From: a virus
Length of the DNA stretch: 64,000 nt
Reading direction: 5' to 3' (one strand)
IMG/VR virus record: IMGVR_UViG_3300020185_004010
Coordinates: 8,764 to 72,763 of that record
Shown: positions 1 to 64,000 of the stretch, one piece after another
Layout of the letters: each line of letters opens with the position of its first letter
How positions within the stretch are numbered: the stretch's first letter is position 1
The notes under the pieces: generated by a model
Database searches by the model: none
What the model was told of the DNA's origin: nothing
What the model saw: only the letters and a program-made list of their open reading frames with translations
Translations under genes and position numbers: made by a program

Positions 1-218
1 TCTTCTTTTGCTTTTTTTACAGCCTTAGGCTTAACGTCTGGTCCGGGCTTTGGACCTCTATCGGGAACTCCTCTTCTTTTCTTTTTCTTTCCTGTATCAG
101 TGTCTGTATCCGTATCAGGTGCAGCTATTTCACTTTCTTCCATCTTCTTTTCCATTAGACGTTTAGCTATAGCTTCTTTTAACAATTTTCTTAATTCTTT
201 TTTACTCATCTTTTTCAT
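1..218 (-). CDS. Hypothetical protein, N-terminal part only (runs off the window start), probably a late/virion-associated protein
   Basis: Not in the ORF track. I translated it by hand from ATG at 218: [72 protein letters not shown], open to base 1. It is preceded by the TATTTATT motif (235-242) and the nrdA terminator. Confidence 0.7.
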
Positions 219-248
219 TATAGAATATTACTATAATAAATATAAACC

Positions 249-285
249 AAAAAAGAAAAGCCCCCTTAAACAAAGAGAGCTTTTT
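249..285 (-). terminator. Rho-independent terminator downstream of nrdA
   Basis: Minus strand reads GCTCTCTT-TGTTT-AAGGGGGC (8-bp stem with two G-U pairs) followed by TTTTCTTTTTT. Confidence 0.7.
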
Positions 286-310
286 ACTTGTTTTTTTTAA
301 CTATATTAAA

Positions 311-2956
311 TCATGAACCACAAGCTTCACAATCTTCAGGATTATCAATACTGCAAGCCATTTGTGACATAGCATCTGCTTCTTCATCTGACATGTCGGT
401 TGTTGAATTGGATATAACAACATTTACTAAATCTGAAGACTCAATAATTCTTCCATCACTATCTAACTTTTCACTTTCTGAAGAAGGTGTAATGATACCT
501 AATGAAACTTTTGTTGATTCAGAATTTTCTACCTCTTTTTCTTTTAAAGAATTTACATCTGTACCCAATGACTTTCTAGCTTCTGACTTAGCATTACTTC
601 TTAAATAATACATACCAGTCTTTAAACCTTTAGACCATCCATAAAATAGTGCTTTATTAATTTTGGCAACATTTGCATCTCTTATGAAAAGATTCATAGA
701 TTGTGACTGGTCTATAAAGGCAGCCCTATCAGCAGACATATCTATAAGATTACTTGCTTTCATTTCCCAAACAGTTTTATAAGTCATTTTAATGTCTTCT
801 GGTATTTCGGATATTGTTTGAATAGAACCATTGTTTTGAATCATTTTAATTCTAATTTCATCATTCCACAAATCTAAATTTATTAAATCTTCTACCAAAT
901 GCCTGTTCACCAAAACAAACTCTCCTGATAATACGTTTCTTTTATATAAATTATTTGTAAATGGTTCAAAACATTCATTATTACCTAATATCTGAGCGGT
1001 AGATGCTGTGGGCATAGGAGCAACTAGTAAAGAATTTCTAACACCATGCTTAATAACAGACTTTTTTAACTTAGACCAATTCCACAATCCAGATAGCTCA
1101 CTTTCTTTTACTCCCCACATATCATATTGAAACACACCATTTGATACTGGTGAACCCTTAAAAGAAGAGTAGGCACCAAATGTTTCTGGGGTTTCTGAAT
1201 TAATTGCAGACTCTTCTTTGTATAGAGATTTTGAAATGTCATTTGATGCTGTCATTGATGCAAAATATATAGTTTCAAATATATCTTTATTCAACTTCTT
1301 TGCAGCTTCTGACTCAAATGGAATTCCTAAAAGAGCAAATGTATCAGCCATACCCTGAACACCTAAACCTATAGGTCTATGTCTCATGTTAGACTTTTTA
1401 GTCTCTTTAGTTGGATACCAATTAACATCTATTACTCTATTTAAATTTAAAGTCGCTTGGTATGTGACTTCATAAAGTTTTTTGAAATCATAAGTTCTAA
1501 GAGTTTTATCTCTAGATTTAACCTTCCCAGTTGGAATATCAACCATTTTAGGAAGGGCTATAGAAGCTAAATTACAAACAGCTGTTTCGTCTGGCGTGCT
1601 TACTTCCATAATTTCAGTGCATAAGTTAGATGATTTAATAACACCTATATTCTTTTGATTGCTTTTCTTATTTGCAGAATCTTTATACAATATATATGGA
1701 GTTCCAGTTTCTATTTGAGCCTCCAAAATCTTGCCCCACAACTCTCTAGCTTTCATTACCTTTTTACCCCTTCCTTCTGATTCATATTTTTCATATAACT
1801 CAGTAAATGATAAACTAACTTCTGATTCATTTAAAATCACCCCTTCTTCATCATATTCAGGATAAACATCATAAACATCAGAAAGACCAGGACACTCATT
1901 TGGGCACATCAATGTCCAATTACCATCATCTTTAACTCTTTGCATAAATAAGTCTGGTGTCCATAGTGCCAAAAACAAATCTCGTGCCCTCTCCTCTTCT
2001 TTACCGTGATTCTTTCTTAAATCAATAAATCCTTCAACATCAAAATGCCAAGGTTCTAAATAAATTGCAAAAGAACCCTTTCTTTTTCCTCCTTGATTTA
2101 TCCATCTAGCAACTTCGTTATAAGTTTTTAACATAGGAAGTAAACCATCTGAATGGCCTCCAGTACCTTTTATGTATGAACCTTTAGACCTTACATCATG
2201 AACGTGAAGACCAATGCCTCCAGACCATTTTGATATTTTCGCAACATCTTTTAAGGTGTCAAAAAGCGAATCTATATCATCACCCTTATTTGCAACCAAA
2301 AAACAAGACGAAAGCTGTGGTTTGGGTGTGCCAGAATTAAATAAAGTTGGAGTTGCATGAGTAAATTGACCTGTAGAAAGTAGTTCATAAGTTTTTTGAA
2401 CCTCTTTTAAATTATCGCCCCAAATACCTAAAGCCACTCTCATATACATATGTTGTGGAGTCTCAACAACTTTTCCATCTATTTTCAGCAAATAAGACCT
2501 CTCTAGCGTTTTAAATCCAAAATATTCAAAATCTAAATCTCTATCATGAATAATCATAGATTCAATTTTTTTAGTATTTGACTTTACTACATGTAGCAAC
2601 TCTTCAGAAACTAAAGGAGCATGCTCTCTTGTTTTAGGGTCTATGTTACTATATAAATTCTCAATAGTATCTTTGAATGACTTTTTTGTCTCCTTCTTAA
2701 CGGAAGTTAATGCTATTCTAGCTGCCAATATTGAGTAATCAGGATGTATTCTAGTTAAAGACGCAGAAGTTTCTGCCGCTAACGTATCCAATTCTCTAGT
2801 TGTAACTCCATCATAAACTCCCGCAATTACTTTTTTAGCAATTTCCATATAATCAACATAGTCTTGGTCTAAACCATATGTTTGCTTTTTAATTCTTGCT
2901 GATATTTTATCAAATTTTACCGACTCTTCAGAGCCGTCTCTTTTTATTACTTTCAT
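311..2956 (-). CDS. nrdA: Ribonucleoside-diphosphate reductase class Ia alpha subunit with N-terminal ATP cone
   Basis: N-terminal ATP cone (VIKRDG..KISARI), FTHATPTLFNSG, QLSSCFL, SSNLCTEI, VCNLASIAL, LVAPMPTASTAQILGNNE, GLKTGMYYLR and C-terminal CSIDNPEDCEACGS. Confidence 0.98.
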   Translation of the reverse strand: MKVIKRDGSEESVKFDKISARIKKQTYGLDQDYVDYMEIAKKVIAGVYDGVTTRELDTLAAETSASLTRIHPDYSILAARIALTSVKKETKKSFKDTIENLYSNIDPKTREHAPLVSEELLHVVKSNTKKIESMIIHDRDLDFEYFGFKTLERSYLLKIDGKVVETPQHMYMRVALGIWGDNLKEVQKTYELLSTGQFTHATPTLFNSGTPKPQLSSCFLVANKGDDIDSLFDTLKDVAKISKWSGGIGLHVHDVRSKGSYIKGTGGHSDGLLPMLKTYNEVARWINQGGKRKGSFAIYLEPWHFDVEGFIDLRKNHGKEEERARDLFLALWTPDLFMQRVKDDGNWTLMCPNECPGLSDVYDVYPEYDEEGVILNESEVSLSFTELYEKYESEGRGKKVMKARELWGKILEAQIETGTPYILYKDSANKKSNQKNIGVIKSSNLCTEIMEVSTPDETAVCNLASIALPKMVDIPTGKVKSRDKTLRTYDFKKLYEVTYQATLNLNRVIDVNWYPTKETKKSNMRHRPIGLGVQGMADTFALLGIPFESEAAKKLNKDIFETIYFASMTASNDISKSLYKEESAINSETPETFGAYSSFKGSPVSNGVFQYDMWGVKESELSGLWNWSKLKKSVIKHGVRNSLLVAPMPTASTAQILGNNECFEPFTNNLYKRNVLSGEFVLVNRHLVEDLINLDLWNDEIRIKMIQNNGSIQTISEIPEDIKMTYKTVWEMKASNLIDMSADRAAFIDQSQSMNLFIRDANVAKINKALFYGWSKGLKTGMYYLRSNAKSEARKSLGTDVNSLKEKEVENSESTKVSLGIITPSSESEKLDSDGRIIESSDLVNVVISNSTTDMSDEEADAMSQMACSIDNPEDCEACGS

Positions 2957-2975
2957 CTCTTATTTTTTAATTTTA

Positions 2976-3998
2976 TTAAAATTCATCATCTCCTCCATCA
3001 AAACTAATGCTGTTTTCCGAAGTGTCACCACCAACTCCAGACTTAGAATAGTCTCCAACTCTTTTTTCAAAGAAGTTTGTTTTATTTTCAAGAGCTATAT
3101 TTGACATGAAGTCAAATGGATTTTTAGTATTAAAAATAGGGCTACAATTTAAGTCTGACAACAAAGCATCTGCAACATACTCCAAATATTCAGACATTAA
3201 CTTTGAATTCATTCCAATCAAGCTAACTGGTAGAGATTCTGTAATAAACTCTTTTTCAATTTCTAAAGCTGAATTTATAATCTCTTTAATTCTATCTTTA
3301 GGAACTTTATTTATAATATGATTATTATGTAAATGAGTTGCAAAGTCACAATGTAGAGCCTCATCTCTAGATATTAACTCATTAGAAAAACTAAGCCCTG
3401 GCATTAGCCCTCTACTTTTTAGCCAAAAAATTGAACAAAAAGAGCCTGAGAAAAAAATTCCCTCTACTGCTGCGAATGCAATTAATCTTTCAGCAAAACT
3501 GTCTGAATCAATCCATTTTAAAGCCCATTCTGCTTTTTTCTGTACCGCTGGTATAGTCTCTAAAGCATTGAACAGCCTGTCTTTTTCATCTTTATTTTTT
3601 ACATATGTATCAATTAATAATGAATAAGTTTCAGAATGTATATTTTCCATAGCTATTTGAAATCCGTAGAAAAACTTTGCTTCTGCGTACTGAACTTCGC
3701 TAACAAAATTTTCAGCCAAATTTTCATTCACTATTCCGTCAGATGCGGCAAAAAATGCTAAAACGTTCTTTATAAAATATCTTTCATTATCATTTAACTT
3801 TTCCCAATCGACTAAATCTTGTTGTAGGTCAATTTCTTCAGCAGTCCAAAAACTTGCTTCAGCCTTTTTATAAAATTGCCAAATATCATCATATTGTATA
3901 GGGAAAATAACAAATCTATTAGGATTGTCTTTTAATATTTTTTCTTCTAAAACTTCCACTTTAGTTTCAACTTTGTTTTCTAGCATTTTTTCGTCCAT
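2976..3998 (-). CDS. nrdB: Ribonucleotide reductase class Ia beta (R2) subunit
   Basis: Di-iron ligand motifs [18 protein letters not shown] (radical Tyr), [17 protein letters not shown], and KTNFFEKRV. Adjacent to nrdA. Confidence 0.98.
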
Positions 3999-4043
3999 AT
4001 TATTATTTTATTTTATTTTATTTTATTTTATATTTAGTCAACA

Positions 4044-4051
4044 CAAATATA
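4044..4051 (-). promoter_or_regulatory. Bacteroidota-type -7 promoter element (TATATTTG) upstream of nrdB-nrdA
   Basis: Sense strand TATATTTGTG matches the TAnnTTTG consensus. The same 10-mer occurs before the polA-like gene and dnaE. Confidence 0.55.
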
Positions 4052-4097
4052 GTAATAGTAATTTCTTTACCAAAAGTAATTCATGTTTTTTGACATT

Positions 4098-5498
4098 TTA
4101 AGTTTGAGATATTTTATCAATATCTAAACCAGCAATATTTGAAAGCCCAAAATTAGATTGATTTACATCTTGCAAAACTCTTATATCTAAATTAGAAGTG
4201 TCAAAATGTAAATCAATAGTAAATCCATCTTCTCCATTTCTATTTTTTAGTATCATCATTTTAGCCTTATTTACAGCCTTGTCTTCTTCTGTTCTACCTA
4301 TACCCAATATCAAATCAGCCGTTTGTGCCTTACCTAAACTCTCACTAATAACTCTTAAGTCAAATTTTGGAGAATTAATAGCCTCTCTATTCGCTTGAGT
4401 TGCAGTCCAGATTGGAATATCTAACTCCATAGCCATAGCTCTCAAAGTTTCATAGATGCTAGTTAAGTTATATCTTCTTTCGGAATATTCAGACGTTGAC
4501 TTCATAATATCTGCATAATCAACAAATAAAACATCTGGCTTTATGCCATGGTCTCTTTGCAATGACTGTAAATGAGCTCTTAAAGTATTTACAGAAGCTG
4601 TACCAGTTGGAAACTCCTTTATAAACAGTTGTCCTCCTTTATTTTTTATGTACTGAGATGTTTCTCTAATTTTATCAACATATTCAGTAACATATTTTAA
4701 AGGTATATTATTAAGGGCTGCATCGAACCTATGACCTATCTTTTCTTCTTTCATTTCCAAACTGTAATAAACAGCTTTTTTACCATCTAACATTGCATTA
4801 CTGGCCAACTTAACAAGACCCATAGACTTACCACCTCCTGTAGGAGCCAGTATAATTGCAAGCTCACCACCTGCAAGGCCACCTCCTATAATGTTGTCCA
4901 AACCTTCCATGGCAGTAACGGGCTCTCTATTTTCGGTTACCAACCTCTTTTCTACATCATCCAAATAATTATGACCACTACTTTTTGGTTCTCCCAACTT
5001 TAAACTATCTCCTATTATAACAGAAATGTTATCATAATCTTCTAACTCCCAGGCCTTTGCTGCTTTTAATAATCCTTTTTTTAAACCTTGTCTTTTACAA
5101 AATTCTAAAGAAACTTCTTTCACAAACTTTTGGTCGTTATGCTTATATTTGGAAATTATATCTATCAATTCAATTAACTGCTCTTGCTGTATTCCAATTT
5201 CTTTATATTTAATTAAACTAATTAGAGTTTCATAGTTTGGAACAAAATTGTATTTGGCTATATATTTTGATATATGCTGAAATAAAATCTTGTGCTGTAT
5301 ATTGTCAAAATGTCTAGCATAAAGAATGTCTAATATTTGTTGAGAAAACTCTTCATCCTCAATAAAGCACTTTATTAACTTAGTTTGAAAACTAGGCTCT
5401 TTCATTGCTTCTTTTCTGCCAGAATAATCATCAACACCTTCAAAAGCGTTAATTATTTCATTAGCATTTAAATCTTTTATTTCTACGTTTTTTTGCAT
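4098..5498 (-). CDS. Replicative DNA helicase (DnaB/T4 gp41-like, SF4)
   Basis: Walker A APTGGGKS, YYSLEM, FIKEFPTG, Walker B LFVDYADIM, IWTATQANR, ILKNRNG. Confidence 0.92.
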   Translation of the reverse strand: MQKNVEIKDLNANEIINAFEGVDDYSGRKEAMKEPSFQTKLIKCFIEDEEFSQQILDILYARHFDNIQHKILFQHISKYIAKYNFVPNYETLISLIKYKEIGIQQEQLIELIDIISKYKHNDQKFVKEVSLEFCKRQGLKKGLLKAAKAWELEDYDNISVIIGDSLKLGEPKSSGHNYLDDVEKRLVTENREPVTAMEGLDNIIGGGLAGGELAIILAPTGGGKSMGLVKLASNAMLDGKKAVYYSLEMKEEKIGHRFDAALNNIPLKYVTEYVDKIRETSQYIKNKGGQLFIKEFPTGTASVNTLRAHLQSLQRDHGIKPDVLFVDYADIMKSTSEYSERRYNLTSIYETLRAMAMELDIPIWTATQANREAINSPKFDLRVISESLGKAQTADLILGIGRTEEDKAVNKAKMMILKNRNGEDGFTIDLHFDTSNLDIRVLQDVNQSNFGLSNIAGLDIDKISQT

Positions 5499-5616
5499 TA
5501 ATATTTGTTGAAGTGTTAATAAATAAGTTTTTTTTTAAGTGTTGTTTTTAATTTGTTTATATTGTTTTTCACCATAAACTCTGCAAAGTCTGAAAAGGAC
5601 TTTTATGGTTTATAAG

Positions 5617-6657
5617 TTACTTTTTTGCTCTTTCTAATACTTTAGAAGAGTAATCTTTTTCTTTCGAAATTAATCTATTAAAAGGTCTAAAAAATAAAGA
5701 TAAATCACTATTAAAAATATGCATGTTAAAACCATCTTTAACTAACATTTTCATAGCGTTATTTATACCTCTTTCTTGTTCTACAGAGGGCATTATTATT
5801 ATACAATCAAGTATTTCAGTTACCTCATCAATAGCTTTTTGATTTACCATAGGGCTCTTTAAGTTCATTAGCTGTCTATTTAACTCTATGACTTGTCTAC
5901 CATTAATGATTTGCTCATATATTTTTAAAGGCTTTTCTTCATACTTCTCTTCAGCCTCTTTAATAAGTTCATCTAAAGTATATCTTTCATCGAAAAATCT
6001 GGGGAAGTATGTTTTCATCTTCTTCATACCTACACCCTTCAATCCAGATATGCAATCCGAAGTGTCTCCTTCTATACACTTGGCAAATAATGCGTTTTTG
6101 TGTGTGTATCCGAATATTTCCTTAAAATTTTGAATTGTTATAACCTTTCCGTCTGAGGGTCTTATTACGCACACATCCTTATCAACTAATTGATGAAAAT
6201 CTTTGTCACTGCTATATATTATTACACTCTCATCTTTTGATTTGTTTTTAACATATAGTCCCAGCAAATCATCTGCCTCTACATACTCAACCTCAACCTG
6301 TCTTACACAAAGCTCTTCAAGATAGTTTTTTACTTTTATTTTCTGCTTTAAAGTGCTATACTTTCTCTGTCTTTCCTCGTCTATTTCATCATCAGTAAAA
6401 TAGTAAGACTCTTCGTCCCAAGATTTGTTTCTATCGCCTTTGTATAAAGGATAAATTTTCTGTCTAAAAACACCAGACATAATTCCATCCCAAAAAACAA
6501 CTACTCTGTCTGGCATGGTTTTATCAACAATAGACCTTAGGCTATCTAGAAAACCATAAGAACCTCCACAATGCTCGCCTTTAGAAAAAAGGTCTTGCCT
6601 TTTCATGAAGTTTCTTTTAAGATTCCATTCACCATCTATTAAGAGAACTTTTTTCAT
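5617..6657 (-). CDS. 5'-3' exonuclease / flap endonuclease (T4 RNase H / PolI N-domain-like)
   Basis: LLIDG, VVFWDG, YPLYKGDR, EADDLLG, IYSSDKDFHQL and the H3TH motif GDTSDCISGLKGVG. Confidence 0.92.
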   Translation of the reverse strand: MKKVLLIDGEWNLKRNFMKRQDLFSKGEHCGGSYGFLDSLRSIVDKTMPDRVVVFWDGIMSGVFRQKIYPLYKGDRNKSWDEESYYFTDDEIDEERQRKYSTLKQKIKVKNYLEELCVRQVEVEYVEADDLLGLYVKNKSKDESVIIYSSDKDFHQLVDKDVCVIRPSDGKVITIQNFKEIFGYTHKNALFAKCIEGDTSDCISGLKGVGMKKMKTYFPRFFDERYTLDELIKEAEEKYEEKPLKIYEQIINGRQVIELNRQLMNLKSPMVNQKAIDEVTEILDCIIIMPSVEQERGINNAMKMLVKDGFNMHIFNSDLSLFFRPFNRLISKEKDYSSKVLERAKK

Positions 6658-7622
6658 TATTTGCCGCTATACTTATTCCAATCATCTTCAAATCTTAATT
6701 CCCAGTCAGACCTATGTTCTTTTTTATAATTATTTAAGTCAGCAGTAGTGTCTCTCACAAAGCCATGAGCGGTACATAGTATCTTATCCTTTACAGATAT
6801 ATTGGTGATATGATTTTTTTCTACAACAATAGCAGTTTTAATAGCAAAAGAAACGTTAACACCTTCTTTAGTAGCATAAACTTTAGTGGAATTAGAAAGA
6901 ATTCCTCCCATTCTAACTATTAAACTTGCTGCTTTAGTAATCCCCTTACCTCCATAGGGAGTCAAAGTGTTAGCAATAGTTCCTTCGTATGCATGATTTA
7001 CAATTAATAAACTTGCACTATAAGGAAAGTCAGCACGTTTTGTTGCGGAAATTTGTTTTTCAATAACTCTATGTATTTGTTGAGTTAAAACTTTTGCCGT
7101 TTTCATAATTGCTCCATCAGCCTCCTTTTCAATGGCCTCTCTCTCTGCTTTACTTACTACATTTCCAATTGAATCTATAATCACTAAAATGTCAGTAGGC
7201 AAATTGCCGTCTCTTTGGTCTTTTAATCTATCTCTGACAAATTTTGTAATATCCTCAACTTCTTCAATAGAATCCACATAAATCATATCTTCTTGAGATA
7301 TACCCATTTCTAGTGCATGACCCCAATTGAACTTCTTTTCAGTGTTTACAAAAATTGGTAAAATATCATTATCTATAGCTCCTTTAGCAGCTTCAAGAGC
7401 CAAGGTTGACTTTCCAGAATCTGGGTGTCCGTAAACCATAGTTACGCCATACATGGGAATACCAGGCAATTGTGTTGTGTCTTGATATGCTCTACTTAAA
7501 GGAATCCACTCGTCTTCTTTATATAGAACTTCTTCTATGTCTAACTTTTGTCTATAATCAGTTATAGAAAAAGTTTTTTTTGATTTTACTTTTGGTGTAT
7601 CGTCTGTCTTTTCTTTTGCCAT
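6657..7622 (-). CDS. RecA/UvsX-like recombinase
   Basis: Walker A GHPDSGKST, IFVNTEKK, Walker B IVIIDSIG, PYGGKG. RecA fold in a replication operon. Confidence 0.88.
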   Translation of the reverse strand: MAKEKTDDTPKVKSKKTFSITDYRQKLDIEEVLYKEDEWIPLSRAYQDTTQLPGIPMYGVTMVYGHPDSGKSTLALEAAKGAIDNDILPIFVNTEKKFNWGHALEMGISQEDMIYVDSIEEVEDITKFVRDRLKDQRDGNLPTDILVIIDSIGNVVSKAEREAIEKEADGAIMKTAKVLTQQIHRVIEKQISATKRADFPYSASLLIVNHAYEGTIANTLTPYGGKGITKAASLIVRMGGILSNSTKVYATKEGVNVSFAIKTAIVVEKNHITNISVKDKILCTAHGFVRDTTADLNNYKKEHRSDWELRFEDDWNKYSGK

Positions 7623-7641
7623 TTTATTATCTTTTTATTTA

Positions 7642-8412
7642 TTAATTATTCGAATTATCTGAAGAGCCTGATGCCATAGTTGATTTATCTAATATTTTTT
7701 TGACAGCATCATAGGGAAGTTCTATAAAAACTTCATTAATAGGCTTTACTAAACTTCTAAGTGTGTTTGTCTTTTCCTCATCTGGTAACCCGTGATGGTC
7801 TACCATTAATGCTGACTTAACTGGTACGGGCATTAAATTTGCAGTATCAGAATCCATAGGAAAGGTAATGTTGATATCATTACCTTGAGACACATGAGAT
7901 ATATCTCCATAGTATTTGTTTTTATAAAATCCTGCAATAGAATTTAGTACAGTCTTAGAGAATCCCCACCATTTTGGACCTTCATGCTCTTTGCCTCTTA
8001 TTACTACTGGTAAAAAGTGTCTGGTTTTAGCAACTTTTTTCTTTTTATCATCACTATCTGGTTGCGTACTCAAATGTTCGCAGATAGGACAAGGTCTACC
8101 ATACGCAGATGGGCAAACAACCATTTTTGATGTACCAATATTCCAGTGGAAATCTATTTTTTGATATGCCTTACCCTCTAGTGGAGGAACAATTCTCAAC
8201 TCTTCTCCTTCTTCTGGTAGCTTTCCTTTTTTTGGATTGTAAGTGACTTCTTTTAAGTCTACTTTTACTCGATTGTTTTTATCAGTAAATGAGTTTACCT
8301 CTTCTACATCATTTAAAAACTGTTCAACATTCATTCCCTGACTTACAGGCTGTTGTGTTTGGTTAGCCCCCTCAAATTGTTCATTTGAGGGAACAGTGTT
8401 TCCTTCGTTCAT
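7642..8412 (-). CDS. Single-stranded DNA-binding protein (T4 gp32-like)
   Basis: LRIVPP...FHW...CPSAYGRPCPICE (Zn site)...FLPVVIRG...WWGFSK...DISHVSQGNDI, in an operon with UvsX and the exonuclease. Confidence 0.8.
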   Translation of the reverse strand: MNEGNTVPSNEQFEGANQTQQPVSQGMNVEQFLNDVEEVNSFTDKNNRVKVDLKEVTYNPKKGKLPEEGEELRIVPPLEGKAYQKIDFHWNIGTSKMVVCPSAYGRPCPICEHLSTQPDSDDKKKKVAKTRHFLPVVIRGKEHEGPKWWGFSKTVLNSIAGFYKNKYYGDISHVSQGNDINITFPMDSDTANLMPVPVKSALMVDHHGLPDEEKTNTLRSLVKPINEVFIELPYDAVKKILDKSTMASGSSDNSNN

Positions 8413-8626
8413 TTTTCTCTTTTTAAAGTTTTAACCAGTCTAAAGTGCTATTATAGCTTATTGGTGACCGTAAACAACTCTCTACTTAGAGTGTATTCAT
8501 AAATAGAAATGTTTTTTCATTTCTTAGTACAAATCAAAAGAAAAAAATAACAAAATGCAATATATTATTGAAAGAAAATTAAACTACTTTTCAACACATT
8601 TTTTTTAATGTTGAAAACACACTTGG

Positions 8627-10258
8627 TTAGGTGCATTCCATATAGTTTTTACCAGAAGAGTAATCAATATCAAAAACCATATCATTGTATTTAGAAAGCA
8701 TTTTTGTGATTTCACCGATAGAACTCATGTCATCTGGGTGTATGTCCATAACAAAAGAATCATGAACTTGAAACATAAATGAAGACTTACTATTTTTTAG
8801 CCAATATTTTAATTCTTGTATTTTATCAACAACTATTTCAGTAGCAGTAGATTGGACATAATTATTAAAAGCCGCATAAGATTTGTTTGGTTTAATCAAT
8901 GTGCCAAAAGGGTTTATTATATATCCAAGCTCTTTATACACATTATTAATGTACTCTGAAGTCGTTAGTATTGGAGATAGAAATGCCTTAACCTTATTCA
9001 AACACATTTCTACATCATGGTTTTCAATTTTTGAAATTATATTTTTTATCAACTTATCTCCTCCTCCATATAAAATGGCGTGATTTACATCTTTTGCAAC
9101 TTTTCTATGATTTTTAGTAATTTCTATATCACCAAACATTGCTTTTGCAGTATTATAATGTAAGTCTGAATTCATGTTCTTTAATATAAACTCCTCATCT
9201 CTAGACAAATACATAGATAGTCTAGTTTCAAAAGATTTATAGTCAAAAACTATGATAGTTCCATTTTTATATCTTGATATTATCTGATTTCTTATAGCAC
9301 TGTCCTTAGGAAGCATTTGTGGATTAAATGAGTCTACACAATTAATTCTACCTGTTATAGTCCTTTTGTCAGAATATCTCAACATCAAATACTTTTTCCC
9401 ACTATCCCAAGTACTTCTAACTCCATCTGGTGTCTTGAAATTGTTATTAAAATATATTCTATTTGTAGATAGCCAAGAAGTTGTTTTATCTTTTACAGTC
9501 TGTCTCATGCATGAGTTTAACTCATCCTTTGTAACCTCATGATTGTCTCTTATTATCTTCATTAAAACAGGTATATACCTATACATGTTTTTTCCTAAAA
9601 AAATTTTATTAAAATCTTTTGGCTCTATATAGTGTGAATATTTAGACCAAAATATGTTTTCAGTTGTCATAACATCTCTCAACTGGTCTATATATACATA
9701 TTTTACAGAATTATAATAACTAAATAAAGTGCATTCAATTTTATTTATCAATCCTGTTAATATTTTTTTAGAATCTTTACCAATAAAATTTAAACTAGAT
9801 ATGCTGATAGCATAAGTGTCTGACTCATTATGAATATAGCAAACGTTTTTATGAAAATATATAAAAGACCTTACTTCTCTGTTTATGTTTTTAAGTAGAA
9901 ATTCTCTCAGTTCTCCATCAATTATTGAATCGTATGATATAGATTTTTTGTGGAAAAATTTTTTTATAGAGTATTCTAAAAAAGATTTAATATCAGACTT
10001 ATTTTTTTCTTCCTTTTCATTTAAACTAAAAGTCCAAAATAAATTATCTTTTATTTTACTTGATAATATAGATTGTTCTGGGAACATCTCTTTAACCTTA
10101 CTCCAGCCTAAAATTAAAGTTGGAACACTCACCTCGTCATTTGCGTTTATAGAGTCTATTACATCTAGTGCAAAATCTCCATAGTGAGTGTTTATATAAT
10201 CCATATCATCTGATGAGTATGGAACAACTTTACAAATTTTTATTAAATCTTGAAGCAT
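8627..10258 (-). CDS. Compact family A DNA polymerase (PolA-like polymerase domain, no recognisable proofreading or 5' nuclease motifs)
   Basis: TITGRI, motif A FDYKSFETRL, DLH, motif B RKVAKDVNHAILYG, NNYVQSTA, motif C FQVHDSFV. Confidence 0.85.
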   Translation of the reverse strand: MLQDLIKICKVVPYSSDDMDYINTHYGDFALDVIDSINANDEVSVPTLILGWSKVKEMFPEQSILSSKIKDNLFWTFSLNEKEEKNKSDIKSFLEYSIKKFFHKKSISYDSIIDGELREFLLKNINREVRSFIYFHKNVCYIHNESDTYAISISSLNFIGKDSKKILTGLINKIECTLFSYYNSVKYVYIDQLRDVMTTENIFWSKYSHYIEPKDFNKIFLGKNMYRYIPVLMKIIRDNHEVTKDELNSCMRQTVKDKTTSWLSTNRIYFNNNFKTPDGVRSTWDSGKKYLMLRYSDKRTITGRINCVDSFNPQMLPKDSAIRNQIISRYKNGTIIVFDYKSFETRLSMYLSRDEEFILKNMNSDLHYNTAKAMFGDIEITKNHRKVAKDVNHAILYGGGDKLIKNIISKIENHDVEMCLNKVKAFLSPILTTSEYINNVYKELGYIINPFGTLIKPNKSYAAFNNYVQSTATEIVVDKIQELKYWLKNSKSSFMFQVHDSFVMDIHPDDMSSIGEITKMLSKYNDMVFDIDYSSGKNYMECT

Positions 10259-10262
10259 ACCA

Positions 10263-10270
10263 CAAATATA
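10263..10270 (-). promoter_or_regulatory. Bacteroidota-type -7 element 4 nt upstream of the polA-like ATG
   Basis: Sense strand TATATTTG-TGGT-ATG. Confidence 0.55.
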
Positions 10271-10331
10271 TAAAATATTTACGATAAATTAGTTTGTAAT
10301 TATTGGTTTTTTAAATATAAAACGAAAGTAC

Positions 10332-13300
10332 TTATATTCTCACGTATAGACCATCTCTAGCCCCAGCGTCATAAAGTGATTTTAAAGTTTGTACTGATTT
10401 TCCGAATTTCATTTCATAATGAGGCTTGTCCGTAAAGGATTTCCAATCTCCACCCCACTCAAAACCTATAGACTTGCCTAGATTTGCTATCTGTTCTTGT
10501 TTTGGATTGGTATATAAAACTGCACCATTCTTTATCTCTACTGCATCAATTGCCAAACCATAGTTATGCAAACTTGACCCAGCTCTAGCATAAGTTACTA
10601 TAGGTCCAGGCTCAGTTCTTCCTGAGCTGTACAATTTTGTCTGCTCCTCAAAAGTTCTTAAAGCTGATGTAACTCTAAGTTTTACTCCAAGCTCTTTGTC
10701 AGCACGTATTATAAACTCAGTCGCTTTTGCTCTTATTTTTGGGTGTAAAGTCTTTATTCTTCTATCTGTATACTTTGGGTCCCAAGTCGACATTCCTGCA
10801 TAAGAAGAGTTTGAAGAGTTGCCACCTGCAGAACTATCACCGCCTGCAGAACTATCACCGCCTGTAGCGCTTGAGCCACCGCCTGAACCACCGCCTGAAC
10901 CACCTGCACCTGAAGAGTCACCACCAGAGTTAGGATTTGTATCTACTAATATTGTAACACCTCTATCTGCAAAGTTTTTGTTAATATAATCAAGAAATGC
11001 TGGCGCTCTTCCTTGCGCTTTTTTCATTCCTCCAAGAGGGTCTTCTGGGCTCAACTTATGCTTTACATTTGCCACAGTTTTACCAGGACCTGTATTACAG
11101 TGGTAATAAAAGAAAACAGCATTTAATAAATCTGGAAATGTGACACCATTATCTGGGCATCCGTAACCATCTTTTCTGCTCGTATATCCACCTGATTTAT
11201 TTCCAAATTTTGTAGTTCTTCTTCTGCCGTTAAAAAAACCTACCAATGCACCTGTTGCCACATCTTCTTCAAGAAGTCTTTCTGGGTTTTTTACAAGGTC
11301 TACACCTGTATTTTTAGATGCTTTTTCATATCCAGATTTAAATGTTATTTGATTATATCCTCTTCCTCTATATTTCCAACCATCTCCTTTTTTAGTATTT
11401 CCATATCCATTTGACCTTACTCCTACTGGCTTCTGTGTATAAACAATATTAGCAATCTTTTCTTGGTATTTGTCTGAATCTGCCTTTTTTGTTGCAGGAT
11501 TTACAAATCCATTATCTACGGGGTCATTTTTTTTGAAATAACTCCACACTTCTGGCAGTCTACTTGCGCTATAGAAAAATCCTTCTGACTTTAAATCAAA
11601 ACTACTTTCTTTACTGCATATTGATAGTACTGCTGCTATAGCGAAATTACTTGTAATTCCCTTGTCTACACAGTCTAATATTATTTTATCTATCCTTCTT
11701 TTCTTGTCTTTATCTCGTAAGTACTTAGCAACAGTTTTTGCACCTTTAGTATCATCTATAGGATAGCTTCCACCCGCACTTCCACCCGCACCTCCAGATG
11801 CAGCAACATTTTCAGACGCTTTATCTATAGCTGCTTGAGCTGCCGCACTAGCAGCACCTTGAGCTTCAAGTGGAGCCGTTTTAGTATATCCTGCCGCTTG
11901 TCGAAAATCATCAAGAGTTATCGGCAATATACCACCATAACTACTTCCTCCATATCTCATTTTTATTCCACTTAAGTCAGTTGTCATATCATTAGGACTT
12001 ATCTTGTGACTAACTTTAATAATTTGATATAAACCAGTAAAAATAGTGTGATTTTCTAAAAAGAAAAATTGAAGAGGTGATATTTGGGCATTGCCTATAG
12101 TTTCCACGCCAGCCTTATAGCTTCTACCTTCAAAAACAGACAACAAACTACAGTCAGTAGTTACAGTTTTGTTTTTGTTGTCATTGTCAACAATTGCTTG
12201 TAAATTAACTATACTTTCAGCTGTTACCTTGTTTTCATCAGTGCTTACTTGAACGTTTTTAATAATTTTATTTGTCGGGTCTCCAAATGCAACTGGGAAT
12301 GCTTGTACTTGAAATTCTCTTAAATTTTTTACCGCAGACTGCTTTACATTTGTATCATTTCCTACCAAAGTTCTACTTTCTGGTGTGGGCTGAAACATTA
12401 CTTGAAAAAAGTTTCCTATCTGAGGCCCCATCATTTCTTGTGGGGCGAAAATATCGGTTACCTTATCGTATCTAGCATTTCCACATATTGGAAAAAACAT
12501 GAAATTATTCTTACTACATAGTTGTTGGAACATATTTAAGGTCGTAGTATTAGCCTTAGCAGAATAAAGAGGGCTTAAACTAATTAAAGACTCCTCTACT
12601 TTAATTGTGCTTGCTCCAACAGCTTGAAGTGGGTAATCATATCTAAAACCTCCACCAAGAACACTTCCATCACTTCTTTCTCTGGAGGTTGGTGTGTCTC
12701 TTGAGCCTGTTATAGTTTTTCCATATACTCCCTGAAGTACTTCTGCTACGTTTGGTTGTAATATTGCAGGATTTCCTGGCTGATTTATTCGAGTACCATC
12801 TGGCTTGCCTCCTAGTATTTGCCACTGATGAAATAGGGTGTGAAATTGTTTATATATCAAATCTTCGTGCTCACCAGCCTTTCCTAATATTTGTCCAAAA
12901 ACCTTATCTACTTCATCTTGTATTTTTTGTATCTTAGGCAATAATACTAAAACTAATTTTCTTAAAAAAGCTCTACTCATCTGAGCATACTCGCCTTCAT
13001 CAGCATACTCACTCAATTCCCTTAAAGAATTATATGTAGAAAATTCAGGAGCTTTTGCTCCATCAACCGAAAGGCCTGCCGCAATTGGAACAGACCTTAC
13101 CCGAGCCTCCGTCAATGATGGGTACTGAGCGTATGGAGCAATAACAACTGGGTTATTGTTTACATTTATGTAGTCTGCGCCTGCTTTCTGCTTGGTAGCT
13201 AAGTTGTCCTCCGTTGTCCAAGTGGGTCCAAAATCTCTTTTCCAAACAAATTGATTAGGATTGTAGTATTCGTATTCTCTAGTTGACAACATGTCTAGCC

Positions 13301-16019
13301 CTGAACATTTACTAAAGTCTAGTAGTGTGTTGGAAACTCCCTCGCCTTGGTAGTCGTTATCATTATAAATTATTCCTTCTGCTCCACCAGTATAGCCTGC
13401 AAGTCTTTGATTAAAAAATTTAATGTATTTACTAATAATTTTAGTCCCATCTGGCACCTTTGCATCTTCTGGTACTTTTTCAGAATCTAAAATCACAATT
13501 TGAGCCACATCTTCTCCAACGTCTTCATCATTTTCTTCTTCTTCCTCATCTTCATCTCCAGTATCTCTTGCTTCTGTGCCGGGAGCTTCTAAGGCGCCAG
13601 ACACTCTAGATACATCTCCAGAATCAGACCAAACAACGTACTCTATATTATTTCCCTCATTCAATCCACCATATGGAATGACGGTAGTCACGGGGTCGGG
13701 TGCCACATGAGCAAATACAATATTCCCCATACCGCAATAAGTACCCAAACTTGTTGCAAAATCCATTCCATTGCCCCAAGTTGCAGGAATTGCGTCTCCC
13801 CCTCTTGCAAATTGACCTTGTGTTCTTCCAAAAAATGCTTTTTCAGCCCCAATTAAGTTACCCATAAACTCCTCAAAAGTATAGGCTATAACTCCTGCAT
13901 TTTTCAACTCTAAACCAACTCCTCTTGTTGTGTTAAGCTCATTTAGTCTAGCGTCATATGCTCCAGGAAAATCAAATTGTGAAAACATCTTTTTATCAGG
14001 CCAACCTTTTCTAAGTTTTCTTATTATTTCTTTCGCCGCTGATGTTTTTGCCAAAGCTTCTAATCCGGGGTTTATAACAAAAACTCTTATCATCACACTA
14101 TCTCTAGTGTTTTTGTGCCATGGAAGAATTCTTGCTTCATTATTATGCACTCCGTCTGGGTCGCGTAACCAAGCTCTCATTATTATACAAAACTCTTTTA
14201 ATTTTTGTAAATTGTCCCCATCCAATTGAGCCAATACCACATCTGTAATATTTGCTAAGTCTGCATTTGCGAGACTTCTTATTTTATCAAAGTCTTCAGT
14301 CTTTTTGTAGTCACCAAAAGTAAATCTAGTCTCACCATTTGGTTCCATATTGCCAGGCAATGCAGGATTGTAGCTTTGAGTTAAAAATCCCACTATACCA
14401 GCCCTTTTAACCATTATTGAGGCTATCATTGACCAGTCGTTTTGACCCAAATATGGATTATCGGTGCCTATTTCTAGGTTGTTTATAATATGTTTTATAG
14501 TTTTGTCAGAACCTTCTTCCGCCTCTTTTTGTAATGCTCTATTTTCTGCAATACCAAAACTAATAGCTGTAATAAAATCTGACACAAACTTTCCTTCAAA
14601 ATCTACAACACCTAATGATGGGTCTTTTGCTGGGACTTGGTTTCCTAAATCTTTCTCTCCATCTTTAGGCTCTTCAAAAATCATGGGGTAATACCTTCCT
14701 ATGGTTTTTGATTTTTCTGCTTCGTTTCTTGCTGCAGCATGGTTGAAGTAACCCTGTTCTCCAGCATCTATTATGTATCCCATTATAAAAGCTGTATCTC
14801 TAGCTATTCTGCTAAAAACTTCAGAAATGGTTAACTTCTTTAGCTCTGCTTTGTTTTCTAAAAATAAATTAGCTTTTATGGCATTATCTATTGCTTCTAA
14901 ATTTTTATCTATTGTCGGATTCAACTTTCTAGACGCCACCTTTAAGTCATCTATTTCTTTTGCTGATGGAGTCGCGCCAAATTTAGGAAATTTTTCACGT
15001 TTGAAACCAAATACGTTTGAGATACCTTTAGATAGCCTGTCTTTAAGACTTGTTGGTATTGATGCTATTTTAACTTTGTAATTTTCTATATTACGTAAGC
15101 TAACGCTTAAGTTCTTTAGTGCGGGTATTAATATTTCTTCTGGTGTGTCTGTGTAGGCTGGTTCGGCTGGTTTTTCTACTCTAATGTCTATAAATTTTAT
15201 TGGAGATATAATCGCTCCCCTACCAGGCACTTTACTTGTTATTAAACTCTCATCTCCTCCATCTTCATTAGGAAATGCTAAAGTACCACTTACAATCCCC
15301 TGAATTGGGTCTCTTTTTAACAATTCTAATTTAGCTACTACCTCATCATATTCTTTAGTTAAACTTTTAGTTTCTGTCTCTATTGATTTACCTATATACA
15401 TCAAATCAATAATGCTTTCAGTTGCTTTTATATAATCATCACTTTCTTTTCCAATACTAGGGTCTAATGCATCAGCCCTAAGCTTTTTGGCAGCGTATAG
15501 ATATAAAAATGGTATGTCAGCAAACATTCCCCACTGATTAGGGACAAATGTTGCTTTTATAGTATAACTTCCATCATCTGAGTTATATTGAGTTGATGTA
15601 GTTTTCATATTTAAAAGCCAAGTCACTGGTGCACCCAAATATCCCTTAAATGTAAAAACAAATTTTGGTGGAGGCCACTGAAAAAGAGCAGCATAATTAA
15701 CCCCTTCAGTATCAACAGCTTCATTATAATCTCCAAAAACTGTCTTACCAAACAAGTCCTTAAACTCTATTTCCACAATAGGCTGAAGAGATGTGTTTGT
15801 TTCAACTTTTATATTTGTAATTCCAAAGCCTATTGAATCTCTAAAAAAAGAAGTTTTAAAAGTGGGAAAACCAGTAAAGTCTTCAACTGATGATATAAGC
15901 CCTGTATCAGGGTCTGTAATAACAGTTCCCTCATTACTTATTGTAGTTAGGCGAACGTCTAGATACAAATCTTTTTCGTCAAACTGTAAGTCGGCTATAT
16001 TTTCTGGTATTACTGGCAT
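10332..16019 (-). CDS. Baseplate hub / tail-associated lysin: hub-like body plus GH19-like glycosidase and C-terminal M15 peptidase
   Basis: Hub/late-control-D-like segment (GRSYKAGVETIGNAQISP...TGLYQIIKVSHKI). GH19 motif GDGWKYRGRGYNQIT...VDLVKNPE (about 10980-11700). Gly/Ser linker. M15 Zn motifs SLHNYGLAIDAV and WGGDW..DKPHYE (about 10335-10790). Confidence 0.8.
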   Translation of the reverse strand: MPVIPENIADLQFDEKDLYLDVRLTTISNEGTVITDPDTGLISSVEDFTGFPTFKTSFFRDSIGFGITNIKVETNTSLQPIVEIEFKDLFGKTVFGDYNEAVDTEGVNYAALFQWPPPKFVFTFKGYLGAPVTWLLNMKTTSTQYNSDDGSYTIKATFVPNQWGMFADIPFLYLYAAKKLRADALDPSIGKESDDYIKATESIIDLMYIGKSIETETKSLTKEYDEVVAKLELLKRDPIQGIVSGTLAFPNEDGGDESLITSKVPGRGAIISPIKFIDIRVEKPAEPAYTDTPEEILIPALKNLSVSLRNIENYKVKIASIPTSLKDRLSKGISNVFGFKREKFPKFGATPSAKEIDDLKVASRKLNPTIDKNLEAIDNAIKANLFLENKAELKKLTISEVFSRIARDTAFIMGYIIDAGEQGYFNHAAARNEAEKSKTIGRYYPMIFEEPKDGEKDLGNQVPAKDPSLGVVDFEGKFVSDFITAISFGIAENRALQKEAEEGSDKTIKHIINNLEIGTDNPYLGQNDWSMIASIMVKRAGIVGFLTQSYNPALPGNMEPNGETRFTFGDYKKTEDFDKIRSLANADLANITDVVLAQLDGDNLQKLKEFCIIMRAWLRDPDGVHNNEARILPWHKNTRDSVMIRVFVINPGLEALAKTSAAKEIIRKLRKGWPDKKMFSQFDFPGAYDARLNELNTTRGVGLELKNAGVIAYTFEEFMGNLIGAEKAFFGRTQGQFARGGDAIPATWGNGMDFATSLGTYCGMGNIVFAHVAPDPVTTVIPYGGLNEGNNIEYVVWSDSGDVSRVSGALEAPGTEARDTGDEDEEEEENDEDVGEDVAQIVILDSEKVPEDAKVPDGTKIISKYIKFFNQRLAGYTGGAEGIIYNDNDYQGEGVSNTLLDFSKCSGLDMLSTREYEYYNPNQFVWKRDFGPTWTTEDNLATKQKAGADYINVNNNPVVIAPYAQYPSLTEARVRSVPIAAGLSVDGAKAPEFSTYNSLRELSEYADEGEYAQMSRAFLRKLVLVLLPKIQKIQDEVDKVFGQILGKAGEHEDLIYKQFHTLFHQWQILGGKPDGTRINQPGNPAILQPNVAEVLQGVYGKTITGSRDTPTSRERSDGSVLGGGFRYDYPLQAVGASTIKVEESLISLSPLYSAKANTTTLNMFQQLCSKNNFMFFPICGNARYDKVTDIFAPQEMMGPQIGNFFQVMFQPTPESRTLVGNDTNVKQSAVKNLREFQVQAFPVAFGDPTNKIIKNVQVSTDENKVTAESIVNLQAIVDNDNKNKTVTTDCSLLSVFEGRSYKAGVETIGNAQISPLQFFFLENHTIFTGLYQIIKVSHKISPNDMTTDLSGIKMRYGGSSYGGILPITLDDFRQAAGYTKTAPLEAQGAASAAAQAAIDKASENVAASGGAGGSAGGSYPIDDTKGAKTVAKYLRDKDKKRRIDKIILDCVDKGITSNFAIAAVLSICSKESSFDLKSEGFFYSASRLPEVWSYFKKNDPVDNGFVNPATKKADSDKYQEKIANIVYTQKPVGVRSNGYGNTKKGDGWKYRGRGYNQITFKSGYEKASKNTGVDLVKNPERLLEEDVATGALVGFFNGRRRTTKFGNKSGGYTSRKDGYGCPDNGVTFPDLLNAVFFYYHCNTGPGKTVANVKHKLSPEDPLGGMKKAQGRAPAFLDYINKNFADRGVTILVDTNPNSGGDSSGAGGSGGGSGGGSSATGGDSSAGGDSSAGGNSSNSSYAGMSTWDPKYTDRRIKTLHPKIRAKATEFIIRADKELGVKLRVTSALRTFEEQTKLYSSGRTEPGPIVTYARAGSSLHNYGLAIDAVEIKNGAVLYTNPKQEQIANLGKSIGFEWGGDWKSFTDKPHYEMKFGKSVQTLKSLYDAGARDGLYVRI
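10825..10864. repeat. 18-nt tandem repeat (2 copies plus partial) encoding the GGDSSA linker
   Basis: cctgcagaactatcaccg at 10825-10842 and 10843-10860, then cctg. Confidence 0.9.
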
Positions 16020-16043
16020 TTATTTAAACGTATTTAAATTTAT

Positions 16044-16355
16044 TTAATTTATTGATTTTTTTCTTAACAATTTACCTTCCACTTCTGAAAGAACTTCCCT
16101 CAAAGGAAGTGGCACTCTTAGTACCGTTTCTTTAGGTATATCAAACTCTATAAAATATTCTGGGTTTGCCATTAATATAAGCCATCCGTAAGTATCGTCT
16201 TCATAAATTTCTGCAGAAATTCTATCTAATCTAGTTTTGTCAGAATTATAAACTCTGAACACATCAGTGTTTCTTTCATTAATTTTTATGGGAGGCATTA
16301 TTTCTGTACCACTTCCGTTTTTTTTTCTTAATAACTTATATCTATCTTTTCCCAT
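16044..16355 (-). CDS. Baseplate wedge gp53 / LysM-like (tail X) protein
   Basis: RLDRISAEIYEDDTYGWLILMANP...IPKETVLRVP, directly upstream of the hub gene. Confidence 0.8.
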   Translation of the reverse strand: MGKDRYKLLRKKNGSGTEIMPPIKINERNTDVFRVYNSDKTRLDRISAEIYEDDTYGWLILMANPEYFIEFDIPKETVLRVPLPLREVLSEVEGKLLRKKSIN

Positions 16356-16449
16356 AATTTTTTGATTTTATACTATAAATAAATATTAATCGTTATTTTT
16401 TTCATAACATAAACAAAATAATATAAAAAAATAAAAATGTAAATAGAAG

Positions 16450-19400
16450 TTATGTACTAATTCTTCTGCTAAAATAACCTCCAACGTCAGTTGATAATGG
16501 TGGGTCTTCATCTGAATTTCCTCCAAAAGAACCTATTATATTGAAAGATAAAGTCACCTTACACCACATCGGTTGTACCTTTCCTCCGTCAAAAGTCCAT
16601 GGAGCACTAGCATAATCATAAGCAACACTATTAACTAGTATGTCATGGTCTAGCCAATCTCCTAAAGTTAAGTGACACACTGGTGGTCTTGAAAATGAAA
16701 ATCCAGCGTTAGTTTTTTCAGAAAGCCTATTTCTTGCTGGTCTAGTCATTTTTGATAAAAATTCCATTCTTTTTAAAAAGTCTACCTTGCTTCCAGAGAA
16801 ATAAGAAGGCTGAAAAATGCTTCTAGACTTCATTTCAGACAACTTTTTTACAGTATTTTCCACTGAGCTTTCTACATAATTTTCCTCTTTTTTAGTAGTG
16901 TCAAAAGCTTCAAATAATTTATATATGTTTTCTCCTTGAGAAGTTCTTTCTGAAAAAGTTTGACCTCTCTGTGCTGCTAAGTTAGCAGATTCATTAGCAG
17001 CATCTGCAGCTTTGTCTAATTCGGCAGCCTGTCTATTTAACTCTTGATTTTCAGCAAGTCGATTTCGTTCATCTTCTTCATCTACCCAAAGGGGAAACGA
17101 TGGACGAGGAGGAGGTGGTTGCAAATTGTTTAAAGTAGCATTTGCATCAGCTCTAAGTTCATCAGCTTGAGCACTGTCTTGAGTTCTTATTGATGAGAAC
17201 TTATTACTAAATGATTCTGTTATCTTACTAACTTGACCATTGTCTGGGTTAAATTCGTATCCAATATCTACTTCTTGTGCGAAGTCTGTTAGAACCCAAA
17301 AGTTAACACTTCCATCTCTTGAGGAACTGCCATATGTATATATTGGCTCAGGTCTACCAAGAAAAGATGTAGCATTCCAGGTTGCAGAATCTCCATGATT
17401 AAAGGATTCTATATAAGCAGGAAAAGACATTGCAGCACCTTCTATTGGTGGTATTGAGAAATTTGTTAAAACAAACCTCAAAGTTTCTGCACCCTCTGGG
17501 GCATACGGGTTTTTAATACTATATCTATTATACGATTTTTTGTAACTACCGTCAGATTTTTTTCCTAATACAAAAACGCTAGAAGAACCTTCGGTTCCTT
17601 GTACATTAAAATTTTGAGCAAAAGAAATTCTGTCATCAGAGGCTATAGTGTCTATAACATGCCTAACACCCCTTCTTCTACTTCCGCCTTTATCAAAATC
17701 GGCCCCTATCGTGTCTGTAGTGTCTGTTTGAGATGCCATACCTACACCAGTACCCAAAGTATCGTCTTCTTCTAATGTTTCTGATGCAGACGTTGGCTTT
17801 ATTATCTTTTCTGCAGATTCAGACAAGTATGTTCCATCATTTTCTGCTATAACCTCTGCAGGCGTGGTGTTAGTTCTTACTTGTAGCCTTTTGTTTATGC
17901 CAGTTTTACTTATTAACTCTTGAAAACCAGGAGAGCCAAAACCTCTCAACCCTTCAATTGCACTTTGAACACCTTTATCATAAACTTCACCAGGCTTACT
18001 TTGAAAAGTGTTTTGTTGTATATTGTGTAACGAAATAAGATTAGTTACAAAACCTACACTTTTAGGAGATGAGTAAAACCCTAATCCATCATCAATTCTA
18101 GAAGTGTCGTCAACTAATGAAGTTCCATAAGTGCCTATAACATTTTCTCCTCCCTCTATTAAATTTAGACTTTCTACTGAATTTTTTTCATTTAAATACT
18201 CTCTACCTCCTGGGCTCAGCTGAGTTGATGATGCTTCATCTAAAAAGTTTATAGTTTCTTCATCATCAAAAACGGATTTAAGATTTTCTTTATCACCATT
18301 TAACAATTTTTGAGTAGTTCTAAATATAGCTCCTGAAATCTCCAATCTAGACACTCCAACAAAAGTACTAGTACCTTGAAGTATTATATTTGCCCCCAGA
18401 TTAAATCTACTAGGATTTTTAGCTAGCTGTTCATTTCTGAAAACTTTAGAAACTTGATTTATATCTTTAGCATTAGAAACATTTGAAGATGTTTGGTCGT
18501 CTCTTTCTGGTTTAGAGATTTCTCCCAAATTTGTATCATTATCTACGTTGCTACTAGTGTTGTTAGCTCTAAAGGTTATAGAATTATCCGCCAAATCTTC
18601 AGGCTGGGATATGTTGCTAAATAAATTGCTTAGTCTGGTGGCACTTGAATCTTCTTCTAAATCACTTTCACTTGGAACGTTAGCAGATACGCTATTTGAA
18701 AGATATTGAAAACTGTCTCCTACTAATTCAGAATTAGAAGGGACATTCGAAGCTAAATTACCATCTCTAAAGCCCTCTGAATCACCCTCTAAATCTGAGT
18801 CTATTGGGGAATTTGAAGATATATCATCATTTCTAAATAAAATAGAGTCTTCTGATAAGTCGGTGTCTATAGATTTGTTTGATGAAATGTCTTCTTGTCT
18901 AAATTCTTCAGAATCATTTTCTAAGTTTGTAACTCTTAAATTATTATTAGACAAGTCATCATCTCTAAATGGAAAGCTGTCTGACTCTAAATTTGTATTG
19001 TTGGGAGTGTTATAAGATAAATCATCATTTCTATATACTCCAGAATCAAAATCTAAATTTGATGAAATCTTTTTATTTGAAGATAGGTCTTCTTCCCTAA
19101 ATTCAACAGAATCATTTTCTAGATTAGAATTGTTAGATACATTACTTTGAACATCTTCTTGTCTAAATGATTTTGAATCACCTTCTAAATCAGAAGGTAT
19201 TTGCTTGTTTTTAGATGTGACGTCATTTCTAAAATTTTCTGATATACTTTCTAAATTAGTTTCTGAATTAACATTTTGAGACTCTATCTTATTCCTATAA
19301 GAAGATGAATCTGACTCTAAATCACTTTTTAATTTGTTGTTTTTACCCAAAACATCAGTTCTAAAACTTTCAGAATCTTTTTCTAAGTCATTTTTTGATT

Positions 19401-20397
19401 TAGAATTTTTACTCGAAACTTCTTGTCTAGATTTTTCACTATCTTTTTCTAAATCAGAGTTTTTATTTTTATTATTTGATTCGTTTAAACTTTTGTAAAC
19501 AATAGAGTCATTCTCTAAGTTAGTATTTTTATTTAAATTGTTTTTTAGTGAATTAGACCTATATAGAGAACTTTCTACCTCTAAATCTGTATTGTTTTTT
19601 ACGTTTTTTACGCTATTATTATCCCTAAACTCTTCTGAAGATATTTCAATATCTAAACTCTCTTCTTTATTTTTTACTAAACCTGAATTTCTTGCAGATT
19701 CTGATTCCTTTAATAAATCACTATTACTAGTTATATTTTTTGAATCATTAACCTCTCTTTGAGACCTAGAATCAATTTCTAAATCTGATAATTTTTTAAC
19801 ATTATTTTTTACATTATTTCGTCTAGCATCTTTATTATCTAATTCTACCTTAGGATTGTAGGGGTCGTTGTCTATAATTAAATTTTTAGCCAAAGAAACA
19901 TCTCTGTATTCTGTAGAATCTTTTTCAATGTTTGTGTTTGAGATTGCATTTTTTCTAAAATTTTCATTTCTAGCAATTTTAGATATTGAATCTATATTTT
20001 TAGATATACCAACATTTTTACTTACAGCACTTCTCCTAGACTCTTCCGCAAAATCTTCCAAACTCTTAGATGATTCAACTAACTTATTTTTAGACTCCAG
20101 CCTTTTTCTTTGCAAAACACCACTTTCTTCTAATGACTCTTGTTTAGAAATTAAATTTTTAGTTAAAGCCTCTCTTATTAGTTGTGAATCTATTTCTAAG
20201 TCACTATTTGAAATAACGTTTTTAGAAAGGTTTCCCTCTCTAGTTTGGGAATATAAGACATCATATATATCTTTAGGCTTTTCTAAATTTTTAGATAACA
20301 ACTTGCCCCTTACCTCATTAGAATAATCAGAAAAAAAGGCATCTAGACCAGTCCTTCTTTCAAATTCTTCAAATGTTTCATCATAAGGTGCGGCCAT
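16450..20397 (-). CDS. Baseplate / tail-tube initiator-like protein with a long N-terminal 22-aa repeat region
   Basis: C-terminal FPAYIESFNHGDSATWNATSFLGRPEPIYTYGSSSRDGSVNFWV and PPVCHLTLGDW...VNSVAYDY resemble gp48/gp54-like tube-fold baseplate proteins. Lies between the tape measure and wedge genes. Confidence 0.65.
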   Translation of the reverse strand: MAAPYDETFEEFERRTGLDAFFSDYSNEVRGKLLSKNLEKPKDIYDVLYSQTREGNLSKNVISNSDLEIDSQLIREALTKNLISKQESLEESGVLQRKRLESKNKLVESSKSLEDFAEESRRSAVSKNVGISKNIDSISKIARNENFRKNAISNTNIEKDSTEYRDVSLAKNLIIDNDPYNPKVELDNKDARRNNVKNNVKKLSDLEIDSRSQREVNDSKNITSNSDLLKESESARNSGLVKNKEESLDIEISSEEFRDNNSVKNVKNNTDLEVESSLYRSNSLKNNLNKNTNLENDSIVYKSLNESNNKNKNSDLEKDSEKSRQEVSSKNSKSKNDLEKDSESFRTDVLGKNNKLKSDLESDSSSYRNKIESQNVNSETNLESISENFRNDVTSKNKQIPSDLEGDSKSFRQEDVQSNVSNNSNLENDSVEFREEDLSSNKKISSNLDFDSGVYRNDDLSYNTPNNTNLESDSFPFRDDDLSNNNLRVTNLENDSEEFRQEDISSNKSIDTDLSEDSILFRNDDISSNSPIDSDLEGDSEGFRDGNLASNVPSNSELVGDSFQYLSNSVSANVPSESDLEEDSSATRLSNLFSNISQPEDLADNSITFRANNTSSNVDNDTNLGEISKPERDDQTSSNVSNAKDINQVSKVFRNEQLAKNPSRFNLGANIILQGTSTFVGVSRLEISGAIFRTTQKLLNGDKENLKSVFDDEETINFLDEASSTQLSPGGREYLNEKNSVESLNLIEGGENVIGTYGTSLVDDTSRIDDGLGFYSSPKSVGFVTNLISLHNIQQNTFQSKPGEVYDKGVQSAIEGLRGFGSPGFQELISKTGINKRLQVRTNTTPAEVIAENDGTYLSESAEKIIKPTSASETLEEDDTLGTGVGMASQTDTTDTIGADFDKGGSRRRGVRHVIDTIASDDRISFAQNFNVQGTEGSSSVFVLGKKSDGSYKKSYNRYSIKNPYAPEGAETLRFVLTNFSIPPIEGAAMSFPAYIESFNHGDSATWNATSFLGRPEPIYTYGSSSRDGSVNFWVLTDFAQEVDIGYEFNPDNGQVSKITESFSNKFSSIRTQDSAQADELRADANATLNNLQPPPPRPSFPLWVDEEDERNRLAENQELNRQAAELDKAADAANESANLAAQRGQTFSERTSQGENIYKLFEAFDTTKKEENYVESSVENTVKKLSEMKSRSIFQPSYFSGSKVDFLKRMEFLSKMTRPARNRLSEKTNAGFSFSRPPVCHLTLGDWLDHDILVNSVAYDYASAPWTFDGGKVQPMWCKVTLSFNIIGSFGGNSDEDPPLSTDVGGYFSRRIST
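18415..20350 (-). repeat. About 29 degenerate 22-aa repeats (S/T-D/N-L-E-x-D-S-x-x-F-R-x4-5-S-S/K-N)
   Basis: Consecutive 22-aa units such as SDLEKDSEKSRQEVSSKNSKSK, NDLEKDSESFRTDVLGKNNKLK, SDLESDSSSYRNKIESQNVNSE, TNLESISENFRNDVTSKNKQIP. Counted by eye. Confidence 0.9.
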
Positions 20398-20452
20398 TGT
20401 TGTTTTTGTTTATATATAAATATTTTTAAATAAAAATAATATACCTTAAATA

Positions 20453-23400
20453 TTAAGTAGTGTGCTTGTTGTCTTTTAGGATTATTTCTTGTAACTCTTT
20501 TCCATCTATTTGCAGCTGTACAATATGAGTAACAGTTGAGGATTCTGCTCTATTTACTTCTGCAACAAATTTACCCATTTCAGCTCCTCCTTCTGCCATT
20601 ATTTCTGCTAACTTTTCTAACTTAGACACATTCATACCTTTTACGGCAGACTCTAATTGCAGAACTCCTGCAGCCATTCTCTCTATTCCGTCAGCACCCA
20701 TAGCTAGGTTTGGACCTAAACTAATCATAACCCATTTCAGCTCATTTAAAGCTTCTAACATTAATGCTATACCAAATAAAACAAATGGATTGAAAAACAT
20801 CAATCCTGCCAATGCAAACCCTACCAATGCAGGACCTAAAGCTTTAAGTCCACCAGCTAAAACATATAAACCCTTCCATTCGGGGTCAGCCAATGCCACA
20901 AGATATGGTACTGCTATTGCCAAAAAAGGTGCAGCAGCAGCTAACATTACAGCCCCTATAAGTAATCCTACGCCTGCAATTATAGTTCCGAAACCAAAGG
21001 CAGATATGGCCTCTGCGAAAGGAGCTAAACCGCTCCAGTCGGCATCTTTAATTTCCTCCAAAGGCCCCATTGCGGTCTTTAAAAATTCTCCTGCCAAAGA
21101 TAGTGTTACTGCAGCCACCAATAAAGCGATACCTGCAATCATTAAGCCAGCAGCTCCTAAAAGCAAAAATGGCAATACGTACATCATGCCAACCCCTAAA
21201 AGAGTCAATAATACAACAACTAAAAGGGCCACACCTACACCAGCCAAAACATTTAACCAATCAACATCACTCATCATTTGTGCAGCGTATGCAAAAGGTA
21301 TTAATGCAACTCCCATTATAGCCATAGCAACAGCACCTAAGACAACATCTTTCATGCTCATCTTTCCAAGTATTTTAGTTGCAAACCATAAACCTCCTGC
21401 CATAATTACCATAGAAGCTGCAGCTGCAGCAAGCTGAGCACCATCAGGACTTCCTGTTGCAGCTATTCCTAACATAAATATAGCAACTGCTGCACCAATA
21501 GTTAGGAGTGCAAATCCCATTTTTAATATGTTTTTATATTCAACCTTTTCAAAAGATTGTATTCCGTCTGCTAAGGACTTCATCCAACCTCCACCACCGC
21601 CTCCTGGGTCTTTTGGTGGACTTGGCATTTGACTTGCTTGTCCGCCGCCGCCGCCGCCGCCGCTCTTGAAAACACTTTTAATTCCTTTTAAAAATCCGCC
21701 ACCTTTTTGTCCTATGGCAAAACCTCTACCTTGAGCAATTCCATTAAGATAAGCTTTAGCTGGTCCGAACAAAATTGCAGCCCCAGTTAAAAACACTCCA
21801 AAAGCAAGTTTCAAAGCATATGGAGCAGTATTAAGATATGAAACAAAAGATGTTAGTGCAGATATTATAGGTTCCAAGAAAGGGATTAGAGTGTTAATGA
21901 CAGAATTTTTCAAATTCTCAATGCTATCCATTAAGCTCTGATTTTCTGCAGCTTGGTTTTCTAAGTTCTGTTTCTTATCTTTCTCAGCTTGCATTGCTTC
22001 TTGAATTTGTTCTTGAGTTAAATTTTCCAAATCACCCAAACCATCAACACCAGCATTAACCTTTAACTCTCCATCTTTCATGCTTGTAGCATTCATTAAA
22101 AAAGCCTTTTCTTCATCAGACAAATCAGCGCCCAACATACTATCTGGTAACATGTTTAATTTTTGGTTATCTTGTGCATTTTTAGCAATCATATTTTGAA
22201 GACTATCCATAGATTGTCCTGTTGTATCAGCTACCATTTGTAACCTATCAACATCTACTGGGTCGAATTGGTACTCCCCAGTTTCTTCATTAAAAGAACC
22301 AATGTCTGAACCCATTTGACCTAATAGCTTCTGTAACTCTTCTGGGCCTTTACGTGCAGCAGAAAGTAATTGCATTGGGTCTATTGCAGCAAATGAACCT
22401 CCTGCAAGTTGTAGTTCAGCAGCCATTTCCATAGCTCCTTCAATATTTCTAGCCCTATTTGCTGTTTCAAAAACATCATCAATGTTCATACCTAAACGCT
22501 TAGACTCTAAAACCATCCTCCTTAAAGAAGCTTCTCCTCCTGTGAAACCTCCTTTACGCATTTTAGCCATACCTTTGGCCATCTCTTGCATCACCTCTTT
22601 TCCATTAAGGCCATAAGCAGCAGCATCTTTCATTGTCTCAGCAGCATCTTCAGCCATTTTTTTAGTATCTGAGCCGAACATTACATATTCCTTTGATAGT
22701 TGGGCCATCTCCTCTACATTCAAACCTGTAGCTTGACCCATTGCAGCCAAATCGTTTGCGGCCTCAGCTAATACTTCAAAATTTGTTGTACGAAGATGTT
22801 CACCTAACTTGCCCATCATCTCAGTTGTATCTCCAAGATTCATACCAAAGCGTGCGGTTTGAGAAGTAAGCTCAGACATTCCAGCAGAGTTATCAGAGAA
22901 AGCTATACCCGTATCAATTTGTGCCTTTTTTATTGTTTCGTCATACTTTAATGCTGAACTTATTAAAGAATCTAGTTTAAAACTTTCAGTTAATTTGCCA
23001 CCCATAGCACTCAACCCTTTGCTCATGTCAAACACTGTTTCTTGAGCATCCTCCATCTGGTCATTAACTATATCTAATTGAGTATTTAAATCTTGAGATT
23101 CAGCCAAGGCATCCTTAAAAGGTTCTACTAAATTTGCTGGGAGGTCTGCTTCATTAACTATTTTATCAACTAAATCATCTCCAAATTCACCCATATCTTG
23201 TAATATGGTACTAATACTAACTCCTTCCCCTTCTGCCTTTGCAAAAGCTTCTGCAAGCTTGTCTGCTTGCTCAGTGCTTATTCCCAACTTATCAGAAAGT
23301 TCGCTAGAACTATCTAAAGATACTCCTAGACCTTCTGCTATATCATTAAAAGTTTTGTCTAAAGCATCTGCAGCAGTTTGAGCATCTGCCTCAATAGATT

Positions 23401-23617
23401 TGGCTGTTTCTGCAAGGTCTGCTATTTTCGCATTATATTCATCGTTGGTTAAATTTCTAAAAAATTCATTTCCACCAATTCCAGCGAAAGTAGTTGATAA
23501 TTGATTAACAAGTTTTTGTTGCTGCTCCATAGATTTGGCAGCTTTTTCCATAGCAGAATTATATGCTTGAGCTCTTTTTAACGCATCTCCACTAAGTCCT
23601 TTTTCGTTTGCTGCCAT
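20453..23617 (-). CDS. Tail tape measure protein
   Basis: 1054 aa, Ala/Glu/Met-rich helical N-terminal half and hydrophobic Ala/Gly-rich C-terminal half, ending in LQIDGKELQEII. Lies upstream of the baseplate genes. Confidence 0.85.
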   Translation of the reverse strand: MAANEKGLSGDALKRAQAYNSAMEKAAKSMEQQQKLVNQLSTTFAGIGGNEFFRNLTNDEYNAKIADLAETAKSIEADAQTAADALDKTFNDIAEGLGVSLDSSSELSDKLGISTEQADKLAEAFAKAEGEGVSISTILQDMGEFGDDLVDKIVNEADLPANLVEPFKDALAESQDLNTQLDIVNDQMEDAQETVFDMSKGLSAMGGKLTESFKLDSLISSALKYDETIKKAQIDTGIAFSDNSAGMSELTSQTARFGMNLGDTTEMMGKLGEHLRTTNFEVLAEAANDLAAMGQATGLNVEEMAQLSKEYVMFGSDTKKMAEDAAETMKDAAAYGLNGKEVMQEMAKGMAKMRKGGFTGGEASLRRMVLESKRLGMNIDDVFETANRARNIEGAMEMAAELQLAGGSFAAIDPMQLLSAARKGPEELQKLLGQMGSDIGSFNEETGEYQFDPVDVDRLQMVADTTGQSMDSLQNMIAKNAQDNQKLNMLPDSMLGADLSDEEKAFLMNATSMKDGELKVNAGVDGLGDLENLTQEQIQEAMQAEKDKKQNLENQAAENQSLMDSIENLKNSVINTLIPFLEPIISALTSFVSYLNTAPYALKLAFGVFLTGAAILFGPAKAYLNGIAQGRGFAIGQKGGGFLKGIKSVFKSGGGGGGGQASQMPSPPKDPGGGGGGWMKSLADGIQSFEKVEYKNILKMGFALLTIGAAVAIFMLGIAATGSPDGAQLAAAAASMVIMAGGLWFATKILGKMSMKDVVLGAVAMAIMGVALIPFAYAAQMMSDVDWLNVLAGVGVALLVVVLLTLLGVGMMYVLPFLLLGAAGLMIAGIALLVAAVTLSLAGEFLKTAMGPLEEIKDADWSGLAPFAEAISAFGFGTIIAGVGLLIGAVMLAAAAPFLAIAVPYLVALADPEWKGLYVLAGGLKALGPALVGFALAGLMFFNPFVLFGIALMLEALNELKWVMISLGPNLAMGADGIERMAAGVLQLESAVKGMNVSKLEKLAEIMAEGGAEMGKFVAEVNRAESSTVTHIVQLQIDGKELQEIILKDNKHTT
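21642..21662. repeat. (CCG)7 microsatellite encoding a poly-Gly run in the tape measure protein
   Basis: ccgccgccgccgccgccgccg is seen directly and encodes SGGGGGGGQ. Confidence 0.9.
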
Positions 23618-23683
23618 TTTATCGAATTATATTATTAATAAATATAGTTCAATAAAAATATTTAAATACAAAATAAAGTAAAT

Positions 23684-23717
23684 AAAAAAAAGGATGATTT
23701 AAGTCATCCTTTTTTTT
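23684..23717. terminator. Bidirectional-type intrinsic terminator
   Basis: Perfect inverted repeat AAAAAAAAGGATGA-TTTAAG-TCATCCTTTTTTTT. Confidence 0.85.
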
Positions 23718-23735
23718 ATTTAATTTTTATAAATT

Positions 23736-24308
23736 TTATCTACTTCCCTTTCTTCCTCCATAGAAATCTCTAAGATAACTTTCTCTTTGATTTGGAGTCA
23801 TAGATTGCATTTTTGAATTCATCCAAGAACCCGTTTCTCCTATGGCATCTGTTAAGTGGTTTGTATTTGTTTTGTAGTAAGCTCTAGAGCCACCTCTCCT
23901 AATTCCGCCAGCTCCAGGAACAATATTTAAAGGTCTTCCAATTGGATTTTGATTCCATCCACCAACTATCCAAACGCCTCTAATGGACTGTACAATTAAA
24001 TATACATAAACAGTAGCTCGCATTAAAGTTTCCATACTTTCTCCAAAATTGAAAAAGTCCACAAATGAATTTACCATGCTTTCATTAAATAAAATAAATG
24101 CATTAATTGCAAAAAAGAAAATCCCCATAATAACTATGGCTAATGGATTTCTCCAATTTTTATTTGGACCCGTAAAAAACAGTTGAAAAACAAAAGCAAT
24201 AGATGTTGCAATAAAGTTAGAACTAGAGTTACCCTTAACATCATTAACTACCACATCGTCACCTGGGTGTTTGCCATATCTTTTTTCATATTCTTTAAAT
24301 TTGCTCAT
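23736..24308 (-). CDS. Hypothetical membrane protein
   Basis: 190 aa with 2-3 hydrophobic stretches (FIATSIAFVFQLFF, PLAIVIMGIFFFAINAFILF, ATVYVYLIVQSIRGVWIV). Confidence 0.7.
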   Translation of the reverse strand: MSKFKEYEKRYGKHPGDDVVVNDVKGNSSSNFIATSIAFVFQLFFTGPNKNWRNPLAIVIMGIFFFAINAFILFNESMVNSFVDFFNFGESMETLMRATVYVYLIVQSIRGVWIVGGWNQNPIGRPLNIVPGAGGIRRGGSRAYYKTNTNHLTDAIGETGSWMNSKMQSMTPNQRESYLRDFYGGRKGSR

Positions 24309-24361
24309 AATTTTATTTTTAAGATTTATTATATAAACGAGTTAATATGAAAAATATTACA

Positions 24362-25879
24362 TTAATATATGATTTTTTTTATAATTTTTGAAATAGACAA
24401 GCTTTCGTTTGTTGCTATTTTGCTCTTAAGGCTGTTAACTTTAGCTTTACTTTTGGCTGTTGTTGCTTTTTTTATTTTCTTAACCTTTGGTTTTGAATTT
24501 ATTTCTTTTTTTATGCTATCCATATAGCGTTGAGATACATTGTCAGCAACTATATTATTAATGACTTGTTGTCTAAAATTAGAAAAATAAGACATTATTC
24601 TATCTCTTTCTGCATCTTTATCCTTAAAAGTTTCGCCCTTTTGCTTAGGGTATAAGAAAGCTAATGCTGGGTAATTTCCATAACCATCTATCCTACCTTC
24701 TTTTGCTAGTCTTTTAAAAAAGTTTATATACTTAAAAAACCTTTCAGAATCTATATCTTCTATAAATTTTAAAACTTTTTCTGACAACTCTTTATCGTTA
24801 TTTAAGTCTATTTTATATCCACCAGGCATAGTTTTAAAGCCTGCTCTTTTTGTTTTTAAACTTAATTTACTAATAACTTCTTCCTCTTCGGAACTAGACG
24901 CTTTACCTCCTTCTGCTTCCTTTTCTTCGTAATCAGATGTTTTCACCTCTATTGACTGGACACCTTTGTCTACATCCACTACCCCAGGTATACTAAAAGT
25001 GCTTCCGACAGTTATGTTTGATGTTTCGAAATCACCTTCACTTCTATTATACATCTCCCAAGAAACATCTATACCATTTATCTTCATATTCAAAGAATCA
25101 TAATCAACTCCTTTATCTACTCTAAGCAAATGCTCTGTATCATTGTTATCTATTATCTTTATTTGTAATCCTTTTTTAACTTGTATAATAGATAACTTTT
25201 TGTGATTAGTGTTTTCTTTTGCCATCCTAAGACCCATTACAAATCCAGAACCAATAGATGAACCTCCTGACTTAAAATCCCAAGGCTCTATTTTATACCC
25301 ATCAGCACTACCCAAATAATAACCATCTATCATCTGTCCACCAGTAATAGCTCCACCCTTAAAGACGCCCATAAAAGCACCACTTAACCACTCTCCTCTA
25401 AATGTAATTAACTGCCCTTTTACGGCACCTCTAGCTTTTCTTTTAGATTTTGTTAATCCTAAAGTTTCAGCTTTCCAAGCTCCTTTAAACAACCACTTTA
25501 AAGAGGGATGAAGCTTTTCCACCTTTGACTGATTAGATGAGTGTACCAAAGTGCCTTTTGAATTTGTTTCTTTTTCATCAACTTCAAAAGCTAAAAAAGG
25601 AATTAATAAGTCATCAATTTTTTTAGAATAATTGTCTCCAACCTTGTAAAGACCAGGCTTTCCCATTGCTGCCTTTGTTTCACTTTTAGAACCCGAAGAT
25701 GCTACATAACTTTTATAGTTTTTATTTGGAGTTTTTGGGTCTGAACCTTTAGCATCAGAATCTGTATAACGATTTCCACCCAAACCAGAAGCAAAAGACT
25801 TTAACTTATGTCCAATTCCTCCTAGAATTTCATCCAATTTCTTATCAATATCCTCTATGTTATCTTCGTAATTATCCAT
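24362..25879 (-). CDS. Hypothetical protein, possible internal head protein
   Basis: 505-aa ORF with phage-like composition. N-terminal KKLDEILGG, Gly-rich GEWLSGAFMGVFKGG segment and C-terminal NESLSISKIIKKII. Confidence 0.6.
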   Translation of the reverse strand: MDNYEDNIEDIDKKLDEILGGIGHKLKSFASGLGGNRYTDSDAKGSDPKTPNKNYKSYVASSGSKSETKAAMGKPGLYKVGDNYSKKIDDLLIPFLAFEVDEKETNSKGTLVHSSNQSKVEKLHPSLKWLFKGAWKAETLGLTKSKRKARGAVKGQLITFRGEWLSGAFMGVFKGGAITGGQMIDGYYLGSADGYKIEPWDFKSGGSSIGSGFVMGLRMAKENTNHKKLSIIQVKKGLQIKIIDNNDTEHLLRVDKGVDYDSLNMKINGIDVSWEMYNRSEGDFETSNITVGSTFSIPGVVDVDKGVQSIEVKTSDYEEKEAEGGKASSSEEEEVISKLSLKTKRAGFKTMPGGYKIDLNNDKELSEKVLKFIEDIDSERFFKYINFFKRLAKEGRIDGYGNYPALAFLYPKQKGETFKDKDAERDRIMSYFSNFRQQVINNIVADNVSQRYMDSIKKEINSKPKVKKIKKATTAKSKAKVNSLKSKIATNESLSISKIIKKIIY

Positions 25880-25883
25880 TTTA

Positions 25884-26378
25884 TTATTTTTTAAGTTGTA
25901 GCCAACTTTTTACAAAATTATTATTAACTGATGAAGGATTCTTTCTTTCTAAATATTTATTAACCTTTTTAGATAGTTCATTTAAGTCTTTTACAACTTT
26001 TGCACTCAAAGCATTATTTCTTCCAACAACATTGTCAAAACCCCTTTTCATTAGTTGCTTGTATTCTTTAACAAATTCTTCTACTTTATTTGTAAAAGAA
26101 TCCTTATCGCTTCCTTGATATCTGTCTACAATAATAGAAACAACTTTTTCAAACTCCTTATTTATAAGCATTTCATTTGTTTTATCTAGAGTGTTTGATG
26201 TATCAAAAGCAGGATGTTCATACCAGCTATTTATATTTTCTGTAGACTTATTAACATCTTTTCCAGAGCTCATCTTTCTTTTTTTTAGAAACTTAAAATT
26301 ACCAAACATTCCACCTGGTGGTGCTTCATTTAGAAGTGTTTCTCTAACTAATTTTCTAATATCTTCTTTTGAATTCAT
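25884..26378 (-). CDS. Hypothetical protein, possible internal head protein
   Basis: 164 aa starting MNSKEDIRKLVRETLLNEA, preceded by the TATTTATA motif and a terminator. Confidence 0.6.
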   Translation of the reverse strand: MNSKEDIRKLVRETLLNEAPPGGMFGNFKFLKKRKMSSGKDVNKSTENINSWYEHPAFDTSNTLDKTNEMLINKEFEKVVSIIVDRYQGSDKDSFTNKVEEFVKEYKQLMKRGFDNVVGRNNALSAKVVKDLNELSKKVNKYLERKNPSSVNNNFVKSWLQLKK

Positions 26379-26417
26379 TTAAAAAGTATTTATAGGTATA
26401 AATAGTAATTTTTTTAC

Positions 26418-26446
26418 AAAAAAAAAGCTCAAAATTTAATTTGAGC
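26418..26446 (-). terminator. Intrinsic terminator
   Basis: Minus strand GCTCAAA-TTAAAT-TTTGAGC followed by nine T. Confidence 0.75.
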
Positions 26447-26470
26447 CTTAAAGTTTATACGTTTTTTGTT

Positions 26471-26674
26471 TTAACGAATACTTTTCACTTCTATAACCGC
26501 ATAAAACCACCCACTATCAGTGTTTGTATTTAACATATCACATACCTTGTCTGCTTCCTTGGGGCTTTTAGCTTCGTAAACTTCAGAGTTTCCATCTAAC
26601 ATTAAAACATGAGCAACAGTTCCATCGGGACGTTTCATTATTTTTTTTATCTGGTATGAGCTCTTGTGAGACAT
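26471..26674 (-). CDS. Small hypothetical protein
   Basis: 67-aa ORF in the same orientation as its neighbours, closely spaced and ending before a terminator. Confidence 0.7.
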   Translation of the reverse strand: MSHKSSYQIKKIMKRPDGTVAHVLMLDGNSEVYEAKSPKEADKVCDMLNTNTDSGWFYAVIEVKSIR

Positions 26675-26681
26675 TGTCTTG

Positions 26682-27059
26682 TTATTGATTAATCAAATGA
26701 TAAAACTCACTCTCCTTTGCTTCAACAATAGACTTCACTTTCTCATTCAATAAACTATTTCTTGAACTAGTAAATAAATTTGCTAAAGAATCAAATTCAG
26801 ACTGATTCATTGAGAAATCTTTATAATTTACAAACTCTCCAAAAACTACACCTAAAGAATAGTCATAACCAGTCGTTCCTTTTGTAGTTTCTTGTGCAGA
26901 TATATAAAGAGATATTCCATCTGATATATTTAACACATAATAAGGACTTCCATCAGAACCTTCAACCAAAAATGAAGTTTCTTGACTTAATGTGTTGCAC
27001 ATTCTCGTCCACAATGATATTATTTGCTCTTTTCTAAGTGTTGATTTTTCGTTTCTCAT
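26682..27059 (-). CDS. Hypothetical protein
   Basis: 125-aa ORF with normal composition, operon-like spacing to the next gene. Confidence 0.7.
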   Translation of the reverse strand: MRNEKSTLRKEQIISLWTRMCNTLSQETSFLVEGSDGSPYYVLNISDGISLYISAQETTKGTTGYDYSLGVVFGEFVNYKDFSMNQSEFDSLANLFTSSRNSLLNEKVKSIVEAKESEFYHLINQ

Positions 27060-27159
27060 TTTTTGTTTTTTGTTTTTATTATCCTAAAAAAACAAGGATA
27101 ATCAATAATATCTGCTAATTTAAAGATAAAATATCTTATATCAAAAATTTAACTCACTT

Positions 27160-28155
27160 TTATCTGCTTGGCGCCTTAGACTTAGCATCACTTCTAGCTT
27201 TACTAGCCGCCTGTCTGTCTGCTTTGTTTTTCTTTTCTACCTCCTCTTGTATTCTTTGCATTACCCACCTTCTTTCATATACAGGCATATTAAAAACGTC
27301 ATCTCTAGAAAATCCACCTTTACCATAATATGTTATTAAAAATATTTCATCCATCATATGCTGTCTATACTCTACGTTTAACCCAAAGAAGTTGCCGTCC
27401 AATGGTATTTTGCTTGTTGTAATATGACCACAAGATTCACACTCCGTATGTATTTTGTTTTGCACTCCTGGCTCTACCTTATCCATATAAGACCTAAAAG
27501 AAGAAGAGTCGCTTAATGACATGTTTTTTATAACTTTTTTAATAAAATCTTCATTTGCTATACCATTTACACTCGTTATTTGATTTCTGTAAGTAGCCTC
27601 TATTCTATTATCAATTTTTACTCCTTTAATTTTTTTTGATTCTTGTTCTATAATTTTCAATATCCTTCTCTCGTCACCTAATGTTTTAGGCTTAAACTTA
27701 ATTACAACATTTTCCTTGCTTATTTTCATTTTAGGTAAAGTAAATGTATATTCTAAATTTTCATCTGGCATGTCTTCATCGCTAACTTCTTTCATTTCCA
27801 GTTCAGACAAATTAAAACTTGACTGACTTTCTATGTTGCAATTTCCACATTTGAAGTCGTAAGGAATTTTATCCCCATAAGAAGTAGACCTTAAGTATAC
27901 CATAAAAGCATCCCTGTCGCCTATTAATAAATTATCTATATCACCATCCCAATCTAGCAAGCAAGAGCTCATAAGCATTTCTAATGCTCTTCCAGAATCT
28001 ATTAAAGTTGGAGATGTTAAGAGATTTTCTTCTTTTGCAGTAACGTATTTAACTAGAAAAGTTTCTTTTTTGTCTTTATAGAAAATGCCCCTTGATGGAA
28101 TAGAAATTTCGTCAAAGGGCACATTGTTATTTTTTACTATATCTCTATACAGCAT
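27160..28155 (-). CDS. Baseplate hub assembly protein (T4 gp26-like) with a C-terminal gp51/chaperone-like extension
   Basis: IPSRGIFY...VKYVTAKEENLLTS...LLIGDRDAFMVYLRSTSYG, two CxxC pairs, then YRQHMMDEIFLITYYGKGGFSRDDVFNMPVYERRW. Confidence 0.75.
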   Translation of the reverse strand: MLYRDIVKNNNVPFDEISIPSRGIFYKDKKETFLVKYVTAKEENLLTSPTLIDSGRALEMLMSSCLLDWDGDIDNLLIGDRDAFMVYLRSTSYGDKIPYDFKCGNCNIESQSSFNLSELEMKEVSDEDMPDENLEYTFTLPKMKISKENVVIKFKPKTLGDERRILKIIEQESKKIKGVKIDNRIEATYRNQITSVNGIANEDFIKKVIKNMSLSDSSSFRSYMDKVEPGVQNKIHTECESCGHITTSKIPLDGNFFGLNVEYRQHMMDEIFLITYYGKGGFSRDDVFNMPVYERRWVMQRIQEEVEKKNKADRQAASKARSDAKSKAPSR

Positions 28156-28160
28156 AATGA

Positions 28161-29111
28161 TTATACATTAGCATTAGGCCAGAAAAGTTTTGCTGTTATA
28201 GGAACATCTTGTGAATAGTGATGGCCACAATTGTCGCAATCAAAACCATAATTCAAGTCTATTCCTGGTTCTATTTCTTTTAAATATTCTCTAAAGAAAA
28301 AACTGTCTGCTATAGGCATAACTCCTATGAATTTTTTAATGTAAGTTTTATCCCTATTTCCATTAACATCCATAATTTGCAATAAATATCTTTCTGTAAG
28401 AACTGTTGCAACCTTAAACTTTCCTTTCATGGTCTTTTTTCCTGATTCATTAACTTTTTGTAATCTAGTCTCATCTGCACCAGTTAAAAGTCTAAATCTA
28501 ACATTTGCCTTACACTTTGGAAGCATAACGCTAAACAACCCTTCAGAGTCAGGCTTGTCTGCCATGTCTCTTGTGCCTAAAGATGATAATAAAATAGATT
28601 TATTATTAACTTCACTACAACTAGGACAAGTTGTTTTAGTTTCATATTCATCACCATAACCAGTAATTCTTAAATTAATCAAAACAGCATTCCTATCACC
28701 AGTTAACATTTCATCGGGCGTTATCTCTTTGTCAATTAATGCATTTTGAAGCAATACATCTAAAACTTTACCACTCTTAATTAAGTCGCTACTTGTTAAA
28801 ATGTTTTCATCCTCAGCAGTTAAATACTTTACTTCAACTCTATTTTTTCCATTTGGATAAAACAACCCTCCAGAGGGTAGGTCTATAAAGTCTGTTGGAA
28901 CTTCAAATTCAGTATCTACAAATTGAGCTGGTATTTCATGTTTATCAGCAACGGCTCTAGCTCTAGATTGAGATGTTTCATCTGGGCTAGGTTGACTAGG
29001 TTCACCATTCTGGTTAGTACCAGGTTGAGTTCTTGGCTGTACTTTTGGCTCTAAAGGATTATTTTCATTAGTTGCTTGTTTTTCAGTACCTAAATTAATT
29101 TCTTCTGACAT
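28161..29111 (-). CDS. Baseplate hub assembly protein (T4 gp26-like), paralog
   Basis: LPSGGLFY...VKYLTAEDENILTS...MLTGDRNAVLINLRITGYG, CPSC and CDNC, ends LFWPNANV. Confidence 0.8.
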   Translation of the reverse strand: MSEEINLGTEKQATNENNPLEPKVQPRTQPGTNQNGEPSQPSPDETSQSRARAVADKHEIPAQFVDTEFEVPTDFIDLPSGGLFYPNGKNRVEVKYLTAEDENILTSSDLIKSGKVLDVLLQNALIDKEITPDEMLTGDRNAVLINLRITGYGDEYETKTTCPSCSEVNNKSILLSSLGTRDMADKPDSEGLFSVMLPKCKANVRFRLLTGADETRLQKVNESGKKTMKGKFKVATVLTERYLLQIMDVNGNRDKTYIKKFIGVMPIADSFFFREYLKEIEPGIDLNYGFDCDNCGHHYSQDVPITAKLFWPNANV

Positions 29112-29205
29112 AATTTATTTTATTTTTATTTATTACTTATAAATAGTGTTGTCTAATTTTTTATAAAAATAATCAAGCATTACCAAAAGTAAACAATAGT
29201 TTATT

Positions 29206-29673
29206 ATGAATGAAGAAGAAAAAAAGAAAAAAGTAGCGTCCATATTGAGGAGGACAAAAAAAAAGCTGCTTAAACCAAAGAATAAAATAAAAAAAATAAA
29301 ATATCTTCAAGCTCAATCTTATAGAATGAGCAAAAATACAACATGGCCAGAAAGAGAGTTTGAGTCAGTATTAAAAGAAATGGGAATAAAGTATGAGTCT
29401 CAAAAAATATTAAGAGGAAAAATATTTGACTACTACATACCTTCTTGCAATGTGTTATGTGAAGTTGATGGTGATTACTACCATGGAAATCCAGAAAAAT
29501 ATGAAGTATTAAGCGAAATGCAAAAAAAAATAAAGCAAAATGATAGATACAAAAATATAATATCTAAAGGTATGGGCTATGGAATATTTAGAGTTTGGGA
29601 GTCTGAACTAAAGGAAGATAGAGAACTTGTAAAAGAAAGAATTAGAAATGAGATACTAGTTCAAAAACTCTAA
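29206..29673 (+). CDS. Vsr/DUF559-like endonuclease
   Basis: TWPEREFESVLKEMGIKYESQ...FDYYIP...LCEVDGDYYHG...QNDRYKN...GYGIFRVWESE. Lys-rich N-terminus. Overlaps the recD2 3' end by 18 nt. Confidence 0.8.
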   Translation: MNEEEKKKKVASILRRTKKKLLKPKNKIKKIKYLQAQSYRMSKNTTWPEREFESVLKEMGIKYESQKILRGKIFDYYIPSCNVLCEVDGDYYHGNPEKYEVLSEMQKKIKQNDRYKNIISKGMGYGIFRVWESELKEDRELVKERIRNEILVQKL

Positions 29674-31953
29674 TTCAGGCTCTGTTTCTTCATAGTGTTC
29701 TTTTAAAAATTTTTTTAATGAAGTTTGTCTTATGTTTGGATTAACATTCTCTACACTTCTAACCAAAGACTCTCTTTCTCCAATTAAAATAGCCATTTTT
29801 TTAGCCCTAGTTAGCCCTGTATATATTAAGTTTCTATATAACATGATAAAGTGCTCGCTAAGAACAGGCATTATTACAACTTCAAACTCAGAACCTTGAG
29901 ACTTGTGTATGCTAATGCTGTAAGCCAATTCTATCTCTATTATATTTTGCCTTTCATATTGTATTATTTTTGAAATATTGTCATTTCCATACTTTATTAT
30001 AAGACTAGAATCTTTTGAGTTTATTTTAGTTATATAACCAATATCTCCATTGAAAACATTTAAGTCATAATTGTTGGAAGTCTGTATAACCCTATCACCT
30101 TCTCTATATACCTTGTTTCCTATTTGTATTTCTTTTTTACCTTCTGAGCTGGGGTTTATTTTATTTTGAATTCTTTTATTTATCTCTCTAGTCCCGATAG
30201 AACCTTTGTTCATAGGTGTTAATATTTGAATCTCACTATTACCCATGTATTTAGATATTGTTTCAGAATATAATTTAACAATCATATCAAGCGCATCCAT
30301 ACCATAATTAAGTGTTGATTTTTCGACAAATTTAGCCCCATTTTTTTTCATTGAAGAATCTATAAACATACAGTCAACACCGCTTTTCCAAATACTAGGA
30401 ACTTTTAATGGTGTCTCTATATAAGGGACTTCGCCTTTATTTATTGAATGTGCACAAGTAATTATATTAGACTTTTCTGCTTGTCTAAAAACTTTTTTCA
30501 AATTATAAACTTGCACACAATTACTGTTAATCAAATCTGACATTAAGTTACCCGGCCCTACCGAAGGCAGTTGGTCTTTGTCTCCCACTAATAAAATTTG
30601 CGTACCTGGTGATATGGCTCTAAAAAAAGAAGATGCCAGCCTTATATCAATCATTGATGATTCGTCCAATATTATAAAATCACAATCTAACATATCTTTT
30701 TCCGACTTTCTAAAGTTACCGTTCCCAGCATCCCACTTTAAAAGTCTGTGTATAGTTTTTGACTGGTGACCTATGACTTCAGACATTCTTTGAGCAGCTC
30801 TTCCTGTGGGAGCTGCTAATAAAACTTCTTTGCCCATAAATTTCAACATGTCATATATATATTTCACGGTAGTGGTCTTACCCACCCCTGGGCCTCCTGT
30901 AAGTATTGACAATCCGTTTGAAACAACTCCGACAACAGAATTAAACTGTTCTTCACTAAGCTTGATGTCAGACTTATTCAACATAGAGCTTAACTGATTT
31001 TTAATATCCTCTTTATTATTTACGTATATTTTCTTTGATAATCTAATAATTTTTTCTGCAACGTATTTTTCATCATAATATATCTCTCTTGAGCAATATC
31101 TTTTTTCTTCTCCATTACCTTTTTGGATTTTTAAACATACGATACTTTCCTCTAACTCCTCTTTGTTTAATATATCATTTATTTTTTGCTTTGACTCTAT
31201 ATTAATCAACTTATAGATTCTTGTTTTAATTTGCTCTTTGGTTAAGTAGCAATGTCCATCAGATTGATTATTTGATAAAATATGATGAATTGCAGCAGAT
31301 AGTCTTTCATCACTATCTTTTGAAAAACCTAAACTCATAGCTAACTTGTCAGCCATAATAAATCCAGCACCAGTTATGTCTGATGCTAATTTGTATGGAT
31401 TTTTTTTAAGAATTGGAATAGAGTTAATTCCATATTCTTTATATATTTTTACAGAAAAAACAGTACTTATCATGTGTTCTTGTAAAAAAAGCATAATACT
31501 ATTCATTTCCTGATTGTTCTTCCAACTTTCCTTTAAAACTTTTAATTTGTTTCTGTTTATACCAGGAACTTCAGTCAATCTATCAATGTTATTTCTAAAA
31601 ACATCCAAAGCATCATCTTTAAAATACTTTACTATCTTTTTAGCCGTAACAGGACCAATGCCTGGGAAAAATCCTGAACTAAGGTATTTTATTACAGCTT
31701 CAGTTGTTGCTGGTGCCACTTCTTGACAAAAGCTTGCCTTGAATTGTTTTCCAAATTTAGGATGCTTAATCCAAGAGCCTGTAAATTTCATGGTAACTCC
31801 TTCGTACATTTCTGGTTGGTTTACAGTTATTGTAACGTTGTCCTTTGACTCTTTATTGTCAATAATTTCCACACTTATTATTCCATATCCATTTAATGGA
31901 TTGTGAAACTTTATTCTTTTTATAACACCAGTAAAAGAGTCTTCTTTTTTCAT
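29656..31953 (-). CDS. recD2: RecD2-like SF1B helicase
   Basis: N-terminal OB plus HhH (GIGPVTAKKI, NPYKL), Walker A GGPGVGKTT, LAAPTGRAA, Walker B ILDESSMID, VGDKDQLPSVGPG, LKKVFRQ, AYSISIHKSQGSEF, LIYTGLTRAK. Confidence 0.93.
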   Translation of the reverse strand: MKKEDSFTGVIKRIKFHNPLNGYGIISVEIIDNKESKDNVTITVNQPEMYEGVTMKFTGSWIKHPKFGKQFKASFCQEVAPATTEAVIKYLSSGFFPGIGPVTAKKIVKYFKDDALDVFRNNIDRLTEVPGINRNKLKVLKESWKNNQEMNSIMLFLQEHMISTVFSVKIYKEYGINSIPILKKNPYKLASDITGAGFIMADKLAMSLGFSKDSDERLSAAIHHILSNNQSDGHCYLTKEQIKTRIYKLINIESKQKINDILNKEELEESIVCLKIQKGNGEEKRYCSREIYYDEKYVAEKIIRLSKKIYVNNKEDIKNQLSSMLNKSDIKLSEEQFNSVVGVVSNGLSILTGGPGVGKTTTVKYIYDMLKFMGKEVLLAAPTGRAAQRMSEVIGHQSKTIHRLLKWDAGNGNFRKSEKDMLDCDFIILDESSMIDIRLASSFFRAISPGTQILLVGDKDQLPSVGPGNLMSDLINSNCVQVYNLKKVFRQAEKSNIITCAHSINKGEVPYIETPLKVPSIWKSGVDCMFIDSSMKKNGAKFVEKSTLNYGMDALDMIVKLYSETISKYMGNSEIQILTPMNKGSIGTREINKRIQNKINPSSEGKKEIQIGNKVYREGDRVIQTSNNYDLNVFNGDIGYITKINSKDSSLIIKYGNDNISKIIQYERQNIIEIELAYSISIHKSQGSEFEVVIMPVLSEHFIMLYRNLIYTGLTRAKKMAILIGERESLVRSVENVNPNIRQTSLKKFLKEHYEETEPELEFLN

Positions 31954-31954
31954 T

Positions 31955-33082
31955 TTAAATATTTTTAATTGTACTATCTATTTCATTGACTAAAAACATG
32001 CCCAAACTTCTCATTCCTAATTGTAAATCTTCCATCATGCCTAACAAAAACACTCTAACATTATCATCATTGTGCAAATCATAATCTGAATTATTTAATA
32101 TTTTGTCAATAACTTCACAGTGATTAACAAGTGATTTATATAGTATGCTAGGATTGTAATACCATAAAGACTTACTCTTATGATAAGCTAAAGCATTAGA
32201 GTTAAAATAATCTTTTGTGCTAACAATGATATCAATATCTATTAATTTTGAATAAGTTTCAGTTATAAACAAGCCTCCAGATTTAAGCAAAGACTCTTTG
32301 TTGAAAAGGTCTATTTCAAACTCTTTTTTTTGTAAATCATTAGAAAGAAGCATGCCAACCATAATGTTATAATATATTTTATAGTTTTTGTATTCAAAAA
32401 AATCATTTAAAATATTTATTATATCTTCAAATAAAACATCTTTTTTCCCTTTAAATTTCAATGTTGGTAAATATATTCTCCTAAGTTGAGAATCTATTTT
32501 TGGCTCTTCATGTTTCTTTTCGTTAATTATATCTAATAAAAGAATTTTTTTATCCAAATCACCCCTCAAAAACTTGCCCTTTATATGGTCTTCAAGTTCA
32601 ATTGAAGGTTTTAAATCTTTAGTGAACACCAATTCATCTGATTCATTTTCAAACAATCGGTTCATTCTCTTAAAATATTTCAATTTTGATTTTAATTTTG
32701 TGTAATCTTTTTCAGAAAAATCATGCATGTATGAAAAGCTTTTTTTACATAATTTTGATGATTTTAAAAATTTTGAAAACACAAATATAAAAAAGTCGTT
32801 TGCAGTCATTTTGACTCCACTAATCTTGTTTAAACTAGAAACATAATCATAAGACTCTCTTTCTTCAAAACATGATGCTATATTAAATCCGCTAGGATAT
32901 ATTATATCAGTTCTTTTTTTGCTGACAATATTATGCCTAAATCCAGAATCTTTTAACCAAAACATATTTTTAATAATACTTGGGTCTTGTTTGGTGTCTA
33001 AATTGTGCGGAAAATATAAATTTAATTTCCCATCTTTAATTTCGTCAAAAACATGGTTGTGAAGCATTTTTACATCTGCCAT
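31955..33082 (-). CDS. Hypothetical protein
   Basis: 375-aa ORF tightly coupled to recD2. I recognised no motif. Confidence 0.7.
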   Translation of the reverse strand: MADVKMLHNHVFDEIKDGKLNLYFPHNLDTKQDPSIIKNMFWLKDSGFRHNIVSKKRTDIIYPSGFNIASCFEERESYDYVSSLNKISGVKMTANDFFIFVFSKFLKSSKLCKKSFSYMHDFSEKDYTKLKSKLKYFKRMNRLFENESDELVFTKDLKPSIELEDHIKGKFLRGDLDKKILLLDIINEKKHEEPKIDSQLRRIYLPTLKFKGKKDVLFEDIINILNDFFEYKNYKIYYNIMVGMLLSNDLQKKEFEIDLFNKESLLKSGGLFITETYSKLIDIDIIVSTKDYFNSNALAYHKSKSLWYYNPSILYKSLVNHCEVIDKILNNSDYDLHNDDNVRVFLLGMMEDLQLGMRSLGMFLVNEIDSTIKNI

Positions 33083-33085
33083 ATC

Positions 33086-33451
33086 TTAAAGGTTTTCATT
33101 TTGTTCAACATCTTGCTCATTATCTTGCTCTCCAATTATTACGTCTCTATACATTTCTGCGGCTCTATTGCTAAGTATTACAAAATTAGCTGTTCCCCCT
33201 GTTCCTCTTTTGCGAATGAGTTTAGAATACTCGTCAATTCTAGAGCCTAAAAGCTTGTTCCACTCATTTGACATGTCTTCTCTTATTTTTTTATTAAAAA
33301 ACTCTAACAATAAAAATCTTTTATTTGGATTGTTTGAAGAAGGAACAGAACTTTGCGTCACATTAAAATGTGAAGTTCTGCTTTTTTTCGACATGTCCCA
33401 AATAGAGCTTTTATTCTTGTCTTTATTATTTTCATCTTCGTTTTTTAGCAT
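33086..33451 (-). CDS. Small protein containing a segment resembling T4-type major capsid protein
   Basis: EWNKLLGSRIDEYSKLIRKRGTGGTANFVILSNRAAEM resembles, from memory, the gp23-family segment W..TL...I...SN.I...T.RGGANF.V.S..VA. The CDS itself is well supported, the homology is tentative. Confidence 0.45.
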   Translation of the reverse strand: MLKNEDENNKDKNKSSIWDMSKKSRTSHFNVTQSSVPSSNNPNKRFLLLEFFNKKIREDMSNEWNKLLGSRIDEYSKLIRKRGTGGTANFVILSNRAAEMYRDVIIGEQDNEQDVEQNENL

Positions 33452-33459
33452 ATTATAAA

Positions 33460-33804
33460 TTAATTATCTTTTATTATCTTATGATTTTTAACGCCTTCTT
33501 TTTTAAAAGATTTTTGCTTTATCCTACTATAGTCCAATCCCAAATCCTTGAAGTACTCTTCCATTGTTGGAAGTGCCAAATTAAAGTAATCACATATAAT
33601 TTCTTCATACTCTTTCACTTCATCAGGCTCTAATCCTTCAGTTTCTATTTCAAACCCAGATACATATTTAACCTGCTCTTTCTCTATTTCAGCAAAAGAA
33701 TTGAAAGATTCTTTTAAAAATTTTGGAGCAATAATGTTTCTCACAGATTCTTTACCGTCTTTTTTGACATAATCAAATGTTATCTTCCTTATAAAGTCAG
33801 GCAT
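33460..33804 (-). CDS. Hypothetical protein, possibly WYL/SH3-like fold
   Basis: ITFDYVKKDGKESVRNIIAP resembles the WYL start (I.F.Y...G..S.R.V.P), followed by KYVSGFEI. Confidence 0.4.
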   Translation of the reverse strand: MPDFIRKITFDYVKKDGKESVRNIIAPKFLKESFNSFAEIEKEQVKYVSGFEIETEGLEPDEVKEYEEIICDYFNLALPTMEEYFKDLGLDYSRIKQKSFKKEGVKNHKIIKDN

Positions 33805-33847
33805 TTTAAACTATTTTAGATTATTAATAACTATTTATTTATAACAA

Positions 33848-33855
33848 CAAAAATA
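33848..33855 (-). promoter_or_regulatory. Possible Bacteroidota-type -7 element (TATTTTTG) for the 33804-29656 operon
   Basis: Plus strand caaaaata equals TAnnTTTG on the minus strand. No clear -33 element. Confidence 0.4.
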
Positions 33856-33872
33856 CGAAAAATAATATTGAT

Positions 33873-34355
33873 ATGAAAGAAAATAAGCTAATTTTAGGCT
33901 TTGAAAGCACTCAAGAATTATTTAGCTCTATACTAGGATTAAAAAATTCATTCATTAATTTCATACTAGCAGTGTGTACTGCTTTTACCTCCTTTGTCAC
34001 ACAATACATATGGGATGACGCTTCTGCTGTATATTTTTTACTGTTCTTAATAATAGTAGATGCTGGTACTGGTGTATGGAAATCTGTAAGAAATAGAACA
34101 TTTAGCAGTAGTAAACTTCCTAGAGTTTTAGTTATATCAATAATATATGTTTTAATGCTAGCTATAAGTTGGAATGCCGCAAAGCATTCAGAGCTTTTTT
34201 TGTGGCTTCCTGGTATGGTTTACGGAGGTCTAGTTGGAACTCCATTAGTTTCTATATATGAGAACTTTGCAGAACTAGGGTATGTGCCAAAAGGGTTGCT
34301 TTATGACATAAAAGAAAAGATAAAAAGTTATTTTAATAAAAAATATAAGAATTAA
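33873..34355 (+). CDS. Phage holin (holin_4_1 / toxin-secretion holin-like)
   Basis: Three hydrophobic segments, LIIVDAGTGVWKS...FSSSKL, SIYENFAELG and a basic C-terminus. Confidence 0.75.
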   Translation: MKENKLILGFESTQELFSSILGLKNSFINFILAVCTAFTSFVTQYIWDDASAVYFLLFLIIVDAGTGVWKSVRNRTFSSSKLPRVLVISIIYVLMLAISWNAAKHSELFLWLPGMVYGGLVGTPLVSIYENFAELGYVPKGLLYDIKEKIKSYFNKKYKN

Positions 34356-37300
34356 TATATTCTTCTAAACTGGCATCCGTCTTGGAATTTTAACCAATTT
34401 CTATCCTTAGAAAATTTAGTTAAATATATCCCTCCTTTTTCAACTAAGTCCTTTATTCTATCGTAAGCGTCAGACCAAACTACCATTCTAACACTTTCTC
34501 CACCATCACTTAATTCTAATGACCAATATTTTTTATTGTTTCTAGAAATTTTTTCAACAATATCCTTTATAACAAAGTAATAATATTTATCAGGGTTTTC
34601 AAAAGAAGTTACAGGTTCAACATTAAAATCATATTCATCCTTAAATTGTTTTTTTAATTTTGAAATTTTATTAAATAATTGCAAATCTAAACTACAAACG
34701 TCTATAAAATCTTTGTATTTAATATCTTTAGGGGTTGGCTCAAACTTCTCTTTAAGACTTTCTTCTATTATGTCAAACCTATTTTGACCAAATAAGTCCA
34801 TTTGCATAGTATTGCTTTTTATTTTAAACTTACGAAATTCCATAAGCTCTTCTCGAGACTCTGACCAATCATCAAAGACTCCCGCCTTTAAACAGGATTC
34901 GAAATTTGCTTTATTAAACTTTGAAAATTTATGCATAAAAAACTTATCTTTACCTACATTAGCAATATCTATTTTTTGCAATTCATCATAAGCAATTTCT
35001 CCCATTCCATTTATGCTAGAAAACCCCATCAAAATAGTTTCTTCATCTAACATTCCCCACTCCCACTTTGACTTTCTATTAGGTGGTAACACTTTTATGC
35101 CTTTAGCAAAGGCCGCCATTATAGCAGAGGACAACCAAGACTCATCATCTTTCGCATGATTTAATAATGCTGCATAAAATTCAGTAGGATAATACCTCTT
35201 CATAAACAAAGTTTGCATAGCAACATAACTGTAACTAACTGAATGTGAGCGATTAAAACTATAACCCAAATATTTAACAAGCCACTCTTCAATGTCCTTT
35301 ACTTCATTTTCCTTAAGACCTTTTTCTTTACAGCCCAACTTAAATTTATCCCAAAGAACTAAATACTCTTTATAGTTCTTATTGTTATATTCTTTTTCTT
35401 CTAACTTATCCCCAGACAAATTCTTTTTGATTATTTTAGAAGCCTTATCCATTACCTTTCTAAGATTATCACCTTCTCCCAAAGTCATACCAGCCAATTC
35501 ATGAGCAATAAACATAAGTTGCTCTTGAAATATTAATACTCCATTAGTATTTCTTAATAAAGGCTCTAAAGAAGGGTGTACTAAACTTATTTCTTCTGGG
35601 TTCTTCTTGTTTCTTATATACTCCTCATGAGCACCAACGCCCATAGGGCCAGGTCTGTAAAGTGCATTTGCAGCCACCATCTCTTCGAAACTTTCTGTAT
35701 GCATCTTTTTTATTAACTTAGACATTCCGTCTGATTCAAACTGAAAAACCCCTTGATTATTTCCTCCTCTTATCTCTTCAAATAAGTCTGAATTATCTAA
35801 ATCAACATATTTAACCTGTTCTGAAATATCTATACCTCTATTTTCTTTTACTAGTTTAATAGACTCTTTTAATATATTTAAAGTAGTCAAATTAAGCCTG
35901 TCAAGTTTTAATATGCCCAAATCAGATAAATCTTTACCACTTCCAGATTCTTGAAACCCAGAAACAGTTACTCCTTTTACCATATTTACTGGCATATACT
36001 CCCATACTGGGCCTGGTGTTATTACAATTCCAGCTGCATGTTTACCCAAATTTCTAACTTGACCTTGTAAAGTCAAGGTTGTATCCATAGTTTTTTTGTT
36101 AGCTGGATTTTCTATCCAACCCTTCACTAAATCAGATGCTTCTGGTGTTTTGGGGTGTTGTTCTAGCCAATCTTTTAGGTCGCCATCATATTTCATAAAC
36201 ATTTTAGGCATCTCTTTGGTTACTGCGAATATTTCGGAATCGAAACCCGCATCTCCTCCAAATGCTTTAACAACATCTTTTATACAACCCTTCTCGTTAA
36301 ATGTGGAAAATGTAATAACTGGGAATACGCACTCTTTTCCATATTTATTATATAGAAATTCATCAGTTTTCACGTCAGAGCCTGTCTCAAAATCTATGTC
36401 AATATCGGGTGGAGAATTTCTAGCTGGGTTTAAGAATCTCTCGAAATACAAATCAAACCTAAGAGGGTCTATTTTGGTAATGTCTAAACACCATGAAAGA
36501 AGACTTCCTGATGCACTTCCCCTTCCCGGACCAACTTCCACATCATTGTCTGCACAAAACCTAATAAGTTCCCATACAACCAAAAAATAGTCTAACATCT
36601 TCTTTTCTTTGATTACTTTTAATTCGTAATCTAACCTCTCTCTATATTTAACAACTTTTTCATCATCTATGTTGATTGGCCCTCTATCTTTATATATATT
36701 AAGTTTTTGATTTAGTTTTGCATGTGACAATCTTCTAATTATCTCTTCTCCATCATTGGTTCCAAAGTAATCGTAAACATCTTTAGTTGGTTTATACTTA
36801 GGATACTTTTCTACATCTGTCTCAAAATCAAAATTACATATAGAAGCAATTTTATCACTCGTAACCATACACATATTGATAAAGTCTTCACTATAATTAA
36901 ATTCATAGTCATTATTCATTTCTAAAATTTCAGACTTACCAACATAGTACATATCCCTACTATCTTTGGTTCTTGCTCTTTTTATTGACCTCTTTTGATT
37001 TATTGAAATCAAAACATCTTGAAGCACTTTATCTTTTTTTTCTGGGTAATATATGTCATTTGATATAATGATAGCCATATTGTACTTGTCAGACATGTTA
37101 ATAATGAAATTATTATAATTTCTTTGAACCTCATTGTCCTCCATTGATATTTCTGCTATATAAGACTTTTTACCAAATACATTTAGCATGTTTACTAAAT
37201 AATCTTCTGCATCTTTGTATTTGCCCATTTGCAAATACTTAGATATGGTTCCATTCTTTGAAGAAGTGGTCAACATTAGCCCTTCTTTATTTTCTAAAAT

Positions 37301-38335
37301 CCATGAAGTTTTTATTCTAGGAACCCTATAAAACCCTTCTGCAAATGATAAATAATTTATCTTATTAATATTAACGAAACCTTCTTTATTTGTAACAATT
37401 ATTTTCTGAATAACGTTTTTATCTTGCTGCTTGGGTTCATGTTCACCGCCTATGCTATCATTTAAGTGAAATTCACAACCTATTATAGGTTTTATATTTT
37501 TAGACTTACACTTTTGATAAAAAGAAAAGGCGCCAGACATACTGCCCTTATCAGTTAGCACTAAAGCTTTATGATTATGCTTTTTTGCTAAATCAACATA
37601 ATCAGATGTGCTACCAGCACCCTCTAAAACAGAATGATAAGTGTGAACTCCGAAATTAACCATAGACAACTCTTCGCTAAACTCTCCATTTTTAGACTTC
37701 CACTTATTAATCATGTTTTTTTGAGAAACATTTGAATATGTGTATTCTTTAAAATCTTCTCCAAACCCTAAAACCCCTATTCTTCTGAGCTCAAAAAAAC
37801 ATCTAGCCAAAGCCTCTACATCAACCAATGCATCATGAGCATCTTCAAATGCTTTATTAAATAATTTTTTATGTAATTCGGTAAGAGATGGAGGTTTTAA
37901 TCCCATTTTACCTTGTATTCTACAAAAGTCTATAGTTGAATTCATAGTACATATATTAACTATATCTCTCATCGAATTTTTCATGTTTAATCTAAAAAAT
38001 TCAGAAGCTGTAACTTTATTGTCAAAACTAATATTATGAGCTACAATAAAATTTGAATTTTCTAAATCTTTTGAAAATGCTTCCAAAACGCTAGAAATTG
38101 ATTGACCTTCTTTTTTTGCTCTCTCGTTAGTAATTCTATGAATTCTGATACTATCATCTGGTATTATAAAACCGTCTGGTCTTACTATTCTATTGTTGGA
38201 ACTAATTACTTTTCCATTTATATCATATACTTTCCAGGCCAACTGCACTATTCTTGGCCAATTATTAACATCACTAACTGGTGCGCTAAAATCTTCAGGA
38301 AGACCTGTGGTTTCTGTGTCAAATACTATAAACAT
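34352..38335 (-). CDS. dnaE: DNA polymerase III alpha (family C) with N-terminal DEDDh 3'-5' exonuclease
   Basis: Exonuclease motifs FDTETTG, AHNISFD, HDALVD. PHP domain (HTYHS, TDKG, GCEF). GPGRGSASGSL, FERFLNP, PDIDIDF, GVFQFES, LYRPGP, YSFNRSHS, QMDLF, C-terminal OB fold. ATG at 38335 preferred over the TTG at 38344. Confidence 0.95.
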   Translation of the reverse strand: MFIVFDTETTGLPEDFSAPVSDVNNWPRIVQLAWKVYDINGKVISSNNRIVRPDGFIIPDDSIRIHRITNERAKKEGQSISSVLEAFSKDLENSNFIVAHNISFDNKVTASEFFRLNMKNSMRDIVNICTMNSTIDFCRIQGKMGLKPPSLTELHKKLFNKAFEDAHDALVDVEALARCFFELRRIGVLGFGEDFKEYTYSNVSQKNMINKWKSKNGEFSEELSMVNFGVHTYHSVLEGAGSTSDYVDLAKKHNHKALVLTDKGSMSGAFSFYQKCKSKNIKPIIGCEFHLNDSIGGEHEPKQQDKNVIQKIIVTNKEGFVNINKINYLSFAEGFYRVPRIKTSWILENKEGLMLTTSSKNGTISKYLQMGKYKDAEDYLVNMLNVFGKKSYIAEISMEDNEVQRNYNNFIINMSDKYNMAIIISNDIYYPEKKDKVLQDVLISINQKRSIKRARTKDSRDMYYVGKSEILEMNNDYEFNYSEDFINMCMVTSDKIASICNFDFETDVEKYPKYKPTKDVYDYFGTNDGEEIIRRLSHAKLNQKLNIYKDRGPINIDDEKVVKYRERLDYELKVIKEKKMLDYFLVVWELIRFCADNDVEVGPGRGSASGSLLSWCLDITKIDPLRFDLYFERFLNPARNSPPDIDIDFETGSDVKTDEFLYNKYGKECVFPVITFSTFNEKGCIKDVVKAFGGDAGFDSEIFAVTKEMPKMFMKYDGDLKDWLEQHPKTPEASDLVKGWIENPANKKTMDTTLTLQGQVRNLGKHAAGIVITPGPVWEYMPVNMVKGVTVSGFQESGSGKDLSDLGILKLDRLNLTTLNILKESIKLVKENRGIDISEQVKYVDLDNSDLFEEIRGGNNQGVFQFESDGMSKLIKKMHTESFEEMVAANALYRPGPMGVGAHEEYIRNKKNPEEISLVHPSLEPLLRNTNGVLIFQEQLMFIAHELAGMTLGEGDNLRKVMDKASKIIKKNLSGDKLEEKEYNNKNYKEYLVLWDKFKLGCKEKGLKENEVKDIEEWLVKYLGYSFNRSHSVSYSYVAMQTLFMKRYYPTEFYAALLNHAKDDESWLSSAIMAAFAKGIKVLPPNRKSKWEWGMLDEETILMGFSSINGMGEIAYDELQKIDIANVGKDKFFMHKFSKFNKANFESCLKAGVFDDWSESREELMEFRKFKIKSNTMQMDLFGQNRFDIIEESLKEKFEPTPKDIKYKDFIDVCSLDLQLFNKISKLKKQFKDEYDFNVEPVTSFENPDKYYYFVIKDIVEKISRNNKKYWSLELSDGGESVRMVVWSDAYDRIKDLVEKGGIYLTKFSKDRNWLKFQDGCQFRRIY

Positions 38336-38341
38336 ATGACA

Positions 38342-38349
38342 CAAATATA
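38342..38349 (-). promoter_or_regulatory. Bacteroidota-type -7 element 6 nt upstream of the dnaE ATG
   Basis: Sense strand TATATTTG-TGTCAT-ATG. Confidence 0.55.
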
Positions 38350-38394
38350 AGATTTATAATTCTGAAGGGCAATTTTTTTATAATATTTATATGT

Positions 38395-39003
38395 ATGAAT
38401 TTAATTTCTAAAGAAGAGTTTAAAAGACTAGACCTAAAAAAACAAAAAGAATTTTTAGACTATCTCATATATCTAAGGGGAGGTATAGATGAATATTTTT
38501 TCAAAAAATTAAACAAATCACAAAAGCAGGATTATATAGAAAACAGAATAAAATCTGCAGACTGGCTCGAGGATTATGAATTTACGATAATGTCTAACAA
38601 CCAAAAGCAAAGATATATATTTAGAAAAAGGTTTCTAACTAATTCTGAATTTTTGAAACTAAACGACACTCTTCAAGAGTATTATTTACAAATGGCATCA
38701 TATATTAAACTTCAATTAAATGATAGTGAATTTAATATATTAAGCCCAAAAATGAAATCTTTATATTGCAACTTCACCTTTGAATTCCCTCTAGTTTTAG
38801 ATGTTGAAAAAGTTAAGTTCTTAAATAAGAATAATCAAAAAAGGTATATAGAAAAACAAATTGAAAGAGGAGTTTCTTTTTCTGAAAAACAATATAGAGT
38901 TTTACCCCCATTAGCTAAAAAAGAATATGATAAACTAAAAAAGTCTAACCTCAATGAAATTAGACTTTTTGTTAGAAATTTTTTATCAAAAAACTTACAC
39001 TAA
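38395..39003 (+). CDS. Hypothetical helical-repeat protein (about 7 units of about 27 aa)
   Basis: Repeating (L/I)xxxEFxxL xxxQKxxY(I/L) units. Preceded on the plus strand by TATTTATA (38384-38391). Confidence 0.7.
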   Translation: MNLISKEEFKRLDLKKQKEFLDYLIYLRGGIDEYFFKKLNKSQKQDYIENRIKSADWLEDYEFTIMSNNQKQRYIFRKRFLTNSEFLKLNDTLQEYYLQMASYIKLQLNDSEFNILSPKMKSLYCNFTFEFPLVLDVEKVKFLNKNNQKRYIEKQIERGVSFSEKQYRVLPPLAKKEYDKLKKSNLNEIRLFVRNFLSKNLH

Positions 39004-39299
39004 GAATAGTCGCTTTGATTGTCTTCTCTCTGCTTTAAGATACTAGACCTTAACTCAACACATAACTTTCTTATTTCATTTAGATTGTTTCTTGCATCTA
39101 TTGAAGCGTCTACAGTTCCTTTAAACATAAACTTATATAACCTAGGCTCAGTTTTTTCTATTAAAAATTTTATTTTTTGAAAAATTTCATCAATATTATA
39201 GTCATCATCTTCAACATTTTTATTGTCTAAAGAATTTGAAACTTTTTTTAATCCTAACCTTTTATCTCTTATTTGTTTTTTTAAATCATCGTAACCCAT
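39000..39299 (-). CDS. Histone H1-like (Hc1-type) small helical DNA-binding protein, putative
   Basis: FQKIKFLIEKTEPRLYKFMFKGTVDASIDARNNLNEIRKLCVELRSSI matches the pattern of the Bacteroidota/phage Hc1-like family (KF..KG...A...AR..L.E...L..ELR) as I recall it. Confidence 0.5.
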   Translation of the reverse strand: MGYDDLKKQIRDKRLGLKKVSNSLDNKNVEDDDYNIDEIFQKIKFLIEKTEPRLYKFMFKGTVDASIDARNNLNEIRKLCVELRSSILKQREDNQSDYS

Positions 39300-39316
39300 A
39301 AAATAATTTTTAATAA

Positions 39317-41155
39317 TTAATTTTCAGACTCTATGTCATTTCCTTCATTGAGCAAATCGTTGCCCTCATCATCCAACCCTGTCTTCTCGTCTATACTATT
39401 TAATTTAATTGTTATTGAATCCATTAAACTTTTGGTTTTAGTATTTAAATTTTTATTTTTTCTATTTAAAACATCTGGCCTAACTCCTTCGCTCTCATCA
39501 ATTACATCTAAATTAATTTTTTTAACATCTTGTTCTTGGAATAAAACATTTTCTGCCAACGGCTCATCTACAGCAGGCTCGTCTGCAGCAGGCTCATCTA
39601 CAGCAGGCTCATCGTTGCTTTCAAAATCCTCAGAGCCAGTATCGCTTGGGGCAACATCGCTTGACCCTTCCTCTCTTGCTTTAAATTTCTCATCAATATC
39701 TGAAAAGAGTCCTGTTTGCATATACTCTTCTGGTGCGGTCTCTATCTCTGAGAACATTTTTTTCTCTACTTTTTTCTGTCTTAATATTTGTTTTATTTCC
39801 GCTTTGGAGAATCCCATAACATACTCCATGGCCCAAGTATAAGATACTGGTGAAGTTGGTTCTGCAGTATACATTTCCTTAAAAACTTCAAGCCTAGCTT
39901 TCATAGTTTCCAGCTTCAATAACTCTTGTTGTGTAGATGGGTTGGTTAATTTTAAATCAAAATTATCCATGTCATCCTCAAATCCTAATAGAAATAAATG
40001 GACGTTTGCAATTCTTCTAAGCTCAATTATTACATTTTCTTGTATTCTGTTTATAGTTCTACTAAACCTCAAATCAGCCTGAGACAAAGCTGAACCGCCA
40101 GGCATAGATTCTGCATAATTCAAATAAGGCTTTGGCACTTTTAATGCTGCAAAAAGTTTATTTTGCAAATATTCAACATCTTGTATTTCACCCAAATTAG
40201 AAGCTCCTGGAAGTGTTTCTATTCTTGAAGACTTATCTCCTCTTATAGGAAGGAAATAATCCTCCTCCATTGTCAGTGGATTATACTTCAAATTCATTTG
40301 ACCTGTCTTTTGGTCTACAATGGGGGATTTTTTCAGCTCTCTTTTTATTCTTTCTACATATTGTTGAACATCTGCAGACTCTAGGTTACCAACTTCAATA
40401 TAATGAACCCTTCTTTCTGGGGCTCTAATAATTCTATATACCAACATAGCATCTTCAGCTAATTGAAGCTGTTTCCACAACTTTCTAGCTGGGTCTAATA
40501 CACTTCTGCCATATGGCAATTTAGTACCGTCAGAAACTAATCTAAAGTGAGCTATTTGGAATTCTTCAAAATACATATTGTTGATGTCCCACTTAAATCT
40601 AGAAGAGTTTACATTTCCGTCAAATGCTTCCTCTCTGTGAATTTCTGCTACTGGCAACATTCTTACGTCATAAATACCTTCTTGCTGGTCTATTTCTAGT
40701 TTTGCAAAAGCATCTCCAAACTTAATCATCTCTCTAATCCAGAAAGTTAAATTATATTCTATATTTAACCTACTGTGAAACAAATCTTTTAATACAGTTT
40801 TTATTCTGTCGTTTTCAGAATATATTGATAATATATCCCCTCTCTCATCTCTGGTAACTGTTTCATCTGTTATTATGTCTAATGCAGCAGATACTTCTGG
40901 GGACATGTCCATAGCTCTGTAGTCATTATAAGCTCCCAGTCTATCGGTGTCATAATAAACGCTCCTAGAATATATGTCTTGAGCAATCTTTTGAGATTGA
41001 ACATCCAGGAAGTCTTGTTGCCTCTGTTGTATTGGGGTTGATTTAGGGCTAGCCATATTGCCAGAAAGAACTTGTTTTTCTTGTGGCAAAGGCCTAGAAG
41101 TTCTTCCCCTTTTTAGTCTGTCCAATAAATTTATAAATATACTATCTTCTGCCAT
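39317..41155 (-). CDS. Portal protein (T4 gp20-like)
   Basis: PEVSAALDII, LAEDAMLVYRIIRAPERRVHYIEVGNL, EDYFLPIRG..SRIETLPGASNLGEIQDVEYLQNKLFAALKVPK. Confidence 0.95.
   Translation of the reverse strand: MAEDSIFINLLDRLKRGRTSRPLPQEKQVLSGNMASPKSTPIQQRQQDFLDVQSQKIAQDIYSRSVYYDTDRLGAYNDYRAMDMSPEVSAALDIITDETVTRDERGDILSIYSENDRIKTVLKDLFHSRLNIEYNLTFWIREMIKFGDAFAKLEIDQQEGIYDVRMLPVAEIHREEAFDGNVNSSRFKWDINNMYFEEFQIAHFRLVSDGTKLPYGRSVLDPARKLWKQLQLAEDAMLVYRIIRAPERRVHYIEVGNLESADVQQYVERIKRELKKSPIVDQKTGQMNLKYNPLTMEEDYFLPIRGDKSSRIETLPGASNLGEIQDVEYLQNKLFAALKVPKPYLNYAESMPGGSALSQADLRFSRTINRIQENVIIELRRIANVHLFLLGFEDDMDNFDLKLTNPSTQQELLKLETMKARLEVFKEMYTAEPTSPVSYTWAMEYVMGFSKAEIKQILRQKKVEKKMFSEIETAPEEYMQTGLFSDIDEKFKAREEGSSDVAPSDTGSEDFESNDEPAVDEPAADEPAVDEPLAENVLFQEQDVKKINLDVIDESEGVRPDVLNRKNKNLNTKTKSLMDSITIKLNSIDEKTGLDDEGNDLLNEGNDIESEN
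39561..39613. repeat. 15-nt tandem repeat (3.5 copies) encoding DEPA(V/A) in the portal C-terminal tail
   Basis: ggctcatctacagca / ggctcgtctgcagca / ggctcatctacagca / ggctcatc. Confidence 0.9.
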
Positions 41156-41166
41156 TTTTATTTTTA

Positions 41167-41859
41167 TTAATAAATATTAAGTTTTTCTTTTTTAAGCTCT
41201 GTAGAAGGGTTTTTATAACACCTTAAACTAACCGAATGAGGCATTCGACCATTAACTGCACTTACATTTAGAGAATCTTTTTTTTCTATAAGTAAATCTT
41301 TTTTATAAAATTCTAAAGCATTATTTAATTTAAAGTGAAAATTTTGAAAATTTAAATCACTTATTCCTCCAAGTGAAGATATGCATATTAACTTTCCTTT
41401 GCTTGTTAATGCTTGTGATGCATAAGTCAATATATGTTCTAAATTTTTATGATAAGCAGCTTCATCTATAATGATAACATCAAACTTTGCCCCTCTTAAC
41501 TTGTAGTAATCTTGTATAATTTTAAAATAAGAACCTTCTAAATACAAATCTTTTCTATTAACTCTTAAATTATTTTCACAATAACCTCTCAATAAAAATC
41601 CTAATTTTTTTAAAAAATTTTCTGAAGAACTATCAAAACCAAAATAAGCTATACTTTTTCTATCATTTGAAAGTTTCATTAGTGAAGCTACATAATACAA
41701 AATAACAGTAGTTATGCCTGCCTGTCTTGGTTTGATTACAGAAACTACATAATTATTTATAATCGCATTTAGAATTGATTTTTGATTTAAATCAAAAACA
41801 GACTTTAAGCGATTTTTCTGACTCAAACAATCTTTTATTTTATTTAATGTGTTTGTCAT
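41167..41859 (-). CDS. Terminase large subunit ATPase-domain-only paralog
   Basis: Walker A-like VIKPRQAGITT, Walker B DVIIIDEAAY, KGKLICISS. No RNase H-like nuclease domain. 230 aa. Confidence 0.75.
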   Translation of the reverse strand: MTNTLNKIKDCLSQKNRLKSVFDLNQKSILNAIINNYVVSVIKPRQAGITTVILYYVASLMKLSNDRKSIAYFGFDSSSENFLKKLGFLLRGYCENNLRVNRKDLYLEGSYFKIIQDYYKLRGAKFDVIIIDEAAYHKNLEHILTYASQALTSKGKLICISSLGGISDLNFQNFHFKLNNALEFYKKDLLIEKKDSLNVSAVNGRMPHSVSLRCYKNPSTELKKEKLNIY

Positions 41860-41899
41860 TTTATGACAATAAAAGTCTTTTTTTTTAAAAGTAAATAGA

Positions 41900-43561
41900 C
41901 TATGCTTTTATAGGACCATAAAGCCATGAAGTGTCATTAAAATCATCATCATCATCCCAATTTTCTTTTTTAGAACCATCTAAACTTAATGAACTAACAT
42001 CCTTCTGACTAAAGCTTATCATGTCCAGCATCTCTTTTGTTTTCTTTTTATTCCAGAAAACAGATTCAAATTCTGTATCTCTAATTAATAAAGCAATAGC
42101 AAGTGCAAAAATTAAATCATCATTAAATCCATTCTCATGCTCTGCCTTGTCTCCTTTATATATAAAAGTTTCAAATTCAATAAGTAGTCTAAGAGAGTTT
42201 ATTTTAATTTCCATGTCTCTCATGTATTTGACTAAAGAACTCATAAGTAATGGCCTAGTCTTTACCGTAGTCTGAAACCCTGGTACATCAGTATCTTTGT
42301 CAACAACATAGTTATGAGTTCTATTGTATAGCTTAACTGCAGACTTAGATATGTACATTCTGTCTTTGGGGTATTTTAAGGTGTTTTTTAACATTAAAGT
42401 TGTGGCCAAACCAAAACTATTACACTCTATTGCCATGAATGCATTATTATATTCAGTCCCCACTTTATACAAAAGGTCTGCAAATACATCTGGTACTATT
42501 TTTCCTTGAAATTCACCAACTTGCTCCAAGCTATCAGCATCTATTATTTGAACTGTCGAAAAATCGGCACCATCTCCTCTACCAACATCACCGCCTATTA
42601 TATAGTTTCCGTCTTCTTTTGGTTTTTTCCAAATATGAAAAGATGTTACATAGTCGCAAAATCCACTATCTTTTTTCTTAAAGTCATAGTAACAAATTGG
42701 CTTCTTGTCACCTATGTCTTTAACATACTTTTGAATTATTGAACTATCTATTACAACGGCAGTAGAGCCTTCAAAAGACAAATCTAATTCTTGAGCAATT
42801 TTAACTGTATTATGATGCATCCTTTGACATTCACCCTCATACCAAGGGCTCCAAGGATATTGTTTGCCATCAGAATCTGTACGAGTTTCAAGCTCTTTAG
42901 ATAATATTGGATGCATTGACCAATGTAGTTTAATTGGTACAAAATTTCCTTTTCCTTTATTTGCTTGATTCCAAGTTTGATGATATAAATTTCCTGTACC
43001 TTTTGGTGTAGAAATCATAATGCACTTACCTTGAGTTGCTGCCAAAGCCAATCCAGCACCCATCCATATATCTTGAGCGTGCTCAATAAATGCAGTTTCA
43101 TCTAATATTAAGCAAGTTAAAGACTCACCTCTACCAGCCTGTTTACTACTAGCAACAGCCTTTACCCAAGAACCATTAGAAAAAGATATTTGCTTGGTAT
43201 TATTTATTAACGTTTCTTCTGGCAACATCCAATCTGGTAATCTGTCCAAAAACTGTTTAACGGTATTTAAAAATCTAACAGCACCATTACCACTGTCAGC
43301 AACTACCAATATTCTTTCATCAGGACAAAAAGTTAACCTCCAGGCGACATATAGTGCTGATATAACTGAAAGTCCCATCTGTCTAGATTTAAGTACTATT
43401 GAGTTTTGATTATCATTGAACTGATTAAGACAATCTTCTTGATAAGGAAAACATGTCATCTTTCCTATCTGCTGTTTCTCCATGTCAAAAACATATCCAT
43501 ATGTATTTGCAAAATGAACTGGGCTTTTTACACACTTAACATATTCTTCAATATAATTCAT
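41900..43561 (-). CDS. terL: Terminase large subunit
   Basis: VLKSRQMGLS, LILDETAF, MISTPKG, nuclease GGDVGRGDGADFS, IECNSFG, NDDLIFALAI. Confidence 0.95.
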   Translation of the reverse strand: MNYIEEYVKCVKSPVHFANTYGYVFDMEKQQIGKMTCFPYQEDCLNQFNDNQNSIVLKSRQMGLSVISALYVAWRLTFCPDERILVVADSGNGAVRFLNTVKQFLDRLPDWMLPEETLINNTKQISFSNGSWVKAVASSKQAGRGESLTCLILDETAFIEHAQDIWMGAGLALAATQGKCIMISTPKGTGNLYHQTWNQANKGKGNFVPIKLHWSMHPILSKELETRTDSDGKQYPWSPWYEGECQRMHHNTVKIAQELDLSFEGSTAVVIDSSIIQKYVKDIGDKKPICYYDFKKKDSGFCDYVTSFHIWKKPKEDGNYIIGGDVGRGDGADFSTVQIIDADSLEQVGEFQGKIVPDVFADLLYKVGTEYNNAFMAIECNSFGLATTLMLKNTLKYPKDRMYISKSAVKLYNRTHNYVVDKDTDVPGFQTTVKTRPLLMSSLVKYMRDMEIKINSLRLLIEFETFIYKGDKAEHENGFNDDLIFALAIALLIRDTEFESVFWNKKKTKEMLDMISFSQKDVSSLSLDGSKKENWDDDDDFNDTSWLYGPIKA

Positions 43562-43576
43562 AATAATGCTTATTAT

Positions 43577-43584
43577 TATAAATA
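43577..43584 (-). promoter_or_regulatory. Putative phage late-promoter motif TATTTAT[A/T] (representative copy upstream of terL, at least 16 copies in the window)
   Basis: Sense-strand copies at 235, 16374, 20415, 23637, 26397, 29138, 41169, 43577, 44542, 47371, 58162, 58750, 61247, 62015 (minus strand) and 33836, 38384 (plus strand). Confidence 0.65.
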
Positions 43585-43653
43585 CTAAGTAATTATTAAA
43601 ATACTACACAGGGTCTGAAAAGCATTTTTTGATTAATAAGACCGTGAAATGTG

Positions 43654-44181
43654 TTAGGCTGGGTAATTGTTCATATTCTTTAAAGTCTTAGGTTCTAATG
43701 TTACAGAAATTTGTTTTTTACAACCTTGTCTTCTGTAATAGAATATGGGCTCTTTTGGTATGCAAGATATTAAATTAATCCTTATCCTTTTTTTAAAATT
43801 TCTATTAATAACATAAACATGTATATCTTTAGATTTTTTATTAAAAATATTTTGCTCGTAGTATTTGTTTTTTTTGTTATAAAAGCTGTATATCCAATCA
43901 TTTATCTCAGAACCATTTGTAGAGCCATTGTTACTAATGATATGAAATTTATAATTGTGGTTCGTGTATATATCTGGTGCGTATGAAGAGTTTATTAATT
44001 TATTATACTCCATTGCAATTGCTAAAACTTGACTATTTATTTCTGAGTATGGGTCAAAATCAATAATAACATAACCATTCCAAAGGTCATCACTATTTAA
44101 ATCAAACCTTTCAGTCAATAAAACACTATTAGCATATAAATCTTTATATAAAGGAAATAAAGAAACATTAGAATCTTTCAT
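43654..44181 (-). CDS. Hypothetical protein, possibly a degenerate tail-tube-fold paralog
   Basis: INDWIYSF...SKDIHVYVINRN...RINLISCIPKE...ISVTLEP parallels the C-half of the tube gene (VMEWVR...KKNLVLKALD...WTMIGCFIT...VKINVQPD). Confidence 0.4.
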   Translation of the reverse strand: MKDSNVSLFPLYKDLYANSVLLTERFDLNSDDLWNGYVIIDFDPYSEINSQVLAIAMEYNKLINSSYAPDIYTNHNYKFHIISNNGSTNGSEINDWIYSFYNKKNKYYEQNIFNKKSKDIHVYVINRNFKKRIRINLISCIPKEPIFYYRRQGCKKQISVTLEPKTLKNMNNYPA

Positions 44182-44220
44182 TTACTAAAAATATATAATA
44201 ACAAAAAAAAGTAAATAAAA

Positions 44221-44538
44221 TTACAATCCTACATATATTGTTGGAGAAGGATTAATGTCAGATTCACTTTTTACAGAATATATTTCAGAAACATATACAA
44301 CACTAGTTGTAGTATTTTCTATATTCAACTGATAAATTCCTAAAGTAGATGCAGACCATGAAATTGAATAAATCCCTTCTGATGGACTTGAGAGAACAGA
44401 ATTAACAGTGACACCAGTATTTACAGCGCCATCAGTATAAACTGTTGAACTAAAAGTTGCTGGTGTAACTGGTGTGTTCGTTGTAGGATTAAACGACCTT
44501 ACCAATTCGTATACTGTTTGACCTGTTGTTATGTTCAT
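44221..44538 (-). CDS. Small Ig-like virion protein
   Basis: Beta-rich sequence with GIYSISWSASTLGIYQL, preceded by TATTTATA 3 nt before the ATG. Confidence 0.6.
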   Translation of the reverse strand: MNITTGQTVYELVRSFNPTTNTPVTPATFSSTVYTDGAVNTGVTVNSVLSSPSEGIYSISWSASTLGIYQLNIENTTTSVVYVSEIYSVKSESDINPSPTIYVGL

Positions 44539-44559
44539 GTATATAAATATTATATTTTT

Positions 44560-47355
44560 TTATTGAACCGACTCTATTTTAACAGTTATATCATCCACAG
44601 CAAAAGGAGGTTGGTCTCCTACACTTCCGTCATTTTTCCATGTTAAAATCAATCTAGCATCAGTTCCTGCATTCCAAAGACTACTAGGTACTGGTATTGA
44701 TTCCAAAGTCCAATTACCTGAAGAGGCTCCACCATTATACCCTTCATTAAATTTGTTATCGTTAGAGTCGGCACCGACCCAAAAAGTGTTAGTTATTTCT
44801 GAATTTGAAGTAGGAGTAAAAGTAGTTGGAGAAATACCTATTCTGCCGTAATCCCACCTAGTTGGCTGACTTCCATCTTCTCCCAAACAAGTCCAATAAA
44901 AATTAACAGTTAAATTTCTAGCGTTAGAAGGTATGGAAAAATCAACATATAAATGAGCTCCTCCTTGAGCATCTCCTGTGTCGTATTGATAAACATCTGT
45001 TACACCTAAATCATCTGTAATATGTGCAGAATATATATTACTTCTAGAGGTTCCTGTGCTAATTGCCCATAAATTAGTTTCTGCACCATCTTGAACTGTA
45101 ACCCAACCATTTGAAACGCCTCTATCCGCCCAGTCTTCTGAAAAGATTGTGGTTGTTTCAATTTTTGCGGGGTCTGCCTGATTTCCTAATGTCCACTTAT
45201 CAAAATCTACATAAAAGTTAACTAAATTAAAATCAACACTATTTCCACTGTCTTTTTCTAGTCTCATAAATATCATGTCATCATTATAGTAGTCTGATAT
45301 ATCATAAGTTCCTAAGTTAATATTATGCACCTTATTAGAACCTACATCGGTAGAAATGGTATTTACTTGAGCTGGGTAGGTGTTGTATTCTGTAGTTGCG
45401 GTAGCTGGTCTAGGAACTGGTATTTTGCTACCTTCTGAATCTGCTATTAAAACATTTGTTACTTCTACTGGTAAAAATGAAAAAATCATATTTGCTGGTG
45501 TTGTGTCTGCATTTGCCCCATCTAATATGTAATCTGCAAAGACATTAACCTTTTGTGCTGTACTGACACCTTTAGGTATTTTCATAGTAAAAGTGGCATC
45601 TTCACCATCTGTACTATATTTTGAAGTCCTTAACTCATGAGTCCAAGTGTCTGTTGGAGTTGAACCTGAGCCAACTGTGATTAACAAGTCAGTCAAAGTA
45701 CCTGTTCCAACACCCCATTGGCCTCCCACCAAATCAACAGACTCTTTGTATAAAGATTTTCCATTAAATTGCAAAACTCCTTCCCTAGTTATATGTGTAG
45801 CATCTTCAAATATTTGAACTTGTTCTATGACTGGAAGTGTGGATGCACTACTTACCATTCTACATCTAACCCAATACCCTGTAGTCCCATTTATCGTTTT
45901 AGTGGCCCAAGTATCTTCTATATCCTTGTCTAAACCTAAAAATATATGTTCTTCACTTTGGTTTCTTAAAAATAAAGTTTTACCATAATTATAACCAAAA
46001 TCCTCAGAATGTACCTGATACAAATCTTCAACCCAATTAGAACCATTCCAAAATTCAAAAACATATGAACCTCCTTCTGTTTTACTTAAAACATCTACAT
46101 CAATACCAAAAAACTTTAAAGTAGTTGACAAATCATCGCTTACCCTTGTAGTAGTTATTAAAATAGAAGTTCCCGTTCCTCCTGTTTGAAACGTAAATGT
46201 ACTTCTTTTAAAAGATTTTGCTTCAGCACTTACATCTATAAAATTACCACCATCACTAGCGCTACTTGTTGTGTTGTCAGTAGTTAACACAACCATTCCT
46301 GTACCATAAGGAGCACCTTTACCAATAAAGGCTTGAGTTCCTCTTTCTGATATTCCTATAGACACTCTCTCTATACCATATAAGTTTTTGCTAGATATAA
46401 ACCTATCAGTATCTTCTTGTGAAAAATCTAAACCAAAATCAGACAAATAAGCTACTGCAGGTGGGTATATATAATCAGGTTGATGATTCGATGTAATTCT
46501 AAAAACAGAATCAACACCAGTACCAGACAAATCAACATTCACAGCATAGTCTACATTTTCTATTCTTCCTCCTAAGTAACTAACTACATGATAATCGCCG
46601 TTTGTGCTAATTGCGTTTGTAGCATTAAAAACGTTTGCAGTAAAAACTAAACAGGTTGGAGTAACTCCAGAACTACCCCCATCTAATCTACAAGCATTTG
46701 TAACGTTTGGATTGCCACTATTAAAACCAACCATTTGTGCTCTACCAGCACCACCAGAACCATCAGTTGTAACATAAATAACATTATTTATAGTACCAGC
46801 TGCATCAGGAACGTGTGTAGACTCTATTGCTAAAACTCCCGAATCAACTTTCATCAAAGAATCCATACCAGCACTTTCACACCTTATTTCCGCACCAATA
46901 ATTTTACCACCACCAGTTTTATATAAACCAATTCCTGTACTGCCTGTACTTCCATTTCCATAAAAAGTTATGTTATAAGCACCATTAGTGCCTCCACTAT
47001 TTGGTGCATATATACCACTAAAAGAACTTTCTGGTACATTGATTCCAAATCCATTTATATATGAATCTTGATTCAACACAACAATGTTGTTTGATGATGT
47101 GGTTGGCGTATTGCCTAATCGAGTAACTTGCCACCCACCCTCACTAATAAGAGATACATTTGTAGGTATATTTAAATTTTCTTCTAAATAATTACCTGGC
47201 CTTACCATTACGGTATCTCCACTAGTAGATGCACTTAAAGCCGCCCTAACGGTTAAGTAAGGTAAATTAGGTCTGTTTATTTGTGCTATAGAATCATTTC
47301 CATTTACACTATCAACCCAAATAACTTTTCCTGTATTTTCTGGTAAAAATGCCAT
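44560..47355 (-). CDS. Tail fibre/spike: N-terminal beta-helix-type start and C-terminal Bacteroidota adhesin-like domain
   Basis: IWVDSVNGNDS...PYLTVRAAL...GDTVMVRPGNY (pectin-lyase-like start). C-terminal W...GE...WDYGRI..PTTFTP...RLILTWKNDGSVGDQPPFAVDDI. Confidence 0.7.
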   Translation of the reverse strand: MAFLPENTGKVIWVDSVNGNDSIAQINRPNLPYLTVRAALSASTSGDTVMVRPGNYLEENLNIPTNVSLISEGGWQVTRLGNTPTTSSNNIVVLNQDSYINGFGINVPESSFSGIYAPNSGGTNGAYNITFYGNGSTGSTGIGLYKTGGGKIIGAEIRCESAGMDSLMKVDSGVLAIESTHVPDAAGTINNVIYVTTDGSGGAGRAQMVGFNSGNPNVTNACRLDGGSSGVTPTCLVFTANVFNATNAISTNGDYHVVSYLGGRIENVDYAVNVDLSGTGVDSVFRITSNHQPDYIYPPAVAYLSDFGLDFSQEDTDRFISSKNLYGIERVSIGISERGTQAFIGKGAPYGTGMVVLTTDNTTSSASDGGNFIDVSAEAKSFKRSTFTFQTGGTGTSILITTTRVSDDLSTTLKFFGIDVDVLSKTEGGSYVFEFWNGSNWVEDLYQVHSEDFGYNYGKTLFLRNQSEEHIFLGLDKDIEDTWATKTINGTTGYWVRCRMVSSASTLPVIEQVQIFEDATHITREGVLQFNGKSLYKESVDLVGGQWGVGTGTLTDLLITVGSGSTPTDTWTHELRTSKYSTDGEDATFTMKIPKGVSTAQKVNVFADYILDGANADTTPANMIFSFLPVEVTNVLIADSEGSKIPVPRPATATTEYNTYPAQVNTISTDVGSNKVHNINLGTYDISDYYNDDMIFMRLEKDSGNSVDFNLVNFYVDFDKWTLGNQADPAKIETTTIFSEDWADRGVSNGWVTVQDGAETNLWAISTGTSRSNIYSAHITDDLGVTDVYQYDTGDAQGGAHLYVDFSIPSNARNLTVNFYWTCLGEDGSQPTRWDYGRIGISPTTFTPTSNSEITNTFWVGADSNDNKFNEGYNGGASSGNWTLESIPVPSSLWNAGTDARLILTWKNDGSVGDQPPFAVDDITVKIESVQ

Positions 47356-47395
47356 TATGTTTTATTTTATTATAAATATTAATTTTTTTATTTTA

Positions 47396-48556
47396 TTATA
47401 CTGTAGGTGCAGAATTTTTATAAGGATGTGAAACTGGCAAATTACTTTGTAGCCCCCACTTCCACGCCAAATATCCTTCCGCCTTTTCTAAATCTGTTAA
47501 ATCTGTCCCTCCTGTTCCTGGTAAATCAGCAACTGCAAAGAATTCTGCTAATCTACCATCTAATTCTTGTGACGCTCTATTTCTCATTAATCTTAATTCT
47601 TGATTTGGACTAATAGAATTATCATAATCATTAACAGGAGTATATGCGTTATTACCATTAACTCTATTACCTATTTGATTTCCTGTTTTATTAAACCAAC
47701 AAGAAACAATCACCCAACTATCTATTGAAACACTTTGAAGATTCCAATCTTGTAAATTGCCAATTGTAGAACTAATTCTATTAGATGATAATGCATCTAA
47801 GTCTATTTCACCTGGCCAAGAGTTAGAACCACCACCCGCTGAAGATATTGAGTAATCCCTTTTAGGTGATTGGTTTGTTTCATATGACCAAAAACTATCT
47901 TTATCACCGTCAACAAAATCCGCTAAAAATACACCTATTGCCCAATGATTACCAGAACTAGTTTGATTTGAATATGTAGAACTTTGTAAATATTCACCAT
48001 TCCCATCAAAATCAAATACATTTAAACTATTAAGCCCCCCACTAACGACTGTAGGAGTGTTACCAATATTCATTGTATAAGTTCCAGCTTTATCAGTTAC
48101 AGTTGTTAATGTAGAACCAACAGTGCTATAACTACTTAAATCACCAGCATCTATCCATGCAACTACATTAATGTCATCTGGTGCCCAAGGAATTCCTTGT
48201 GGTGTAACAGAAACTATATTAGACTCTCCACCTGCACCATCTATTGTAATAGGTCTAATTTGTATATAATAAGTTGTACCATTTGTTAATCCTGTAACAA
48301 TTAAAGGATTATCAGTTGAACTTAAAGAAACCCATGTTGAACCGCTATTTAAACTATACTCATAATCTATTATTGGATTAGTTCCAGTTGTACCTGTAGT
48401 ATAATAAATTAAAGCTTGTTCACTACCTCCTGAAATACTATCTATAGTTGGAGAACTAGGCAGGACTATAATAGGATTAACATTTTGAACAAACAGCTTT
48501 AAAGAACCATCTTCGGTAATAACTTTTCCGTTATGTGAAATAAATTTTTGAGCCAT
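47396..48556 (-). CDS. Virion protein with an FN3 domain and a LamG/concanavalin A-like domain
   Basis: FN3 signature PSSPTI...IIDYEYSLNSGSTW...VTGLTNGTTYYIQIR. Then VAWIDAGD...LNVFDFDG...LDGRLAEFF...AEGYLAWKWGL. Confidence 0.75.
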   Translation of the reverse strand: MAQKFISHNGKVITEDGSLKLFVQNVNPIIVLPSSPTIDSISGGSEQALIYYTTGTTGTNPIIDYEYSLNSGSTWVSLSSTDNPLIVTGLTNGTTYYIQIRPITIDGAGGESNIVSVTPQGIPWAPDDINVVAWIDAGDLSSYSTVGSTLTTVTDKAGTYTMNIGNTPTVVSGGLNSLNVFDFDGNGEYLQSSTYSNQTSSGNHWAIGVFLADFVDGDKDSFWSYETNQSPKRDYSISSAGGGSNSWPGEIDLDALSSNRISSTIGNLQDWNLQSVSIDSWVIVSCWFNKTGNQIGNRVNGNNAYTPVNDYDNSISPNQELRLMRNRASQELDGRLAEFFAVADLPGTGGTDLTDLEKAEGYLAWKWGLQSNLPVSHPYKNSAPTV

Positions 48557-48565
48557 ATTCTAAAA

Positions 48566-51500
48566 TTACATTTGCCACCATTGTCCTGAACCTGTGCTAA
48601 CTAAAATTATAGAACCTCCATCTACAAATATTTGAGTTGAAGAAACTACTGATGTTGTTATTATAGTATCAGAACCAACCGCTTGTATTGTTATTGGATT
48701 TGTTCTTGCATTTACTCCAATATCTTTTATTTCAAATCTAACCTTTCCTGCAGCTGTAGAGTCTGGGAGGAATAAGGTTGGAGAAAGAGATGTAGTATCA
48801 AGTCCAATTATTTCATCACTAGTAATTGCTGAGTAGGAAGAGCCTGTTATAGAAGTGACAGAAACTAAGTTGTTTCTTTCTAGATTAACTGTTGAAGCGT
48901 CACTGCTTATAGATAAAGACGTTCCTGTTGAAGTTAATGATTTAAACTGTAAATCAACACCATTTTTTTGTGCAAACAAGCCTTCTCCTGCTCCCAAATT
49001 AGACGCAGTATTTGCCTCCCCAGACGAACCAGTGGTAGCAAATATATTATATAAATCAGTTGAACCAGAATATATAGTTCCTCCACTTAGAGTATTTCCA
49101 TAAACAGAATTTAAAGAAATATCATCATCAAGATTTACAACAGGATTGTTTGCGGTTCCTCCTGTGTTAGTGTTGGCGCCAGGCTGAACTCTTGTTATGT
49201 CGTTTCCATCAGTGATTCCACTAACTGGGCGGTATTCCACTTTACCTGTACTACTATTTCTAACTAATATGTCAGTACCAGTTGGGTTAAGTGTTGGTGT
49301 GGTTGTTAAGAAAGCGGTTTGTGCTGATAATATACCATCTACAATAGTATCACTATTTATGTATGTGTCATATCCAGAATTACCAACGAATACCCTATCT
49401 TGATTATCTACACCAATTAAAGATACATTAACATCCGCAACAGTTCTACCTTGTAAGAAATAAGAATTATCTCTTAAATTAACATGTCCGTTAAATACGT
49501 TAATTGCGGAATTAGATGTAACACTAGTTGCTGTTAGTGGTCCAAGTGTTGTATCACCTGTAACATCTAAATCACCATTAACTGTTAATCCACTCATTTG
49601 ATTAATAGTCGAACTAAGCGAACCACCATTGTCATCAGTTATTGTAAGTATATTATTATCATTATATGTAAACCCTGTAACGGTAATACCTACATCGGTT
49701 TTAATAGCTTCTTGTGGTGTATCATTACCATTACCAACCCATAAATAATCGGTTGTTAAATTGGGTAAACCAGCCGTTCTAGAGGTGTTGAATATAAATA
49801 ATTGTCCATTAGTAACACCAATCCTTAATACCTTAGCAACTCTTTGTATTTGTGTATTTGTTCCAGATGGTCTAAACTTAGTTAATCCACCATCAGTTTT
49901 TGCCATATAAAGGACATCATTAACCTCCCATGTTTCAGTAAATGGGTTAATAATTGTTGAACCACTTGTTGTATCTAAACCAGTTATTTTACCAAATGTA
50001 ACTATTGGATAAATACCAGCGTTATCAAAAACTTCTGCGGTGAAACCAATAACAGGCATTGTTGTCCCGGTTGCAGCATTCGCTAGTTCAACCTCATGTA
50101 TATCACTATCGAACCCAACAATATAAACTGGACACCCCTTGTCAATGGTTCCTGCAGAACCTTTTTTACCCCATATCGTAACTTCACCTAGATTACCATA
50201 TTCATCACCAGAAACCCATTGATTGCTTACGGTATCAAAATATAGTAATTCACCTTGATATGTAGCGTCTGGTGTTGTGGGTATATTTGTTGTTACATCG
50301 TCTAAACTATTTAAAGTTAATCCTGTATATGTTGTTGCAGATAATATACCGTCAACTGTTAAACCACTTACCTGATTTATTGTTGCTGGAAATGAACCAC
50401 CATCATTATCAGTTATAGTGAAAGTATTATTATCGTTATAGGTAAAACCTGTTACAAATGTATTAGTATCCGTCCCGCCAGATGAAAACCCTTTTACCCA
50501 ATTAGAACCATCGTATCCCCACCATCCAAAACTAGTTATATCACCTGAACCAGCATTTGAAGCATAAACTTGTAACCCTTCTGCAGGAGTTGATATAGCT
50601 TCAGCTTCAGCCCCTGTCATTACAGGTGGTAAGAATCCTTGTGTGGTAGACTCTAATTTAAAAATAGCTGATAAATCAGGCGTAACTGCCGTTTCAACAC
50701 CATTACCCATTACAAACCCATAGCCCTCACTTAAATTTCCTGTTCTAAGAGAAGATTGATTATTAGTTAAATATACTTTATTAGCTATTGTACTACCTAT
50801 TCTGTCGTCAGTTCCAGTAAAATACATATAACCGTTAGCAATTCTAAAATTATTACCACTCGCTACGGTTACTAGACTAGTCCCAATAGTAAATTCTAAA
50901 TTAGTACCCGCATCATTACTATAAAAGTTTAAACCCCCGTCAACATTAACAATAGTATCTAAATATAGATTATCAAATCTATTTGTTGGAGAACCTAAAT
51001 TGGTCACCGAGTCTGTGGTAGGTATAATATGAGTACCACTTTGTTCTATAACAGAGGCTAAAAATCCACCAGAATTATCTGTTATTTGTATTTCGTTTGA
51101 AGTTCCATCTGATGATGTAAGTCCTGTAATTGTAACAGAACCGTTTTGTCTATCTAAAGTTAAAGTACTTGCACTCGCAGTAAATGTACCACCAGTAACG
51201 TAAGTGTCTAAATTTTCTATAATGGTTGTCAAATCAGTGCTTCCAGAATATAATGTTCCACCACTTAATGTCGTTGCAGAAACAGAAGTTAATGAAATAT
51301 CATCATCAAGATTTACAATAGGATTATTTGCAGTTCCACCAGTTGATATGTTTGTTCCACCAGATACTCTTGTAATGTCGTTACCATCATTTTCTGTTAA
51401 GAAAATATCGTATAAATCAGTTGAACCAGAATATATAGTCCCACCGCTTAAAGTATTTCCAGAAACGGAATTTAACAAGATGTCATCATCAAGATTAACA

Positions 51501-54500
51501 ATCGGATTGTTTGCAGTTCCACCAGTTGAAATATTTGTTCCACCTTGAACTCTTGTAATGTCGTTACCATCATTTTCTGTTAAGAAAATATCGTATAAAT
51601 CAGTTGAACCAGAATATATAGTCCCACCGCTTAAAGTATTTCCAGAAACGGAATTTAACAAGATGTCATCATCAAGATTAACAATCGGATTGTTTGCAGT
51701 TCCACCAGTTGATATGTTTACTCCTCCCGAAACTCTTGTAATATCGTTACCGTCTGCTGTTGTGAGGAATATATCAGAAAGGTCTGTGCTTCCAGAGTAT
51801 AATGTTCCACCACTTAATGTCGTTGCAGAAACAGAAGTTAATGAAATATCATCATCAAGATTTACAATAGGATTGTTTGCAGTTCCACCAGTTGATATGT
51901 TTGTTCCACCAGATACTCTTGTAATGTCGTTACCGTCACCTCCTGTGACAATATTTCCATCAACATCTATACCTAAATTATTTATAGATGTTCCAGTTGC
52001 TAAATTGTTTATATTCAAAAAAGGAACATACACTGTATCATCAGTTGCTCCTGTTATATTTTGACCACCCAACACAGCGCTCCTTGCGCCAGTTGCCAAA
52101 GAGTTTGTTGAATGTATAAACGAAGTATCTCCTGATGCAATTGAACCAGAACCACCAGCGTGTGAAAATAAACCACTTGATGTTGTTTCAAAGCCTTCCG
52201 AATGTGAAGCTAGTCCACTAGCTGTTGAACTATAACCTTCTGAGTGAGCAGCTTCAGAACTTGCTAATGTGTCAAAACCTTCTGAATGAGAAGCGGTACT
52301 TGTTGATGTGGTATTAAAACCTTCGGCATGAGAAGCTGTATTGCTAGCTGTATTATTTAACCCTTCTGCATGTGAGTCTGCACCGCTTGCTACAGTTCCA
52401 AAACCTTCTGAGTGCGAGTCTTCTCCGCTAGCCGTTGTGCTCCAACCTTCAGCATGAGAATAATCTCCACTAGAAATTGTAAATAAATTTTCAGCGTGTG
52501 AATCTTCTCCGCTTGCCGTTGTTTGGTACCCTTCCGAATGAGCTTCTGGGCTTGATGCAGTTGTTTCAAAACCTTCTGCATGAGAATAGTTTCCACTTGC
52601 AATAGTTCCACCACCTTCTGCTAATGCATAATTTCCTGTAGCATCTAATCCACTATCATTTATTGTCTTTAATGAAAAGTTGCCCGTTGAGCCAGTTGTC
52701 CAAATAACATTTTCTGTTAAGAAAATATCATATAAATCAGTTGAGCCAGAATATAATGTTCCACCACTTAATGTCGTTGCTGAAACAGAGCTTAGTGAAA
52801 TGTCGTCATCAAGATTTACAATAGGATTGTTTGCAGTTCCACCAGTTGATATGTTTATTCCACCCTGAACTCTTGTAATATCGTTTCCGTCATTTTCTGT
52901 TAAGAAAATATCATATAAATCAGTTGAGCCAGAATATATTGTAGTTGCAGAAACTGATTGAAAACTAGAAATCCCAGACACACTTATGTTGTCTACGGTT
53001 AATCCAGTAACATTTACTGTAGGATTGTTTCCTGTGCCTCCTGTGAATGTGTTTATTCCACCCTGAACTCTTGTAATATCGTTACCGTCTGCTGTTGTGA
53101 GGAATATATCAGAAAGGTCTGTGCTTCCAGAATAAAAAGTTGTAGCAGATATACTTCCTGTAGTTCCTATGTCGAAAGTTACTGCGCTAAGAACAGAAGA
53201 TAAATCTATAGTGTCAACTTCTGCATCAAAACTATTGCCATCATTTTGACTTATAGTAAATGTATTTGCACTATAATTGAATCCGCTAACAAAAGTATCT
53301 GTCAGTCCTGTTATATTATAAGATGAAAAATCATTGTTTCCATCTATTTGTATAACCACTTCAGTACTAGCACTTGTAGCTTTTTGAGTAACAGTACCTC
53401 CAGTGCTAAATGAGTCTTCTCCTTTTGTTGCAAAAATATCAGAAAGGTCAGTACTTCCAGAATAAATTGTAGTTGCAGAAACTGAATCAAAACTAGAATC
53501 TCCAGAAACAGTTATATTATCTATTGTGAGAGCTGTAACATTAATTGTTGGATTGTTTTCAGTTCCACCAGTAAATGTATTTATTCCATTTTGAACTCTT
53601 GTAATATCATTACCGTCTGCTGTAGTTAGAAATATGTCAGAAAGGTCAGTGCTTCCAGAATATAAAGTTCCACCACTTAATGTTGTTGCAGAAACAGAAC
53701 TTAATAAAATGTCGTCTTCAAGATTAACAATAGGATTGTTTGCCGTTCCTCCTGTATTTATGTTGCTACCAGGTTGAACTCTTGTAATATCGTTACCATC
53801 ATTTTCTGTTAAGAAAATATCGTATAAATCAGTTGAGCCAGAATATATAGTTCCACCACTTAAAGTATTTCCAGAAACGGAATTTAACAAGATGTCATCA
53901 TCAAGATTAACAATCGGATTGTTTGCAGTTCCTCCTGTATTTATGTTGGTACCAGGTTGAACTCTTGTAATATCGTTTTCATCAGCAGAACCTGTAACAA
54001 CATTACCACTAGAGTCTATGCCTAAATTATTAATTGATGTTCCTGATGCTAAGTTGTTTATATTTAAAAATGGAACATAAACTGTATCATCAGTTGCTCC
54101 TGTAAGGCTTTGTCCACCCAAAACAACACTTCTGTCTCCAGTAACTAAAGAGTTTGTTGAATGTATAAAAGAACTATCTCCTGATGCGGTAGACAACTGA
54201 CCTCCAGCCCAAGAAGCCAAGCCAGAAGCTACTGATGCATATCCTGTAGCATGAGAAGCGTCTCCGCTAGCTGTAGTTTGCAAACCTTCCGCATGTGAAT
54301 AGCTTAAAGCCTTTGTTTCGAAACCTTCCGAATGTGAATAGTCCCCCGCCACTGTTCTAAATCCTTCAGCGTGAGATGTGTTACCAGTTGCATAAGACTG
54401 AAAGCCTTCGGCATGAGAGTAGTCTGCACTAGCTATTGTGCCAGACCCTTCAGAGTGAGACCATCGCCCACTTGCTGTGGTACCACCACCTTCAGCATGT

Positions 54501-57406
54501 GAATAATCTCCACTAGCTGTACCACCACCTTCAGCATGTGAATAATCTCCACTAGCTGTACCACCACCTTCAGCATGTGAATAATCTCCACTAGCTGTAC
54601 TAGAACCTTCTGCTACTGCGTAATTACCAGTTGCGTCTACGGCGGTATCATTTAATGCTTTTATAGAATAATTTCCTGTGGAACCAGTTGTCCAATAGAA
54701 AGTATCAGAAACGCCAGTTATACTAACTGTAGCAGAATCTGTTCTTGTTAAATCTATTGTGTCTGTAGAAGAATTATAAGTACCTCCAGTAACATAAGTG
54801 TCAGTTATACCAGTTACAAAACCACAAACATCAAATGTGGTTCCACTATTTGTTGAAAACGTAACACAACCAGTTGTGGGATTATAAGTACCTCCAGTAA
54901 CATTAATGTCATTATCAGCAAATAAAGCTGCTGAATTTGTTACAGTAAAAGTCCCTCCAGTATTATAAGTAAGTGTTAATTGTGAAGTAGCAACATCTGC
55001 ATTACCAGATACAACATATGTATCTGCAGAAGCTGCCCCAATAATAGAATCTACATCTCTATATTCAACTAATCCTGAACTATTTCTAGCTAATATTTCT
55101 GTTAATGAATCATCATTAGTTATTGAAGATAAATTTAAACTATTTCCTGTTACATTTCCATTAACTAATGTATCACTATTAATTGTTAAACTGGTTCCGT
55201 TTATAATAGTCCCATCACTATTGTTACCCAATACAACAGAACTAGAAGGGAAATCCCAATCTAAACCTAAATTATTTTCTAAATAAACTTGCTTGGTTAA
55301 CACATTTCCTGTACCACCAGTAGCTATAAGATTGCCAACAGCTTCTATATTACCATTACTAGTTAATCCTGTTACCGTATTTATTGTAGTGCTAAATGTA
55401 GAACCACTATTGTCTGATATAGTAAATTTATTTGAACCGTCATAAGTAAATCCAGTAACAAATGTATCTTGAGAAGTAGCCGCACTTATTATAGACTGTA
55501 CATCTCTGTATTCTACATTACCAGTAGTAGAATTCCTACCTAATATCTGAGTGAGTGAATCATCGTTTGTGGGTGTGTTATAAATTACTAAATCACCTAC
55601 ATTTGTAGTTCCTGTATAGTTATATAAACCAGTTGTTGTTATATTAGAATTTAAAGGGTTGTTTATGCTTAAAGAATTTAAAATTTCTACTGTTTGTGGT
55701 GATGAAGCTGTGATTGTTTCATTATCAGACACAAGCTCTAAGCTTTCAATAATAATATCAACACCATTTGTTTTAATTCCATCTAAAGTTGTACCGCCAT
55801 CAGTATTTTTAATGCTACCATTTAAATTAACACTACCAGAACCAGAACCAAAATTCATAATAGGATTTGTGGAACTTCCTGAAAGTGATTGAATATTACC
55901 ATTGAAGTACCAATTACTATTAACTCCTCCAACTCCTAAAAATGCAGTGTTAGCATCTGTAGTTATATTACCGTTTATAGTAAACTTTCCTCCAGATGAA
56001 TCAAGACCTGTTACAATACCTTTACCATTAGTTGTTGTTGCAAATATATTACCATTTATAATTGCTTCACCACCTGAATTTTGCACGGTGTTAAGTGTCC
56101 AGTTTTCAGTTTCTATAATAGGTGAGTTTATAACAACTCTACCACCTGGGCCCATTCTTTGAATTGCAAGTGTTTGACATGAATCAGTACCTTTTATCAC
56201 ATTAGCAGTTACTACACAACTACCATTGAATGTTGGGTTAGAATTGTATCTAACAAAAAATCCAAAACTACCATTACATGATATTCTATCAAAATTAAAT
56301 GTTGAATCGGAAGAATCTCTTACAGAAGCAACATAACCACTACCCCCATACAATTCTAAATTAGAACCATTAAAAGTAACTTTAGTGTCATCTGTCGCAA
56401 ATATGAGTATACCTTTTTCTTGTCTCCAAGATGTAGCTTCTCCATAAAATTCAGCATTACCATATATGCCTACAATAGTATCGGCCCAATCATTGTCTAA
56501 TGATTTAACAACGTCTACATCTCCTTGACCATACAAATCAAAATTATTAGAAGTAGAACCTGATGGTGCGTTAATAGGTGTGTCACCTAATAAGAAAATT
56601 GATTCATTAGTTCTTAATATACCACCAACAGACGATGATGGTATTGTTTCTGAAACCACAATCTCTGTAGTTCCTCCAACATCTGCGGCAGAAACTATTG
56701 TATATGTTCCAGAATTTGCACCAATAACAACTCTAAATCTCTTACCTATAATTAAATATGTTGACCAATTACCGTTAAATGTAAAAGTTTTTGTGCCTTG
56801 ATTTACCGCAGTCATTGCAGCTCCAGCTCCATTAATTTTAGGAGAAGGCTTAATTAAAGAACCAGGTGATAAATACATTTTACCATTAGGATACTGTAAT
56901 TCAGTTTCATCATAAGTTCCTGGGAAAACGTATATAAGCGTTTGGCCAGATAAAGAATCTATTAATAATTGATTTCTAGCTCCCGTTATTGTTTTAAATG
57001 GTCTTGATATGTTTCCATATTCACCAGTCGAATCACTACCTTCTGGTGCTACAAAATATGTTGTTCCAAATTGAGCTCCTGATGAAAATCCACTTATTAT
57101 TATGTTTACAGCATCATTTCTTTCTAGTGATAATTCATTAGAAACATCATTATAAGTACCTCCAGTTACATAAGTGTCTTGTGATGTTGCCGCACTTATT
57201 ATGGACTGCACATCTCTATACTCAACATCTCCATTCGCAGAATTTCTTGCCAATATTTGAGTTAAAGAGTCATCATTGTTTGGCGTATTAACTAAACTTA
57301 AAGTATCGGCAGATAAATTGGCGCTAACATATGTGTTGCCACTTACCGTACCTCCACTTAAAGGTAAAAAATTATCATCTACTTTAAAAAAATATTGTCC
57401 AGCCAC
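48566..57406 (-). CDS. Giant (2946 aa) modular tail fibre / adhesin
   Basis: Thr/Gly/Ser-rich. Beta-helix-like N-terminal region, two blocks of YadA-head-like SHAEGxxTxASG repeats, ten DITRV..NPxVN modules and a C-terminal fibre-tip-like domain. Confidence 0.85.
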   Translation of the reverse strand: MAGQYFFKVDDNFLPLSGGTVSGNTYVSANLSADTLSLVNTPNNDDSLTQILARNSANGDVEYRDVQSIISAATSQDTYVTGGTYNDVSNELSLERNDAVNIIISGFSSGAQFGTTYFVAPEGSDSTGEYGNISRPFKTITGARNQLLIDSLSGQTLIYVFPGTYDETELQYPNGKMYLSPGSLIKPSPKINGAGAAMTAVNQGTKTFTFNGNWSTYLIIGKRFRVVIGANSGTYTIVSAADVGGTTEIVVSETIPSSSVGGILRTNESIFLLGDTPINAPSGSTSNNFDLYGQGDVDVVKSLDNDWADTIVGIYGNAEFYGEATSWRQEKGILIFATDDTKVTFNGSNLELYGGSGYVASVRDSSDSTFNFDRISCNGSFGFFVRYNSNPTFNGSCVVTANVIKGTDSCQTLAIQRMGPGGRVVINSPIIETENWTLNTVQNSGGEAIINGNIFATTTNGKGIVTGLDSSGGKFTINGNITTDANTAFLGVGGVNSNWYFNGNIQSLSGSSTNPIMNFGSGSGSVNLNGSIKNTDGGTTLDGIKTNGVDIIIESLELVSDNETITASSPQTVEILNSLSINNPLNSNITTTGLYNYTGTTNVGDLVIYNTPTNDDSLTQILGRNSTTGNVEYRDVQSIISAATSQDTFVTGFTYDGSNKFTISDNSGSTFSTTINTVTGLTSNGNIEAVGNLIATGGTGNVLTKQVYLENNLGLDWDFPSSSVVLGNNSDGTIINGTSLTINSDTLVNGNVTGNSLNLSSITNDDSLTEILARNSSGLVEYRDVDSIIGAASADTYVVSGNADVATSQLTLTYNTGGTFTVTNSAALFADNDINVTGGTYNPTTGCVTFSTNSGTTFDVCGFVTGITDTYVTGGTYNSSTDTIDLTRTDSATVSITGVSDTFYWTTGSTGNYSIKALNDTAVDATGNYAVAEGSSTASGDYSHAEGGGTASGDYSHAEGGGTASGDYSHAEGGGTTASGRWSHSEGSGTIASADYSHAEGFQSYATGNTSHAEGFRTVAGDYSHSEGFETKALSYSHAEGLQTTASGDASHATGYASVASGLASWAGGQLSTASGDSSFIHSTNSLVTGDRSVVLGGQSLTGATDDTVYVPFLNINNLASGTSINNLGIDSSGNVVTGSADENDITRVQPGTNINTGGTANNPIVNLDDDILLNSVSGNTLSGGTIYSGSTDLYDIFLTENDGNDITRVQPGSNINTGGTANNPIVNLEDDILLSSVSATTLSGGTLYSGSTDLSDIFLTTADGNDITRVQNGINTFTGGTENNPTINVTALTIDNITVSGDSSFDSVSATTIYSGSTDLSDIFATKGEDSFSTGGTVTQKATSASTEVVIQIDGNNDFSSYNITGLTDTFVSGFNYSANTFTISQNDGNSFDAEVDTIDLSSVLSAVTFDIGTTGSISATTFYSGSTDLSDIFLTTADGNDITRVQGGINTFTGGTGNNPTVNVTGLTVDNISVSGISSFQSVSATTIYSGSTDLYDIFLTENDGNDITRVQGGINISTGGTANNPIVNLDDDISLSSVSATTLSGGTLYSGSTDLYDIFLTENVIWTTGSTGNFSLKTINDSGLDATGNYALAEGGGTIASGNYSHAEGFETTASSPEAHSEGYQTTASGEDSHAENLFTISSGDYSHAEGWSTTASGEDSHSEGFGTVASGADSHAEGLNNTASNTASHAEGFNTTSTSTASHSEGFDTLASSEAAHSEGYSSTASGLASHSEGFETTSSGLFSHAGGSGSIASGDTSFIHSTNSLATGARSAVLGGQNITGATDDTVYVPFLNINNLATGTSINNLGIDVDGNIVTGGDGNDITRVSGGTNISTGGTANNPIVNLDDDISLTSVSATTLSGGTLYSGSTDLSDIFLTTADGNDITRVSGGVNISTGGTANNPIVNLDDDILLNSVSGNTLSGGTIYSGSTDLYDIFLTENDGNDITRVQGGTNISTGGTANNPIVNLDDDILLNSVSGNTLSGGTIYSGSTDLYDIFLTENDGNDITRVSGGTNISTGGTANNPIVNLDDDISLTSVSATTLSGGTLYSGSTDLTTIIENLDTYVTGGTFTASASTLTLDRQNGSVTITGLTSSDGTSNEIQITDNSGGFLASVIEQSGTHIIPTTDSVTNLGSPTNRFDNLYLDTIVNVDGGLNFYSNDAGTNLEFTIGTSLVTVASGNNFRIANGYMYFTGTDDRIGSTIANKVYLTNNQSSLRTGNLSEGYGFVMGNGVETAVTPDLSAIFKLESTTQGFLPPVMTGAEAEAISTPAEGLQVYASNAGSGDITSFGWWGYDGSNWVKGFSSGGTDTNTFVTGFTYNDNNTFTITDNDGGSFPATINQVSGLTVDGILSATTYTGLTLNSLDDVTTNIPTTPDATYQGELLYFDTVSNQWVSGDEYGNLGEVTIWGKKGSAGTIDKGCPVYIVGFDSDIHEVELANAATGTTMPVIGFTAEVFDNAGIYPIVTFGKITGLDTTSGSTIINPFTETWEVNDVLYMAKTDGGLTKFRPSGTNTQIQRVAKVLRIGVTNGQLFIFNTSRTAGLPNLTTDYLWVGNGNDTPQEAIKTDVGITVTGFTYNDNNILTITDDNGGSLSSTINQMSGLTVNGDLDVTGDTTLGPLTATSVTSNSAINVFNGHVNLRDNSYFLQGRTVADVNVSLIGVDNQDRVFVGNSGYDTYINSDTIVDGILSAQTAFLTTTPTLNPTGTDILVRNSSTGKVEYRPVSGITDGNDITRVQPGANTNTGGTANNPVVNLDDDISLNSVYGNTLSGGTIYSGSTDLYNIFATTGSSGEANTASNLGAGEGLFAQKNGVDLQFKSLTSTGTSLSISSDASTVNLERNNLVSVTSITGSSYSAITSDEIIGLDTTSLSPTLFLPDSTAAGKVRFEIKDIGVNARTNPITIQAVGSDTIITTSVVSSTQIFVDGGSIILVSTGSGQWWQM
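51366..51712. repeat. Exact 164-nt direct repeat at 183-nt period (61-aa module)
   Basis: 51366-51529 is identical to 51549-51712 by manual comparison. A near-identical third copy lies at about 53778-53932. Confidence 0.85.
54482..54598. repeat. Three perfect 39-nt tandem repeats (13-aa SGDYSHAEGGGTA units)
   Basis: accaccaccttcagcatgtgaataatctccactagctgt at 54482, 54521 and 54560. Confidence 0.95.
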
Positions 57407-57407
57407 T

Positions 57408-57767
57408 TTATATATTATTTATATCTTCTTCTATTCTAATACTTATGCCACCCTCTCTAGGTAAAGACATTTTTGTTCCATCGGCAAAAAATAATTCAAA
57501 CTCACCAACAAAATTACCTGCAACAGCAGTATCTCCTTCTTTCCAAGAATATTGAATGATTCCACTATTTGCAGAAATTGTTTGTGCAGATTGAGACGAA
57601 ATAGTTAAAACTCCACAGTCATCAGCCATAGAAAAGTCTACCTTAGTAACTGCACTTAAATTCAATCTATTCCAACCGCCCAAGCACCCTTTGTCATATA
57701 CAGTTGCTATTAAAGCTGGTGCTGTATCGTTTCTTTTCATTATAAATGGTTTCTCTCCTCTTGCCAT
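57408..57767 (-). CDS. BppU N-terminal domain-like baseplate/fibre attachment protein
   Basis: FIMKRNDTAPAL...GIIQYSWKEGDTAVAGNFVGEFELFFADG..SLP. Confidence 0.7.
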   Translation of the reverse strand: MARGEKPFIMKRNDTAPALIATVYDKGCLGGWNRLNLSAVTKVDFSMADDCGVLTISSQSAQTISANSGIIQYSWKEGDTAVAGNFVGEFELFFADGTKMSLPREGGISIRIEEDINNI

Positions 57768-57771
57768 AATT

Positions 57772-58134
57772 TTAACTATTAACTATCTCTAGTCTTATAT
57801 CTTGATTATTAAGTCTTATATCAACATTCTGACCTACCACAACAGGATTTAGCTTAAATCTTGTTATCAACTTTTTTTCTGGGCTATCTGATATGTATTT
57901 AACAACCCAATTCATCTCATACACATCATCTATATTGTATAAACCTGGTGTTAGGTTTACATAATATCTTCCTTGAGATTCATTGATGATATCTGCATTT
58001 TCTACAATAGAAATACTACCTTCTGGTGTAACAAACCCAGATATATCTTCAACATTTATAATATTATAAGTTTCACCACTTAAACTCGATGAATTTATAC
58101 AATAAAAATCTCTATAAAGCCTTAAATAAGTCAT
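57772..58134 (-). CDS. Small Ig-like virion protein
   Basis: Beta-rich (GRYYVNL...YEMNWVVKY), first gene of the fibre operon and preceded by TATTTATT. Confidence 0.6.
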   Translation of the reverse strand: MTYLRLYRDFYCINSSSLSGETYNIINVEDISGFVTPEGSISIVENADIINESQGRYYVNLTPGLYNIDDVYEMNWVVKYISDSPEKKLITRFKLNPVVVGQNVDIRLNNQDIRLEIVNS

Positions 58135-58174
58135 ACTTAAAAAAAAAGATATTTCTTCTTAAATAAATAGTAAC

Positions 58175-58209
58175 AAAAAAGGAGACTGTATCTAAACAGT
58201 CTCCTTTTT
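58175..58209. terminator. Intrinsic terminator after the tail tube gene
   Basis: Perfect AAAAAGGAGACTGT-ATCTAA-ACAGTCTCCTTTTT. Confidence 0.88.
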
Positions 58210-58232
58210 AATAATAATTTATTTGAGTTTAT

Positions 58233-58721
58233 TTAAGCGTTCAATAAGCATCTATCTGGCTGTACATTAATCTTAACTTTTGAAATATCATCTGCTGAAT
58301 AGTCGTAACTATCAAAAGATGCATTTGTTATAAAACATCCAATCATTGTCCATTTTTCAACTTCAACTCCTACTGGGTCGAGTGCTTTTAATACTAAATT
58401 CTTTTTGTAACCTACTGCGTAACCCATTCTACCTGTAGCAGATTCAGCATGAAGTCTTACCCATTCCATTACTTTCTGAGTAGTCGATGGTCCTATAACA
58501 TCAATAAATTCAATGTCAATTGCTGACCACTTATATCTACCAGCAACGAATGTACTAGTGTTCATATATTGAATTTCAGTACTACCGATTTCGATTGTAG
58601 GTTTTCCAGAAGTTTGAACGTTAAAAGATTCTATTCCCAACTCTGAAGGAAATTCTAATACGAATCTATTTTTTCTCTTTGGCTCCTGTTCTACAGGAAC
58701 TGGTCTAAACATTGTAGCCAT
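58233..58721 (-). CDS. Tail tube protein (T4 gp19-like)
   Basis: EPKRKNRFVLEF...GRYKWSAIDIEFIDVIGPS...MEWVR...TGRMGYAVGYKK...EKWTMIGCF. ATG at 58721 preferred over the GTG at 58748, which would overlap the upstream motif. Confidence 0.9.
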   Translation of the reverse strand: MATMFRPVPVEQEPKRKNRFVLEFPSELGIESFNVQTSGKPTIEIGSTEIQYMNTSTFVAGRYKWSAIDIEFIDVIGPSTTQKVMEWVRLHAESATGRMGYAVGYKKNLVLKALDPVGVEVEKWTMIGCFITNASFDSYDYSADDISKVKINVQPDRCLLNA

Positions 58722-58830
58722 CTTATAGTTATTTAATTTGTTTAACACTTATAAATATTAAGCAAAAAAAATTATTTGACTATATTTAAATTTTTTTTAA
58801 AAAAAAATACACTTGATATTATATATATAT

Positions 58831-58856
58831 AAAAAAAGGAGCCCTAAAGCTCCTTT
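58831..58856 (-). terminator. Intrinsic terminator after the tail sheath gene
   Basis: AAAGGAGC-(6 nt)-GCTCCTTT with a T-run on the minus strand. Confidence 0.75.
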
Positions 58857-58877
58857 AATTATTTATTAATCATTATT

Positions 58878-61211
58878 TTAGAAATCTTCAAATCTTGCAC
58901 CAGTTGGTAGAACTTGGAAAGTTAAATCTATAAATTCAGCAGTTCTAGTAGGTTTCAATTGAATCTTACCAACTAAAGTGTTTCTATCTACAACTTCAGG
59001 TGGATTGTTAGTTTCGTCCATTATAACTCTAAATCCAGTTAAACCTCTTTGGTTTTGGATTTGCAATAATAATGGTTCAACTTTAGATAAGAATTGGTCT
59101 CTTAAAGTTTGGTCATTTTGTTCAAACAATAAAGTTTGAGATGTTGCAGCAACCACTCTTCTAATTTGAAGAAGTAATCTTCTTACGTTAATTCTATCAA
59201 GAGCAGACTGTCTAACTTGTAATGTTTTTTGACCATATATTACTACTCCGTTTTGAACAAATGTTGCTATCGGATTAATTCTTCCTTCATATAAAGTGTC
59301 TCTATCAGCTTGGCTTAATTTAATGTCAGCTCTTCTAACTGAATCTCCAACAGTACCTCTGTTGATACCTGCAGGTGCAAACCATGGGAATGCTACATTG
59401 TCTGTTAAAGCTATAGACTTAACAACTTCTGCAGTTGGAGCTAAATATACAAACTGACCAGTTGTTTGGTCTTCTATTTGAACCCAAGGCCAGTAAGTAG
59501 CAGCATAATTTGAATCTATACCAGTATCTTGCATAGCTAAAACAGCTTCTTCTGGAGTTCCTTTTGCAACACTAGTAGTGAGTCTAGGTGAATCTATAAT
59601 ATAAAGAGTGTCAGCTCTATCTTCCATGATGTTAAGAGCATACTTAACTATTTCTTCATTATTTCCATAATCAACCCCTGGTGTTGCAAACAAGTTAACG
59701 TCTACCTCTTCTGGGTTTGTGAATACATCTATTGCCTCTTTGAATGCTTCTCTATTAGATGAGTCTGAAACATTTACACCAAATGTAGGTGTTTTAAATT
59801 TGTTCCATCCATCAAATCCTCCAGCAGGAGCAAATGTGAATTTTCTTTCAGCTTTAGTATATCCACTTAATGGTAAGTCTCCCGAAACAAATCCAGAAGG
59901 TGCACCACTTTCAATGTGAAATCCTGGTATAGTTGTATTTCCAGCACTTCCTGTTCCGATATATTTAAATTTGTCTGCTTCTACAGTATTTATTACATTT
60001 GAAAAGCTGACCTTATCTGCAGTAAATGCAGTATAAGCTAATTCAGATATACCTAAGAATGTTTTATTTACTGAGTCTCCTGAAAAGTAAGATTTCTTAT
60101 AAAAGAAAGGTGCAGCAGTTGTTCCTGCTTCAGCCTCAACTTGACTATACCCTTCAAAACCTGCTGGAACAACGTTACCAGGGTGTCCTTCTTTCATGTC
60201 AAGAGTGATAAATAAAGATTGTCTTGGATATTCCTCATCAGTTGTACCAATTACTCTAGCTATATAATTTCTTTGAGTTGGGTCCATTGTTACTCCTCTA
60301 AATCTCTCTAAAGCAGTTTGGAACGCAGATGAATCAGTGTCATTAAAGTCTCTCACTAATACATCAAAAGTTTTTGTAATTGTATCTATGTTTGTAATAG
60401 ATATTTTAATTTCTCTATTTGCAGCATTACCATCAGATACTGATTGGCATTTAAATAACTGTCTAACTTGACCACCTACTAAATTAGATACAACCCAAGG
60501 TGATGAAGGGTTTGTATAAGGTCCATTAAAATCAGTATACCTTGCATCACTTGAGAAAGTAATAGAATCTGAAATTCCCGTTATAGAACCTTCCTGAACA
60601 GCTTGTCTTAAAAAGTGAGGAAATATAGTATCTACATATATTCCATAATCTCCTTCTATTTTTTTAGGATTTCTACCTATAACATTAACGATATAATCAT
60701 CTCTACTCTCATCTAGTGAAACGTTTAATGTGTTTGCTGAAAAGTCTCCAGTTGAACCACTTAACACGAAAGTTCCTAGCGGAGATGTAGAAACGCCTTT
60801 TTCAATATCAGTTGTAACAGTGTTTAAGAAAGTTAATCCTTCGTCATTAGATTTACTTTTTATTACAGCTATAATAGCTCCGTCTTCTATTGTACCTCCA
60901 CTTGGAGATGTTGCCGTAAGAACCCATGCGTTAGAATCATCAAATCCTTCTTTTCCAAGAACTCTAGTTACAGTTAATTCATTTGATTGTGTCAAGAAAG
61001 AATTTGCCACATAAGGCAGTTGTAAGTCCGAGCTTGTTCCACCAAATCTAAACAAGTATTCATCTGTGCTTCTCACACGGACTGGTTCAAATGCTGGTCC
61101 TTTTTGCGTTAATCCAACAAGTCCTAACTTAGTTAGACCTACTCTTGATGCGAATACAGAAAAATCTTGTTCTCTTGTGTAGACACCGGGCGATACGAAT
61201 ATAGTTGCCAT
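58878..61211 (-). CDS. Tail sheath protein (T4 gp18-like)
   Basis: FVSPGVYTREQD, GGFDGW, NLFATPG, YAATYWPW, PWFAPAGINRG, RINPIA, GQKTLQ...ALDRINVRRLLL, PTRTAEFI. Confidence 0.95.
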   Translation of the reverse strand: MATIFVSPGVYTREQDFSVFASRVGLTKLGLVGLTQKGPAFEPVRVRSTDEYLFRFGGTSSDLQLPYVANSFLTQSNELTVTRVLGKEGFDDSNAWVLTATSPSGGTIEDGAIIAVIKSKSNDEGLTFLNTVTTDIEKGVSTSPLGTFVLSGSTGDFSANTLNVSLDESRDDYIVNVIGRNPKKIEGDYGIYVDTIFPHFLRQAVQEGSITGISDSITFSSDARYTDFNGPYTNPSSPWVVSNLVGGQVRQLFKCQSVSDGNAANREIKISITNIDTITKTFDVLVRDFNDTDSSAFQTALERFRGVTMDPTQRNYIARVIGTTDEEYPRQSLFITLDMKEGHPGNVVPAGFEGYSQVEAEAGTTAAPFFYKKSYFSGDSVNKTFLGISELAYTAFTADKVSFSNVINTVEADKFKYIGTGSAGNTTIPGFHIESGAPSGFVSGDLPLSGYTKAERKFTFAPAGGFDGWNKFKTPTFGVNVSDSSNREAFKEAIDVFTNPEEVDVNLFATPGVDYGNNEEIVKYALNIMEDRADTLYIIDSPRLTTSVAKGTPEEAVLAMQDTGIDSNYAATYWPWVQIEDQTTGQFVYLAPTAEVVKSIALTDNVAFPWFAPAGINRGTVGDSVRRADIKLSQADRDTLYEGRINPIATFVQNGVVIYGQKTLQVRQSALDRINVRRLLLQIRRVVAATSQTLLFEQNDQTLRDQFLSKVEPLLLQIQNQRGLTGFRVIMDETNNPPEVVDRNTLVGKIQLKPTRTAEFIDLTFQVLPTGARFEDF

Positions 61212-61272
61212 CTTATTTTTATTTTTTTAGTTTTGTACAGTTTTACAATAAATAGGATAAAAAAATTCAAAA

Positions 61273-61989
61273 CTAACATTCATCCTCTTGAATTTGTATA
61301 GAAATTTTTGTAATAGTTTGAACTCTCTCAAATTTTTTTGGGTCTACTATCCTAGAGTGTACTGTTAAGGGGTATACTAATTGAAAAAACCTATCTGCAT
61401 CTATGTTATCTACAGTGTTATCTTCACTAGGGTCTCCTAACACAGAGGGTATATTGTATCCATTAATTTTCATATAACCTTGACCATCAGAAAATCCTTC
61501 TTCTAACATTTTTTCATAAGATATATTAACGTCTTGCATATAGTGAGCAACAAATCTTAATTCATAGTCAACATCAACCCAAGTAGGTTGAGGTATTTTA
61601 AAAATCTCATACCCAGCCAAAACTCCATCAGTAGTGGGCACTTTAGCGTAAGTAAATTTTAATTTTTTAGGTATTGTTCTTTTAAGTGGCGAAGTTCCTC
61701 TTTTTACAGATTTTCTTCTCATAGTCATAAATGGCATTCTAATCTCTTCTCCACTTTCGTCCTTAAGAAACTTCCAGTTCATTTTAAATTCTGCCCATCT
61801 CTCTTGGGTTAAAAATATAACTGGTACCTTTATATCTTTTCCATCAGCGTCTTCAACCGTTATACCTAAGTCAACAATAAAATCCCTCATGCCTCTATCA
61901 ACATCTTCCAACAAAAGTTTTTGTGGTAAATAATTAGTGTTTTTAAAACTATCATTAAGATTGTCGTTAATGTTTTTTTGAATAGACAT
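61273..61989 (-). CDS. Tail terminator / sheath stabiliser (T4 gp15-like)
   Basis: VPVIFLTQERW...RMPFMTMRR...IPQPTWVDVDYELRF. Located directly upstream of the sheath gene. Confidence 0.75.
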   Translation of the reverse strand: MSIQKNINDNLNDSFKNTNYLPQKLLLEDVDRGMRDFIVDLGITVEDADGKDIKVPVIFLTQERWAEFKMNWKFLKDESGEEIRMPFMTMRRKSVKRGTSPLKRTIPKKLKFTYAKVPTTDGVLAGYEIFKIPQPTWVDVDYELRFVAHYMQDVNISYEKMLEEGFSDGQGYMKINGYNIPSVLGDPSEDNTVDNIDADRFFQLVYPLTVHSRIVDPKKFERVQTITKISIQIQEDEC

Positions 61990-62043
61990 TTATTTTTTTT
62001 ATTTTATCCTTAATAATAAATATCAGATAATTTTCATTAAACA

Positions 62044-62075
62044 TTTGAATTTGATTTTTATTCTGTATATATTCG
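62044..62075 (+). promoter_or_regulatory. Bacteroidota-type promoter TTTG-N20-TATATTCG
   Basis: TTTG at 62044-62047, 20-nt spacer and TATATTCG at 62068-62075 (one mismatch to TAnnTTTG), upstream of the 62092 ORF. Confidence 0.5.
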
Positions 62076-62091
62076 CCAAAACTATTTTAAT

Positions 62092-62871
62092 TTGAAAAAA
62101 GTAAGGATAACTCATAGTTTAATAAAGAAATTAATAAAATCTGAAGAGATTTTAACGTTTTCCTACTTCGTCAAACTAAAGTACTTATATTCTAATTCAA
62201 CAATTTATAATTTTTCAATAAGAAAAGCCTCTAGATTAATAGGGGTTTCTCCTAATTCTATAAAATTTCATTTAAAAAAAATGGAAGAAATGGAAATAAT
62301 TAATATTGTAAAAAATAAATATGGGGGTGAGAATATTACATTTTCTTCTATTAAGAAAATTTCAAAAATTTACGGAGTAAACCACAACAGTAGGTGTGGT
62401 TCAATAATGTTTCGTAATTCTGAAAGTGTGCAAGATGTTAAAACTAGATTATATTCTAAGGTTTTAATTAACAATCTCAACAAACAGAGATATACTATCA
62501 AAGGTAAATCCAACTCGCTTATGCGGAAAAGAGACCAAATTAACAAATTAAGAAAAAGCGGGATTAGTCCAGAAGTCTTAAAACGGTCAATTGCGAGTGA
62601 AAGGATAAATTTTGATACTTTTATATGCTGTGAAACTATTGGTGAAATGTTAAATAAAACAAAAATGACAGGATACAACCAATTAATCAAAATGACTAAT
62701 ATGGGAATACTGTCTATAAAGAAGAAATATATGACAGTTTTAAAAAATTGTAAAAAAGAAGTTTTTGAAAACTTATGTAAAAATGGAGAGCTTATAAAAG
62801 GTAAGCATTATTACAGTAGGAAAGACTCTTCAATATTAAAGAATGTAGGATTTTCTATAGAAGTATTATAA
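62092..62871 (+). CDS. Basic DNA-binding protein with two putative winged helix-turn-helix motifs
   Basis: FSIRKASRLIGVSPNSIKFHLKKMEEMEII and CCETIGEMLNKTKMTGYNQLIKMTNMGIL. TTG start, antisense to the flanking virion genes. Confidence 0.6.
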   Translation: MKKVRITHSLIKKLIKSEEILTFSYFVKLKYLYSNSTIYNFSIRKASRLIGVSPNSIKFHLKKMEEMEIINIVKNKYGGENITFSSIKKISKIYGVNHNSRCGSIMFRNSESVQDVKTRLYSKVLINNLNKQRYTIKGKSNSLMRKRDQINKLRKSGISPEVLKRSIASERINFDTFICCETIGEMLNKTKMTGYNQLIKMTNMGILSIKKKYMTVLKNCKKEVFENLCKNGELIKGKHYYSRKDSSILKNVGFSIEVL

Positions 62872-62946
62872 TTTTTTTGACCTGTGCATATTATTTTACT
62901 AACATACGGCGGATTAATATACTAATAGTAAGTAATAGTGTATTTT

Positions 62947-63510
62947 TTATCTTGCATTGAATACGTCACTATTTACCTCGACAGCCATAACTGTTATTGA
63001 AAATAGTTTATCGCCACCCCAAGAGTGCTTGTTGTCTATGTTAGAACTTCCATCATCAGTTACTTCGTAGTAGTTTCCTTTATGATAAACATAATCACCC
63101 ATCCTTATTTCTGCATCCAACTCATCCAAGTGAGAAACATATATACTTGCGGTAAGTTTTCCAAACCCCTTTCTAATTAAACCGCCTGGCGATATATAAT
63201 TTGGAGACTGAGCTTCCACGTTTATTCTTCCAAAAACTTCAACTGGGTCTAAGTGCACTTTATTTTTAGATTCACCATACAGGTCGTGAGTTCTTGTTCT
63301 TTTATAGTCTATTCTATAAAGAATTAAAGATTCTTGTAATATTTCTTCAGTTATTTCTCTTCCTGAACTTTCAAAAAATCTTCGTTCCTTTTCACCAAAA
63401 AACTTTTTAATCCCTTTTTGTGAACTATCTAGCTCTTTTGCCTCAGCAGGTTTTTTTTCATTCCTATTAAGTAGCCTATCTCTATTGTTATTTCCTTTAT
63501 TTCTAGCCAT
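62947..63510 (-). CDS. Neck / head-closure protein (T4 gp14-like)
   Basis: LILYRID...HDLYGES...PVEVFGRI...ASIYVSHL...IRMGDYV...YYEV. Lies between the gp13-like and gp15-like genes. Confidence 0.75.
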   Translation of the reverse strand: MARNKGNNNRDRLLNRNEKKPAEAKELDSSQKGIKKFFGEKERRFFESSGREITEEILQESLILYRIDYKRTRTHDLYGESKNKVHLDPVEVFGRINVEAQSPNYISPGGLIRKGFGKLTASIYVSHLDELDAEIRMGDYVYHKGNYYEVTDDGSSNIDNKHSWGGDKLFSITVMAVEVNSDVFNAR

Positions 63511-63519
63511 AACAAATTA

Positions 63520-64000
63520 TTAACCTAAATAAATCGGAAGGGGACCGTAACTCAATGTTTTATTTACATATTCTTGCATCAATGCATTATTTTCAAGTAA
63601 AGCTTTATAATTTAACCTATCTAAAAGGTCTCTTAACTCTTCTTTTAATTTATCCATATCCGCCTTACCATTTGTTATCAAATCAGCGTGATTCATTGTC
63701 AATGAAGCGTCTGGTATAGGTAACTCACCTGAAAACTTACCTCTAATACCAATACCTAAAAGCTCTTTAGCATTTGCTTGAGCATATTTTTTAACCCAAG
63801 TTTTTGCAGGGTCGTTCAATTCATTATATCTTAAATTGTATAAAATAGCATCTGAAGGCCCCGAAACTAAACCATTACCTTGGTCTGGAAGCCCATCTAT
63901 AGGGTTAGTACTTCCTGAAAATCCTGGATTTGCGGTATTTCCACTAAAAGATTCATTACCACCTATTCCAATAGTGTCATAATAATAATAAAACATAGTA
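63520..64000 (-). CDS. Neck protein (T4 gp13-like), C-terminal part (start lies outside the window)
   Basis: WVKKYAQANAKELLGIGIRGKFSGELPIPDASLTMN...NGKADMDKLKEEL. The frame stays open to the window edge. Confidence 0.75.
   Translation of the reverse strand, partial: TMFYYYYDTIGIGGNESFSGNTANPGFSGSTNPIDGLPDQGNGLVSGPSDAILYNLRYNELNDPAKTWVKKYAQANAKELLGIGIRGKFSGELPIPDASLTMNHADLITNGKADMDKLKEELRDLLDRLNYKALLENNALMQEYVNKTLSYGPLPIYLG

Follow-up and report, generated by a model that had tools for sequence, protein, structure and literature searches.

Avs-type sensors recognise essential virion proteins by conserved folds that are hard for phages to mutate, and envelop whole folds (PMC13581612). The published sensor targets are the terminase ATPase, the major capsid protein (MCP), the tail tube and the portal (PMC13581612, PMC13601566). 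Terminase ATPase domains on their own are strong activators of EcAvs2 and Upx, and T4 vs.8, a natural ATPase-only protein, is toxic with EcAvs2 and activates it on co-expression (PMC13601566). In SPbeta phages, the anti-DSR2 protein DSAD1 and the tail tube protein compete for DSR2 (PMC11263360), and Tad3, a type I Thoeris inhibitor (PF25185), blocks ThsB directly (PMC13728456).

Here we analysed three ORFs of an uncultured jumbo phage, located in a window (the whole stretch of DNA studied, 64,000 nucleotides) of a 79-kb contig that is about 28% complete. Like vs.8, one of them is a paralogue of the TerL of its own phage that consists of the ATPase part and keeps Walker A and B (PMC13601566); no tag of the kind described below has been reported for vs.8. 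A tblastn search with this ORF against 50,697 deposited phage records gave no match at E 1e-3, and the likeness to vs.8 in domain content may or may not reflect common descent. The tube-like ORF resembles DSAD1 as a phage protein at the sensor site for the tail tube, whether proposed or shown (PMC11263360, PMC10981675). However, DSAD1 is a protein dedicated to competition, and its binding is proven, whereas the ORF found here is truly paralogous, though diverged, to the tube of the phage itself and belongs to a set that spans several virion proteins and shares a peptide tag. The same tag is found at the C-terminus of a Tad3-family (anti-Thoeris) homologue in G005, a complete relative of 519 kb. 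In contrast, it is absent from the Tad3 homologues of other phages (0 of 8 readable), and the three ORFs are unrelated to Tad3.

SspB-type adaptors tether to ClpX, and the T4 capsid targeting sequence, or gp21 cleavage site, is a short peptide on unrelated proteins that ends in hydrophobic-x-E. The tag does not follow the T4 pattern of an N-terminal sequence on late packaged proteins, but is also C-terminal or internal and is depleted from late-motif genes. There is a possible likeness to phage proteolysis adaptors (ClpS, ClpP of jumbo phages, PMC7824862), in which a target-binding module is combined with a docking peptide for an AAA+ protease. Known adaptors are single proteins, whereas here over a hundred unrelated proteins carry one peptide, and its reader is putative.

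Homology of the three ORFs

The three look-alike ORFs are all encoded on the minus strand, at the positions that a sequence-only reading had given (Table 1). This reading had called an ATPase-only TerL paralogue, a tail-tube-like ORF and a 121-aa ORF with a segment resembling MCP, next to intact TerL and tube genes elsewhere in the window. The intact genes are present and all three homologies proved to be real, the capsid resemblance being confined to aa 62-104 while the remainder of that ORF is not capsid-like.

Table 1. Positions of the three ORFs, their tags, upstream elements and context genes in the window.
Feature	Position	Strand	Remarks
MCP-fragment ORF	33086..33451	-	121 aa; low-complexity N-terminus, tag, then capsid-derived segment
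Major-capsid segment	33140..33268	-	aa 62-104; homologous to MCP 364-406 of relative G001
Tag variant KRFLLLEF	33299..33322	-	aa 44-51 of MCP-fragment ORF
Intact T4-like portal	39317..41155	-	context
ATPase-only TerL paralogue	41167..41859	-	230 aa; without nuclease domain
TATTTAT late motif of portal gene	41169..41176	-	within 3' end of TerL paralogue
Tag KKDLLIEK	41281..41304	-	aa 186-193 of TerL paralogue, at end of ATPase homology
Conserved upstream element (TTTACT, 17-18 nt, AT-rich hexamer)	41866..41895	-	35-36 nt before TerL-paralogue ATG, four lineages
Intact TerL	41900..43561	-	553 aa; late motif upstream; context
Tail-tube/Hcp-fold paralogue	43654..44181	-	175 aa; about 11 residues shorter than real tube, in stacking beta-hairpin region
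Eroded tag VLLTER	44107..44130	-	tube paralogue; without upstream basic residue in window copy
Same conserved upstream element, tube paralogue	44188..44215	-	34 nt before ATG, four lineages
Intact tail tube	58233..58748	-	late motif upstream; context
Sheath	58878-61211		intact, inside window

The TerL paralogue aligns with the N-terminal ATPase of the adjacent TerL (28% identity over 177 columns, E 1e-9) and matches a PHROG terminase (2.4e-6). It has the ATPase motifs of a T4 gp17-type TerL and of vs.8-like stand-alone ATPases: the Q motif (Q26) is kept as in real TerL, as are the Walker A of the clade (K43, R45, Q46, G48, T50) and Walker B (D132 and the catalytic Glu, E133). [quoted passage not shown] Homology to TerL stops near residue 175-190, and the members of the family and the syntenic orthologues are 215-283 aa long and end in stop codons. 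In an ATPase-domain tree made for the origin of the paralogue, the branches were long, and it may have arisen once or more than once. Its last 11 residues are invariant, probably because the late motif of the portal gene overlaps them. A conserved protein motif was therefore rejected at this site; the same DNA persists in a lineage without the gene.

No match between the tube paralogue and the intact tube was found by pairwise BLAST. A profile of its 21-sequence family, on the other hand, detected the intact tube as the sole other match in the proteome (E 3.2e-6), and hhalign aligned the two over 132 columns (E 3e-5). An AlphaFold model based on the 21 sequences reached a pLDDT of 79, and Hcp/tube proteins made up most of its top 50 structural matches (best Z 8.4, rmsd 4.2, 124 aligned). 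Foldseek alone gave no match at E <= 0.001, the ESM Atlas gave unnamed or chance matches only, and PDB sequence searches with the tube-paralogue and MCP-fragment profiles gave none. The model shows the beta-sandwich with one helix of gp19/Hcp tail tubes. The full-length ring-stacking beta-hairpin is lacking, and this region is modelled as a short helix and a loop, which suggests that the paralogue would be unable to polymerise. In the real tube, this hairpin is the element bound by Avs16 (PMC13581612), which speaks against the paralogue as a bait.

The MCP gene is absent from the 79-kb contig, and reference sequences were taken from relatives. The 43 residues of the capsid segment matched the MCP of a relative with 89% identical TerL (E 2.9e-7; best match among 259 ORFs) and map to a helix-strand-helix in the C-terminal half of T4 gp23. 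The complete HK97 fold (E-loop, P and A domains) is not present, as only these residues of about 520 match. A piece of this size is a poor fold mimic, which speaks against a role as bait. The main contact of CapRel, the P-domain spine helix, differs from the retained segment, and no CapRel escape mutation within this gp23 segment was found in that study (PMC9712102). The ORF is the second gene of a non-structural operon, between a 114-aa ORF and a 375-aa ORF that is followed by recD2.

A peptide shared by the three families

The trio is tied to a much larger accessory system, missed by the sequence-only reading, through the motif [KR]-x-V/L-L-[ILTV]-E-K, which is common to the three families. 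In the TerL-paralogue family all 17 members and also remote paralogues carry it, and real TerL does not. The full motif is found in 13 of 21 members of the tube-paralogue family, where E24 is nearly invariant. In the MCP-fragment family the tag is the best conserved block and ends in EK in the distant orthologue of L013. We found no account of structural-paralogue decoys or of the tag in the literature within reach, most of it open-access, and the sharing of the tag across the families appears to be new.

In G005 the tag was present in 132 of 700 small ORFs, compared to 6.3 expected and a maximum of 15 in 200 shuffles. Tagged ORFs were also in excess in G000 (4/40), G003 (8/92) and G008 (7/38), where 0.35-0.85 were expected. 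The position of the tag in G005 was N-terminal in 35 cases, C-terminal in 63 and internal in 34. At the tag, synonymous codons are used as they are on average in the genome, indicating that selection acts on the protein; an origin at the DNA level was rejected on this ground.

To a search with HMMs blind to the tag, G005 yielded seven structural fragments: three different MCP pieces and pieces of portal, prohead protease, tube and TerL. Five of the seven carry the strict tag (binomial p 0.004), compared to none of 12 non-structural paralogue matches. With a wider pattern, defined after two cases had been seen, all seven are tagged (p 4e-5, background 24%). The tag is also found on about 150 proteins that have no relation to parts of the virion. 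The clade encodes a ClpC without Clp_N domain, two ClpP, DnaJ and Hsp20. A complex prediction that paired ClpC of G005 with one tagged MCP fragment scored 0.00, which speaks neither for nor against binding. Some observations count against a reading of the tagged proteins as baits: only one of 127 tagged proteins in G005 had a match to an established anti-defence family, the tag is eroded in the tube copy of the window, two MCP-derived ORFs of G006 are untagged though ClpC is encoded there, and G007 shows no enrichment.

Late motif and upstream elements

The late motif TATTTAT is found upstream of terL, portal, tube and sheath, but not within 80 nt upstream of any of the three ORFs. It does precede the orthologue of the tube paralogue in the distant G008. 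Among small ORFs the motif is rare when they are tagged (1/163 vs 54/537, p 7e-6). The TerL and tube paralogues instead share an upstream element, which we regard as a candidate non-late promoter. A sigma-70 consensus scan of 41000-44700 found sites at chance level (21 vs 21.2), so that the argument for this element is its positional conservation in four lineages only. Read-through from upstream late promoters into the three ORFs may occur.

Conservation and selection

The three paralogues are syntenic in relatives, with open frames and kept synteny down to 20-30% identity. The TerL and tube paralogues flank terL within the morphogenesis cluster, also in relatives at 20-24% identity, whereas the TerL paralogue of G005 lies 160 kb from terL. 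The dN/dS values were 0.23-0.55 for the TerL paralogue, 0.10-0.36 for the tube paralogue and 0.15-0.80 for the MCP fragment, compared to 0.03-0.04 for TerL. Thus, the paralogues evolve under purifying selection, mostly at 0.1-0.4, and roughly 5-10 times faster than TerL. The 375-aa ORF next to the MCP fragment is equally fast (0.24-0.36), and a high rate is therefore no diagnostic sign in itself.

Allele exchange was also observed. Between the window and L004, dS was 0.05 for the TerL paralogue and 1.2-1.3 for the flanking TerL and portal; between L003 and L004 it was 0.92 for the paralogue and 0.21 for TerL. One lineage with 89% identical TerL (L007-9, L011 and L014) is without both the TerL and tube paralogues, and of the MCP-fragment ORF the tag half alone is left.

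Loss or truncation in this lineage and the dN/dS of up to 0.8 in some MCP-fragment pairs could point to functionless, decaying remnants of old duplications, a view that is hardly credible. The dN/dS values, which lie well under 1, largely refute it. Moreover, the frames are intact and syntenic, the ATP motifs and the fold are conserved, the upstream element is their own, and a tag was acquired.

Possible roles

Our comparisons support the view that the three ORFs are true paralogues, maintained though not core, of proteins sensed by Avs, DSR2, CapRel, Upx and Thoeris-type systems. They likewise support that these paralogues lack assembly parts, evolve as in an arms race and share their tag with an anti-defence family member of a relative. 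The explanation that we tentatively favour, and that has somewhat less than an even chance of being right, is that they are non-virion, tagged proteins serving as bait for immune receptors that sense the virion, with neutralisation via a shared tag reader. The bait would be the sensed piece of a core phage protein and the tag the short peptide common to many unrelated accessory proteins. The bait, whose expression would precede that of the virion genes or be separate from it, would occupy pattern-recognition sensors of the host (Avs/STAND, Upx, DSR2- or TIR-type). The tag would recruit one common putative partner, which prevents the complex of bait and sensor from firing, either through sequestration or by handing it over for unfolding or degradation. 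Candidates for this partner are the ClpC, ClpP, DnaJ and Hsp20 proteins of the clade or a host machine.

The sequence-only reading had proposed decoys or competitive inhibitors of these defences. What stands of this are the non-assembling, maintained paralogues of sensed proteins; plain competition with an incidental tag is improbable. DSAD1 offers a precedent in its competition with tail tube for DSR2 (PMC11263360), and divergence could have tuned binding without activation. However, ATPase-only proteins such as bare ATPase domains and vs.8 activate Avs2, and Upx is activated as well (PMC13601566), so that a protective bait needs an extra step, here an inferred one. The tag, conserved in three families and on independently derived fragments, may be the way in which an otherwise activating bait becomes neutralising.

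The fragments could also be weapons against co-infecting related phages, which co-assemble with or bind structural proteins as dominant negatives while the tag removes the complex. We consider this distinctly unlikely. Paralogues of oligomerising proteins without assembly parts are natural dominant negatives, segments of subunit contact are kept in several fragments (different MCP pieces, the portal piece), and any conflict fits the fast evolution and the allele exchange. Yet the phage would be at risk of poisoning itself, and the tag is found on the Tad3 homologue and the many non-virion proteins as well. No better are the chances of proteins that regulate or chaperone the assembly of the phage itself (packaging timing, holding of tube or capsid monomers), in which the tag would be a turnover or sorting signal of early proteins. 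The position beside terL and the conserved ATP motifs fit such a role, but the loss of the paralogues in a lineage with 89% identical TerL and the distant gene of G005 do not, and their rate relative to the cognate core genes and the lineage-crossing exchange would be unusual for own partners. It is very improbable that the proteins are minor components of the virion, for example a specialised ring of the tube or an internal protein that is packaged, with the tag serving for capsid targeting or as an [ILF]-x-E prohead-protease site. T4-like tails hold the tube-fold paralogues gp3, gp48 and gp54, which were among the structural matches, and the L-x-E of the tag fits the T4 gp21 cleavage rule. 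On the other hand, the late motif is missing before the three genes and before tagged genes generally, the tag is not confined to one end, and close relatives dispense with the paralogues.

If tagged baits are indeed at work, standing look-alikes of sensed virion proteins would be a general answer of large phages to Avs-type sensors, and T4 vs.8-like genes may have such a role. The tag makes the idea testable, since a two-residue mutation would separate 'bait alone' from 'bait plus partner'. An unlikely extension is that virion pieces and other binders hand immune sensors genome-wide to a phage AAA+ protease or chaperone; tagged proteins would then be natural targeted degraders of bacterial immunity. 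With about 130-170 tagged orphans in one complete genome, one of them of a known anti-defence family, these proteins offer a list of candidates in which to look for new anti-defence proteins. The fragments that were kept point to epitopes possibly read by sensors yet to be found; the portal piece is retained in two genomes.

Source virus and host

The window is part of an IMG/VR fragment of 79 kb, about 28% complete, whose source is an uncultured jumbo myovirus related to T4. Genes of replication and metabolism (DnaE, PolA-like, RNR, DnaB, RecA-like) were found together with virion genes (T4-type portal, TerL, sheath, tube, hub, tape measure). The TerL comparison found no close cultured phage, the closest matches (31-33%) being Microcystis phage Mel-JY01 and Flavobacterium immuto phages. 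TAnnTTTG-like elements upstream of nrdA, nrdB, polA and a sigma gene suggest a host among the Bacteroidota.

Three maintained paralogues of virion proteins

The ORF between terL and portal shows 28% identity to the TerL ATPase over 177 columns (E 1e-9) and aligns with T4 gp17 167-316. The nuclease half is missing, and the Q motif, the form of Walker A typical of the clade and the Asp-Glu of Walker B are all retained; judging from these motifs, the ORF is therefore not catalytically dead. The tube paralogue matches the intact tube as a family profile (E 3e-6) and by hhalign (E 3e-5), and structural matches of its AlphaFold model (pLDDT 79) are dominated by Hcp, PVC/AFP and phage tubes (best Z 8.4), with the ring-stacking long hairpin about 11 residues shorter than in the intact tube. 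In the third ORF, which belongs to a non-structural operon with recD2, residues 62-104 match residues 364-406 of a relative's major capsid protein (MCP; E 2.9e-7, top of 259 ORFs), and single family members share 38-40% identity with MCP over 42 residues. This segment aligns to the C-terminal half of T4 gp23, in that fold the A domain. The sequence-only reading had thus been right about the ATPase-only TerL paralogue and about the MCP and tube homologies, which it had called tentatively and by eye.

All three ORFs are syntenic in relatives. Tube-paralogue homologues at 20-24% identity still directly precede terL; at one such locus there is also a further tube-like ORF, and portal is preceded by a TerL paralogue. 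The ORFs are constrained yet fast-evolving, with dN/dS of 0.23-0.55 (TerL paralogue), 0.10-0.36 (tube paralogue) and 0.15-0.80 (MCP fragment) compared to 0.03-0.04 for TerL and 0.04-0.09 for portal. Lineages have swapped the TerL paralogue: between the window and a relative's locus L004 its dS is 0.05 and that of flanking genes 1.2-1.3, and L003 versus L004 shows the reverse. A lineage with an 89% identical TerL has deleted both terL-flanking paralogues, and of the MCP-fragment ORF it retains no more than the first 61 aa. Synteny, dN/dS, exchange and lineage loss mark the three ORFs as accessory genes, neither core nor pseudogenes.

The late motif TATTTAT precedes virion genes of the window, terL, portal, tube and sheath among them, and is absent upstream of the three ORFs. 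A TTTACT element stands 34-36 nt before the ATG of the TerL and tube paralogues in four lineages, which points to a separate, probably non-late promoter. A generic sigma-70 scan gave sites not above chance.

Locations of the paralogues and further features (G000, source contig; other G and L handles, relatives' genomes and individual loci)
Feature	Location	Strand	Remarks
TerL paralogue	window 41167-41859	minus	230 aa
Tube paralogue	window 43654-44181	minus	175 aa
MCP-fragment ORF	window 33086-33451	minus	121 aa
Orphan downstream of MCP fragment	window 31955-33082		375 aa; no family match; evolves at the paralogues' pace (dN/dS 0.24-0.36)
P-loop protein	G000 73869-74540 (L205:2870-3541)	plus	223 aa; about 1.1 kb past window end
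Two short tandem ORFs	G000 75668-76336		tag-like start KHILLE; related ORF in G003
Weakly tube-like tagged ORF	G000 5759-6223 (L204:5759-6223)	minus	154 aa; about 2.5-3 kb before window start
Second tagged tube-like ORF, adjoining the first in three distant relatives	L012:533-985, L013:9430-9936, L123:7070-7525		L012 matches phrog_4542 (E 0.001)
Apparent dCMP deaminase fused to the window fragment's MCP segment	G006 16446-17321		E 4e-16; untagged
Tagged ORF, weakly similar to the fragment's MCP helix	G003 54019-54507		E 0.075
Tagged ORF, weakly similar to scaffold protein	G003 24157-24462		E 0.007
Tad3-family homologue	G005 268856-269506		tag at end
ClpC without Clp_N	G001 50190-53001 (L024)		adjoins ClpP and DnaJ
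Second ClpP-like gene	G001 32903-33466 (L023)
dnaE interrupted in several relatives (endonuclease ORF inside); terL of intein size (972-1013 aa)	among L005:15239-20798, L009:14003-18506, L012:1577-3874, L122/L123 terL

A short tag shared by the paralogues

Alignments revealed one short motif common to all three families. It is KKDLLIEK where ATPase homology ends in the TerL paralogue (17/17 members; absent from TerL), KRFLLLEF ahead of the capsid segment (10/12), and, for example, KRKLILEK near the start of the tube paralogue (13/21), eroded to VLLTER in the window's copy. The strict pattern, [KR]-x-V/L-L-[ILTV]-E-K, occurs in 132 of 700 ORFs of up to 300 aa in G005 (IMGVR_UViG_3300014205_000170), a relative with a complete genome of 519 kb, versus 6.3 in shuffles (max 15), with the consensus T/K-R-x-V-L-[ITLV]-E-K; only 5/127 longer ORFs carry it (2.9 expected). 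Enrichment extends to G000, G003, G004 and G008 and weakly to G001 and G006, with none in G007. Codon use at the tag equals the genome average, its position varies (N-terminal, C-terminal, internal), and TATTTAT is rare before tagged ORFs (1/163 vs 54/537, p 7e-6). A literature search found no account of this tag or of decoys formed by a group of structural-protein paralogues.

G005 loci L212-L237 hold about 130-170 small tagged orphan ORFs, often in tandem arrays. The 154-aa ORF of G000, kept in 7/8 genomes, begins with KRKLILEK; its weak tube-like signal (E 0.06-0.17) makes it possibly an older tagged tube-fold paralogue. The 223-aa protein weakly resembles a degenerate DnaB/RecA-type ATPase (E 0.06) and has an internal KRLLTEK; RecA-type ATPases are targets of Avs20.

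HMMs of 53 core families were searched, blind to the tag, across eight proteomes. In G005 seven matches were to virion proteins: MCP accounted for three, each a different piece, portal and prohead protease for one fragment each, and the others were a further copy of the tube and a TerL ATPase encoded 160 kb away from terL. The strict tag is present in 5/7 (p 0.004), and a wider pattern, set after two cases had been seen and judged against a recomputed background of 24%, in 7/7 (p 4e-5); the strict tag is in 0/12 non-structural paralogue matches. The portal segment kept in G005 also occurs as a tagged fragment in G001; two MCP-derived ORFs of G006 are untagged. As the G005 MCP pieces derive from different parts of MCP and its tube copy resembles real tubes far more than the window's paralogue does, the bait-plus-tag arrangement originated more than once. 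Orphans make up nearly all of the 127 tagged G005 proteins examined; among the 127 is a homologue from the anti-Thoeris family Tad3 (E 3e-27), and Tad3 homologues in other phages carry the tag in 0/8 readable cases.

Possible roles of the tagged paralogues

Published work shows that the proteins retained as fragments are sensed by bacterial pattern recognition: terminase ATPase by Avs1-3 and Upx, MCP by Avs7/8/10, tube by Avs16 and DSR2, and portal by Avs4 and Avs11 (PMC13581612, PMC13601566, PMC11263360). The sequence-only reading had proposed decoys or competitive inhibitors of such defences. The analysis supports that proposal in part: its premise, genuine and maintained paralogues of sensed proteins, stands. 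However, EcAvs2 and Upx are activated by an isolated terminase ATPase, and EcAvs2 also by T4 vs.8 (PMC13601566); a look-alike on its own should therefore set off the defence instead of blocking it, and we consider plain decoys improbable. The tag would supply the missing step if its partner removed the bait-sensor complex: the look-alike would engage an immune sensor, and the tag would recruit a partner able to sequester or destroy the complex. We tentatively place tagged anti-immunity baits a little short of even. That bait and tag are targeted degraders of immune sensors is unlikely. Poisons against competitors and regulators of the phage's own assembly are each unlikely as rivals. Remnants or virion parts, taken jointly, are very improbable, the constraint and kept synteny speaking against pseudogenes.

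In proposed working the ORFs would resemble DSAD1 (mimicry-based anti-defence) and in anatomy they resemble T4 vs.8 (an ATPase-only TerL homologue), being at most candidate members of either group. TerL, MCP, assembling tube, capsid-targeting signal and pseudogene were considered as identities and rejected.

Core genes of the clade encode a ClpC that lacks the Clp_N domain, DnaJ, Hsp20 and two ClpP, and G005 also has an FtsH-like protease; any of these might read the tag. Orthologues of the G001 ClpC/ClpP occur in G003, G005 and G006.
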